Position numbers and translations under genes: made by a program. A stretch of DNA of 64,000 bases from Macrostomum lignano (Eukaryota), in assembly GCA_002269645.1 (NCBI GenBank), contig NIVC01000645.1, positions 62,001 through 126,000 of the forward strand, in the 5' to 3' direction. Shown here piece after piece: positions 1-64,000 of the stretch. The first letter of the stretch is position 1. Each line of letters opens with the position of its first letter. The notes below the pieces were generated by a model, which searched no databases, was not told where the DNA came from, and saw nothing but the letters and a program-made list of their open reading frames with translations.

Positions 1-459
<459 letters not shown>

Positions 460-490
460 TTAAGCTTATAGATCTAAAACCCGGCGCTTA

Positions 491-1078
491 AAGATCTACA
501 GCTCAGCGCCCCTAGATCTACAGCTTGGTACCCCTAGATCTACAACTTGGTGCCCCTAGATCTACAACTCGGTGGCCCGAGATCTACAACTCGGTGGCCC
601 GAGATCTACAACTCGGTGGCCCGAGATCTACAACTCGGTGGCCCGAGATCTACAACTCGGTGGCCCGAGATCTACAACTCGGTGGCCCGAGATCTACAAC
701 TCGGTGGCCCGAGATCTACAACTCGGTGGCCCGAGATCTACAACTCGGTGGCCCGAGATCTACAATTTGGTGCCACTATATCTAAAACTCGGTGCCCCTA
801 GATCTACAACTCGGTGGCCCGAGATCTACAACTCGGTGGCCCGAGATCTACAACTCGGTGGCCCGAGATCTACAACTCGGTGGCCCGAGATCTACAACTC
901 GGTGGCCCGAGATCTACAACTCGGTGGCCCGAGATCTACAACTCGGTGGCCCGAGATCTACAATTTGGTGCCACTATATCTAAAACTCGGTGCCCCTAGA
1001 TCTACAACTCGGTGGCCCGAGATCTACAACTCGGTGGCCCGAGATCTAAAACTCGGTGGCCCGAGATCTATAACTTGG
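491..1078. repeat. 22-bp intronic minisatellite
   Basis: Unit GAGATCTACAACTCGGTGGCCC. Confidence 0.97.
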
Positions 1079-1098
1079 CGCATAAACAGCCGCTGTCA

Positions 1099-1683
<585 letters not shown>

Positions 1684-1789
1684 CTAGGAGGACTTTTCAT
1701 CATAAGATTGTTTTCTATCCTTAGAGATCTGGGATCTTGGATGACTATTTAGGGGATTCTTGGGAACTTCTATCATAGATGGGACCTGG

Positions 1790-3000
1790 GAGGATTCCAG
1801 ATGCGATTTGGGAAGGATTCTAGATGGGATTTGACAGAATTCTAGATGGGATTTGACAGGATTCTAGATGGGATTTGACAGGATTCTAGATGGGATTTGA
1901 CAGAATTCTAGATGGGATTTGACAGGATTCTAGATGGGATTTGACAGAATTCTAGATGGGATTTGACAGGAGTCTAGATGGGATTTGACAGGATTCTAGA
2001 TGGGATTTGACAGGATTCTAGATGGGATTTGACAGGATTCTAGATGGGATTTGACAGGATTCTAGATGGGATTTGACAGGATTCTAGATGGGATTTGACA
2101 GGATTCTAGATGGGATTTGACAGGATTCTAGATGGGATTTGACAGGATTCTAGATGGGATTTGACAGGATTCTAGATGGGATTTGACAGGAGTCTAGATG
2201 GGATTTGACAGGAGTCTAGATGGGATTTGACAGGATTCTAGATGGGATTTGACAGGAGTCTAGATGGGATTTGACAGGAGTCTAGATGGGATTTGACAGG
2301 ATTCTAGATGGGATTTGACAGGAGTCTAGATGGGATTTGACAGGATTCTAGATGGGATTTGACAGGATTCTAGATGGGATTTGACAGGATTCTAGATGGG
2401 ATTTGACAGGATTCTAGATGGGATTTGAAAGGATCCTAGATGCGATTTGGGAGGATTCCAGATTCGATTTGGGAGGATTCTAGATGCGATTTGGGAGGAT
2501 TCTAGATGCGATTTGGGATGATTCCAGATGCGATTTGGGAGGATTCTAGATGCGATTTGGGAGGATTCCAGATGCGATTTGGGAGGATTCTAGATGCGAT
2601 TTGGGAGGATTCTAGATAGGCTTGAGAAGAAATGATTTGGAAGGAATCCAGATGGGATTTAGGATTCTAGATGGGATTTGGGAGGAATCCAGATGGGATT
2701 ATAGAGGAATTACAGATAGGATTATGGAGGATTACAAATGAGATTTGGGAGGATTCCAGATGCGATTTGGGAGGATTCTAGATAGGCTTGAATTCCTTCT
2801 GGATTTGGAAGGAATCCAGATGGGATTTAGGATTCTAGATGGGATTTGGGAGGAATCCAGATGGGATTATAGAGGAATTACAGATAGGATTATGGAGGAT
2901 TACAAATGGGATTTGGGAGGATTCCAGATGGCATTATGGAGGATTACAGATGGGATTATGGAGGATTACAGATGGGATTTGGGAGGAATGCAGATTGTTT
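1790..3000. repeat. 22-bp intronic minisatellite, degenerating rightward
   Basis: Unit GATGGGATTTGACAGGATTCTA, changing to GATGCGATTTGGGAGGATTCTA. Confidence 0.95.
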
Positions 3001-3049
3001 GGGATTGTGTCAAAGACACAGCTGAAAGATCAATAATGAAGCTTACTCA

Positions 3050-3658
<609 letters not shown>

Positions 3659-3759
3659 TTATTGTGGTTCGATTGCATCTACTGGTGGGCTCTTTGACCT
3701 GCACTCCGACCTCCCGACTACACATGCTGCTTCTGACGCCATTCAGGCTTTGTCGCCAG

Positions 3760-4260
3760 ACTATCACTCTTTGGCGCCACTCATCACCCTTTGGCGCCAC
3801 ACTATCACTCTTTGGCGCCACTCATCACCCTTTGGCGCCACACTATCACTCTTTGGCGCCACTCATCACCCTTTGGCGCCACTCATCACGCTTTGGCGCC
3901 AAATTATTATCCTTTGGCGCCACCCTATCCCCATTTGGCCCCACCCTATCCCCAGTTGGCGCCACTCATCACGCTTTGGCGCCAAATTATTATCCTTTGG
4001 CGCCACCCTATCCCCATTTGGCGCCACCCTATCCCCATTTGGCGCCACCCTATCCCCAGTTGGCGCCACCCTATCCCCAGTTGGCGCCACCGTATCCTCA
4101 GTTGGTGCCACTCTATCCCAATTTGGCGCCACCCTATTCTCAGTTGGCGCCACCCTATCCCCAGTTGGCGCCACCCTATCCCTATTTGGCGCCAACCTAT
4201 CCCTATTTGGCGCCACCCTATCCCTATTTGGCGCCACCCTATCCCCAATTGGCGCCACCT
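3760..4260. repeat. 21-bp intronic minisatellite
   Basis: Unit TGGCGCCACCCTATCCCCATT and variants. Confidence 0.95.
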
Positions 4261-4268
4261 CATTATTA

Positions 4269-5195
<927 letters not shown>

Positions 5196-5269
5196 TTAAA
5201 AATGCAGAACGCTAGTAAAAAATCCTAAAAATGAAGGTGTTGATGACAAAAAGTAGCCAAGTTGCTTAC

Positions 5270-5362
5270 CAAAGGTGGTCAGCTGTTTCAGATAGACGCA
5301 CGGTTTCTCCTCTTGAGCGTACAAGTCGATGCGGTTGTAGTGCAGGTCGTCCACACTTGGCA
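5270..5362 (-). CDS. CACHD1: CACHD1-like protein, exon 8
   Basis: cacag|TG...TTTG|GTAAG; [14 protein letters not shown]...CVYLKQLTT. Confidence 0.82.
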
Positions 5363-5514
5363 CTGTGGTAACAGGTTTTGTGGGGTTAGCACACATATTG
5401 CACCATTGCAATCGATATAGGCTAAATGGAAACCCAGTTATGACTTTTAGAACCGGAACTTAGAGTTTTAGGAATTTTATTTAAGGAATTATCGAGCCCG
5501 AGATACACAGTCTA

Positions 5515-6720
<1,206 letters not shown>

Positions 6721-6760
6721 AAATATGGGGTCAATAAATGACTGCTCATCGGGGACTCAC

Positions 6761-7037
6761 TTCACGTGAACGGGAATCGACGCGCTGATGACCAGGCCGG
6801 TGCCCTCCAGGTCCTGGCTGGGCAGGCTGAACTGCACCTCCGACTCCTGCACAGGCGGGAACACTTCGTAGAAACGGCTCACCCGGTCCATGCCGGGTCC
6901 TGACTCGGAGCTGATCACCACAGCGTGGCCCGGCTTCACCTCGAGTGCTGTGGAATCGGCCGACTCGCAGGAGCCGCCACCGCCTCCGGCTGCCAGCTGG
7001 CTCATGAAGGTCTTCTCGAACATGCTCTGGCTCTGGC
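6761..7037 (-). CDS. CACHD1: CACHD1-like protein, exon 6
   Basis: ctcgcag|GC gives [16 protein letters not shown]...FSLP...[11 protein letters not shown]. Donor AA|GTGAG, phase 2. Confidence 0.8.
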
Positions 7038-7071
7038 CTGCGAGATTGCGGAGGTGGTGACCGATCCAATC

Positions 7072-8036
<965 letters not shown>

Positions 8037-8090
8037 TCAATTAAAAAGCTGCAGTGCTGCAATAAAAAAGACAGGCACTGAATAGCTTAC

Positions 8091-8180
8091 AGTTCCTCAG
8101 CTGCTCAGCAGAACTGCCCCGAAATGTGTCTTGAATTATGTTGAAGGCCTCCTGCAGCGCTTTGGAGTGATTGCACACAT
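8091..8180 (-). CDS. CACHD1: CACHD1-like protein, exon 4
   Basis: ttttcag|AT...AACT|GTAAG; 90 nt; DVCNHSKALQEAFNIIQDTF. Not in the ORF track because it is short. Confidence 0.8.
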
Positions 8181-8224
8181 CTGAAAATGATGGGGCAGTA
8201 TTGTCTGCATCAGTATTGTGTCTG

Positions 8225-8815
8225 CGTCCTTCTCATGTTGTGTCTGCCGCATTCTGGTCTTGTGGGTCTGCATCATTCTGGTCTTGTGTCTGCCGCATTC
8301 TGGTCTTGTGGGTCTGCATCATTCTGGTCTTGTGTCTGCCGCATTCTGGTCTTGTGGGTCTGCATCATTCTGGTCTTGTGTCTGCCGCATTCTGGTCTTG
8401 TGGATCTGCATCAATCTGGTCTTGTGGGTCTGCATCATTCTGGTCTTGTGGGTCTGCATCATTCTGGTTCTGTGGGTCTGCATCATTCTGGTCTTGTGGG
8501 TCTGCATCATTCTGGTTCTGTGGGTCTGCATCATTCTGGTCTTGTGAGTCTGCATCATTCTGGTCTTGTGGGTCTGCATCATTCTGGTCTTGTGGGTCTG
8601 CATCATTCTGGTTCTGTGGGTCTGCATCATTCTGGTCTTGTGAGTCTGCATCATTCTGGTCTTGTGGGTCTGCATCATTCTGGTCTTGTGGGTCTGCATC
8701 ATTCTGGTCTTGTGGGTCTGCATCATTCTGGTCTTGTGTCTGCCGCATTCTGGTCTTGTGGGTCTGCATCATTCTGGTCTTATATCCGCCGCATTCTGGT
8801 CTTGTGTCTGCATTC
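8225..8815. repeat. 24-bp intronic minisatellite
   Basis: Unit GCATCATTCTGGTCTTGTGGGTCT. Confidence 0.96.
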
Positions 8816-8922
8816 TGCACCCTTCATTTGGTCCTTTGTCCCGGAGCCTTAATTTCCTAATTTCACGCCCCAAGTGTCAGCAAAAGTACAAATGAAGAGT
8901 TCACGTGCACTGAATGACTCGC

Positions 8923-9224
8923 CTTTATCCTGTCTGCGCACGCCTCTATCAAGAAAGTGCGCCAGGCCAGCCTTGGCCTCGTGAGTCACGGGGAACATAG
9001 TGGGGCCGCCGGTCTCGTCGCTGGCAGCCGGCGGGTACTGGATGGTGCCGGCCGCGGCAAACAGGGCCAGGCGGTCTTTCTCGCTCAGACTGTCCACAAG
9101 AGCTCGGGCCACCAGCAGGCCGAGGCGGAAGTCGCGAGCGCTCATCTGGCCGCTGTCGAGCACCAGCACCAGGTGCATCGGGCGCGGATGAACGGAGCGC
9201 ACGTACACGTCCCGGTGGCGAACT
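8923..9224 (-). CDS. CACHD1: CACHD1-like protein, exon 3 (VWA domain start)
   Basis: [25 protein letters not shown]...[10 protein letters not shown] is VWA-like. Phase 2 in. Probable GC donor AAAG|GCGAGT, phase 1. Confidence 0.85.
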
Positions 9225-9444
9225 CTGGCGCAGTTAATTCAGTCAGTTTTGTTCTGTTTTAGATACATTTACAGTAAATATGCTGCCTACACTACTCATT
9301 CTTAGTGAGTAGTTTAATTAAGATTTTACAGATAGTAAATGCGGTTTTATTGCTTTTCTAATTGATAATAAATCATGTTTGTTCTACACGCCTGATGAAA
9401 TATTAATTGAGTCGTACCAATTAAAAGTCTAAAGGGCACACATT

Positions 9445-9810
9445 TATCTAATTCCCTGATCAGGAATCTACGAGCGTATCTAATTCCCTACCCTAATCGG
9501 GGATATATAATTCCCTAATTTGGCATCTACCTAATTCCCTAATCGGGCATCCATCTAATTCCCTAATCGGGTATCTATCTAATTCCTTAATCGGGCTTCT
9601 ATCTTATTCCCTAATCGGGTATCTGTCTTATTCCCTAATAAGACATATATCTAATTCCCTAATAAGACATCTAATTCCCTAATCGGGCATCTATCTAATT
9701 CTCTAATCGGGCATCAATCGAATTCCTTAATCGGGCTTCTATCTTGTTCCCTAATCGGGTATCTATCTAATTGCCTAATCGGGCATCTAATTCCCTAATT
9801 GAGAATTTAT
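9445..9810. repeat. ~25-bp degenerate intronic minisatellite
   Basis: Recurring CTAATTCCCTAATCGGG. Confidence 0.9.
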
Positions 9811-9887
9811 CTAATATCCCTAATGGAGCTACGAACTCTATTCAAAGCAATCGCGCATCTCCCAAACTCAAAAGCGACAGAACTCAC

Positions 9888-10336
9888 CTGTGCATAGCGG
9901 AGCACGGAATCCGGCTCCGCTTGAAATTATGCGAGGGAAACTCGGTGTGCAGCCCCTCGGCAGAGATGAAGTACTGCCACTTGATGCTGGACCAATACTT
10001 CATGTACTGGTCGAGCATCTTGGTGAACTTCCTGCCCGGATTAAACACGTTAGGGCCCAGCCTAGGTGGTATCAGGTCACATGAGGTCTGCCTGGACACC
10101 GCGGCGCCGTAGGTGGGCACATAGGTGAGGTCGGAGTTGGCCAGGTTGCAGCAGTCCAGCCTGGGGCTCATCCGCTGCTTCTTGTGCAAACCGTAGTACA
10201 GTACAATGGGCCTCAGCAACTGTTTTAATATGCCTTTAATTGGCGATAACCGCAGAGAGAGTGAAGCCGCAAGAGAGCGGGCGTCCTCCATGCCGTTGCT
10301 CTCGAACGGCGTGTAGGCCTGCTTGTCATAGATGGC
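9888..10336 (-). CDS. CACHD1: CACHD1-like protein, exon 2
   Basis: cag|GCCATC acceptor. Encodes DCCNL and IKWQYFISAEGLHTEFP, resembling the CACHD1 N-terminal region. Donor AG|GTGAG, phase 2. Confidence 0.88.
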
Positions 10337-10469
10337 CTGCCAAAGTGCAATGGGAATTTCGCTTTAAATTTGGGAGGCGGCAAACTCCGGTTTGCAGACA
10401 TGCGGCCCGCAAAGCCTCTCTGTCCAGCCCTTGGGTCGTTTGAAACTTTGCGGCCAGCTTAAGGTTTGT

Positions 10470-10872
10470 GTCGATTGTCAGCTTTTTCTCCTCTTATCTC
10501 CCAAGTCCCCTCTTCCCTTGTATCTCTATCTCTCTCCTCTCTTCCTTTTCTCTACTCCTCTCCTTTCTCCCTTCTCTCCTTAATAAACTCTCTTCCTCCT
10601 TCCTACTCTCTTCTTTCTCTCCTCCTCTACTCCATCCCCTCACTCTCCTCCTCTTCCCTTCTCTCTCCCCTTTCTCCCTCCTTTATCCCATCTCTTCCTC
10701 CCTCTATCCCCTCTCTAACCTGTCTCCCGCATTTCTCCCTTCTTCTCTCTTTTCTCCTTTCTCTCCCCTCCTTTATCCCCCTTCTATCTTCCTCTCTCCT
10801 CTCTCCTTCCTCCCCTCCTCTCCCGTCCCCCTCTCTCTCCCTTCCTATCTCATCTCTTAACTCCTCTCTCCT
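10470..10872. repeat. CT-rich low-complexity tract
   Basis: Nearly pure pyrimidines on the + strand, in CACHD1 intron 1. Confidence 0.9.
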
Positions 10873-11057
10873 AGAATTTATGATACAGATAGTACTCAAT
10901 TGAGCTTAATAACAATTCTTACCAGATTAGACTTTTTAATTAACAATATACTTAGTCTTGACCTAAACACTGCAGTGAGTCATTTCTGAAGTAATTAACT
11001 AACTGGAGATTAAAACTGGATTGCTGATATACTAAAAAAATCTCACTAAAATCTCAC

Positions 11058-11339
11058 CTGCATAGCAACTATGCCCAACTCATCCTTGGCGGTTGTTTCC
11101 AGCTGCTGTCTGAGCCGGTGAGCCTCCTTGTTGAGGTCGACTCCGCCAAAGTATTTGCGATTCACGGCGCCAGTACCATTGGTTGGAGGAGTTCCAGCGC
11201 TGCCAGCTGCTTTCTCCTCTGGGCTCAGCAGGTGCGGATTGTTGAAGTGCACCTGATCATTGCTGACTGAGGCGCAATGGCATGCTAAGCTGAGTAGCAG
11301 CTGCAGCAACAGCAGCGGCAGCAGGGACAATTGCATCAT
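11058..11339 (-). CDS. CACHD1: CACHD1-like protein, exon 1 (signal peptide)
   Basis: ATG at 11339. MMQLSLLPLLLLQLLLSLACHCAS is a signal-peptide-like start. Ends CAG|GTGAG, phase 0. Confidence 0.8.
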
Positions 11340-11393
11340 CAATTGCGCTGGAAATCCATCAGTTTTATTTTTAGTTCGTTCTGATCCTCCATT

Positions 11394-11426
11394 CTGATTG
11401 GCCATATAACTTTACAGTGATTGGCT
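11394..11426 (-). promoter_or_regulatory. Two CCAAT (NF-Y-type) boxes upstream of the CACHD1 start
   Basis: AGCCAATCA and GGCCAATCAG on the minus strand, 23 bp apart, 57-85 bp upstream of the ATG. Confidence 0.4.
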
Positions 11427-11624
11427 ATTTTCTGGTTCAAAAGCTTCATTGTCATCTATAAAAATACTTTACAATGTTGAATTATGATTAAAAAATCCAA
11501 AAAGCAAGGCTGTGCCCTTTATTAAGCCAAAAGGTAACCATGTCACTGTTCTAAAGACGACTATTCTTAGACTTTGATGAAAGGAAGAATCAAATATATT
11601 GATTTGGGCTTTTTTCTGACTCAA

Positions 11625-11952
11625 TCTTGACAAAGACCTCAACTTCAAATACCTTAAACTTGGTTGGTCTCTTCTTGGAATCATTCTTGACAAAGACCTC
11701 AACTGTCAAATACCTTAGCTTTGTCTCTTCTCTTGGAATCATTCTTGACAAAGACCTTAACTGTCAAATACCTTAGCTTGGTCTCTTCTCTTGCAATCAT
11801 TCTTGACAAAGACCCCAACTGTCAAATACCTTAGCTTGGTCTCTTCTCTTGGAATCATTCTTGACAAAGACCTCAACTATCAAATACCTTACTAAGGTCT
11901 CTTCACTTGGAATCATTCTCGACAAAGACCTCAACTGTCAAATACCTTAGCT
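11625..11952. repeat. ~58-bp tandem repeat (5-6 copies)
   Basis: Unit CAAAGACCTCAACTGTCAAATACCTTAGCTTGGTCTCTTCTCTTGGAATCATTCTTGA. Confidence 0.92.
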
Positions 11953-12416
11953 ACCAACTATGGACTGCTAACAACAGACAACCAACAACCAACTGGGGCA
12001 TAAAGAAGGCATTATTCTTGTATTGTGGTCATTGCTGCATTCCATAAGCAACAGTTCCTAGCACTATATAAGTGAGATCCCTGAGCCAGGAGACCAACTT
12101 TAGCTCAACAACAGAACTATGGAGTGCCTCATGTGAGCAAAAATGTTTTTAAAATCTTCAAGTTCAAACTGTTTGTGCATTATTTTATATTCCAAAGCAG
12201 ATATAAATTAAATAACTAACTTGCAGTGCAAATAAAAAAACTGTTAGTGTTTAGTAATGAGATCGCAGGGGGTTGACAAAATTTGGGTAGTTATTGGTTA
12301 TTTGATACCAATGAGGTAAGGCAGTTTAATCTGAATTTCTGGCTGCATTTAAGTTTGCATATTCAAAGCTAAAAAATATTATGCACACTAGGCTGCCATG
12401 TCTTTACGATATAAAT

Positions 12417-12588
12417 CATACATGTGCAACCTTGGGAATCACTTGGCCATTTCTATTGGCAACACACACATAAGTCACTATTGGCTGAGAGCAGTCACGT
12501 GACTACTATTCCATCCAATAGCGACTTACATGTGTGTGTGTTGCCAATAGAAACGGCCGAGTGAATCCCAAGGTTGCACCCAAGCATG
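12417..12588. mobile_element. Palindromic MITE (hAT-like)
   Basis: ~65-bp inverted arms (TGCAACCTTGGG...CTATTGG / CCAATAG...CCCAAGGTTGCA), CA...TG ends, 8-bp direct repeat ATATAAAT at 12409-12416 and 12589-12596. Confidence 0.8.
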
Positions 12589-14479
12589 ATATAAATAATA
12601 TAATAATGCTTTAACTCATGGTGGCCATGTCAATAAAGCCTACATAGTGCTACTAACTATGTCATTCAATATTGAATGGGTTTATACTTAGACATAGAAG
12701 ATGGCTGTGTCTTTACTATAGAATCTTTTTGACATTGGTGATGATGACAGTCTCCTTATTATAAAAAATTAAGCAACATACATGTGTGCTTAACATTATG
12801 CATATAGCAGACATGCCTATAAGTACTAAATTAAATTTTAGGGTTTTCTATCAACTGGCAAATGAAACACTTTTAGGTACCAGATAAAAAGCAGATATGG
12901 ATGCGGATATAGAATGGATGCAGTGGATAATACAGAAATCAAAGATAAAATGCGGAATATGGAAATATAAGGTAAAATGCAGATGGCAGAAACGGATGTG
13001 GATGTAGAATGGATATACTGGTTAAAATGTGGATGAAGAGCAGCGGAAATGAATAACCCAGAATTGGTAATGGCTAAAAAATTAAACTCCTAACCAATAC
13101 CTGAAATTACATATGTATCTTTAGACTATTATATATCTAATGTAAGGTATCTATAGTTACTGATTTATTTTATTTAAAGTAGTTCATAGTATCTTCTATT
13201 GTTATAATGTACTATTTCCTATAAAATTTAAATGTTTAAGCTGCCACTCTCTGGACCTGATTGAGCTTTCGAGTTTTGTAATGAAATAAAGTTGAAGGCT
13301 GCCGTTTGAATTGTAGCTAATCAAGACTCAAGAACGAACATGCTGAAGCAGCATAAACACTTGCACTATTAATTTAATATTGTATTATATATGGAACAGT
13401 GGTGTGGCCTTTGTTTACGCCCAGGCTCTGAAGTGTGCTGCATGCCCTGTGATGCTACTTTTTTCCACCTGACAGCGTATTTTGTTGTTGTTGTTGTTAT
13501 ATATAGAAAATAATATACTTTAAAAAGTTTATTACAATACATAGCAATTAAATACATTAAAGAGTAAACACAAAGCTAGTAAAATGTCACACAAATAATA
13601 GTAAGCAACATTATAACAGATAGAATAAATACAAAAAGAGGTATGCATGCAAATGCAATAGTATTACTATTACTTTTTAAAACTAGATCTCTCTCAAACA
13701 AATATAATTCTGTAAATGATTGGTAATAGTAACAAAGATTCTTCAGAACTTAAATATTATTGTAAAAAGCTTTATAAATTTAAGTTTTGTTACTAAAAAG
13801 CACCATTTCTTTATTTGAGGCCTTATTTTATGCAAGTATTAAGCCATTGTCTAGAAAAGAGGGTCTCTATGTGCCAGACTAATCTGGCATAGTCACAAAT
13901 TTTGATAGTTTAGATTGGCATGCATGTGCCATGTTGGTATACTATACAATTTGCATGCATTTGTGGCACACAATCATAACATAAATAATAAAAGAGACAA
14001 TCTAATTTATATTGCAATAATGATATGATTCATAGTAAATGTTTCTTTAACTTTATTTTTATATAAATCATTTATTTTTAGTTATATTATAATAGGTATG
14101 AACTAAACTACAAAAACAGATATGGATACTGAATATGTTGTTTACTAAGATGTAGATATGGATATGGATTACTATTTGTGGAATCAATGGAGATATAAAA
14201 TAACAGATTAAGAAAATCTCTAGATTTAGTTTTATTATAATATGGATATATATTCTGCTTTATTTTTGTTTCTGTTTAGGCCTTATTTTCAGATAAATTG
14301 TTCTCATTTAAATTTATTATAAAATAATAATATAAAATAATTTTTGGTTTTTAGAATGTCATACATTTATTGCCATATGCTCCTCACTACCTTCACAATA
14401 GGAACCGCTTGCTTTGTGCAATTTTTTCACAACAGTGTTAGAGGACATTAGTGTGTACTTTTGAACTAGAGCAGCAAAC

Positions 14480-15900
14480 TTGTGATTTATGATCCATAGC
14501 CGCCGAAACAGAAGATCATTTGTGAAGATTTATTGATCAACATGACAGCATTTCTGCGATCTGCTAAAAAAGCACAAGCTTTTATTATTCGAACATTGCT
14601 ACTCAGGAGGGTGCCTATAGCTGTGGCCTTTACTGCATCACATATGCGGTCGCACTGGCTTGTTGAACAGATCCAGCAAATTGCCAGTTTGATAGACTTA
14701 AGATGCCTTGCCATTTAATCCAGTGCTTAGAAGCTACTGACATGTGCAAACTGAAGCTACTACTGAAGCTAAAGTAGTAGTTTGAAGGCATTGGCGATTC
14801 TCAGTTGATGTCTACTGTGTTTGCTGTAGGCCTTATTTTCCAAACTAAAAATCAATATTTTGCAATGCATGTGGTGAATGGTTTCATGCTACTTGCTTGG
14901 CATGAATCATAATGCCTTCAAACGAGCGCAGAGGTGCAGGCTCTTTTATTGTAAGCATTATGCCTAAGAATTACCATGCTTTCGCATCTTTATTGGCCTA
15001 ATTTCTTTTTCTAATAGTACAGTAGAACTACATGTACTAAAGGGCAGACAAGAGCTAAATGGGTACAAAAGATTCAAGGAAAAGGTTAGGTTTTTTCTGT
15101 GAGCCTTTAAAAGGAATAGTAGATAGTCTTAAGTGTCATGCTATCAAAGATTCTGCTACATTGGGTTTTTTCCATTAACATTAACACATTTACGACGATG
15201 CAGCCTTCTGGCAAAACCTTTGATGAACATCTTGATACTCAGAAGATATAGCGATATTGAAAATAAGCTTGGAGCAATGATGACATGGCGTACAGTTGTG
15301 CATTTGCTTGCGATATGCAGTCCCACTTGGTAACTTGCAGTTGAGTTGATGTTGTTGAAACACGAAACTTGGTCAAGGGGCAAAGTGAACTTGTGACAAC
15401 AGTGGATGAATTGTACCAGCATATCCTCTTGACTATTTAATCAGATCTGAGAGGGGGATTGACGTGAACTCGGAAACTCGACAAATTGAATGGGCTTTTC
15501 GATGCCCTAAACAGTGATGCAAAGAGGACTGGACACAGAGACTTGACAAATTGAAACAGCGTCTGGTAGACAGTCAGATCGGGATGCTGGCTGAATGTAC
15601 ATTGCAGTTAAATAGGACGTCGGAAAAATACCGTCTTGACCAAATTGATTGTGTAGATCTCTCAACGAAAGTTTCTTCTTGGAAGGGTAAACTGTGTCGC
15701 TTCTTGATCTTCGTCCATTGGTCTTGTTTAGTTCGAAGTCTTCCTTTACTGAAGGCAGGAAAGTCTCAGTTCTCGATTCATTCGGATGGCTGTTGAAGAC
15801 ATGCAGAAGAGCGATAACTGCATGGTGTGTCTGAGACTTCTGTCTAGCGGTGACTCACGCGGTCAGTGGAACCAATTGAAACGATAATTTATATGGGTTT
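14480..15900 (+). pseudogene. Possible decayed P-element/THAP9-like transposase remnant
   Basis: Stop-riddled + strand peptides AQAFIIRTLLLRRVPIAVAFT (within ORF 14533-14718) and KLDKLNGLFDALNS (15474-15515). They resemble P-transposase motifs (LVFM.RG...QPVAYF; N.LFD.LNS). Recalled similarity only. Confidence 0.3.
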
Positions 15901-17224
15901 TTCCCATATTTATCGTTTCCTTCTGCCAACAGTTCAGGAAGACAACGAACAATGGACCTCGATGGTAACTTTCTCTGTGTGATCTCTAGAGTCACATTCT
16001 CAAACTTCAGGCAAGGATCTTTCCTCTTCAATCAGTATATTTTATAAGCTAGCACACTGTACGCGAGCAACGAGGAATAGGAGCAGTAGGGAGAGAGAGT
16101 GGGATTTTGAGGCCCAATAGGCAGTGTTGGTCAGAGGTTGTGCATGCATCACGCGAGGGTCGCATGGCTAGGCTTCTTGCTCGCCGATCATCAGGACTAT
16201 CTTTAGGCATGCAGATCTTGTGCATCTGGGGAGTTGCTGCCAAGGCTGGATTCTTGTTCACGCATCACATGCGTGTCGGCTGATTTCTCCCATCCTCTTG
16301 CTAATGGCGCCTTGGTTTCACTTCACCCTATTGAAAACTAATAATCTATTGAGCACATTGGTACATCTATTCTCCTGCTGAGCCTGCCTATGCATAATAT
16401 GCTAGTCCTGATCCTACCTTTGCTGCAACCATCATAGTCGCTGTGAGACTATTTTAAATCGGCTACTGGAATGAGGAAGGAGACAGCTAAGACTTTGAGC
16501 TCTAAGTGAGTTCCTAGGCCCATTCAGTCTGAAGGCCTATTTTGACAGTTCTCATGGTTATGTAAGCGAGTTTGCATGACATGGTGCAGCATTTGCTAGC
16601 ACGCATTCCTGCTCAGCTATATTACCCAATTTGATTCTGCCTGCTGGTCACCTGCCTATCCCTCCTAGCATGAGGACCTTAGCCACTCGCTATATACTTA
16701 GCTAGCTAGGGCTGGCACGCATGCAGTATGCTCATAGGAGTGGCCAAGTGGCGGCCTGAATGCTTATATAGATGGAGATCAACATTCAGAGGATACATGT
16801 AGAAGTAGAGCTAGAATAGCAATAAAGGCCAAATTAACTATAGATGCTAAAAAGTCAGCGCTTATTCTTTGGACCGACCCCCTGTGGAATGTTTCTATTT
16901 TTGCAGTCTGCTGTTCATCCACATTTTAACTAGTATATCCATTCTGAATCTACATCCATTTCTGCCATCTACATTTTACCTTCTATTTCCGTATTCCAGG
17001 TTTTATCCACTGCATCTGGTCCATATTTGCGTCTATTTCTGCATTGTATCCAGTACCACATTTTCATGGTAGATAACCAAACCAATGAATCTATATGTTG
17101 CAGATAACTGCTTTAAGCAACCTACCTATCAGCTCTTGAATCTAGATAAGTCTATAGATATAAGGTTGGGTTTGCAATTAACCTTATTTCTAAATTTTAA
17201 TTTATATATTTTAGGTTATATTAC

Positions 17225-18861
17225 CAGTGCTGGGCGTTAACTAGTTAATTGTTTAACTAGTTAATTAACTAGTTAAATTTTTTAAAAAATCGTTAAATTT
17301 TCGTTAAATTTTTTATGTATTAACTAGTTAACAAAAATCGTTAATTTTTTCCTGTAAGTTAAAGTTAAATGACAAAAGTTAATAATTCCGGGAAATGGAG
17401 TTCCCCGGGTTCAAAATCCGCGGGTTTCAACAGCTTGTATGCCATTAAAAAGTAAAATTAATACATACATAAAATAACTTCGCCTTTCTAAGCATTATTT
17501 AATGCGTCACAAACTATTACATGTATATATTTCAGTTACAAGTTATAATGTATAGAATATTCCGGAAGATTCTGGAATCTTCAACTATTATCTATTGATA
17601 TTCTACCCAAGGACTACTAGAAGTTATCGTTGTACATAGGGATGTCGATTCCCCAGGGAATTTTCTTATTGGGGACCTGGGGAATTTACTGTCATTCCAC
17701 GGGGATCCCGGGGAAAAAATAAGTAAAAAACGGCGGATAACTTAGATCTTTATAAGTCACTAAGTGGCATTTTTTAAACTTTGATTAAAGCTTTGGATGG
17801 ACTACATATTCAAGGCGCAAGGGTAAAAACTTTAAGCAATGTTTGTTTAAAACTGTATTTGACAACATGGCATCACCAAATCGTGTGCACACCTTTATCA
17901 GAAAGGGTCCAGACTCCGGAGGCGGAAAATGCATACTCAGCAGCTGCACTCGTGGGAGGATAATTAATGAATGAGACTGTTTTTATAATCGGAATTTTAA
18001 TTTCTTGCAGATACATGTAAATCACCATTTTGTCCTGTCTAATACGGAGTATTTTGTTATTGTATGACACCCCCCTATGCGTCAGTGACTGACATAGGAT
18101 ATGGCGCTGTGCCTGTGTCAAATCTGTCAAGCCGTCAACGTAGACCAACACAATAGTCAGTAAGGCTTCTTTTTCCTGACAGGTTTCTACGCTCGTACAT
18201 TCAATTTGCTTGATTGAAAGACTCATAGTGAAAAAAAAACATTCAAACGGGTTGCTAATTTCATAAGACCGAAATTTCACAACGCCGAAAATTCTACATG
18301 CAATACAATCCTTATTGTAAAGTTTTCTACAATGTGAAATTTTGGTCTTATGAAGTTTCAGTCTTGTGAAGTATGGTGTTTCGGCGTTGTGAAATTTCAG
18401 TCTTATGAACCCCCCCCCATTCAAACGTGTGTTGTGTTTGAAATAATACATTGAAATAAGCAGTTTTGTGGTAAAAAAGCATAGACAGAGTTTCAATCAG
18501 CTTTCTGTGAATGATTTTCTTATTTAAATGGCAAAAATTTAGTTAAAAATGCTTTTTTTCTCCCCAGGGTCCCCGGTCTAATTCCCAAGGGAGTATTCCC
18601 TGACAAGCTCCCCAGGGCGCCGCGACCTGGCCACAGCCGCGCCGCGCCGACCTGAAATTTAAAAAACACGCCGAACACATGTCCAGGAAAATGTCACTTT
18701 TTCTGTTAGGGAATTATTAACTTTAACTTTTAACTTTTCAGAAGTTAAATTTTGGGCAAAAGTTAAATAATTAACTAGTTACAGTTAATTTTTTTGGAGC
18801 AATTAAATTAACTTTTTAACTTTTAACAAGTTAAAAAAATTGATTAACTTGCCCAGCACTG
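17225..18861. mobile_element. Non-autonomous hAT-type DNA transposon (1637 bp)
   Basis: 11-bp perfect TIR CAGTGCTGGGC / GCCCAGCACTG, subterminal TTAACT arrays, perfect 8-bp TSD TATATTAC (17217-17224; 18862-18869). Confidence 0.9.
18250..18418. mobile_element. Nested MITE, Mutator-like
   Basis: 31-bp inverted repeat TTCATAAGACCGAAATTTCACAACGCCGAAA (1 mismatch), flanked by 9-bp direct repeat ATTCAAACG (18241-18249; 18419-18427). Confidence 0.7.
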
Positions 18862-20073
18862 TATATTACATATTACTATAGGCCCCCTATGCCTTATATA
18901 AAGCAAGCATGGCTCTATCAAAGTATTTCTATCTAAAGAGTTTTATCTGGCATATTAGAAAAAAGCAGGTGGCAAATGTCAAGCATGCTATTGAATAAAA
19001 TATTGCCCTAGCAAGGATATACTATACAATACAATGTCTCATGAGCTGCCTAATTATACTTGCAATATCCATACATTTCACTACACCTTTTCACACCTTT
19101 TTATATTCAATTTTGTCTTTTGATCAAAATCCAGTTCTAATAAAACTAGACAAAATTAAATTAAGACAATTCAGACTGGGGACAATTTTGTTTATGGCTA
19201 TAAACCTTGCTTAGATGGCAGAATGTTTTGAACTGGTTTGTTTTTTTATTGATTTTTTGTAAGCATTGCCCTAGCTAGTGGCCTAGTCTAAATTGTCTAA
19301 ATTGAATTTCCATTAGTTTTTTAGAACTGGACTTTGATCAAAATTGAACGTGAAAAGGTGTAATCAATAGTCTAATATAAATATAATAAGAAAAAAGTAT
19401 TACTTTTAAGCTAGACCTATTATATTTCTTTCTTGCATATATATCATACTAACTACTCATATAGAGGATATTAAAATAAGAAATCAAATATTAATTAAAT
19501 ATAATGCTATGATAAGGTAAATTGTTTAGGCTATGGCTAATGCCAATGGCTTTTAAGAAATAGTTCAAAACTTAAAGTCAAGGTTTATTGATACTATTTA
19601 TATTTATACCATATAAATTATAATAAGCACAAAAGATGACTAGGCTATCCTGCAAAATCGTTCGTTAAGTTCACTGTATGCACATTTTTTAGCTATTGAC
19701 ATGAAACTTTCCAAAAATGAATACTTTAATTATGCCAATATTTTAGAAGTGTCCATATTTGTTAGTTCAAGGGCTGGGCGAAACTCTTGAGGTGGCACAA
19801 TCTACATGTTGGGGCAGAAGGTTGTCCGCCAGCCATTTTTAATTAGAAAGCACTTTATTCGCCTATTACAAAAATTAAAAATGTGTACACCTATATTCTA
19901 CCTATCTAAAAATACAAATTAGCCATACTACCAGGCAAAGTTGTTCTCTGCAAGCTAACCCCCACCCCCCACCACCCTTGAATAGAGGGCGAAATAATTC
20001 CGGAAATAATTAAACGAACGAAAGAGGAAGATTGCCGCAAGCTATTCAGTATAAATTAATAGCTAGATATATT

Positions 20074-21031
20074 TGAGGTGGGGGTGGAGAAGAATTTTCT
20101 TGGAAACTCTCGGTTTCAAAAATTTGCTGACACCAGTGAGGAGGGGCGGATTCCTCGTTTTAATTGCCGCCTGCGTTGTAGAAGCACGAATAAAGCCGGA
20201 AAAATGCACAAATTGATGCGTTGATTCTTCTCCTAGGTTACTCCGTCTGCCGGGTCCTCAATTCCGGGGGGAGGGTAGTCGTAATCGCAGTCGAGCGGTC
20301 TAGTAGCGGCCCGGGTCGTTCAAATTAGGTCCTCAGACACCGAAAAAATTATAGTTTGTCGAAATTGCTAGATGTGTTACTCTCAGTAGTAAAGTAGCGC
20401 TGCCACCACCGTAAATGTCGTTTTACGGAACGTTGAGGGTCTCAGAGCTTTCTTTGAGTTGAGACTGACTGGTTATTTTACGCCCCGCGGGCAAATGACT
20501 CAATAGAAACTAAAGGCTTCGATTCTGAACGACCGTATGAATAATATTAATATTTGGCGAACTTTATTAATTATGGTTGCGTTATTATTATTGTTATCAT
20601 TACTTATTGTTACTACGCGAGATGATCAGAGACAGGAACAGAAGAAAAGGCGAAATTAAGAACTAAAACTAACTAAACTAAAACAAACAGTAAAACAACA
20701 CGCACTAATGACTCCAGAGAAAAATTCAAATAAATATCATTTTGGCGGGAAGGATCCCAGGGGTGGGACGGAGGATGGGACAAGGGAAGGGACAACGAAG
20801 GGAAAAAGGAAAACCCGGCCGCTGGAAACATTAAAACAACAGGGGCCAAGGGAGGGAACAGAAAAGGGAACAGACGAGGGAGCAAGGGCGGGAACAACCG
20901 GGGGGACAAACCAGGGAACAAAAGTTGAAAAAAATGACGTCAATCCGTCCGTGGAACTGGGTGGAATGTCCCGCCGGTGTTCGCGCTAGAGGCCTGCCGT
21001 CGTTCTCCCAGTGGTAGACCGGCCTACCACA
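20074..21031 (-). repeat. 3' LTR
   Basis: Direct repeat of 29209-30166 (offset 9135). One mismatch seen (20161 T vs 29296 G). Confidence 0.97.
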
Positions 21032-21209
21032 GGCGCGGGGCGCCGGGGCGAACGGCAGCAGACAGACGAACTCCCGGACGTCTCAGTGGCGGCGGTCCTG
21101 CTTCGCCGGCCGGCCTCGGCGAGCAGGGGCGTTCGGATCTGACGGCGGCGAGCTTGCGACGCGTGCCTGATGGCTCAGCTGGAGATTGAGCAGCTGCAGG
21201 CGCTGCCCG

Positions 21210-21650
21210 TCAAAAAAAGAGCCGCTCCGGGCGCCTCTCGATGGCGACCTCCCAGAAGTGGCGAACTTCGGGCAGCCATCCGCTCTGGAGGTGGCCCGCC
21301 TCCCAGTACGCCAGAACAATGAATAAGGCGAGGGCAGGCCGAGGCCGTCCGCCTTCGCGGAAGCAGGTATCAGCGCGCCGCAGCGTTTCATCGAGAAGCT
21401 CCCGCGTGGTCGTGGGCGGCATCTCGCGGCAGAGTGTCCGCCATGGGGCGTCCACTTGAACGCGGCCCTTGTCGGCCGCCTGGTGGTAGGCCTCGTTGAG
21501 CGCGCGGCGAAGCTGTTCACGGGCCGGGGCCGCACCGCTCGGGGCATAAGCCAAGGCTCGCAAGGTGTCTGACTCGCTCGACGATAGCCAGGGCGCTTGC
21601 AAAAGGAGGTCCGGCGAGGCACCAGCGCTGTCGGTCCCGTTGTTTGCCAT
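21210..21650 (-). CDS. Additional ORF of the gypsy element (146 aa, unknown function)
   Basis: GC-rich ORF in the same sense as gag-pol, with TATTTAA ~100 bp upstream. Helical-looking sequence; no recognisable family. Confidence 0.6.
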   Translation of the reverse strand: MANNGTDSAGASPDLLLQAPWLSSSESDTLRALAYAPSGAAPAREQLRRALNEAYHQAADKGRVQVDAPWRTLCREMPPTTTRELLDETLRRADTCFREGGRPRPALALFIVLAYWEAGHLQSGWLPEVRHFWEVAIERRPERLFF

Positions 21651-21745
21651 ATTCGAAGCGGCGGAGCGTGATGCGACAGTCCGAAATATTCAGTCGGCAG
21701 GTCGGATCAACAGAATTGGAGAAAAATAAAATTGAAGATGGCTCC

Positions 21746-21752
21746 TTAAATA
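21746..21752 (-). promoter_or_regulatory. TATA-like box for the additional ORF
   Basis: CCCTATTTAAGG on the minus strand. Confidence 0.35.
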
Positions 21753-22449
21753 GGGCGCAAAATATTCCAACTGGTGGAATTCCAAACCAACCAGAGGAAA
21801 TAAAATTCAACCACTGGAATTGAGCCATCACCCCCCCGTGCACTCTAAGGTGGCACACAGAGTTGGGGTGGGCGCATGAATCAAGGAGTCATAAAATAGA
21901 TAACCGCGCGGCAGGGGTCCGAAATTAGAATGAATGAATGGGGGCGCCTCACACGGCTCACAAAACAGGTTGGCGGTTAGAGAGAGGGGGGGGGCTGAAC
22001 AATCGCATAAACAGTAGTTTAGAAAATAGTAAGAACATAGGTAGTTCCTAAAAATTAGAATAGCAGATAGATACAGGCATAGTGACCGAGTTAGAATTTG
22101 GATCTCCATAAGGAGTTACACAAAACGGCAAAAGGCACTGGGAGGGGGCTGGACAGGCGCCCTTACAAATTTTCCCAGGCTCGGCTCGGTCAGAACAAAG
22201 AAAATGGGGGCCGTTCACCTCAGATGCCCTCCGCTGAGGACAAGGCCTAGAGCCAGGGTGGCTAGACCTGAGCGGGGCAAACGACTGGGACACCAGAGCA
22301 ACATTGGCTTGCAAAATTAAAAGATACCTTCAGCCACAAGCAAGGACTGCAAGGTTTACAACTGAAATAAAACTTCGCAAGTTAATGACACGCAATTGAG
22401 CAAAATTAATGAATCGCATGCGGATAAATAATTGTCGCGTAGGTGCTGG

Positions 22450-23045
22450 CTTTTCCCATCAAGCCTAAGGCTAAATATCAAAACGCAGAAGTGCGGGTCG
22501 CGTTGAATAAATATGACACCAATTGAGCATGAGCACAATGTACAAAGGCTTTTGACCGGAAAGCGTAAGGAGCAGAAATTGAAAAAAATAGTTGCTTTTG
22601 CCCTCAAGCATAAGGAAAGTACAGAAAATTTAATTGCTTTTACCCTCAAGCATAAGGAAGGTACAGAAAATTAGTTGCTTTTGCCCTCAAGCATAAGGAA
22701 AGTACAGAAAATTAATTGCTTTTGCCCTCAAGCATAAGGAAAGGTACAGAAAATTTAGTTGCTTTTATCCCTCAAGCATAAGGAAAAATGAAAATTAATT
22801 GCTTTTGCCCTCAAGCATAAGGAAAGGTACAGAAAATTAGTTGCAAAACTAACGCTTGCTTTTATCCCAAAAGCATAAGGAGAACAAAATTACAGCAAAT
22901 TTGACGCCTGCTTTTATCCCGAAAGCATAAGGAGAAATGAAAATTACAGCAAATTTGACGCCTGCTTTTATCCCGAAAGCATAAGGAGAAATGAAAATTA
23001 CAGCAAATTTGACGCCTGCTTTTATCCCGAAAGCATAAGGAGAAC
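22450..23045. repeat. Tandem array inside the gypsy element, between pol and the extra ORF
   Basis: About 12 copies of core GCTTTT-N5-7-AAGCATAAGG, in ~41-bp units then ~54-bp units. Confidence 0.9.
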
Positions 23046-23209
23046 AAAATTTGAAGGAATATTGAAAGTTGCTTTCAGCACAGAAAAGGTGCAGAGAAAG
23101 CTTACAGCGAAATTTAATTCAGAACGCGTTCACAAACTTAACTACTCGTAGTAATGCGCAACGGTAATTTAGCTATTAGGCGCAATAATAAATCGCTGGT
23201 AATTACCTT

Positions 23210-26200
23210 TTAGAGCTCCATCTCCATGCCGATGTCAGGCAAGTCCGGGTCGCCTTCGGCGAGCACCTCCGGGTGGCGCAAGCTGGGCTCGAACAGCTGA
23301 CTGCCTCGCAGGTCAGGCTGAACTGTGGCCGGCTGCTCTGGCGCGGGCTGATCGGCTGGGTCGACTTCGCTGTCTTCGCTCGACTCATAGGGCAGCATTG
23401 GCCGCTCTGTCTGGCGCGGCGGCTCCTGTGGTCGATCTGCCATCATCTGCGGCACCTTGATGATGTTGTTACGATGAACTAGCATTTCAGCTGGGCGTCC
23501 TCGGCGGGCTGTCGCTGGCTTGATCCAATACGCCACTTCTCCGACTTTCCTGACGACCTTGTACATACTCTTGTACGGCCGGTGGAACTTGGGCAGCTCT
23601 CCCAGTTCGAGCTTCGGGTTGGCCAGGCAGACCAAGTCTCCGGGCTGCAGCTCCACGGGCTTTGGCCGGTTCTCGTAGTACTCCTCTCGGCGCTGGATCT
23701 CGGTTCTCAGTCGCTGTCGCACAATTCGTTCTGTCTCGGCCAGTCTGCGCTGATGTTTGGCAATGTACTCCGGGAGGTCAGCTGATACATCCAGTCGGTC
23801 TAGGGTGTTATCGATCGGATACCGGTAGGGCACTCCGTAGATGACATAATGCGGCGAGAACCCGGTTGTACGATTGACTGCTGATCTTAGAGCTGTTAAA
23901 GCGGCTGGCAACATCTTGTCCCATTGCTGATGGTCTTCTAGGAGACAGGTGAGCACCTTCTTGATGTTCTTATTGCACGACTCAGCTTGTCCATTGGCCC
24001 ATGGCGAATACGGCGGCGTCGTGGTCTGCCGGATGCCGTAAACTTCGCAGAAGTGCCGGAACTCGTGTCCTGTGAACTGTTTCCCTTGATCGGAGTGAAT
24101 CCATGCCGGGATTCCGGTGATTGGAAACACTTGTTCCTGCAGGAGCGTTATAATGGTCTTGGCCCGCTGATTCTTCATGGCGAAAGCGAAGGGGTATTTC
24201 GACGTAGTGTCGACGTAGGTCAAGATGTACTTGTTTCCTCGGTCCGTCGGGTCTCCAGTGGGGCCCAGGATGTCGATCGCACATCGCCCATAGATTTCAC
24301 AGACCGGAAACGATTGTACATGCGCCGGAATTCGTCGCCGTCCTTTGCTCTGAGTGCAGGTCTGGCAGGAAGCGACATAGTCGGACACTGCCTTGGCCAG
24401 GGCAGGTCGCCAGAACCTTTCGCGCACCTTCGCGATGGTGAGGTCTCGGCCCATGTGTCCGCAGTAGGGTGAACCGTGGAGGTCGGCGAACACCGTTGCG
24501 TCGAGGCTCTTCGGCAGGACGATCCGCGCCGTTTCCTCCTCGCCAAAATCGTCGAAATGAATTACCAGTAGTCCATCGTCTCGGACTTCGAGCTGCTCGT
24601 AGAACGCTAGTAGGTTTCGTTCGTCTCGCGTCATATTCAAACGCTGATTCAGCGGCGGCTTCGGCTGTCGGCTTTCCAAAAGATTGATCATCATGGCGAT
24701 GGCAGAGTCAGCACGCTGATGAGTCTGGAGCTCCTCACGAGTGACTGGCCTCGGGATGTGATCAGTTAGATTCAATGTTGGGCGTCGGTTAGTTAAATTA
24801 GTCGGCGCGGCTTCGGCTGTGGCGGCATGGTTCGGGGTCTGGAGCTCCCTCTGCACGATCGCTACTCTGGCCGGTTGCCGGGTCGTTGATGTGCCCGAAG
24901 ATCGATCCTCGTCGGTAGCTTCGGCGTCACTGTTGTTGGATTCAGATCGGTCAGCAGTTGATGATGAGTCAGCAGAGCTGTCCGCGTCGCTGCTGAATCT
25001 CACCTTCTTCTCAAACTTCGGGCAGCGAGCGAGTTGGCAGCTGTCCTCTCTGGCTGCGCTGTGGTCGCTGTCCGTGCCGTCTCCAGCTAGTAGTCGGCGG
25101 CTCCTTGACGGGCAACATGTCGTGCTACTAAAACTGGTAGGCGACCTCTGCGAGTCATCGTAACGGCTGGCTGATGGCCTCGGCTTCGTCGCCGGCGGGT
25201 GCAGCTCTGTCAGCGGCTTGCTGTCGGCTGTCGGTGTTGCTGGCGGCGTAGCCTCGCCGTTGGACTCCTTCGGCTTAGTCGGCGGTTTCCGTCGCTTACG
25301 GCGGGTCGACGGCTTCTTGCTCGGTGGAGGACTAGGGTGGCTGCTGTCGTGGACCTTCGGCGCCGCTGCGCCAGTTATCGCGGCTGGCTGCTTACTTTGG
25401 TCCTCATCAGCTGCCTCGCGCTGAGCCTCCTCCAAGCATTCGGCGTCGTCCTCCGGCCGTCTCGAGAGACCGTCGGCGTTTTGATGCTGACTCGATTTGC
25501 GATGCTGGATCTCGAACTCAAATTCACTTAGCCGCTGTAGCCATCGTCCAAAGATGCCTACTTGTTGAGTTCGCCGGAGAATCCAGGTCAACGCTGCATG
25601 GTCGGTTCGACAAATGAACTTCTTGGCCAGCAGGTAGAAGCGGAAATGTCGCATGCCATCTACGACTGCCAAGAGTTCTTGCTTAGTAATCGGATATCGG
25701 GCTTCAGCCGGTTTAAGTCGTCGGGAGAAATAGCCAATTGGGCGCTCGATCCCGTCAGCTTGGCGTTGGCTCAGGCAGGCTCCGATTCTGGTCGCAGAAG
25801 CATCCGTGTCCAGGATAAACATTACTTCCGGATCCTCGCTGAACTGCGGATACGCGAGCACTGATGTCGAAGTCATGGCTGCTTTGAGCTGATCGAACGC
25901 GTCTTGCTGGGCTTTTCCCCATAGACAATTGAAATTTCTAATCTTCTTTTCCTTGATCAAGTCGTGGAGCGGAGCTGCAAGTTCTGCATAGCCAGGTACA
26001 AATTTTGCATAGTAAGCGCACGTGCAGACAAAACTTTTAAGTTGTCGAGCTGTTCTCGGTCTTGGCCAGGTCTGAATAGCCTCGATCTTCGCCGGATCGG
26101 TCTTGATTCCGTCCTTAGTAACTACATGTCCCAGATAGTTTAGACTTGCCCGAAATAAATGGCACTTCCTGCCTTTGAACTTTAAGTTGGCCTCTTGAAT

Positions 26201-26293
26201 TCGCTTAAATACTTCCTCCATATGCTGTAGATGGTCATTAAATTTCTTAGAATAGACGATTACGTCATCCAGATAGGCTATTGCACTTTTATA
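23210..26293 (-). CDS. pol: Pol part 2: RT C-terminus, RNase H, integrase
   Basis: AYLDDVIVYS upstream in frame with ORF 23210-26221; TDAS/ELLAV/TDH/NADGLSR RNase H; HHCC zinc finger; IDILGP, HSDQG and NGQAE catalytic motifs. Confidence 0.93.
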   Translation of the reverse strand, partial: YKSAIAYLDDVIVYSKKFNDHLQHMEEVFKRIQEANLKFKGRKCHLFRASLNYLGHVVTKDGIKTDPAKIEAIQTWPRPRTARQLKSFVCTCAYYAKFVPGYAELAAPLHDLIKEKKIRNFNCLWGKAQQDAFDQLKAAMTSTSVLAYPQFSEDPEVMFILDTDASATRIGACLSQRQADGIERPIGYFSRRLKPAEARYPITKQELLAVVDGMRHFRFYLLAKKFICRTDHAALTWILRRTQQVGIFGRWLQRLSEFEFEIQHRKSSQHQNADGLSRRPEDDAECLEEAQREAADEDQSKQPAAITGAAAPKVHDSSHPSPPPSKKPSTRRKRRKPPTKPKESNGEATPPATPTADSKPLTELHPPATKPRPSASRYDDSQRSPTSFSSTTCCPSRSRRLLAGDGTDSDHSAAREDSCQLARCPKFEKKVRFSSDADSSADSSSTADRSESNNSDAEATDEDRSSGTSTTRQPARVAIVQRELQTPNHAATAEAAPTNLTNRRPTLNLTDHIPRPVTREELQTHQRADSAIAMMINLLESRQPKPPLNQRLNMTRDERNLLAFYEQLEVRDDGLLVIHFDDFGEEETARIVLPKSLDATVFADLHGSPYCGHMGRDLTIAKVRERFWRPALAKAVSDYVASCQTCTQSKGRRRIPAHVQSFPVCEIYGRCAIDILGPTGDPTDRGNKYILTYVDTTSKYPFAFAMKNQRAKTIITLLQEQVFPITGIPAWIHSDQGKQFTGHEFRHFCEVYGIRQTTTPPYSPWANGQAESCNKNIKKVLTCLLEDHQQWDKMLPAALTALRSAVNRTTGFSPHYVIYGVPYRYPIDNTLDRLDVSADLPEYIAKHQRRLAETERIVRQRLRTEIQRREEYYENRPKPVELQPGDLVCLANPKLELGELPKFHRPYKSMYKVVRKVGEVAYWIKPATARRGRPAEMLVHRNNIIKVPQMMADRPQEPPRQTERPMLPYESSEDSEVDPADQPAPEQPATVQPDLRGSQLFEPSLRHPEVLAEGDPDLPDIGMEMEL

Positions 26294-27801
26294 TAGGCGA
26301 TTCCGTTGAGCACAGCGTTCATGAGGCGCATGAAGCTGGCTGGCGCCGAACTTAATCCCATAGGCATCACATTGTAGGCGAATTGTCCGCGGTGCAGCGT
26401 GGCGAAGGCCGTCAGATCTTGATCCTCTGGACGCAGTGGAATCTGATAGTAGCCGCTGTTCAAGTCGAACGTGCTGAATAGCTGGCTTCCTTCGAGGCTA
26501 GCGAACGCTTCCTGGATGTTCGGTATCGGGTACGGAAAGTACTCGCACTTTTGGTTCAGACTCCTGAAGTCTTGTACAATTCTCAGGCTGCCGTCCTTCT
26601 TCGGGATGATCACCAGCGGGGTGTTGTAGCTGGAGAAACTCGGTCTAATCACGCCTTTGGCAAGCAGATCGTCAAGCAGCTGGTCCACCTTGGGCAGCAA
26701 ATGCGGCGGAATCCTTCGGGTCGGCAGATGTACAGGATCCTTGTCCTTCAACACGATGTTGTGGGTGACCAGGTGGGTTCGGCCGAGATCGTGTGGCCCC
26801 TGTGAGAAGATGGTCTTGTACTTCTTCAATAGCTCGATGACTTGAGCGTGCTGGTCATTGGACAAGTCCTCGCCGATGTCGATCTCTTTGATCCAAGCGT
26901 CTGGATCTTCGTCTTGAACTTGATTAACTGAAGCTTCTGGCTTCGGCAGCGGAAAGAATTGTAACTCGGGCAGTCTGATTGGTCTAGCAATCCCAACTAG
27001 GGCATTCGCTCGCACTTTGATGGAAGTAGTGCCTCGATTGATCATCTCAATGGCGCCTTCTCCATTGGCCATAGATATTAGGGCAGGCGCGGCGTCCAGT
27101 TGCTGCACATCTTCTTCACGCCGGGCCGGTTTTAGCGGCTCGATCACAGCGGGTGTGCCCTGGTTTTCTTCTCGTCCTTTTGCTAGTTTAATCTTGATTC
27201 GGGCTGATGATAACGGCGGCACGGTTGTGCTCTCAGCTGTGTAGATTCTGCACGTGGTAGCTTCGGTTCGCGTATAGCGCAGTGGTGCGGCGGTGCCATC
27301 CTTGAAAAACAGCATCCCGGCGGCGAGATCCAGTGATGTACTGTACTTCTCCAGGAACTCGAAGCCCAGGATGTTGTCATGAGATCCCTTCGCTAGCAGG
27401 AACTTGACTGTAGGCTCGAAACTCCCAATTTTAACTTTGATTGATAGTTGGCCTGCCATTTGAATAGGCTCTCCATTGTAGGTCACAATGCGTTGCAGGC
27501 AGGGCTCGATTTGGCCACGCAGGGTCGGGTCATCGGTACATAGTCGGTGCCAGGTGCTGAATCCTAGGACTTCGCACTTGGAGCCGGTGTCAAGCAGAAA
27601 AGCAAAATAACGGCCCTGAATCTCACCAGTTAGAAACGGATCCCTTCGGGGTCGCTTGGGTGCAGAGTTATGTACAGGTGCAGCGGAGGCGGTCTCAGCA
27701 GTGGCCTGCTGAGCGACTAAAGTCCTCGGCGGGGACCTTAGTGCTGGCTCGGCTGCTGGATGGCGCTGCCCCCGTTGGCGCGTCCAGCCGTCCCGTTTCC
27801 C
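26278..27801 (-). CDS. pol: Pol part 1: protease and N-terminal RT (entered by -1 frameshift)
   Basis: FLLDTGS protease motif; LRIVQDFRSLN, FDLNSGYYQIPL, MPMGLSSAPASF. Frame breaks just before YLDD. Confidence 0.92.
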   Translation of the reverse strand, partial: GKRDGWTRQRGQRHPAAEPALRSPPRTLVAQQATAETASAAPVHNSAPKRPRRDPFLTGEIQGRYFAFLLDTGSKCEVLGFSTWHRLCTDDPTLRGQIEPCLQRIVTYNGEPIQMAGQLSIKVKIGSFEPTVKFLLAKGSHDNILGFEFLEKYSTSLDLAAGMLFFKDGTAAPLRYTRTEATTCRIYTAESTTVPPLSSARIKIKLAKGREENQGTPAVIEPLKPARREEDVQQLDAAPALISMANGEGAIEMINRGTTSIKVRANALVGIARPIRLPELQFFPLPKPEASVNQVQDEDPDAWIKEIDIGEDLSNDQHAQVIELLKKYKTIFSQGPHDLGRTHLVTHNIVLKDKDPVHLPTRRIPPHLLPKVDQLLDDLLAKGVIRPSFSSYNTPLVIIPKKDGSLRIVQDFRSLNQKCEYFPYPIPNIQEAFASLEGSQLFSTFDLNSGYYQIPLRPEDQDLTAFATLHRGQFAYNVMPMGLSSAPASFMRLMNAVLNGIAYIKVQ

Positions 27802-29141
27802 GAGCTGCCGTTGCGCTGGGGCGCGGCGCTGGCCGACCGCCGGTGCGGGCACTCATCGGCGCGGTGCTCGCGATTGCACCTGTAACACATAGCGCTCTGT
27901 CGCCGCAGCTGATAGGGCGGCGGGCGTGAACCCGACTGTTGCTGCCGCTGCGGCTGCTGCTGCTGCTGCTGTCGACGTTGACCTCCTACTGGCGGCGTCC
28001 TTGGCGGCGGGTTGCTGCCGTCTCGTGGTTGCTGAAGTCGATGGAACTGCTCGTGCTGCACAATCCGTGTGCCGGGTGTCTTGAATTGGGCGCTCTCATC
28101 TGCGCTGCGGCGAGGAGTCGAGGGCACCAAACATCTGTTGCGTTGGCCCCAAGAGTCCTGCGGCTGGTGGCGAGCAGATTCCCAATGCTCCTGGGTGTCG
28201 TTATTGCGCGATCCCAGCGAGTGGAACTCTCGCAGCTCATTGCTCAAAGCTTCTAATAGACGTCGCTGCTCTTGCAGTGTCTCAGTTTGCTGTTCCATCA
28301 CTTCACGCAACCAATTCTCCTCGGGCCGAGATGACTTGTCGTGTTGCACTCCAGTTGGTGACTGACCATCGTCATCCTCGAGGACCCGGACATGTCTCGC
28401 TGCTGGCGGCGGTGCTACCCTCTGAGCCAGGCTAGCTGCTGTCTCCAGGCGTAGCACAGCCCTTCTCGCTGCGGTCAGATTCTGCGGTCGCACCAGGATT
28501 AGCTGTTCTCTGGCTGACTGGGCAATTCGCACTCCCACGGTGAACTGGTCCACTAGTTCGGCCTGCTTCTGAACCGGGGTGAAGTGCGGAAATGCTCTAT
28601 CGGCCAGAGCAATTAATCGATCACCGTAGTCGTCGACACTCTCATTCTTGCCTTGCTGGCAGCATCGGAATTGCTCCCGGTACTCCAGCGTGTCGGCCAC
28701 GTGGGTGAAGCGCTCGGACAGTCTTTGCTTGAATTCGCCAAACGTCAGATTGTCCGGCAGTTCCATCCTGACGACTGCGGGATAGGTTGTGGCGATGTCC
28801 AAATTCACTAGGACTTCCGCCTTCTTACGTCTGTCGTCCACGATCCCGTTGAGTTCGCAACGCTCCTCGAGAGCCTGGATCCAGACGTCAAAGTCCTGGT
28901 TCGGGGTGTACCGCTGAATCTTGACCGGTTTCGGCGCCGGAGCTCGGTCAGGCTGTTGGGGCGGCTGATACACGTGGTGATGGTGCTGCGGCTGTCCCAG
29001 GTTGGCCTGCTCCAGTCGCCGTCTCACCTCTTCGGTCACTGCTCGAATCATCTCGTCGTAGGTCGGCCTAGTAGTTGAGTTGTCGGGGCCCGCGGCGTCG
29101 GCTGTCGAATCCGCGGCCGTTGAGTTAGTTGTCGAAGCCAT
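27738..29141 (-). CDS. gag: Gag (467 aa)
   Basis: Capsid-like region (FDVWIQALEERCELNGI...QGKNESVDDYGDRL) and zinc knuckle CYRCNREHRADEC (CX2CX3HX4C). Confidence 0.92.
   Translation of the reverse strand: MASTTNSTAADSTADAAGPDNSTTRPTYDEMIRAVTEEVRRRLEQANLGQPQHHHHVYQPPQQPDRAPAPKPVKIQRYTPNQDFDVWIQALEERCELNGIVDDRRKKAEVLVNLDIATTYPAVVRMELPDNLTFGEFKQRLSERFTHVADTLEYREQFRCCQQGKNESVDDYGDRLIALADRAFPHFTPVQKQAELVDQFTVGVRIAQSAREQLILVRPQNLTAARRAVLRLETAASLAQRVAPPPAARHVRVLEDDDGQSPTGVQHDKSSRPEENWLREVMEQQTETLQEQRRLLEALSNELREFHSLGSRNNDTQEHWESARHQPQDSWGQRNRCLVPSTPRRSADESAQFKTPGTRIVQHEQFHRLQQPRDGSNPPPRTPPVGGQRRQQQQQQPQRQQQSGSRPPPYQLRRQSAMCYRCNREHRADECPHRRSASAAPQRNGSSGNGTAGRANGGSAIQQPSQH
27795..27801 (-). other. 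-1 programmed ribosomal frameshift site
   Basis: G GGA AAC in the gag frame, followed after 6 nt by a GCTGGA...TCCAGC stem. The -1 frame is the pol ORF. Confidence 0.85.
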
Positions 29142-29187
29142 GACGTAAATTTTGAACGACTCGTTGAAAGGATTTCGGCGTTTCGTT

Positions 29188-29207
29188 ATCCCACTTAGCT
29201 GACACCA
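29188..29207 (-). other. Primer binding site, tRNA-Leu-like
   Basis: TGGTGTCAGCTAAGTGGGAT 1 nt after the 5' LTR. The canonical tRNA-Leu(CAG/CAA) complement is TGGTGTCAGAAGTGGGAT. Confidence 0.85.
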
Positions 29208-29208
29208 A

Positions 29209-30166
29209 TGAGGTGGGGGTGGAGAAGAATTTTCTTGGAAACTCTCGGTTTCAAAAATTTGCTGACACCAGTGAGGAGGGGCGGATTCCTCGTTTGAATT
29301 GCCGCCTGCGTTGTAGAAGCACGAATAAAGCCGGAAAAATGCACAAATTGATGCGTTGATTCTTCTCCTAGGTTACTCCGTCTGCCGGGTCCTCAATTCC
29401 GGGGGGAGGGTAGTCGTAATCGCAGTCGAGCGGTCTAGTAGCGGCCCGGGTCGTTCAAATTAGGTCCTCAGACACCGAAAAAATTATAGTTTGTCGAAAT
29501 TGCTAGATGTGTTACTCTCAGTAGTAAAGTAGCGCTGCCACCACCGTAAATGTCGTTTTACGGAACGTTGAGGGTCTCAGAGCTTTCTTTGAGTTGAGAC
29601 TGACTGGTTATTTTACGCCCCGCGGGCAAATGACTCAATAGAAACTAAAGGCTTCGATTCTGAACGACCGTATGAATAATATTAATATTTGGCGAACTTT
29701 ATTAATTATGGTTGCGTTATTATTATTGTTATCATTACTTATTGTTACTACGCGAGATGATCAGAGACAGGAACAGAAGAAAAGGCGAAATTAAGAACTA
29801 AAACTAACTAAACTAAAACAAACAGTAAAACAACACGCACTAATGACTCCAGAGAAAAATTCAAATAAATATCATTTTGGCGGGAAGGATCCCAGGGGTG
29901 GGACGGAGGATGGGACAAGGGAAGGGACAACGAAGGGAAAAAGGAAAACCCGGCCGCTGGAAACATTAAAACAACAGGGGCCAAGGGAGGGAACAGAAAA
30001 GGGAACAGACGAGGGAGCAAGGGCGGGAACAACCGGGGGGACAAACCAGGGAACAAAAGTTGAAAAAAATGACGTCAATCCGTCCGTGGAACTGGGTGGA
30101 ATGTCCCGCCGGTGTTCGCGCTAGAGGCCTGCCGTCGTTCTCCCAGTGGTAGACCGGCCTACCACA
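29209..30166 (-). repeat. 5' LTR
   Basis: Followed on the minus strand by the PBS and gag. Confidence 0.97.
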
Positions 30167-32834
30167 TATTCTAGCAATTAGAACAGTTTTTTGTGAGACT
30201 TTAAATGAATTTTTTAACTAAACTCATTATAACGTCAGTTTTAACTAAAAATACAAATTTTCTTTTGGCTATTTAACCGCGTCTATTTTCTAAAACAAGA
30301 GTTTTGTACTTTGTTTTACTAAGTAATAGTTAAATTCACGGTATATCGGAGTAACGACATAAGTCAATGAACTCACATCGGTCACGCCATACTTTTCTAA
30401 CCCAACGGCAGTATAATGACGAAGAAAATTGGTTGAGCCATTTTTGCTAAAATCGATCACATATCTGCCGACAGACCAGTTTTAGTATATAGACGTCAGT
30501 TTTAGTATATTGATTAGTTAAATAGAGATATGCAGATGATCGACTTAGGAACATACCGAGTCCGAGTGTAACTAGGCCTAATCATACCATGCTGCCATGC
30601 ACAATAAATGAGATAGGTGTATTAGATGCAGTACTTTTAGTGATTTTAGTTCAGACCTACCTTGCTCAAAGATGAAAATGAAATCATCTTACTCTGCATG
30701 AAACAGTCCAACAGACAGACGATGTATGATAATTTATATCCTCTAGTAAAATATTTAATAATGACTTTGACTTATAATAGCTGTAATGCATCTTTATCTT
30801 GCTAATTATTGAGGCTCTAACTTGTCTAAGGATAACTAAAGCAATTACATATTGCCTTTTTAGGCAATCTCCTAGAATCCTAGTTAATTTGTTGCATTAT
30901 ATTTTTTTCATTTTTTAAACTTCAAAATTAGCTTTACAAGCTATGTAGCTATACTTTTAGTTTTCTTTTTAAAAAGTTGTTTCCTCTGCTGGCAGATAAA
31001 AAGGTGGTGAACAAAATGACTATGCACCCTCTGCAATGGCTAGAAGGCCTAAAGTGAATGTTAACCAGTGGCAACTACAATCATAATTGTCCTTGAAGTC
31101 AACCTAAGGCCAATTTATTGCCAAGCTTATTAATAATGATGTCAACCTATTGAGTTTGCTAGCCTACTAATGGGTAATGGCCAATGAGATGTCAATGTCA
31201 ATAAATAACTACTTTAATGAAGATCCATAAAGCCACTTGTTTCTATAAGTATAAAAGGTCTTTTGAAAATTCTTGTTATACTAAGTAGCTTACTATTACT
31301 ATTAGGGTCTATTTATATTATATTATTAATTTATCTAATACTTATAATAATATCATAATATGCCCATACAGCCTACTACTTGTAGGCTTATTTTGCCTTT
31401 TCCTATTATTTCTATGTAAAAGAAATTTAATGTAGTGCTGCAGATTGCCACTTTTTATAGATAGGCCTAGAATCGCTAGATATTATGTCTTAAAAAGTAA
31501 GGGACCTAAAGAAAACAAAAATCCACTTCTCCTTTAATCCTAGTCTTAGGTTATAGATTTTGCATTTACTAGACCTTGGCTTATTTAATGACTTATTTGA
31601 TGATTTTGATAATTGGGCCTATTTCTACCTATAAAAGTCAAAACTCTATCTGTGTATGTACAAATTACTTTGCTATAGACTTTCAAATTGCTTAACCAAA
31701 TCCCACCAAATTTTGCACCCACCCTAAATTCATTATAGAAAATGTCATAGGCTATGGCCTACTTTAAAATTTCCTAAATTTGAGTCTTCCTACCTAAAAG
31801 TACAAAAAACTGCTTAAAATGTGCAATTTTTTACTAAATCTGCCATCGCGCCACTCCATTTCTACCAATGCTCTTCAAATTTGACACAATCAATCTTCAA
31901 CTATTTTGACACAATTGTGTAAAATTTCAAGTTTTAAAGTTAATCCTGAAAGGTGCTATGCACTTTTAAAGTTAGGCTATTTTTTTCAGCAAGGCAGCCA
32001 CCCCAACCTCTGCCCGCCTGTCTCTCTTTCCCAATCTGGGCAAAAAGTGTGAATAGGTTTTAAAATGCCTAACTTTTGGCTACTCTATTTTTGCTCCACG
32101 TGAAGCAATTGACTTCAAATTTGACACAATTCTTTATTGACTCATTCTCTACAAAATTCTCTGACATGTAAAGTCTCAAATCTGTATCTCAATCAGGATA
32201 GAAACTATAAGCATGTGAAGTTTGTCTGCTTTTTCTGTCATTTGTACTACTCACTCACTCATTCCCCCAGCCCAGACAAAGGGTTAGGTAATAGGGATCA
32301 ATGTACATAGTAAATCTACAGTGTTTTGGAATAACATTTTAATAGCCTTCTCCACACCTTGCGCATGGAGAGGCTACATTTAGCCATGACAGTTTAGCAA
32401 AAGATTCAAACCAGTGTCCTCTGTACCTGTATAGACAAGTCTGCAGCAGTTTAACAGTGGATAGCAAATCAAGGCGATGTAAGATGGTTTGTAAAAATAG
32501 CAAAAAATTAATGAATAACTGATTAGTAGTGTTTACTATGCAATCCTACTAAATTAGTTATACCATGAAAATTTTAACATTCAGATTCACATAAAGTATT
32601 TTAAAACTTAAATGGCTTCTAAAAATATGTATTTCCTTGGTTGTTAGACTGCTGCAGAGTGGTGGTGGAGCTAGGCTAGAGGGAGATACATAAATTCCTC
32701 TCAGGGCTGCTAATTGGCCAGAAATATGATGTGATTAAAGCATAACAACCATGAGAGTAGTATTTCCCACAAATGCTTTTGAAGCAAGGATTGGCAGACT
32801 TTAACCTCAAATGCCAAATAAAGAATCAAGCTCA

Positions 32835-34070
32835 TGGCTAATGAGATAAGAGTGAAAAGGAGACAAGGAATAGACTATAAGAAGAGAGAAGAAGCGAGAG
32901 GAGGATAAGAGAAAAGATAAAAGACAAGAAGAAAGACGATGGGGTAAGGATAAGGAGTGAGCAGATAATATTGGAGTAAGAAGTGAGAGGAGGGGAAAGA
33001 GAAAGGAGAGGAAAGAATAGAAGTGAGAAGAGGGAGAGAGAGAAAATGGGAGAGATGAGACAAGATCAATGACAGAGGAGTGAGAAGAGAGTAGAGATGA
33101 GAGATGAAGGAGGAAAGAGCAAAGTGCAGAAAGGCAAGAGAAGAGAATATAGGGGAAAGATTATAGAAGAGAGAAAAAAGAGGAATAAGGGAAGAGAGGA
33201 ATCAGAAGAGGGTAAAGAGAAGAGTACACTGAAGATTGGAGAGTACAGATGATAGAAAACAGAGGGGATGAGAGTGAACACAATATCTGAGAGGAGAGAG
33301 GAGTCAGATGAGGGGAAAGAGAAGAGTACAGAGGAGAGAGATGAGAACATACAAGTATACAAAAGTAAAGATGACAGATGAGAGAGGGAAGATGAGAATG
33401 AGAGAGCAAAGACAAGAATGAACACACGAAAGATAGGAGAGTAGAGAGAAAAGAGGATAGATAAGAAATAAGAGATGAAAGACGAAAGGTGAGACAAAGG
33501 GAGAGAGAAAAGAGTAGAGAGCAGAAAGAAGATAGAGTAGAGAGCAGAGGGAAGATAGAGTAGAGAGCAAAGAGAAAATAGAGTAGAGAGAAGAGAGTAG
33601 AGAGCAAGGAGAAATGGGAAGAGATAAAACAGGAGAAAGGGAGAGATAAGACCCTATTGCAGCCAATGGCCATTTTCGTGGACGGCGTCCGGCGCGGATT
33701 GGACTGGTGGCGGCGCGGCGCGCGCGGCGGCGGCGCGCGCGTGGCGGCGGCGCGCGGTGGCGTGGTGTGTGGCGGCGGCGCGCAGCGCGCGGCGAGCCAT
33801 TGACTGACTAATTGAACCAAATCACTGATCCTGGGGACTGGCCCTGGCGCAGTACGGGTAGATGTCTGGCGCGGGAAAGGGGGGCGTCCGGCGCGGTTCA
33901 GACCTTGGCTGCAATAGGGAGATAAGAGAGCAGAGATTAGAGAAGAGAAAAGAGGAGAGAAAAGAATAAGAGGGAATAGACAAGGGAAGAGGGGATAGAG
34001 GAGAAAGAGAAGAGACCACAGACCAGAGAGAAGAGAGAAAACAGAAAAGAAGGTAGAGACAGAAGTTTCT
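32835..34070. repeat. GA-rich low-complexity tract interrupted by a MITE
   Basis: Nearly pure purines on the + strand. Confidence 0.9.
33652..33919. mobile_element. GC-rich MITE (268 bp)
   Basis: Perfect 15-bp TIR CCCTATTGCAGCCAA / TTGGCTGCAATAGGG; 8-bp TSD AGATAAGA (33644-33651; 33920-33927). Confidence 0.9.
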
Positions 34071-34543
34071 AAGGATCCAACTTCCAAGGGACACAAGGAG
34101 AGGCAGAGGCCATAAGTTTGCCTGACATTCTGTGCAGCACCCCAACCAACAATATTAATGTTTGCTTCAAATACTAATTTTACACAAATGTACTCTGTTT
34201 TATGTTTAACTCTATCCTAAATTCCTAACTATTAAAAAGTTTTTGTTTAAGTATGACTTTAGATTTTAGAATACATGCAAAAATAGTTCTAGGGATTGGA
34301 GTTCCCCAGGTTCAAAATCCATGGGTTTCAATAGCTTGTGGATATATAAATGACATAAGTACTTTAGTAATATGAAGTCTAGATTAAAAGTTTCTTTGCA
34401 AATGAATCATTACTTTATAAAGCAATAAGGCCCCTAGCAAAGCATTGTTTTAAATTTTTATAAATTGAATTGCTTTAATTTTCATTATAATTATAACAAA
34501 GTTTTTTTTAATTAGAGGTATATACAATATATCATGTTATTAT

Positions 34544-35555
34544 TAGGGATACTAACTGCAGGGTCAGCTCCCTAGGGACCCCAAATGAAGGTCCAGGGTT
34601 TTGTCCCCAAGGTTTTGCCCAGGGATCCCCAGATAATTTTTTTTATTCTTTTGAATTGTTATGAATTGTTTTTAAATGTTTTGAATTGTTGTTGATTTGT
34701 TTAAATGAAAAAAATTATAGTAGATCTGTTTTTAAGCACTTAAATAATTGCTCATTTGTTTTCCTTCATTTATAGACAAATTATTATTGACTAAGTCTAC
34801 AATAAATAAAAAAGTACAAAAGTATTGGTTGCACAGTGATTGCCAACTGATTATATATAAGGAGCCTTATATGCTTGATAGAACATGATCTAAGACCATC
34901 AAACATGTTTTGATTGGCCTATAAGGCATATATTGCAAATGTTCAAATGCTGTTTATTAGACAGGCAAACTGTTAATTATTTTATTTTAATTTTTAACAT
35001 AATTTTTTATAGAATCTGATTTTCCATTCATCCAATCCATTCAAATTCCTTCATTCAACCAATCCAATTAAGTACAAAGTCCAAACCCAATTCTATTTCT
35101 GTTTCTATGTTTATATTTCGCATATTTATATGTATATAATTATAACTTTATTGTTTATAAGTTTATAATTTACATTGTCATTTTGTGTTTTAACTTTGTA
35201 GATTTTCAAATTTTTGAATATTTAATCAGTTTCATGCCTATGGTTGCAAACCACAGACAACCAAAATCACAATCACATGTAATGTGATACAACATAAATC
35301 CACAATAAAGTGTATTTTAAACAAAATGAACTAGTATTTTAGTATATCAGACATTCTTTAGTATATATAGATAAAGGTATAAATGTATAATATATAAAAA
35401 TCCAAAAATATAGCAAAAGTACAATTTTTTACCACATTTGCAGTTTTTATCTTTTAAGCACTTCTTTTAAACTGTCCATAGGGACCCCAAGGAAAAGCCA
35501 AAAATTCCCTATCTCCCAGGGGGGGTTTTAAAAGTCCAGGGAATTGGCATCCCTA
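34544..35555. mobile_element. Older non-autonomous hAT-type element
   Basis: TAGGGAT...ATCCCTA termini; 7/8 TSD GTTATTAT / GTCATTAT; CCCAGGG-rich subtermini. Confidence 0.65.
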
Positions 35556-36796
35556 GTCATTATATTATTATATTAAGTGCATTGCTTATATATATTAATG
35601 AATGCCTATTTTTTTAATTTAACTAAATATACTAGAAAATTTTAGTATGAATAACATCTTCCAGATTCCAGAATATACATGTGCAACCCTCTGATTTACA
35701 CTGGCTATGCAACTTTATTTTTGACCAAAAATATGACTTACCTATAAAAGACCCTAAAGCAAAAACTATTTAAGCAATTTTAGAGAAATGGCAGGAGTAA
35801 CTATGAGTGTCTTATTAAGGCTAAATGTCTCATCTAATTAGTAGTCTATATTTTTGGGTAGGCATTTTTGCAACTTCCCCTTGGTTTACGACAATTTATA
35901 GTGCCCAGATTGGCCAGGTTGGCTAGAAGTTGCACATATATATTCTAGAATGTCATCTACTTAAAGTAAAGTGGTCCATGATTTTATGAAACTTTGGAGA
36001 TTTTGTGATTATTATCACAGCTAATACAACTAATATCTAGAATCAGGACAGCCTAGACAAGCAAATGCCTGCCAAGGTTTAATATATTTAATAGCTTGCA
36101 TGAGAATTAAGAATAATGTTTTCTACTTTCTAGGTAATCTAGGAGCTAGAAGTCTTAGGGCTATAAACTTTATCTCTACTTGGCCTTCTAAAGTTATAGT
36201 TATATCATTAGAAAACTAGGTAATTCTGCCCAAAATTTATAGCGTGACCATTTATAGCAGCTTTATAATCTTGGCATGCATGGCTACTTAGATTTGTAAA
36301 ATAGTAGTTTATATATGCTAGTCAGCAATGTTGATAATTATGTCAATTATTATATTTGGTAGATAATATATAATAGTGTTAGCCAGATCTTTAATCTAAC
36401 CTTTATTGACTTCATTTAGTGGCATATTGAGCATATTCTTATTCTTAGAAACCTTGCTGATATCTCCTCGCTTAGTCATGACTCTTTAGTTGAGCATTTC
36501 TGTCGATCATCTTCTATTGCTCATGGCTTGGCAACTGAGAAATTTGATCTTCGCAGTCTCGTCCATAAAGCTACTTTTAGTAATGTGTTGCTGGTGCAGC
36601 ATATATGCTTGTCCTATGTAGGAATTGTTTGCAATGGTTTTTGTCCATTAAAGTACATTTAGGCTCCGATCACTCTAGGTTTTACTTATGCATACAAATA
36701 AAAATGCTCATTATTAGTTGTAGAGCATCATTTATTATGCTCAAAAACAATTATAATTACTGGCAATACCATGCATGCTGCATCGCAATCAGGCCC

Positions 36797-37099
36797 ATGG
36801 CAACTGAAACTGGCGACCAGTCGGCCCCAGCTGCACCCAGCGGAGACTCCGCCGCCGCCGCCGCAGACAACTTGAAGGCCAGCCCGGTGGCTTCCAATGG
36901 CGCCGATTCTCCAGCTAAGTCTGCCGATGAGAAGATGGAGAACAGTGAGCCTGATGGAGCTTCTAAAGAAGCCAATGAGAAAAAGCAGGCGGCCAAGCCA
37001 AAGCCCAAGGCTTCGCCAACGCAGAAAAGTCGTCGACCAGCCGAGTCGCCGGCTCCACCAACGCCAAGTCGCGAGGGGATGCGGCGGGATAGAAAGAAG
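36797..37099 (+). CDS. DEK: DEK chromatin protein, exon 1
   Basis: MATETGD...REGMRRDRKK|gtaa joins VERL, like the DEK motif KREKKKVERL; phase 0. Confidence 0.82.
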
Positions 37100-37164
37100 G
37101 TAAAAAACTGCGCTCTTTCAGAACTGGAATTCCCAAATATGCGTGCGTTCTTATAAATTTATTG

Positions 37165-37397
37165 TCCTTGTTGCTATGGGGACAGACTCTAATCACCTTG
37201 TTGCTATGGGACAAATGCTCGAGTTGCCTTGTTGCTGAGGCCATATGCTTGAGTTGTCTTGATGCTATATGGGGACAGATTCTCGAAGTGCCTTGTTGCT
37301 ATGGTTACAAATGCTTAAGTCGCTTGTTGCTATGGGGACAGATTCAAACTGCCTTGTTGCTATGAGGACAGGTGTTCGAGCTACCTTGTTGCTATGA
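37165..37397. repeat. ~30-bp degenerate intronic repeat
   Basis: Recurring CCTTGTTGCTATGG. Confidence 0.85.
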
Positions 37398-37532
37398 TTC
37401 TTTGAGCAAGGATTAGCAACACCTATTTGCTAGGGACGCTAACTTGATTTACTCTTTCCAAAGACGCTAATTAAGGTTTTATCTCGTTGCTAGGGACGCT
37501 AACAAACCTAATTAAACTCTGACCTTGCGCAG

Positions 37533-38501
37533 GTGGAGCGCCTATCGGAGGTGATTGACAAGCAGTACCAGCAGCACGTGGACAGCCGGGTTGTGCTGCC
37601 CCAGGGCCGGGGCACGAAGCTGCGGGACTGCCCCCGGGTGCTTTACTTCATGTACCAGAGCAAGCCGGACGACCTGAAGCTGCTGCACAGCCTCATCTTC
37701 AACCGCTCCGGCGTGGCCAACGAAATTCGAAAGAACCTGCTTGAATTCAACGGCTTCGAGTTTAGCAAAGATTCGAAAGAATTCGAACGCCTGGTTGACC
37801 GGGCGGCGTCGCGCAAGGTGAAGGAGCTGAAGAAGAGCCTGTTCGCGCTGGACCTGGAGCGCTCGCAGGGTAGCGGCGGCGGAACCCGCGACATGGCGCA
37901 GCGACTGTGCGAGTTTCTTGTTAAGCCGTTCGACAACGGCAAGAAGCCGCCGAAGAAGCTGTCATTCCAGCTAATGCAGGAGGGCCGCGGCGGCAAGAAG
38001 AAATCCTCCAAGTCTTCGAAATCCAAGTCTGCTGCTTCTAGCAGCAAATCGGCTGGCAAAAAGAAGAAGCCGGCTAAGAAAGCGGCCGCCAGCAGCGGCA
38101 GCGAAGGGGAGGAAGAAGAAGACGACCAGGTGAGCAGCAGCAGCAGCAGCGGGTCCGACGCCTCCGACTCCGACGATTCCGACGCCAAGAAAAAAAAGAA
38201 AAAGCTGCAAAAGACGAAAAAGAAGACGCCAGCAAAGAAGGCGGCTTCGCCAGCCAAGAGGCAGCCGGCCGGTGGCGCCAGCCGCAAGCGCAAGGCGTCG
38301 GTGTCGTCGGACTCTGACGGCGGGGCGGCAGCCGACTCGTCAGACGAAGACGACATGCCGCTGAAGAAGCTGAAGACTGCGCCGGAAGAACAGGAGTCGC
38401 CAAAGAAGCCGCCAACTGATGAAGAGATCAAGCAGGCGGTGGCGGATGTGCTGGCCAAGGCGGACTTGGACAATCTCATGCTCAGCCAGGCTATTAAGCA
38501 G
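37533..38501 (+). CDS. DEK: DEK, exon 2 (pseudo-SAP/SAP, K/S/D-rich region, start of DEK_C)
   Basis: GRGTKL...LKLLHSLIFNRSG...IRKNLLEFNGF; KELKKSLFALDLERS; PPTDEEIKQAV. Donor CAG|GTGAGT. Confidence 0.93.
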
Positions 38502-38609
38502 GTGAGTCTGCCTTCACTAGCAGCCAGCTGTGCAGTTTGTCTTCGAATTCGCTATCTTTATTTGGGCTGACTCTGAGCACAACCAAACATACTCTAAACA
38601 CAACAAGGA

Positions 38610-39840
38610 ACCCCTATAAACTACAGAAAACCATATAAACACACCATAAACCGATGATAAACATCGTTAACCACTGTATAAATACATCATAAACACTAGC
38701 CGCTGATAAAAACACCATAAGCCTTTGTAAACACACCATTAACCACTGTATAGACAGACCATAAACCGATAATAAACACACCAATAACCACTCTATAAAC
38801 GCATTATTAACCGCTGTATAAATACACCAATAACCACTGTATAAACACACCATTAACCGCTGTATAAATACACCAATAACCACTGTATAAACACACCATT
38901 AACCGCTGTATAAACACACCATTAGCCACTGTATAAATACACAATTAACCGCTGTATAAACACACCATTAGCCAATGTATAAACACTATAAAGCCATGTA
39001 AGCACCATTAACCCTGTATATAAACACACCATTTACCCGTGTATAAACACACCATTAACCCTGTGTATAAACACACCATTAACCCCTGTATATAAACACA
39101 CCATAAAGGCATATAAACACACCATTAACACGTGTGCAAGAACACACCATTAACCCTGTGTATAAACACACCATGCACCCCGCGTATAAACACACCATTA
39201 ACCCCTGTATATAAACACACCATAAAGGCATATAGACACACCATTAACCCTGTATATAAACACACCATAAAGGCATATAGACACACCATTAACCCTGTAT
39301 ATAAACACACCATAAAGGCATATAGACACACCATTAACCCTGTATATAAACAGACCATTAACCCCTGTATATAAACACACCATAAAGGCATATAAACACA
39401 CCATTAACCCTGTATATAAACACACCATAAAGGCATATAGACACACCATTAACCCCTGTATATAAACACACCATAAAGGCATATAGACACACCATTAACC
39501 CTGTATATAAACACACCATAAAGGCATATAGACACACCATTAACCCTGTATATAAACACACCATAAAGGCATATAAACACACCATTAACCCCTGTATATA
39601 AACACACCATAAAGGCATATAGACACACCATTAACCCTGTATATAAACACACCATAAAGGCATATAGACACACCATTAACCCTGTATATAAACACACCAT
39701 AAAGGCATATAGACACACCATTAACCCTGTATATAAACAGACCATTAACCCCTGTATATAAACACACCATAAAGGCATATAAACACACCATTAACCCCTG
39801 TATATAAACACACCATTAACCCCTGTATATAAACACACCT
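38610..39840. repeat. 22-bp / 45-bp dimeric intronic minisatellite
   Basis: TAAACACACCATTAACCCTGTA alternating with TAAACACACCATAAAGGCATA. Confidence 0.95.
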
Positions 39841-39859
39841 GAAACCAATGACCACCCAG

Positions 39860-39928
39860 GTGTACGCCAAATTCGAGCCAATAGACATCTCGGATCGCAA
39901 GCAATTCATCAAGGACGCTATTAAAGAG
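39860..39928 (+). CDS. DEK: DEK, exon 3 (DEK_C)
   Basis: cccag|VYAKFEPIDISDRKQFIKDAIKE|gtgagg, resembling the DEK C-terminus. Confidence 0.88.
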
Positions 39929-40031
39929 GTGAGGACTGCCTGTCTGTCTGTTTTGAATTATGAAAGCTTTGCTTAGATGGCAGATTTGTGCTGCAGCAAT
40001 GCAACTCCAAGCCGTACTTCTCCAATTCCAG

Positions 40032-40040
40032 CTGATGTAG
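40032..40040 (+). CDS. DEK: DEK, probable terminal exon (LM*)
   Basis: ttccag|CTG ATG TAG gives KELM*, like DEK KELIS*. Read-through of exon 3 to a stop at ~39976 is an alternative. Confidence 0.55.
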   Translation: MM

Positions 40041-40289
40041 GCCATACGCTGAATTCGGTCGTACATTTGCAATTCTGCAACTCAATGTGAGGTCCCGGTC
40101 AGCTTTATTAACTGTTTGACGCTAATGAATACATTAATTCACTCTTATTAACAATTATAAGTTTTGCTGAATAATGTGAGCAAACTCTGTATACAGTATA
40201 ATACTTGCACTACTACGTATTATATATTACTAGCAGTAGTGTAGTAGTAGGTGCGCGCGTCAACTTGGCAGCAAACTGCATAAAATATG

Positions 40290-40401
40290 TATAAATTGTT
40301 GCATCAGCTGTGCGCAATGATCAGTTCGTCTCGTTTTATTTATTTTATAATTAATTATTTTTGTTAACTTTTTGCTAAATTCTCTTACTCATTCTGTAAG
40401 T
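40290..40401 (+). promoter_or_regulatory. Candidate TATA + Inr and non-coding first exon for the TRIM71-like gene
   Basis: TATAAA at 40290, TCAGTT at 40321, strong donor GTAAGT at 40396. Confidence 0.33.
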
Positions 40402-40857
40402 GTTGTGTGTTCTGCGTCAACTTTAACTCTTATTTCATTTGTGTAGTTTTTTACATACGAATTAAAAGTTAAAAAGGCTGATGACACGCGGGGTAACGCC
40501 TGGCATTTTCCATTTGATTCTTAATGTTTTTTTAAATAATTCAGGGTATTGTATTCTTTGTAACAAGTGAAATCTGGTAGTCGACAAAGCGCTCGTATCT
40601 GTTTGTTGCTATGGTAATCGTGACTGTTGACTTCCCATCTGTTTGTCTGTCTGCGAATAATTTAGCTAAATATATTATCTTACTACCAATTGAAATTCTG
40701 CTTTTGCTAATTATTTTTCTGTCAATTTACTTATATTGCTACTTTTAGTAGGATTATTGGCGTTTTCTAACAAATTTGAAAGTTTTTAGGATTCAAATAT
40801 AAGTTCACACGTCTGCGTTAGACTATTTTGACGATTTTTACAGTGTATTAGCAGATC

Positions 40858-41370
40858 AGACTAATTCACAATCAGCAGATTAGGCGCTTAGTGTCTAATT
40901 TAGACTAATTCACAATCAGCAGATTAGGCGCTTAGTGTCTAATTTAGACTAATTCACAATCAGCAGATTAGGCGCCCAGTGTCTAATTTAGACTAATTGG
41001 CAATTAGATGATTAGGCGCTTAGTGTCTAATTTAGACTAATTCACAATCAGCAGATTAGGCGCCCAGTGTCTAATTTAGACTAATTGGCAATTAGCTGAT
41101 TAGGCGCTTAGTGTCTAATTTAGACTAATTCACAATCAGCAGATTAGGCGCCCAGTGTCTAATTTAGACTAATTGGCAATTAGCTGATTAGGCGCTCAGT
41201 GTCTATTTAGACTAATTGGCAATTAGCTGATTAGGCGCCCAGTGTCTAATTTAGACTAATTCACAATTAGCAGATTAGGCGCCCAGTGTCTAATTTAGAC
41301 TAATTGGCAATTAGCTGATTAGGCGCCCAGTGTCTAATTTAGACTAATTGGCAATTAGCTGATTAGGCGC
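40858..41370. repeat. 44-bp palindromic tandem repeat
   Basis: Unit AGACTAATTCACAATCAGCAGATTAGGCGCTTAGTGTCTAATTT and variant with CTAATTGGCAATTAG. Confidence 0.95.
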
Positions 41371-41544
41371 TATCCAACTATCAGCTTACCCGCATACATG
41401 TAAGAACAATCTGCAATTGCAGGCGCGCCTCTTTGTGCTGCGCCCGACCGGCCCCCGACTTGGCCAATTCTGAATTGAGCTCAGCTGTTTTGAGTCTTAT
41501 CTGAGTCATTAATTAACTGATTAATATCAATCACGCTAGCGCCC

Positions 41545-42093
41545 ATGTCCGATATTAATAACTCGCACGGAGTTGGCGAGGATCTGTACAGCGGCGGCGC
41601 CTTCGGGATCGTCAGCAGCGGCGGTGGCAGCGCAGCGACGGCCCAGCTGTTCCCTCTTGTTGACGATGGTCGCGGCGGTGGCGAAGACTTCTTGACTCAA
41701 CAGCAGCAGCAGCAGCTGTTTTTGGACACCAGGCTGTCCGGCCTGAGTCTGGGCTCTGAGAAGTCCTTTGCTCAGCAGCAGCCGCAGATGTCTTCATCGT
41801 CTAGCAGTGCTCAACCATCTGCTCAAGCCATCGGCAGCAGCCGGTTTCTGTCCTTGGGCCTTCAGCTGCACGACAACTACAGCTCGGCCTCGCCTGCCGG
41901 CGTCAGCAACGGCACCGACTTCCTGCTGCCGCCGGCTGCGTCGCCTTTCTGGTCTGACGCCGCTTCGCCGACTCGTCAGCCGCTGACTAACGGCACTGTC
42001 GGCGGGCTCCGGTCGCCTTCCAGTGTCGCTGGATTCGGGGGAGGCGGAGGCTACTCAAGCTGCTGCCACTGCCGGGCCTCTTGCAGTACTCAG
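41545..42093 (+). CDS. TRIM71: TRIM71/lin-41-like protein, exon 1
   Basis: Low-complexity Q/S/G N-terminus ending CCHCRASCSTQ|gt; phase 0. Confidence 0.75.
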
Positions 42094-42117
42094 GTACTGA
42101 TTCACAATCTTTGCTCC

Positions 42118-42497
42118 TCTGTGACCTTGTTTGACATCTGTGGCCTTGACATCTGTGACCTTGTTTGGCATCTGTGACCTTGTTTGGCATCTGTGACCTT
42201 GTTTTACATCTGTGACCTTGTTTGGCATCTGTGACCTTGTTTGGCATCTGTGACCTTGTTTGGCATCTGTTGACCTTGTTTGGCATCTGTGACCTTGTTT
42301 GACATCTGTGACCTTGTTTGGCATCTGTGACCTTGTTTGGCATCTGTGACCTTGTTTGGCATCTGTGACCTTGTTTGGCATCTGTTGACCTTGTTTGGCA
42401 TCTGTGACCTTGTTTGACATCTGTGACCTTGTTTGGCATCTGTGACCTTGTTTGACATCTGTGACCTTGTTTGGCATCTGTGACCTTGTTTAACATC
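42118..42497. repeat. 19-bp intronic minisatellite
   Basis: Unit CATCTGTGACCTTGTTTGG. Confidence 0.96.
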
Positions 42498-42589
42498 TAT
42501 AAACTTTATTTTTACGAGCTCAATTGCTAAAATCCAGGCTGATATTTGACCTCGTGTGACCTCTAGAAAACGCCTTTCCCATCCCGCAG

Positions 42590-43084
42590 TCGGTGTGCCC
42601 GTCTTGTCGCGAGCGCGTCTGTCCTGACTGTGTCGGCAGCGGCCGTCACTCCTCCCTCTGCTCCGGGCCGGTGGCCGCCACCTCCAGTCGCCTCGTACCG
42701 CTTGCAGCGGCTGCGGCCGCGGCGGCGGCGCCCTCTCCGACCCCGCCGTCGGCCGCCGGTCCGGGTAGCCCGAGCGCCGGCGCCAGCAAGCGGCCGCTGC
42801 TGCCGCCGTGGAGCCGGCAGGTCGGCGGCGCGGGCCAGCCGGCTGTATCGGGCGCCATCGAGCGGCTGGAGCAGAAGGAGAACAGCGTCGCCGCCCAGTA
42901 CGACGAGGTCGCCCAGCGGGTGCGGGCGCACTTCAGGCAGCTGCGCGACCTGGTTGCCGAGCGGGAGAGTCAGCTCGCGTCTGCCCTTCTGCAGGTCAAG
43001 ACCCTGAAACTGGCCACCCTTCAGGAGCAGCGGGCCGCCCTCATGGAGGCTGGGGCCGGAGCCGATCTCACCTACCTGCTGCAG
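42590..43084 (+). CDS. TRIM71: TRIM71-like protein, exon 2 (B-box completion, coiled coil)
   Basis: cccgcag|SVCPSCRERVCPDC...H; coiled coil VAQRVRAHFRQLRDLVAERESQL...KTLKLATLQEQ. Confidence 0.88.
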
Positions 43085-43149
43085 GTGCGGCTGGTTGGAT
43101 GCCTCATTGCATTTGGCTTTTGTGCCTTTGATCTTCCTAAGAACTGTCC

Positions 43150-43385
43150 ATCTAATTCCTGACCCCCGTGACCCCCCTATCCTGAAGTCTGACCTCCCCT
43201 GAACTGTCCATCTATTACCTGACCCCCGTGACCCCCCTATCCTGAAGTCTGACCTCCCCTGAACTGTCCATCTAGTACCTGACCCCTTGATCCCCCTATC
43301 CTAAAGTTTGACCTCCCCTAAACTGTCTATCTAATATCTGGCCCCAATGACCCCTCCCCATATTCTCAAGTTTCACCTCCCCCGA
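43150..43385. repeat. ~60-bp intronic repeat (about 4 copies)
   Basis: CTGACCCCCGTGACCCCCCTATCCTGAAGTCTGACCTCCCCTGAACTGTCCATCTA. Confidence 0.9.
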
Positions 43386-43454
43386 ACCTCAAATCTGTCA
43401 GTCTGATTTCCATGACCTTAAGCAGTCAATCTGACTCCTGCTGACCCCCCTCAG

Positions 43455-43760
43455 CCGTGGGAGGACGAGCGCCTGTTCTCGGTGCAGCCGCCGCTGGACT
43501 TGGCCCGGCTGGTGCGCACCAGCTGCGCAGTGTACAGCAGCGCCTGCGCCCAGTTCTGCCGCCTGGCCCTGGCCAACGGCGACAAGGCCTTCGTTGGCAA
43601 GCCGTTCGCCTTCCGCCTGCTGGTGTTCGACCACCTGCGCCAGCCCTGCACCGTGTCGGCCAATGAAATTGATTTGCACCTGAGATTGGACTGCGCCGAT
43701 GCAGCCGCTCTCAATCCCTACGGCCAGGTGCAGCCGCTGAGCTTTCCGGGACAGTACCAG
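43455..43760 (+). CDS. TRIM71: TRIM71-like protein, exon 3 (filamin-type Ig)
   Basis: ctcag|PWEDE...VGKPFAFRLLVFDH...GQYQ|gt; 306 nt. Confidence 0.85.
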
Positions 43761-43784
43761 GTGCGGGCGCTTCCTAATTAACCT

Positions 43785-44265
43785 ATTCACTAGGAAATCT
43801 CATAATTCACTAGGAAATCCCGTAATTCACCAGGAAATCCCATAGTTCACCAGGAAATCCCATAATTCACCAGGAAGTCCCATAGTTCACCAGGAAATCC
43901 CATAATTCACCAGGAAATCCCATAATTCACCAGGAAATCCCATAATTCACCAGGAAATCCCATAATTCACCAGGAAATCCCATAATTCACCAAGAAATCC
44001 CACAATTCATTAGGAAATCCCATAATTCACCAGGAAATCCCATAATTAACGGAAAATCCCATAATTTTCAGGGAAATCCGATAACTCACCAGGAAATCCC
44101 ATAATTAACGGAAAATCCCATAATTTTCAGGGAAATGCGATAACTTACCAGGAAATCCCATAATTAACGGAAAATCCCATAATTTTAGGGAAATCCGATA
44201 ACTCACCAGGAAATCCCATAATTCACCAGGAAATCCCATAATTTTCCAAGAAATCCCATAGTTTG
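43785..44265. repeat. 20-bp intronic minisatellite
   Basis: Unit CACCAGGAAATCCCATAATT. Confidence 0.95.
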
Positions 44266-44352
44266 CCTAAAAACCCAGTCGCTAATCACTGGAAATCCCA
44301 CAGAAAATTTATAAATCCCACTTCAATCCCCAAAATTACTCCCCGTCCGCAG

Positions 44353-44739
44353 GTGACGCTGGTGCCGGAGCGGCCCGGCCGGATCACCGTCAACCTGCGG
44401 CTCCGCGGCCGCCACGTGCCCGGCTCGCCCTTCGTCCTGCCGGCCCTGGAGGCCCGCGACTACGCCCAGCTGGGCTCGGACGTTCGCGTCATCGGTCGTC
44501 AAGGCGACGGCGATCTGGAATTCAACCGGCCTTGGGGCATCTGCGCCGACAATGCGGACAACCTGGTGATCGCGGACCGGTCCAACAACCAGATCAAGAT
44601 TGTGCACAGCTCCGGCAGCTTCCTGCGAAAGTTCGGCCAGCGTGGCGAGGGGCCCGGCGAGTTCAACCGGCCCGCAGGCGTCTGTCTCGGCTCCGACAAA
44701 AGAATCTACGTTGCCGACAAGGATAACCACCGGGTTCAG
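44353..44739 (+). CDS. TRIM71: TRIM71-like protein, exon 4 (filamin end, NHL 1-2)
   Basis: HVPGSPF; FNRPWGIC..ADRSNNQI; FNRPAGV..VADKDNHRVQ. Confidence 0.93.
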
Positions 44740-44814
44740 GTGCGCCCGGCCTTTGGCGTCTGAGCATACAGGACTGAAGCTCTCCCGGACTTGATCCTTT
44801 CCATTTGATCCTTC

Positions 44815-45980
44815 ACTATGCTTCTCCTGAACTATGCTTCTCCTGAACCTTCAGGACACCATGCTTCTCCTGAACCATGCTTCTCCTGAACCTTCAGAAC
44901 ACCATGCTTCTCCTGAACCTTCAGGACACCATGCTTCTCCTGAACCATGCTTCCCCTGAACCTTCAGGACACCATGCTTCTCCTGAACCATGCTTCTCCT
45001 GAACCTTCAGAACACCATGCTTCTCCTGAACCTTCAGGACACCATGCTTCTCCTGAACCATGCTTCCCCTGAACCTTCAGGACACCATGCTTCTCCTGAA
45101 CCATGCTTCTCCTGAACCTTCAGGACACTATGCTTCTCCTGAACCATGCTTCCCCTGAACCTTCAGTACACCATGCTTCTCCTGAACCATGCTTCTCCTG
45201 AACCATGCTTCCCCTGAACCTTCAGTACACCATGCTTCTCCTGAACCATGCTTCTCCTGAACCATGCTTCTCCTGAACCTTCAGGACACCATGCTTCTCC
45301 TGAACCATGCTTCCCCTGAACCTTCAGGACACCATGCTTCTCCTGAACCTTCAGGACACCATGCTTCTCCTGAACCATGCTTCTCCTGAACCTTCAGGAC
45401 ACCATGCTTCTCCTGAACCATGCTTCTCCTGAACCTTCAGGACACTATGCTTCTCCTGAACCATGCTTCCCCTGAACCTTCAGGACACCATGCTTCTCCT
45501 GAACCTTCAGGACACCATGCTTCTCCTGAACCATGCTTCTCCTGAACCTTCAGGACACCATGCTTCTCCTGAACCATGCTTCTCCTGAACCATGCTTCTC
45601 CTGAACCTTCAGGACACCATGCTTCTTCTGAACCATGCTTCTCCTGAACCTTCAGGACACCATGCTTCTCCTGAACCTTCAGGACACTGTGATTCTCTTG
45701 AATCTTCAGGAAACCATGCTTCTCTTGAACCTTCAGGACACCATGCTACTCATGAACCTTCAGGACGCCATGCTACTCCTGAACCTTCAGGACACCGTAA
45801 TGCTTTTTACGAATATCTCCTAATATTTCCACCTTTTTCACCTTCTGGTCAATATTTTCGCCTGAACCTTCAGGCCAGTATTTTCGCCTGAACCTTCAGG
45901 CCAGTATTTCCACCTGAACCTTCAGGCCAATATTTCCACCTGAACCTTCAGGCCAATATTTCCACCTGAACCTTCAGGCC
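44815..45980. repeat. 16/27-bp composite intronic minisatellite
   Basis: CCTGAACCTTCAGGACACCATGCTTCT interspersed with CCTGAACCATGCTTCT. Confidence 0.96.
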
Positions 45981-46033
45981 CAACCCTTTCCGCACACCTT
46001 CAAGCTTGAGTCCCCTCGCCGGCCTCACCGCAG

Positions 46034-46405
46034 GTGTTCACGTGGACCGGGCAGTTCATCCGCGTGTTCGGCAAGCAGGGCAAGGGCCCGGGCGAGTTCA
46101 ACTATCCCTGGGATCTGGCTGTGGGCAAGGCCGGCCGTCTGGCCGTGGCAGACTCTCGCAACCACCGCATCCAGCTGTTCTCGGAGGATGGCGATTACGT
46201 CACCGAGTTCTCCATCGCCCGCAGCCCCGGCTTTGCCGGAATCAAAAGCTTTGACTGCCCGAGGGGCATCGTGTTCACCTCCTCTGGCCAGCTGCTGTGC
46301 ACCGACTTCAATCTGCATCGCTTCCTGGTGATTGAGTCCGACTTCTCCCAGGTCAGGTTCATGGGCGTCGAAGGCCAGGGGCCTGGCCAGTTTTGCCGTC
46401 CTCAG
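46034..46405 (+). CDS. TRIM71: TRIM71-like protein, exon 5 (NHL 3-4)
   Basis: FNYPWDLAV..DSRNHRIQLF; FDCPRGI..TDFNLHR; FCRPQ. Closely follows the TRIM71/wech repeat order. Confidence 0.94.
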
Positions 46406-46449
46406 GTCAGTGCTTGCAGTTTCATTATTTTTTTATTCAAATATTCCAT

Positions 46450-47105
46450 TAAAATCCCCAAATCCCCAGTTTTATTTTTAGAAATCCCAAAATTCCCTGA
46501 TTCTAAAATATCCCAAATCCATAGTTATAATTAATATCCCCAGATCTCCAGATTCTAAAAAATCCCCAAATCCATGGTTATAAAAAATCCTAATCTCCAG
46601 ATTCCAAAAATCCCTAAATTCATCGCTGATTTTAAAAGATCCCAAATCCAAAGTTATAATTAAAATCCCCAAATCCCCCGAATTCATAGAGTAAAAAATC
46701 CCAAATCCCTCGATTCTAAAAAATCCCTAATCCAGTTATAAAAAATCCCAAATCCCCATATTTTTTTAAAATCCCAAATTCCCATATATATCAAAAATCC
46801 CAAATCCCCATACTTATAAAAAATCCCTAATTCCCCATCCCCTATCATTTATCAAAAATCCAAAAAAACTAAATTTAGTTTTATTAAAAATCCCCAAATC
46901 CCCATATTTATCAAAAATTCCCAAATCCCCATATTTATCAAAAATCCCCAAATCCCCATATTTATCAAAAATCCCCAAATCCCCATATTTATCAAAAATA
47001 CTAACGATGTCCCAAGTTATCCACAAATTCTTTTCTTATGAGATCCCTAAATCTCTAGTTTCAAAAAATTCCCTAATCTCCATTTTTATTCAATCCCCAA
47101 ATCCC
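46450..47105. repeat. Degenerate AAATCCC(C) intronic repeat
   Basis: Includes 27-bp units AAAAATCCCCAAATCCCCATATTTATC. Confidence 0.9.
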
Positions 47106-47109
47106 CCAG

Positions 47110-47322
47110 GGCATCGCCGTGGACCTCGAGGGCAACATCATCATCTGCGAGGCGCGCAACCACCGGCTGCAGATTTTGAATTCGCGCGGCGCCTTCGTCC
47201 GCGCCTTCGGCTCCAACGGCAGCAAAATCGGCCAGCTGAACCGGCCAGCCTGCGTGTGCGTGCTGAGCACCGGCCAGCTGGCCGTTGTGGATTCGGAGAA
47301 TCACCGAGTCCTGCTGCTCTGA
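47110..47322 (+). CDS. TRIM71: TRIM71-like protein, exon 6 (NHL 5-6, stop)
   Basis: cccccag|GIAVDLEG...RNHRLQIL; LNRPAC..DSENHRVLLL*. Confidence 0.93.
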   Translation, partial: GIAVDLEGNIIICEARNHRLQILNSRGAFVRAFGSNGSKIGQLNRPACVCVLSTGQLAVVDSENHRVLLL

Positions 47323-47628
47323 GCTGCCTGTCTTTTCCAGCATTCGCTGCTCAACTTCAGGGATTTTTTATTGCTGCTATCAGGCTTGATTTTGGATTCA
47401 CTTGAGCTTTGATTCGCTCTCTCCTTGCTGCACCAAACCCGAACCCAAAGTTAAGCAGAGTTGGCATAGGTTAGTATCAGTTTTGTTACAAAAGCTTCAA
47501 AGTTGACCTCAAATGACCTCAGAGCTAAGTTTGAGTGGTGCAGCCGGGATTGAGTTCGTGCTGGTAGTTCTCAGCTAGCTGGGCCAGATAAAAGCCGTCA
47601 TCTTGTTGTTCCTGCTTCGGCTTACCGA

Positions 47629-47636
47629 CTACCTCA
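47629..47636 (+). promoter_or_regulatory. let-7 8mer seed match in putative 3' UTR
   Basis: CTACCTCA, 307 nt after the stop codon. Confidence 0.6.
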
Positions 47637-48169
47637 AGCAGACGAAGTCATTTCTTATTGCTACAAAAATCCGCTCTGTTTTGGTAAATTTTTTCTGGCT
47701 TTGCTCCATATTGGCGCATGACACTACTCTGTTAATAGCAGTAGTATCTTCGAGTGTGTAAAATTAAAGCCATCATTAACAGTTAATTTATTATTTATAA
47801 TTCTGAATTGCTTTTTCGCTTTTACCGAATAGTTGTTTAATTATGTGAATGCGCGAGACACTCAGGGCGCTCTGACATTATCATCATCAATACTTTGACG
47901 AATTTGAGCTTGGATTTCGGCTGGGACCTGCTATTGCTGACTGAGCATGCGTGTTTTCCTAATTATGCCCAGCGTACATCTTTCAGTGTCTGAGTTGCCA
48001 AACATCATTTAGAATTTCAAATTCAACAATTAGGCTTGATTTATTTGTTTAACTGTTTGCGCCTCTGGTGGGCGCCGTCTTTTCACGGCGGAACCCCCTG
48101 ATGTTTTACTGCCTGTGTTTTGTTTGTTTTGCCTCTGGCGAAAGTTTTTTAAACACGGGCTTATGCAAC

Positions 48170-48830
48170 TGGGCTTAGTCATTTGAATGCGGGCTTAGTC
48201 ATTTGAATGCGGGCTTAGTCATGAGCTTAGTCATTTGAATGCGGGCTTAGTCATGAGCTTAGTCATTTGAATGCGGGCTTAGTCATGAGCTTAGTCATTT
48301 GAATGCGGGCTTAGTCATGAGCTTAGTCATTTGAATGCGGGCTTAGTCATGAGCTTAGTCATTTGAATGCGGGCTTAGTCATGAGCTTAGTCATTTGAAT
48401 GCGGGCTTAGTCATGAGCTTAGTCATTTGAATGCGGGCTTAGTCATGAGCTTAGTCATTTGAATGCGGGCTTAGTCATGAGCTTAGTCATTTGAATGCGG
48501 GCTTAGTCATGAGCTTAGTCATTTGAATGCGGGCTTAGTCATGAGCTTAGTCATTTGAATGCAGGCTTACTCGTGAGCTTAGTCATTTGAATGCGGGCTT
48601 AGTCATGAGCTTAGTCATTTGAATGCGGGCTTAGTCATGAGCTTAGTCATTTGAATGCGGGCTTAGTCATGAGCTTAGTCATTTGAATGCAGGCTTACTC
48701 GTGAGCTTAGTCATTTGAATGCGGGCTTAGTCATCGGCTTAGTCATTTGAATGCGAGCTTAGTCATCGGCTTAGTCATTTGAATGCGGGCTTAATCATCG
48801 GCTTAGTCATTTGAATGCGGGCTTATACAT
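48170..48830. repeat. 32-bp minisatellite
   Basis: Unit GCTTAGTCATTTGAATGCGGGCTTAGTCATGA. Confidence 0.96.
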
Positions 48831-49564
48831 AGGCTTTGTCATCCAGTAAAACACATGGTCTCATATGGCTAACCCAGCTGTGTTTGCTTAACTCGTGTTT
48901 CAGAAACCCCATAGCAGTTCCGTGTTTCATAATTCATTACTCCATTGCCAATGATACTACTTATGCCGCCGCTGAGCGTCAGTAGCCACTAGAGCGATTG
49001 ATTCTATTTTGCTGTAATCATAAATTTAAGCGCCCGATAATCCGTTTAGATTCCTTCATAGGTGCGCAGGTTCGACATGAATAATCACTATCATCATTAT
49101 TATCATTGTTTGTGTTACCCACTATTTTGCTAATGCTCCAATGTACAACATTGATCAGGTATGCCTATTGTGCATTAAGATTCCTGTTCGCTATTGTGCT
49201 CAACACAACAATAAGCGGCAGGTCTAATCAGGCCTATTGTGTTTTTTATTTATTTTCACACACATTTTTTGCCACAGAGGGACTTATTTTGTGCTTTAAC
49301 CGCGCTGTGGTCTGCCAGACTATCAGGGACCGCTTGTCTGCTGCTCTTGAGCAGAGTTCTACCTTTTTCATTTGTGTTTTGCCGCTCTGATTTTTTGTAC
49401 ACGTTTGCGCACTATACTACTTCCCGTTTTATTAAGTAGCTTGAATTCCTTCGATTGTCTGTAAAACAAATCGTTTTTTTGTTATATTTTGCATGCTCTT
49501 GTTTTTTTGACTCTCCGTGCTGATTTCCGTATCAGGGACTTGCTGAGGTTGAGCTCGCTAGTGA

Positions 49565-50255
49565 GATTACTTTAGAGCTGATTCTGAGGCCTGTTTGGAG
49601 CTGATTCTGAGGCCTGTTTGGAGCTGATTCTGAGGGCTGTTTATTGTCTGATTCTGAGGCCTGTTTATTGCCTGATTCTGAGGCCAGTTTATTGCCTGAT
49701 TCTGAGGCCTGTTTTTTGCCTGATTCTGAGGCCTGTTTATTGCCTGATTCTGAGGCCAGTTTATTGCCTGATTCTGAGGCCAGTTTATTGCCTGATTCTG
49801 AGGCCTGTTTATTGCCTGATTCTGAGGGCTGTTTATTGCCTGATTCTGAGGCCTGTTTATTGCCTGATTCTGAGGCCTGTTTATTGCCTGATTCTGAGGC
49901 CTGTTTATTGCCTGATTCTGAGGCCTGTTTATTGCCTGATTCTGAGGCCTGTTTATTGCCTGATTCTGAGGCCTGTTTATTGCCTGATTCTGAGGCCTGT
50001 TTATTGCCTGATTCTGAGGCCTGTTTATTGCCTGATTCTGAGGCCTGTTTATTGCCTGATTCTGAGGCCTGTTTATTGCCTGATTCTGAGGCCTGTTTAT
50101 TGCCTGATTCTGAGGCCTGTTTATTGCCTGATTCTGAGGCCTGTTTATTGCCTGATTCTGAGGCCTGTTTATTGCCTGATTCTGAGGCCTGTTTATTGCC
50201 TGATTCTGAGGCCTGTTTATTGTCTGATTCTGAGGCCTGTTTATTGCCTGATTCC
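49565..50255. repeat. 24-bp minisatellite
   Basis: Unit CTGATTCTGAGGCCTGTTTATTGC. Confidence 0.97.
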
Positions 50256-50919
50256 GATGTTCAAAGACCTGAGGAAAAAATTTAACGCTCACTCGCTGCG
50301 ACTCGCCCGGCACGCCTTTGTCGCAGTTTTTGACAAAGAAAATGGCTTGAATTTATATAAATTATTGCTTATTCTGCTATCTTTTATTCTGTATGTACCC
50401 TCTTGTTGATTCTGTTTATTTTTTCCTTGTTTATTTGGCCGCGTGCTCCAAGCCTCTCATTAACAAGCTTCAGTTATTTCTAACAGAAGACACAAATCAT
50501 GGCAACACCGTCATATCAACCGCACCTGCAGTGAGTCGTGTTTTGTCCTGACAAATTCACTTTTTTGTAAATATGAGCTGTTCTCAAGTTTCGCCTCGCT
50601 TTCAAAGTGTCATTAAAGTGAGTTCCTTTGAAGCGGCCTGCATCTAATAATGTATGCTAGTAGTACTAATGACATTAACCAAAGCTAATTCAGAAATCAG
50701 GGACGCATCGCAGACATTGTGACTGATTTTTTCCCATCCTAATCTTCCTTGGCTCGCGCGTAAGCTTCAAGCTGGACGGGTATCTGAAATGCTCTCAATG
50801 CTACCCTGTAGTTTCACCATCGCCTGTTGCTAACAACTCTTTGTTCTGTATTCGGCCTTTGTTTCCGTTGCTCGTGTTATTTGTTTTCCATTGCTAATGT
50901 GCTCGATTTTACTTGACTA

Positions 50920-51355
50920 CTATCCCAATCGGGATGCTGAGATCCCATAGCTAATTAATAGTTATCCCAATCGGGATGCTGAGATCCCATAGCTAATTAA
51001 TAGTTATCCCAATCGGGATGCTGAGATCCCATAGCTAATTAATAATTATCCCAATCGGGATGCTGAGATCCCATAGCTAATTAATAGTTATCCCAATCGG
51101 GATGCTGAGATCCCATAGCTAATTAATATTTATCCCAATCGGGATGCTGAGATCCCATAGCTAATTAATATTTATCCCAATCGGGATGCTGAGATCCCAT
51201 AGCTAATTAATATTTATCCCAATCGGGATGCTGAGATCCCATAGCTAATTAATAGTTATCCCAATCGGGATGCTGAGATCCCATAGCTAATTAATAGTTA
51301 TCCCAATCGGGATGCTGAGATCCCATAGCTAATGAATAATTATCCCAATCGGGAA
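50920..51355. repeat. 42-bp tandem repeat (about 10 copies)
   Basis: Unit TATCCCAATCGGGATGCTGAGATCCCATAGCTAATTAATAGT. Confidence 0.96.
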
Positions 51356-52178
51356 TATGATGTCCACTATTATTAATCCCGCCAAGCATATCACTTACAG
51401 CCTAGGTTTTTACTCCTAAAAGCTGTTTTGCTATTCTAATGTGCTTACCCTATAATCGTATTGAATCGAACTAATTGACTACACGCAGCTTCTTGCTCAT
51501 GAAAACTGCTTCGGCTGCCTAGTTTCACTCCTAGCGTAATTTCGTATTTGATTATTTATACTTATTAATTTTTATAGACAGATGCCCATTATTCTGGCGG
51601 TGTTTCGCCGCTTCGCTGCCAAACAGCAAATCCTAGCATACTTTTTTCGTTTTGTTTCAATTTGAATTTAATTAATGATATCATATTTTATATTTTTTCA
51701 CTAAAAAGCTAGAAAAGGCTTGAAAGTTTTTGTCTAACAACCATTTGTCTGTTTAATTATTTAATGTTTGTTTGTTCTATTTTTCGCGTTCCCGCATCCG
51801 CTAATTTCTAACTTATTTGTTTCCTTCTGCCCTATTCTATTAACCATCGCGCTGGTTTACTCGACTTAGCTAACTAAATAAATCATATATATTTGATTCA
51901 ATCGCTCCGCTATTTTCTCTCTTGAGATATAAAACTAATCAAAAAGTTCGCGTATTCGTCTGCTTTTGTTGGGATTATTTCTAGAAACAAAGCGTGCTGT
52001 GCGTTTGAAACGAACTACTAGTTGTGTGTAGTCGCAAGGGGAGTGGCAGAAGCAGTTGTAGTTGTAGTACGCTACATTACGTGCAAGTCTCTACATAAAA
52101 TCCTTTATTTCAGCGCAAAAGCGTTATTTAGATACTCGTAATGTTTGGTTTACGTGAATATTGAATAATTATTTATGT

Positions 52179-52533
52179 TTTTTTTAGAGGCAGGGGGGTT
52201 GTGTGCACCCTGGCGCACTTTAAGCGACATAGGCACACAACCGGCGAGAGGCATTACTGCCCATTCCGCCGACTCCCCTGAGCAGGCACACAAGCGCGGA
52301 TACGTACGCAGGCACACACTCACACAGGAGTGTACAGCGGACCTACTTTATATTATCGTTAGGCATGTACACTTCACTGCGCCTTGGGGGGGGGGGGGGT
52401 TGGCTCTCAAGGCCGTTAATTGCACGAGCAGAGCCAAGCCGAGATTCCAATTCAGCCCCAAATTAATGTGACTGCACCTGGAATCGAGCCTGGGTCGCTG
52501 GCACACCAGAGCAGCTGAGCTACGCCCCCCCCC
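52179..52533 (-). mobile_element. tRNA-derived SINE
   Basis: Minus-strand head GGCGTAGCTCAG (A box) and GGCTCGATTCC (B box), short poly(A) tail, 12-bp TSD AATTATTTATGT (52167-52178; 52534-52545). Confidence 0.85.
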
Positions 52534-53239
52534 AATTATTTATGTATAATACAAAGAATTAAGCATAAAAATACAGCGGTTGTATACTGTGTTTTACTGC
52601 ACCTAAATATTATCGTGCTTTTAACGTGTACAAGTGTATTTTATTAGAAATTAAGTTCAGCAGTTTCGGTCCTGTGTTACTGTGTTTCGTAAAAAAAAAA
52701 ATTGGCGCCCTTTCAAATACTATATTATTGTAAAACTCGCCGCACAGATCCCATTCTATCGAAATAATATTAATATTAAATACACTGACATATACTGGCC
52801 AAACAGGCTTCTTGCCTGAGCCAAATTACTACTACTACTACTACTACTCTTTCGGTCCGTTAGATTGGATGGCATGAAATCCATAGATGGATAGATTATG
52901 GTTATGGATAGTTACTTTTAAAAATCTAATTTTAAAATCACTAGCTTGGTACTTCATAATTTATATGTATTTATTTACCATGTAATGCGCACATATCGTG
53001 CGGATTCATTTGATTTTAAGGGGCAGTTGGAGCAAAACGAATACTCAAGTCTGAAGAAGCTTAACACTTAACAGGCCTAAAAAGCAAGCCTGAAATCCAA
53101 AATGGCGTGAATGGTGACTGAACCAGTCCTTTTTTTAAATATTATTTGAAAGAGTTAACAAATAAATATTAAACATATATCATATTATCATCACATCACA
53201 TATTAAAATGACCACTGCACTGTCACAGTTAGATCTAAA

Positions 53240-54400
53240 TAGCAATCTACGCCCCCCGTTGGGGAGCCAAAGAAATGCAATACACGTTTTTTAATAAGCT
53301 ACATATATCCTTGAAATCTTAAAAAATCTCCTGTCAAACCTTGTAAGCCTTGACATGTCAATAATTCCCCCCCCCACAAGCTTTAACATATCAACTTCCC
53401 CCCTTGACATCTCAGCAATGCCCCCAATAAGCCTTGGAAATCAAAAATATCTGTCAACCTTCTAACCCTAACCCTAGCCTAACCCTAACCCTAACCCTAA
53501 CCCTAACCCTAACCCTAACCTAACCCTAAAGCATTGAAATTTCAGTAATAATTCTCTCTAAGAGTCATTATAGCACTACTACAGCATTATAGCGATTCCC
53601 TGCAAGCCTCGACATCGTAGGGATTCCCAAATGAATCTCTTAACTTCGACATGAAGCTTCTTTTATTTTTTACATTACGCTTTTTTTATCAGCGATCCCT
53701 CCCCTGAGGAGGCATCAAATAATGCAATAAAAAGTTTTCAATAAACTACATGTAGACTTTAGCCTTGAAATCTCATTTATACCCCGTGAGCCTTGACATC
53801 TCAGCTATTCCCCCGTAAGCCTTAACATGTCAGCGATAGCCCCCATAAACCTTGAAATCTAAAAAATCCCCTGTTATTCTGTTAACCTTGAAACCCGATA
53901 AAATCTAACCCTCAACCCACACCTGACCTAAACCTAACTTTAACCCAACCTAAAGCCTTGAAATCTCAGCAATTCTTCTCCCCTAAGCCTTGACATTTTA
54001 GTGATTCCTTCTTTAAGAATCACAGAACTATAACGATTTCCACCTAGCTTTGACATCGTAGCAATTCCCAAATGAATCTTTTAACTTCGACATGACTTTT
54101 CTTTTATGTATACGTAGTGCTACTTTTATTTTTTACATGACTCTTCTTCTATCAGCGTCCCCCCCCGTGGCGAGCCAACAAAGAATGCAATAAAAAAATT
54201 GAGTAAAGTACATGAACTTTGAAGTAGCTTCTGACTTTTGCTTTGACATCTCAGAACCCCCCCCCGTAATCTCAGTTATTCTCTGAGAGCCTTGACGTCT
54301 CAGTTTTTCTCCCCACCACAGCATTATAGCTGCATTTATTTTTACATGACACCCTTCATGTCTGACATGACGCTTCTTTTATTGTACCATGATGCTTCTT
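53240..54400. repeat. Degenerate ~455-bp tandem unit (about 2.5 copies)
   Basis: Recurring CCCC..G..GCCA...AATGCAATA at ~53250, ~53700 and ~54160, and CCCAAATGAATCT.TTAACTTCGACATGA at ~53625 and ~54065. Confidence 0.7.
53463..53528. repeat. Interstitial telomeric repeat (CCCTAA)n
   Basis: About 11 copies with two variants. Confidence 0.95.
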
Positions 54401-57400
54401 AATTTTTTAAATGACACTCATTAGTTTTTAAATGAGGCTTCTATGATTTTTTCTTGACGCTTCTATGATTTTTAAATGACGCTTCTATGATTTTTTACAT
54501 GACGCTTCTATGATTTTTATATGACGCTTCTATGATTGTTTACATGACGCTTCAATGATTTTTTTAAATGACGCTTCTATGATTTTTATATGACGCTTCT
54601 ATGATTGTTTACATGACGCTTCTATGAATTTTTACATGACGCTTCTATGATTTTTAAATGAGGCTTCTATGATTTTTTACATGACGCTTCTATGATTTTT
54701 ATATGACGCTTCTATGATTTTATATGACGCTTCTACGATTTTTTACATGGCGCTTCTATGATTGTTTACATGACGCTTCTATGATTTTTAAATGAGGCTT
54801 GTATTATTTTTTACTTGACGCTTCTATGATTGTTTACATGACGCTTCTATGATTGTTTACATGACGCTTCTTTGATTGTTTACATGACGCTTCTATGATT
54901 GTTTACATGACGCTTCTATGATTTTTACATGACGCTTCTATGAATTTTTACATGACGCTTCTATGATTGTTTACATGACGCTTCTATGATTTTTTACATG
55001 ACGCTTCTATGATTGTTTACATGACGCTTCTATGATTGTTTACATGACGCTTCTATGATTTTTTACATGACGCTTCTATGATTTTTTAAATGACGCTTCT
55101 ATGATTTTTTCATGACGCTGCTACGATTTTTTACATGACGCTTCTATGATTGTTTACATCACGCTTTTGTGATTTTTACATGACGCTTCTATGATTTTTA
55201 AAATGACGCTTCTATGATTGTTTACATGACGCTTCTATGATTGTTTACATGACGCTTCTACGATTTTTTACATGGTGCTTCTATGATTTTTTACATGACG
55301 CTTCTATGATTGTTTACATGACGCTTCTATGAATTTTTACATGACGCTTCTATGATTTTTCAATGAGGCTTCTATGAATTTTTACATGACGCTTCTATGA
55401 CTTTTAAATGAGGCTTCTATGATTTTTTACATGACGCTTCTATGATTTTTTAAATGACGCTTCTATGATTGTTTACATCACGCTTTTGTGATTTTTACAT
55501 GACGCTTCTATGATTTTTAAAATGACGCTTCTATGATTGTTTACATGACGCTTCTATGATTGTTTACATGACGCTTCTATAATTTTTTTAAATGACGCTT
55601 CTATGATTTTTTACATGACGCTTCTATGATTGTTTACATGACGCTTCTAGGATTTTTGACATGACGCTTCTATGATTGTTTACATGACGCTTCTATGAAT
55701 TTTTACAAGACGCTTCTATGATTTTTAAATGACGCTTCTATGATTGTTTAAATGACGCTTCTATAATTGTTTACATGACGCTTCAATGATTTTTTAAATG
55801 ACGCTTCTATGATTTTTATATGACGCTTCTACGATTTTTTAAATGACGCTTCTATGATTGTTTACATGACGCTTCTATGACTTTTTACATGACGCTTCTA
55901 CGATTTTTTACGTGACGCTTCTATGATTGTTTACATGACGCTTCTATGATTTTTTACATGACGCTTCTATGATTGTTTACATGACGCTTCTATGATTTTT
56001 TACGTGACGCTTCTATGATTGTTTACATGACGCTTCTATGATTTTTTACATGACGCTTCTATGATTCATTACATGACGCTTCTATGATTTTTTACATGAC
56101 GCTTCTATGATTCATTACATGACGGTTCTATGATTTTTTACATGACGCTTCTATGATTCATTACAGGACGCTTCTATGATTTTTTACATGACGCTTCTAT
56201 GATTCATTACAGGACGCTTCTATGATTTTTATATGACGCTTCTACGATTTTTTACATGGTGCTTCTATGATTTTTAAATGACGCTTCTATGATTTTTTAC
56301 ATGACGCTTCTATGATTTTTATATGACGCTTCTATGATTGTTTACATGACGCTTCAATGATTTTTTAAATGACGCTTCTATGATTTTTATATGACGCTTC
56401 TACGATTTTTTACATGACGCTTCTATGATTGTTTACATGACGCTTCTATGACTTTTTACATGACGCTTCTACGATTTTTTACGTGACGCTTCTATGATTG
56501 TTTACATGACGCTTCTATGATTGTTTACATGACGCTTCAATGATTTTTTAAATGACGCTTCTATGATTTTTATATGACGCTTCTACGATTTTTTACATGA
56601 CGCTTCTATGATTGTTTACATGACGCTTCTATGACTTTTTACATGACGCTTCTACGATTTTTTACGTGACGCTTCTATGATTGTTTACATGACGCTTCTA
56701 TGATTTTTTACATGACGCTTCTATGATTCATTACATGACGCTTCTATGATTTTTTACATGACGCTTCTATGATTCATTACATGAAGGTTCTATGATTTTT
56801 TACATGACGCTTCTATGATTTTTATATGACGCTTCTACGATTTTTTACATGGTGCTTCTATGATTTTTTACATGACGCTTCTATGATTGTTTACATGACG
56901 CTTCTATGAATTTTTACATGACGCTTCTATGATTTTTAAATGAGGCTTCTATGATTTTTTACATGACGCTTCTATGATTTTTATATGACGCTTCTATGAT
57001 TTTATATGACACTTCTACGATTTTTTACATGGCGCTTCTATGATTGTTTACATGACGCTTCTATGATTTTTAATGAGCTTCTATGATTTTTACATGACGC
57101 TTCTATGATTGTTTACATGACGCTTCTATGATTGTTTACATGACGCTTCTTTGATTGTTTACATGACGCTTCTATGATTGTTTACATGACGCTTCTATGA
57201 TTTTTTACATGACGCTTCTATGATTCATTACATGACGCTTCTATGATTTTTTACATGACGCTTCTATGATTCATTACATGACGCTTCTATGATTTTTTAC
57301 ATGACGCTTCTATGATTTTACATGACGCTTCTATGATTTTTACATGACGCTTCTATGATTGTTTACATGACGCTTCTATGATTTTTATATGACGCTTCTA

Positions 57401-60400
57401 TGATTTTTACATGACGCTTCTATGATTTTTTACATGACGCTTCTATGATTTTTATATGACGCTTCTATGATTTTTTACATGACGCTTCTATGATTTTTAA
57501 ATGACGCTTCTATGATTTTTACATGACGCTTCTATGATTTTTACATGACGCTTCTATGATTTTTACATGACGCTTCTATGATTTTTACATGACGCTTCTA
57601 TGATTTTTAATGACGCTTCTATGATTTTTACATGACGCTTCTATGATTTTTACATGACGCTTCTATGATTTTTACATGACGCTTCTATGATTTTTACATG
57701 ACGCTTCTATGATTGTTTACATGACGCTTCTATGATTTTTACATGACGCTTCTATGATTGTTTACATGACGCTTCTATGATTTTTACATGACGCTTCTAT
57801 GATTTTTACATGACGCTTCTATGATTTTTAAATGACGCTTCTATGATTTTTACATGACGCTTCTATGATTTTTTAAATGACGCTTCTATGATTTTTACAT
57901 GACGCTTCTATGATTTTTACATGACGCTTCTATGATTGTTTACATGACGCTTCTATGATTTTTACATGACGCTTCTATGATTTTTTACATGACGCTTCTA
58001 TGATTGTTTACATGACGCTTCTATGATTTTTTACATGACGCTTCTATGATTGTTTACATGACGCTTCTATGATTTTTTACATGACGCTTCTATGATTTTT
58101 ACATGACGCTTCTATGATTTTTACATGACGCTTCTATGATTTTACATGACGCTTCTATGATTTTTACATGACGCTTCTATGATTCATTACATGACGCTTC
58201 TATGATTTTTTACATGACGCTTCTATGATTTTACATGACGCTTCTATGATTTTTTATGACGCTTCTATGATTTTTACATGACGCTTCTATGATTTTTAAT
58301 GACGCTTCTATGATTTTTTACATGACGCTTCTATGATTTTTAATGACGCTTCTATGATTTTTTACATGACGCTTCTATGATTTTTACATGACGCTTCTAT
58401 GATTTTTACATGACGCTTCTATGATTTTTTACATGACGCTTCTATGATTTTTTACATGACGCTTCTATGATTTTTACATGACGCTTCTATGATTTTTACA
58501 TGACGCTTCTATGATTTTTACATGACGCTTCTATGATTTTTACATGACGCTTCTATGATTTTTACATGACGCTTCTATGATTGTTTACATGACGCTTCTA
58601 TGATTTTTTACATGACGCTTCTATGATTTTTACATGACGCTTCTATGATTTTTACATGACGCTTCTATGATTTTTACATGACGCTTCTATGATTTTTACA
58701 TGACGCTTCTATGATTTTTACATGACGCTTCTATGATTTTTACATGACGCTTCTATGATTTTTTACATGACGCTTCTATGATTTTACATGACGCTTCTAT
58801 GATTTTTTACATGACGCTTCTATGATTTTTACATGACGCTTCTATGATTTTTTACATGACGCTTCTATGATTTTTTACATGACGCTTCTATGATTTTTAC
58901 ATGACGCTTCTATGATTTTTACATGACGCTTCTATGATTTTTACATGACGCTTCTATGATTTTTACATGACGCTTCTATGATTTTTATATGACGCTTCTA
59001 TGATTTTTTGACACTTCTATGATTTTTATATGACGCTTCTATGATTTTTACATGACGCTTCTATGATTTTTACATGAGCTTCTATGATTTTTACATGACG
59101 CTTCTATGATTTTTACATGACGCTTCTATGATTTTTACATGACGCTTCTATGATTGTTTACATGACGCTTCTATGATTGTTTACATGACGCTTCTATGAT
59201 TGTTTACATGACGCTTCTATGATTGTTTACATGACGCTTCTATGATTTTTTACATGACGCTTCTATGATTCATTACATGACGCTTCTATGATTTTTTACA
59301 TGACGCTTCTATGATTTTTTACATGACGCTTCTATGTTTACATGACGCTTCTATGATTTTATATGACGCTTCTATGATTTTTTACATGGCTTCTATGATT
59401 TTTACATGACGCTTCTATGATTTTTATATGACGCTTCTACGATTTTTTACATGGTGCTTCTATGATTTTAATGACGCTTCTATGATTTTTTACATGACGC
59501 TTCTATGATTTTTTACATGACGCTTCTATGATTGTTTACATGACGCTTCTATGATTTTTTACATGACGCTTCTATGATTTTTAAATGACGCTTCTATGAT
59601 TGTTTACATGACGCTTCTATGATTTTTACATGACGCTTCTATGATTTTTTAAATGACGCTTCTATGATTTTTACATGACGCTTCTATGATTGTTTACATG
59701 ACGCTTCTATGATTTTTACATGACGCTTCTATGATTGTTTACATGACGCTTCTATGATTTTTACATGACGCTTCTATGATTTTTAAATGACGCTTCTATG
59801 ATTGTTTAATGACGCTTCTATGATTGTTTACATGACGCTTCAATGATTTTTTAAATGACGCTTCTATGATTTTTATATGACGCTTCTACGATTTTTAATG
59901 ACGCTTCTATGATTGTTTACATGACGCTTCTATGATTTTTACATGACGCTTCTACGATTTTTTACGTGACGCTTCTATGATTGTTTACATGACGCTTCTA
60001 TGATTTTTACATGACATGACGCTTCTATGATTGTTTACATGACGCTTCTATGATTTTTTACATGACGCTTCTATGATTGTTTACATGACGCTTCTATGAT
60101 TTTTTACATGACGCTTCTATGATTTTTACATGACGCTTCTATGATTTTTTACATGACGCTTCTATGATTCATTACATGACGCTTCTATGATTTTTTACAT
60201 GACGCTTCTATGATTCATTACATGACGCTTCTATGATTTTTTACATGACGCTTCTATGATTCATTACAGACGCTTCTATGATTTTTTACATGACGCTTCT
60301 ATGATTTTTTACATGACGCTTCTATGATTTTTATGACGCTTCTATGATTTTTTACATGACGCTTCTATGATTTTTATATGACGCTTCTATGATTTTTACA

Positions 60401-62728
60401 TGACGCTTCTATGATTTTTAATGACGCTTCTATGATTTTTACATGACGCTTCTATGATTTTTTATGACGCTTCTATGATTTTTACATGACGCTTCTATGA
60501 TTTTTACATGACGCTTCTATGATTTTTACATGACGCTTCTATGATTTTTACATGACGCTTCTATGATTTTTACATGACGCTTCTATGATTTTTACATGAC
60601 GCTTCTATGATTTTTACATGACGCTTCTATGATTTTTTACATGACGCTTCTATGATTGTTTACATGACGCTTCTATGATTTTTACATGACGCTTCTATGA
60701 TTTTTACATGACGCTTCTATGATTTTTACATGACGCTTCTATGATTTTTTACATGACGCTTCTATGATTTTTACATGACGCTTCTATGATTTTTTACATG
60801 ACGCTTCTATGATTTTACATGACGCTTCTATGATTTTTTACATGACGCTTCTATGATTTTTACATGACGCTTCTATGATTTTTTACATGACGCTTCTATG
60901 ATTTTTACATGACGCTTCTATGATTTTTACATGACGCTTCTATGATTTTTACATGACGCTTCTATGATTTTTACATGACGCTTCTATGATTTTTTACATG
61001 ACGCTTCTATGATTTTTAATGACGCTTCTATGATTTTTACATGACGCTTCTATGATTTTTACATGACGCTTCTATGATTTTTACATGACGCTTCTATGAT
61101 TTTTAAATGACGCTTCTATGATTTTTACATGACGCTTCTATGATTTTTACATGACGCTTCTATGATTGTTTACATGACGCTTCTATGATTGTTTACATGA
61201 CGCTTCTATGATTGTTTACATGACGCTTCTATGATTTTTACATGACGCTTCTATGATTGTTTACATGACGCTTCTATGATTTTTACATGACGCTTCTATG
61301 ATTCATTACATGACGCTTCTATGATTTTTTACATGACGCTTCTATGATTCATTACATGACGCTTCTATGATTTTTACATGACGCTTCTATGATTGTTTAC
61401 ATGACGCTTCTATGATTTTTATATGACGCTTCTATGATTTTTACATGGTGCTATGATTTTTACATGACGCTTCTATGATTTTTACATGACGCTTCTATGA
61501 TTTTTTACATGACGCTTCTATGATTTTTACATGACGCTTCTATGATTTTTACATGACGCTTCTATGATTTTTACATGACGCTTCTATGATTTTTACATGA
61601 CGCTTCTATGATTTTTTACATGACGCTTCTATGATTTTTAATGACGCTTCTATGATTTTTATGACGCTTCTATGATTTTTACATGACGCTTCTATGATTG
61701 TTTACATGACGCTTCTATGATTTTTACATGACGCTTCTATGATTGTTTACATGACGCTTCTATGATTGTTTACATGACGCTTCTATGATTTTTACATGAC
61801 GCTTCTATGATTGTTTACATGACGCTTCTATGATTGTTTACATGACGCTTCTATGATTTTTTACATGACGCTTCTATGATTTTTACATGACGCTTCTATG
61901 ATTGTTTACATGACGCTTCTATGATTTTTTACATGACGCTTCTATGATTTTTACATGACGCTTCTATGATTTTTACATGACGCTTCTATGATTTTTTACA
62001 TGACGCTTCTATGATTGTTTACATGACGCTTCTATGATTTTTACATGACGCTTCTATGATTTTTTAATGACGCTTCTATGATTGTTTACATGACGCTTCT
62101 ATGATTTTTACATGACGCTTCTATGATTTTTAATGACGCTTCTATGATTTTTACATGACGCTTCTATGATTGTTTACATGACGCTTCTATGATTTTTACA
62201 TGACGCTTCTATGATTTTTTACATGACGCTTCTATGATTTTTACATGACGCTTCTATGATTTTTACATGACGCTTCTATGATTTTTAATGACGCTTCTAT
62301 GATTTTTACATGACGCTTCTATGATTTTTAATGAGCTTCTATGATTTTTACATGACGCTTCTATGATTTTTTAAATGACGCTTCTATGATTGTTTACATG
62401 ACGCTTCTATGATTTTTACATGACGCTTCTATGATTTTTAATGACGCTTCTATGATTTTTACATGACGCTTCTATGATTGTTTACATGACGCTTCTATAT
62501 TTTTAATGACGCTTCTATGATTTTTTACATGACGCTTCTATGATTGTTTACATGACGCTTCTATGATTTTTACATGACGCTTCTATGATTTTTAATGACG
62601 CTTCTATGATTTTTACATGACGCTTCTATGATTTTTTACATGACGCTTCTATGATTTTTACATGACGCTTCTATGATTGTTTACATGACGCTTCTATGAC
62701 GACTTCTATGATTTTTACATGACGCTTC
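54400..62728. repeat. 8.3-kb satellite, 21-22-bp unit
   Basis: ACATGACGCTTCTATGATTTTT(T), with ATTGTTT and ATTCATT variants. Confidence 0.99.
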
Positions 62729-63273
62729 TTTTTAAAAAGTCTTTTAGTTTTCCTGATGTTGAAAAGCTTTAATTAAAAAAATTATACTCTATGAAAATTC
62801 GAACCGTCGTCGCTGAATTTAGCAGTTCAGTTTGTTCACCTCTAGGCTAGCTCTCATCGTTTTGATAACATCAAATTTTGCACTTATATAATTCAACACT
62901 TTAAAATCCAAGCATAGAGTAAATCACGTGTACGAAGCAGTTATGACATAATCAGTTTCTCAGTCAGTCAGTATCAGTTAACAATATGGTTACGCAATTT
63001 AAATCAAGTCTGGTGCTACGCTTCCACACTGCATTTTCAATTCAAGTCGGAGTTACAATTCAGTTATGATGCAATCTATTTCAGAATCAGAATTCAACCA
63101 GTCAGTTTTTTCTCTAGCATTCTTACAATGCATTTCAAGTCAAAAAGTTTGCTTGACCTTTGCAAAAAAGCATGTTTTTCGAATATTTAATGCCTTTAGC
63201 ATCGAGCAATTTCTTAGCCACGATGCATGTACAGTCACGGGAAAATTTCTGATCGAACAGTGCAAGTTCGAAC

Positions 63274-63341
63274 AAAATCGGTCCAGCCATTTTTTCTCTA
63301 ATCTATCACATATATATAGACATCACATTTTTAGTATATAG
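63274..63341 (+). mobile_element. Possible 3' end of a non-autonomous Helitron-like repeat
   Basis: AAAAT.GG..AGCCATTTTT...TCACATAT...TTTTAGTATATAG, also seen at 30425-30492. Confidence 0.3.
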
Positions 63342-64000
63342 GAAGGAAGTAAAAATAAAATCCAAATCAAATGCAATGCATAATTATAAGTAGCTACCTT
63401 ACCTTACAAATGCAATAATTCATGTTTTTAAAGATTTCTTATGTTTATTAGTTATTGATTCATGATTTCTTAACATAAAAAGCCCTTTTGGTACAACTAA
63501 TTGTTGGGGCTAAGGTAAAAAGAGCAATAGATCAAAAAGTCAACAGTCAGAATGGTAATAGTCAAAAGGATGACAATCATAATATTATTATAATTACAAG
63601 TGCACATTTGACTTCTATATATTTAAAATTTATTTGTTAATGTTGAAATGTATAAATAGTTAAAATTAGGCCTAGACTTATGTGTGCATATTTGTTAACT
63701 TTTATAAATTTTACAAGTAGTAATAATATAAATTTGCAATCTATTTTATGATTTTATAAAAAGTTAGTATATAAATAAACAACTGGAATACAAGCCACTC
63801 CAGTAACAGCCACTTTAGTAACAAAGTAGATTTACAACTATTAATACTATATTTCTGTGGTAATTAAATTTAGTAACACTTAGTTTATTAATTAATATCT
63901 CAAATATTGTATTTCCATATATAGTTTAATGTTCTAGTAAGTTGTATTATAATTTGTTTAAACTTGTGCATTAGGCCTAACTTTATGATAAATTTGAAGG

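What the first reader, a model, noticed from the sequence alone, without database searches (positions are those of the whole stretch)
21083..21752. Unknown accessory gene in the env position of the gypsy element, with its own TATA-like box
A 146-aa sense ORF (AREQLRRALNEAYHQ...LDETLRRADTCF...LALFIVLAYWEAG...VRHFWEVAIERRPE) sits in a GC-rich island 1.5 kb past pol. It has no signal peptide, furin site or env-like TM layout and looks helical and soluble. TATTTAA lies ~100 bp upstream and no clear splice acceptor is seen. Candidate roles are an anti-silencing factor, a regulator binding the upstream array, or a captured gene. This is the best novelty candidate in the window.
Basis: partly seen in the sequence, partly recalled or inferred. 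Interest (0 to 1): 0.75.

Follow-up and report, generated by a model that had tools for sequence, protein, structure and literature searches.

The report
Stem-cell accessory gene in flatworm retrotransposon
A recently inserted jumping gene, likely of the flatworm Macrostomum lignano, carries a small non-envelope gene of an undescribed family where retroviruses keep their envelope gene; a close relative is transcribed mainly in stem cells, so the protein likely helps the element act in the cells that can rebuild the germline.

Summary
The ORF is real (minus strand, ATG 21650, 146 codons). It lies 1.56 kb behind pol in a very young Gypsy element (LTRs 957/958 identical). It belongs to a conserved protein family: two annotated Macrostomum lignano proteins are 56% identical, substitutions look selected, and nothing else was found among 1.84 billion representatives. 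The 146-aa length is not the native one: the frame breaks at a homopolymer run, and similarity to both relatives resumes in another frame. It is not env: no transmembrane stretch, no furin site. A relative folds confidently as six helices plus a beta-hairpin, with no clear fold match, followed by a basic tail. Published tables list that relative as a 1,242-nt stand-alone, strictly neoblast-enriched transcript. An internal-promoter-to-LTR message from this element would be about 1,180 nt. The TATA box alone is chance-level. Best reading: a separately transcribed, soluble accessory protein, likely a nuclear regulator of the element in stem cells. Binding to the 12-copy upstream array is untested, and whether the relatives sit inside retrotransposons could not be checked. 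This is a new family within a known kind: non-env third ORFs.

The parts
29209..30166 (-). 5' LTR, 958 nt, TGT...TCA ends; no three-unit heat-shock element
29188..29208 (-). primer-binding site directly behind the 5' LTR (resembles a tRNA-Leu PBS; that assignment is recalled, not tested)
27738..29141 (-). gag (Retrotrans_gag E 1.2e-4, below the curated cut-off); a GGGAAAC heptamer at 27801 suggests a -1 shift into pol (inferred)
23210..27852 (-). pol, order PR-RT-RNaseH-IN; broken by a frame shift near 26291 in this copy, where contigs of 3 of 4 laid runs differ from the window
22445..23043 (-). array of 12 copies of an inverted-repeat core (GCTT-N7-9-AAGC) in 41- and 54-nt units; candidate binding-site array; no copy elsewhere in the window
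   Evidence: whole-array RNA fold not more stable than shuffles (z +1.33)
21651..21866 (-). candidate internal promoter and 5' UTR, TATTTAA at 21752-21746
   Evidence: sister contigs match 21697-21866 (X16: 0 other letters, 3 gaps) and 21697-21812 (X18: 1 other letter, 1 gap)
21210..21650 (-). accessory ORF, 146 codons up to the frame break; conserved helical domain, 56% identical to two M. lignano proteins
21083..21217 (-). second frame behind the homopolymer run 21212-21218: colinear with the homologs' last predicted strand, then a basic tail that shares a 6-residue word with P0001
20074..21031 (-). 3' LTR, 957 of 958 nt identical to the 5' LTR; AATAAA at 20568-20563; not preceded by a purine-rich tract
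20070..20073 (.). 4-bp target-site duplication TATT (second copy 30167-30170)

Best explanation
This is a conserved non-envelope third gene of a young Gypsy retrotransposon, frame-broken near its end in this copy, that is likely transcribed from its own internal promoter in stem cells and likely encodes a soluble nuclear regulator of the element. Shown: position, coding conservation, no env features, the frame break. Predicted: a domain of about 130 residues (six helices and a small sheet) followed by a disordered arginine-rich tail. Published for a 56%-identical relative: a 1,242-nt complete transcript strictly enriched in neoblasts. Inferred: a message of about 1.2 kb runs from the TATA-like box to the 3' LTR poly(A) site. 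The helical domain would recruit a host or element protein and the basic tail would bind nucleic acid, most simply the element's own 12-copy inverted-repeat array. It would so promote expression or nuclear export of the full-length RNA in neoblasts, as CERV does for Cer1. Odds by step: real selected accessory gene 0.8; own promoter 0.6; nuclear regulator of the element 0.4; acts through the array 0.2.
For: Only 2 hits among 1,835,955,588 representatives, E 4e-40 and 5e-38, both 56% identical, both named M. lignano hypothetical proteins. Over 126 aligned sites, 5 of 5 Trp are kept in each homolog (neutral expectation about 0.02), and mismatches are more conservative than neutral, z 2.9-3.7. AlphaFold on the 4-row alignment gives pLDDT 83-94 per 10-residue block over residues 41-150 of P0002; the strands at 163-174 lie at the frame break, with block means falling from 77 to 56. 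All three proteins end in basic tails with RG dipeptides. Mlig017912.g1 and .g4 are labelled neoblast-strict and mapped to RNA1509_45341 (PMC7336406 supplement rows). That transcript is 1,242 nt, 5UTR_CDS_3UTR, logFC -3.9/-4.9/-5.5 at 12/24/72 h after irradiation (PMC5173321 supplement row), one of 357 stringent neoblast clusters. Predicted internal transcript about 1,180 nt. Variant ORF cores joined to the same promoter stretch occur in 4 of 4 laid runs; X16 has 12 differences in 306 nt. ORF CpG observed/expected is 1.08, like gag and pol (0.99-1.01), unlike the one host-like exon measured (0.54). Precedents: internal promoter for Tor env (PMC4402516 passages); CERV (PMC10309623 abstract).
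Against: The genomic context of P0001 and P0002 could not be read, so they may be host genes. The expression data belong to a relative, rest on the authors' ID mapping, and I did not see that transcript's sequence. The TATA motif is chance-level. No nucleic-acid-binding fold or family was found, and the basic tails are not alignable. The array does not fold stably as one RNA. Contig depth over the ORF is far below pol (57.5 against about 640-1750 over the coding bins in X1), so most relatives at 82% or more lack this version or carry a more diverged one; the tool warns that depth is no copy number. This copy's ORF and pol are both broken. Atlas recognition 1670 is below the level typical of known families (the tool says this shows nothing about reality). 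The homologs were annotated as open frames, so their lack of stops is not independent evidence.
Confidence: 0.4

Rival explanations
1. A host neoblast gene was captured, with its promoter, by one Gypsy subfamily and rides along; Mlig017912 and Mlig013834 are the cellular genes.
For: The homologs are annotated as stand-alone transcript-based genes. One gene model (P0003) runs from this domain into the host gene CHMP2A with no pol domain. GC3 0.755 exceeds gag and pol, 0.61-0.64. The ORF region has much lower contig depth than pol.
Against: No relative outside M. lignano among 1.84 billion representatives. Several diverged versions share the element's promoter stretch, one in a run with another species label (X18, 53 differences in 378 nt). 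CpG content is like the element's. Divergence looks selected, although that test cannot say on which branch.
Confidence: 0.22
2. The protein is a decoy or adaptor that mimics a CID/ENTH-type helical domain and blunts host termination or silencing of the element in stem cells, without binding the array.
Confidence: 0.13
3. The protein works in the cytoplasm as a particle-associated factor (RNA packaging or capsid partner), its basic tail binding the genomic RNA.
For: Soluble, with RG-containing tails; array units can form small hairpins.
Against: No zinc knuckle or capsid match; a separate short message is not needed for a structural protein; nothing was tested directly.
Confidence: 0.12
4. It is an env-like or FAST-like fusogen for cell-to-cell spread.
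For: Only its position between pol and the 3' LTR.
Against: Highest 19-residue hydropathy 1.05, 1.39 and 1.60 in the three proteins; no furin motif; 1, 0 and 0 N-glycosylation motifs; no Gly at position 2 in any; globular helical model.
Confidence: 0.03
5. It is a chance open frame in GC-rich DNA.
For: 138 of 2000 shuffles give an ORF this long; the TATA motif is chance-level.
Against: Two homologs with codon-level conservation, a confident fold, a transcribed relative.
Confidence: 0.03

Closest known systems
Sense additional ORFs between pol and the 3' LTR (plant aORF-3S, PMC7264820; bdelloid rotifer non-env ORF3s, PMC5408684)
   Same: Position, sense orientation, family-specific occurrence, function unknown (passages).
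   Different: No transmembrane, GDSL or DEDDy domain. Rotifer ORF3s are described as typically made from spliced messages; here an internal promoter is the better fit.
CERV of C. elegans Cer1 (PMC10309623, abstract only)
   Same: Non-env accessory protein of an animal Gypsy element, linked to expression in cells that pass the element on; the model for the proposed role.
   Different: CERV comes from a spliced Cer1 mRNA and its role in RNA export is shown. No sequence link appeared here (only 2 hits), and the role is inferred.
Tor3b/4b elements of Oikopleura (PMC4402516 passages)
   Same: Third gene transcribed from an internal promoter in the space behind pol.
   Different: The Tor product is a furin-cleaved membrane glycoprotein; this one is soluble. 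The promoter here is not mapped.
M. lignano Ty3/Mdg4 LTR families (PMC12801592, parts 1-2 of 6 read, word search of the whole main text)
   Same: Likely the same host and superfamily; 137 curated families, 129 of them Ty3/Mdg4.
   Different: [quoted passage not shown] This LTR has no three-unit heat-shock element and is 958 nt against about 340 nt for Mlig-id38. Its clade was not determined.
CTD-interacting (CID/RPR) and ENTH/ANTH helical domains
   Different: 6-9% identity, no better than unrelated helical stacks; the small beta-sheet has no counterpart that I checked.

Membership tests
Ty3/Gypsy LTR retrotransposon (the carrier) | pol order PR-RT-RNaseH-IN | tested here: met
   Pfam; best solved relative Ty3 Gag-Pol E 7.7e-63
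Ty3/Gypsy LTR retrotransposon (the carrier) | paired TG..CA LTRs, target-site duplication, primer-binding site | tested here: met
Ty3/Gypsy LTR retrotransposon (the carrier) | polypurine tract before the 3' LTR | tested here: not met
   the 40 nt before the 3' LTR are G/C- and pyrimidine-rich
Named clade (Mag, CsRN1, Gmr1/Osvaldo, Mdg3/Micropia) | position on an RT tree with reference elements | not tested
   no reference RT set was fetched
Sense additional ORF between pol and 3' LTR | sense ORF in that position, outside gag and pol | tested here: met
Sense additional ORF between pol and 3' LTR | kept and selected in most copies of the family | tested here: inconclusive
   variants in 4 of 4 laid runs but at low depth; selection shown only against homologs of unknown context
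env glycoprotein (errantivirus F-type or gB-type, Tor) | signal peptide and C-terminal transmembrane segment | tested here: not met
   hydropathy maxima 1.05, 1.60, 1.39; N-termini polar (a hydropathy scan, no dedicated predictor)
env glycoprotein (errantivirus F-type or gB-type, Tor) | furin site R-x-K/R-R | tested here: not met
   0 of 3 proteins
FAST-like small fusogen | N-terminal Gly for myristoylation and one transmembrane segment (features recalled) | tested here: not met
Rotifer-type enzymatic ORF3 (GDSL, DEDDy) | catalytic domain detectable by profile | tested here: not met
   0 Pfam families at E 1 for the ORF, P0001, P0002, P0004
CERV (Cer1) | sequence similarity to CERV | tested here: inconclusive
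   not among the 2 hits; no direct comparison was run
CERV (Cer1) | nuclear protein needed for export of genomic RNA | not testable with these tools
   needs localisation and knock-down
CID/RPR domain | CID superhelix fold | tested here: inconclusive
CID/RPR domain | CTD-binding groove residues | not tested
   model coordinates were not inspected
Death-fold domain | six-helix Greek-key death fold | tested here: inconclusive
   considered from a recalled Trp/Leu pattern; not listed in the rows shown

The most novel reading that the evidence does not exclude
An animal LTR retrotransposon runs a second, neoblast-specific promoter to make a regulator of an undescribed fold that binds the element's own palindromic array and licenses it in pluripotent somatic stem cells: a route into the germline through regeneration, with no envelope needed.
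Probability: 0.15. Interest if true: 0.8.

Novelty: new member of a known kind. Interest (0 to 1): 0.5.

Why it matters
Non-env third ORFs are common in LTR retrotransposons and almost none has a known function. This family sits in an animal with RNAi and transgenesis, and one member is already listed among 357 stringent neoblast transcripts as an unannotated gene. If it is element-borne, a published stem-cell marker is a retrotransposon accessory gene, and the idea that elements reach the flatworm germline through somatic stem cells (raised in PMC12801592) becomes testable by one knock-down. If it is a host gene, the element captured a stem-cell gene. The domain has a confident model and no clear fold match.

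Full report
The carrier. The ORF lies in a complete minus-strand LTR element. The LTRs are 29209-30166 and 20074-21031, identical at 957 of 958 nt, with TG..CA ends, a TATT target duplication and a primer-binding site behind the 5' LTR. Pfam gives gag, then protease, RT, RNase H and integrase, and the best solved relative is Ty3 Gag-Pol. The insertion is therefore very young. pol is split into two frames near 26291, and contigs of 3 of 4 laid runs differ from the window there. No purine tract precedes the 3' LTR. The host is inferred to be Macrostomum lignano from the names of the ORF's homologs; no genome was held.

The observation. The ORF runs from ATG 21650 to a stop at 21212-21210 (146 aa), 1,560 nt behind pol, with TATTTAA 102 nt upstream and no ATG between. 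It is 67% GC. It has no hydrophobic segment and no furin motif.

It is a real gene family. An unindexed search of 1,835,955,588 representatives returned exactly 2 proteins, both 56% identical over about 128 residues: Mlig013834g1 (291 aa) and Mlig017912g1/g3 (233 aa; g4 is a 238-aa variant). Over 126 aligned sites each keeps 5 of 5 tryptophans, against about 0.02 expected for neutral change to the same identity, and the mismatches are more conservative than neutral (z 2.9-3.7). This test uses proteins only and is no dN/dS. Further searches added nothing.

The 146-aa end is a break. Both homologs continue past the point where the window's frame stops, at a run of 7 identical bases (21212-21218). 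Directly behind the run, one of the three frames scores 37 against the homologs' next 8 residues, the others 2 and -17. None of 20,000 shuffles reaches 37 (the two-residue offset for P0001 was picked after inspecting). That frame also shares a 6-residue word with the tail of P0001 and ends in a basic stretch at 21083. BLASTP alone does not align the tail. Whether the break is a mutation or an assembly error in a homopolymer is open: the indel table showed 12 of 225 rows and none at this place; one X18 contig spanning it has a single unplaced gap.

Sister copies. 20 of 24 listed runs hold the pol-to-LTR spacer or part of it, none on record as RNA; I laid 4 of the 24. All 4 show a variant in which 21569-21697 (5' UTR and first 27 codons) is replaced by 130 other letters while both sides are kept. 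In X16 the ORF core has 12 differences in 306 nt and the promoter side 0 differences and 3 gaps in 170 nt. In X18, a run with another species label, the core has 53 differences in 378 nt and the promoter side 1 difference and 1 gap. So several versions of the gene hang on one promoter stretch. Depth over the ORF is far below pol (57.5 against roughly 640-1750 in X1). The tool warns that this is no copy number; it suggests the gene is limited to some subfamilies or diverges faster than pol.

Expression. The Mlig gene set is transcript-based (PMC5730564 passages). A supplement of PMC7336406 labels Mlig017912.g1 and .g4 neoblast-strict and maps them to RNA1509_45341, and labels Mlig013834.g1 OvI_down. 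In PMC5173321 that transcript is 1,242 nt, typed 5UTR_CDS_3UTR, higher in G2/M than in G1 cells (logFC 1.8 to 3.3) and lost after irradiation (-3.9, -4.9, -5.5); it is one of 357 stringent neoblast clusters. I saw table rows, not the transcript sequence, and rely on the authors' mapping and on IDs carrying over between annotation versions. A message from 30 nt behind the TATA-like box to just past the AATAAA in the 3' LTR would be about 1,180 nt. The match in size fits an internal promoter, as shown for Tor env (PMC4402516 passages), but does not prove it. Nothing here shows that this copy is transcribed.

The array. 22445-23043 holds 12 copies of GCTT-N7-9-AAGC and the rest of the window none. 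The outermost copy swaps the flanking T..A pair for G..C (one case). Single units can form short hairpins, two alternative ones in the 41-nt units; the whole array is not more stable than shuffles. It reads best as a row of binding sites, on DNA or RNA. No evidence links it to the ORF except that they are neighbours.

Mechanism. I commit to a separately transcribed, soluble regulator that acts on its own element in neoblasts: helical domain as adaptor, basic tail on nucleic acid, in the manner of CERV (PMC10309623 abstract). Shown: position, conservation, no env features, the break. Predicted: the fold. Taken from papers, for a relative: stand-alone neoblast transcript. Inferred: promoter, nuclear location, target. 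Overall 0.4. The main rival is capture of a host stem-cell gene (0.22), which only the homologs' surroundings can settle.

Comparison and novelty. Sense ORFs of unknown function between pol and the 3' LTR are a known kind (passages of PMC7264820 and PMC5408684). Platyhelminth env-carrying elements are reported as GAG-ENV-POL with gB-type env (PMC13524379 passages), which is not this layout. Earlier notes of this scan list 7 orphan ORFs in the same slot in other genomes (unchecked), and none look-alike in sequence. The protein family appears undescribed in the searches run. Verdict: new member of a known kind. The stem-cell link and the testable host lift the interest to 0.5; the unknown context of the homologs and the lack of a functional handle keep it there.

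Noticed in passing
window 21032-21071: No polypurine tract before the 3' LTR of an element that inserted very recently; the stretch is G/C- and pyrimidine-rich on the element strand.
   Followed up: partly
window 29209-29638 versus 29639-30166: Contigs in 4 of 4 runs leave the LTR at 29638, and depth is higher on the inner part: the inner (U5-side) 430 nt look shared among families or variants while the outer part is exchanged.
   Followed up: no
window 27795-27801: GGGAAAC heptamer in the gag/pol overlap, a likely -1 frameshift site.
   Followed up: partly
window 24700-25400: A low-complexity Ser/Pro/Thr/basic spacer of about 330 codons between RNase H and the integrase zinc finger (residues 327-661 of the frame); sister contigs show replacements there.
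   Followed up: no
window 11046-11411: Minus-strand exon with a signal-peptide-like stretch; resembles the start of CACHD1/alpha2delta-type proteins (recalled). No Pfam or PDB hit. The element may lie upstream of it or in an intron.
   Followed up: partly
window 1-10000 and 33000-62700: Dense run of unrelated minisatellites (periods about 20-45 nt), a (CTAACC)n stretch at 53462-53529 and an 8.3-kb 23-nt satellite at 54365-62699.
   Followed up: no
window 12876-13043 and 16908-17057: Inverted arms about 3.9 kb apart (88% over 100 nt), possibly a DNA transposon remnant.
   Followed up: no
P0003 (UniRef A0A1I8I3Q9): A 1,217-aa gene model joins the P0001 domain to CHMP2A (Snf7) and unrelated sequence; probably a chimeric prediction, but it places a family member just upstream of a host ESCRT-III gene.
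   Followed up: partly
P0001 residues 165-268: An extra stretch of about 100 residues absent from the other members; an internal repeat was not supported.
   Followed up: partly
window 21032-30166: Differences in sister contigs are dominated by C>T and G>A in all 4 runs, as expected from methylation-driven decay of old copies, while this copy keeps CpG observed/expected near 1.
   Followed up: no
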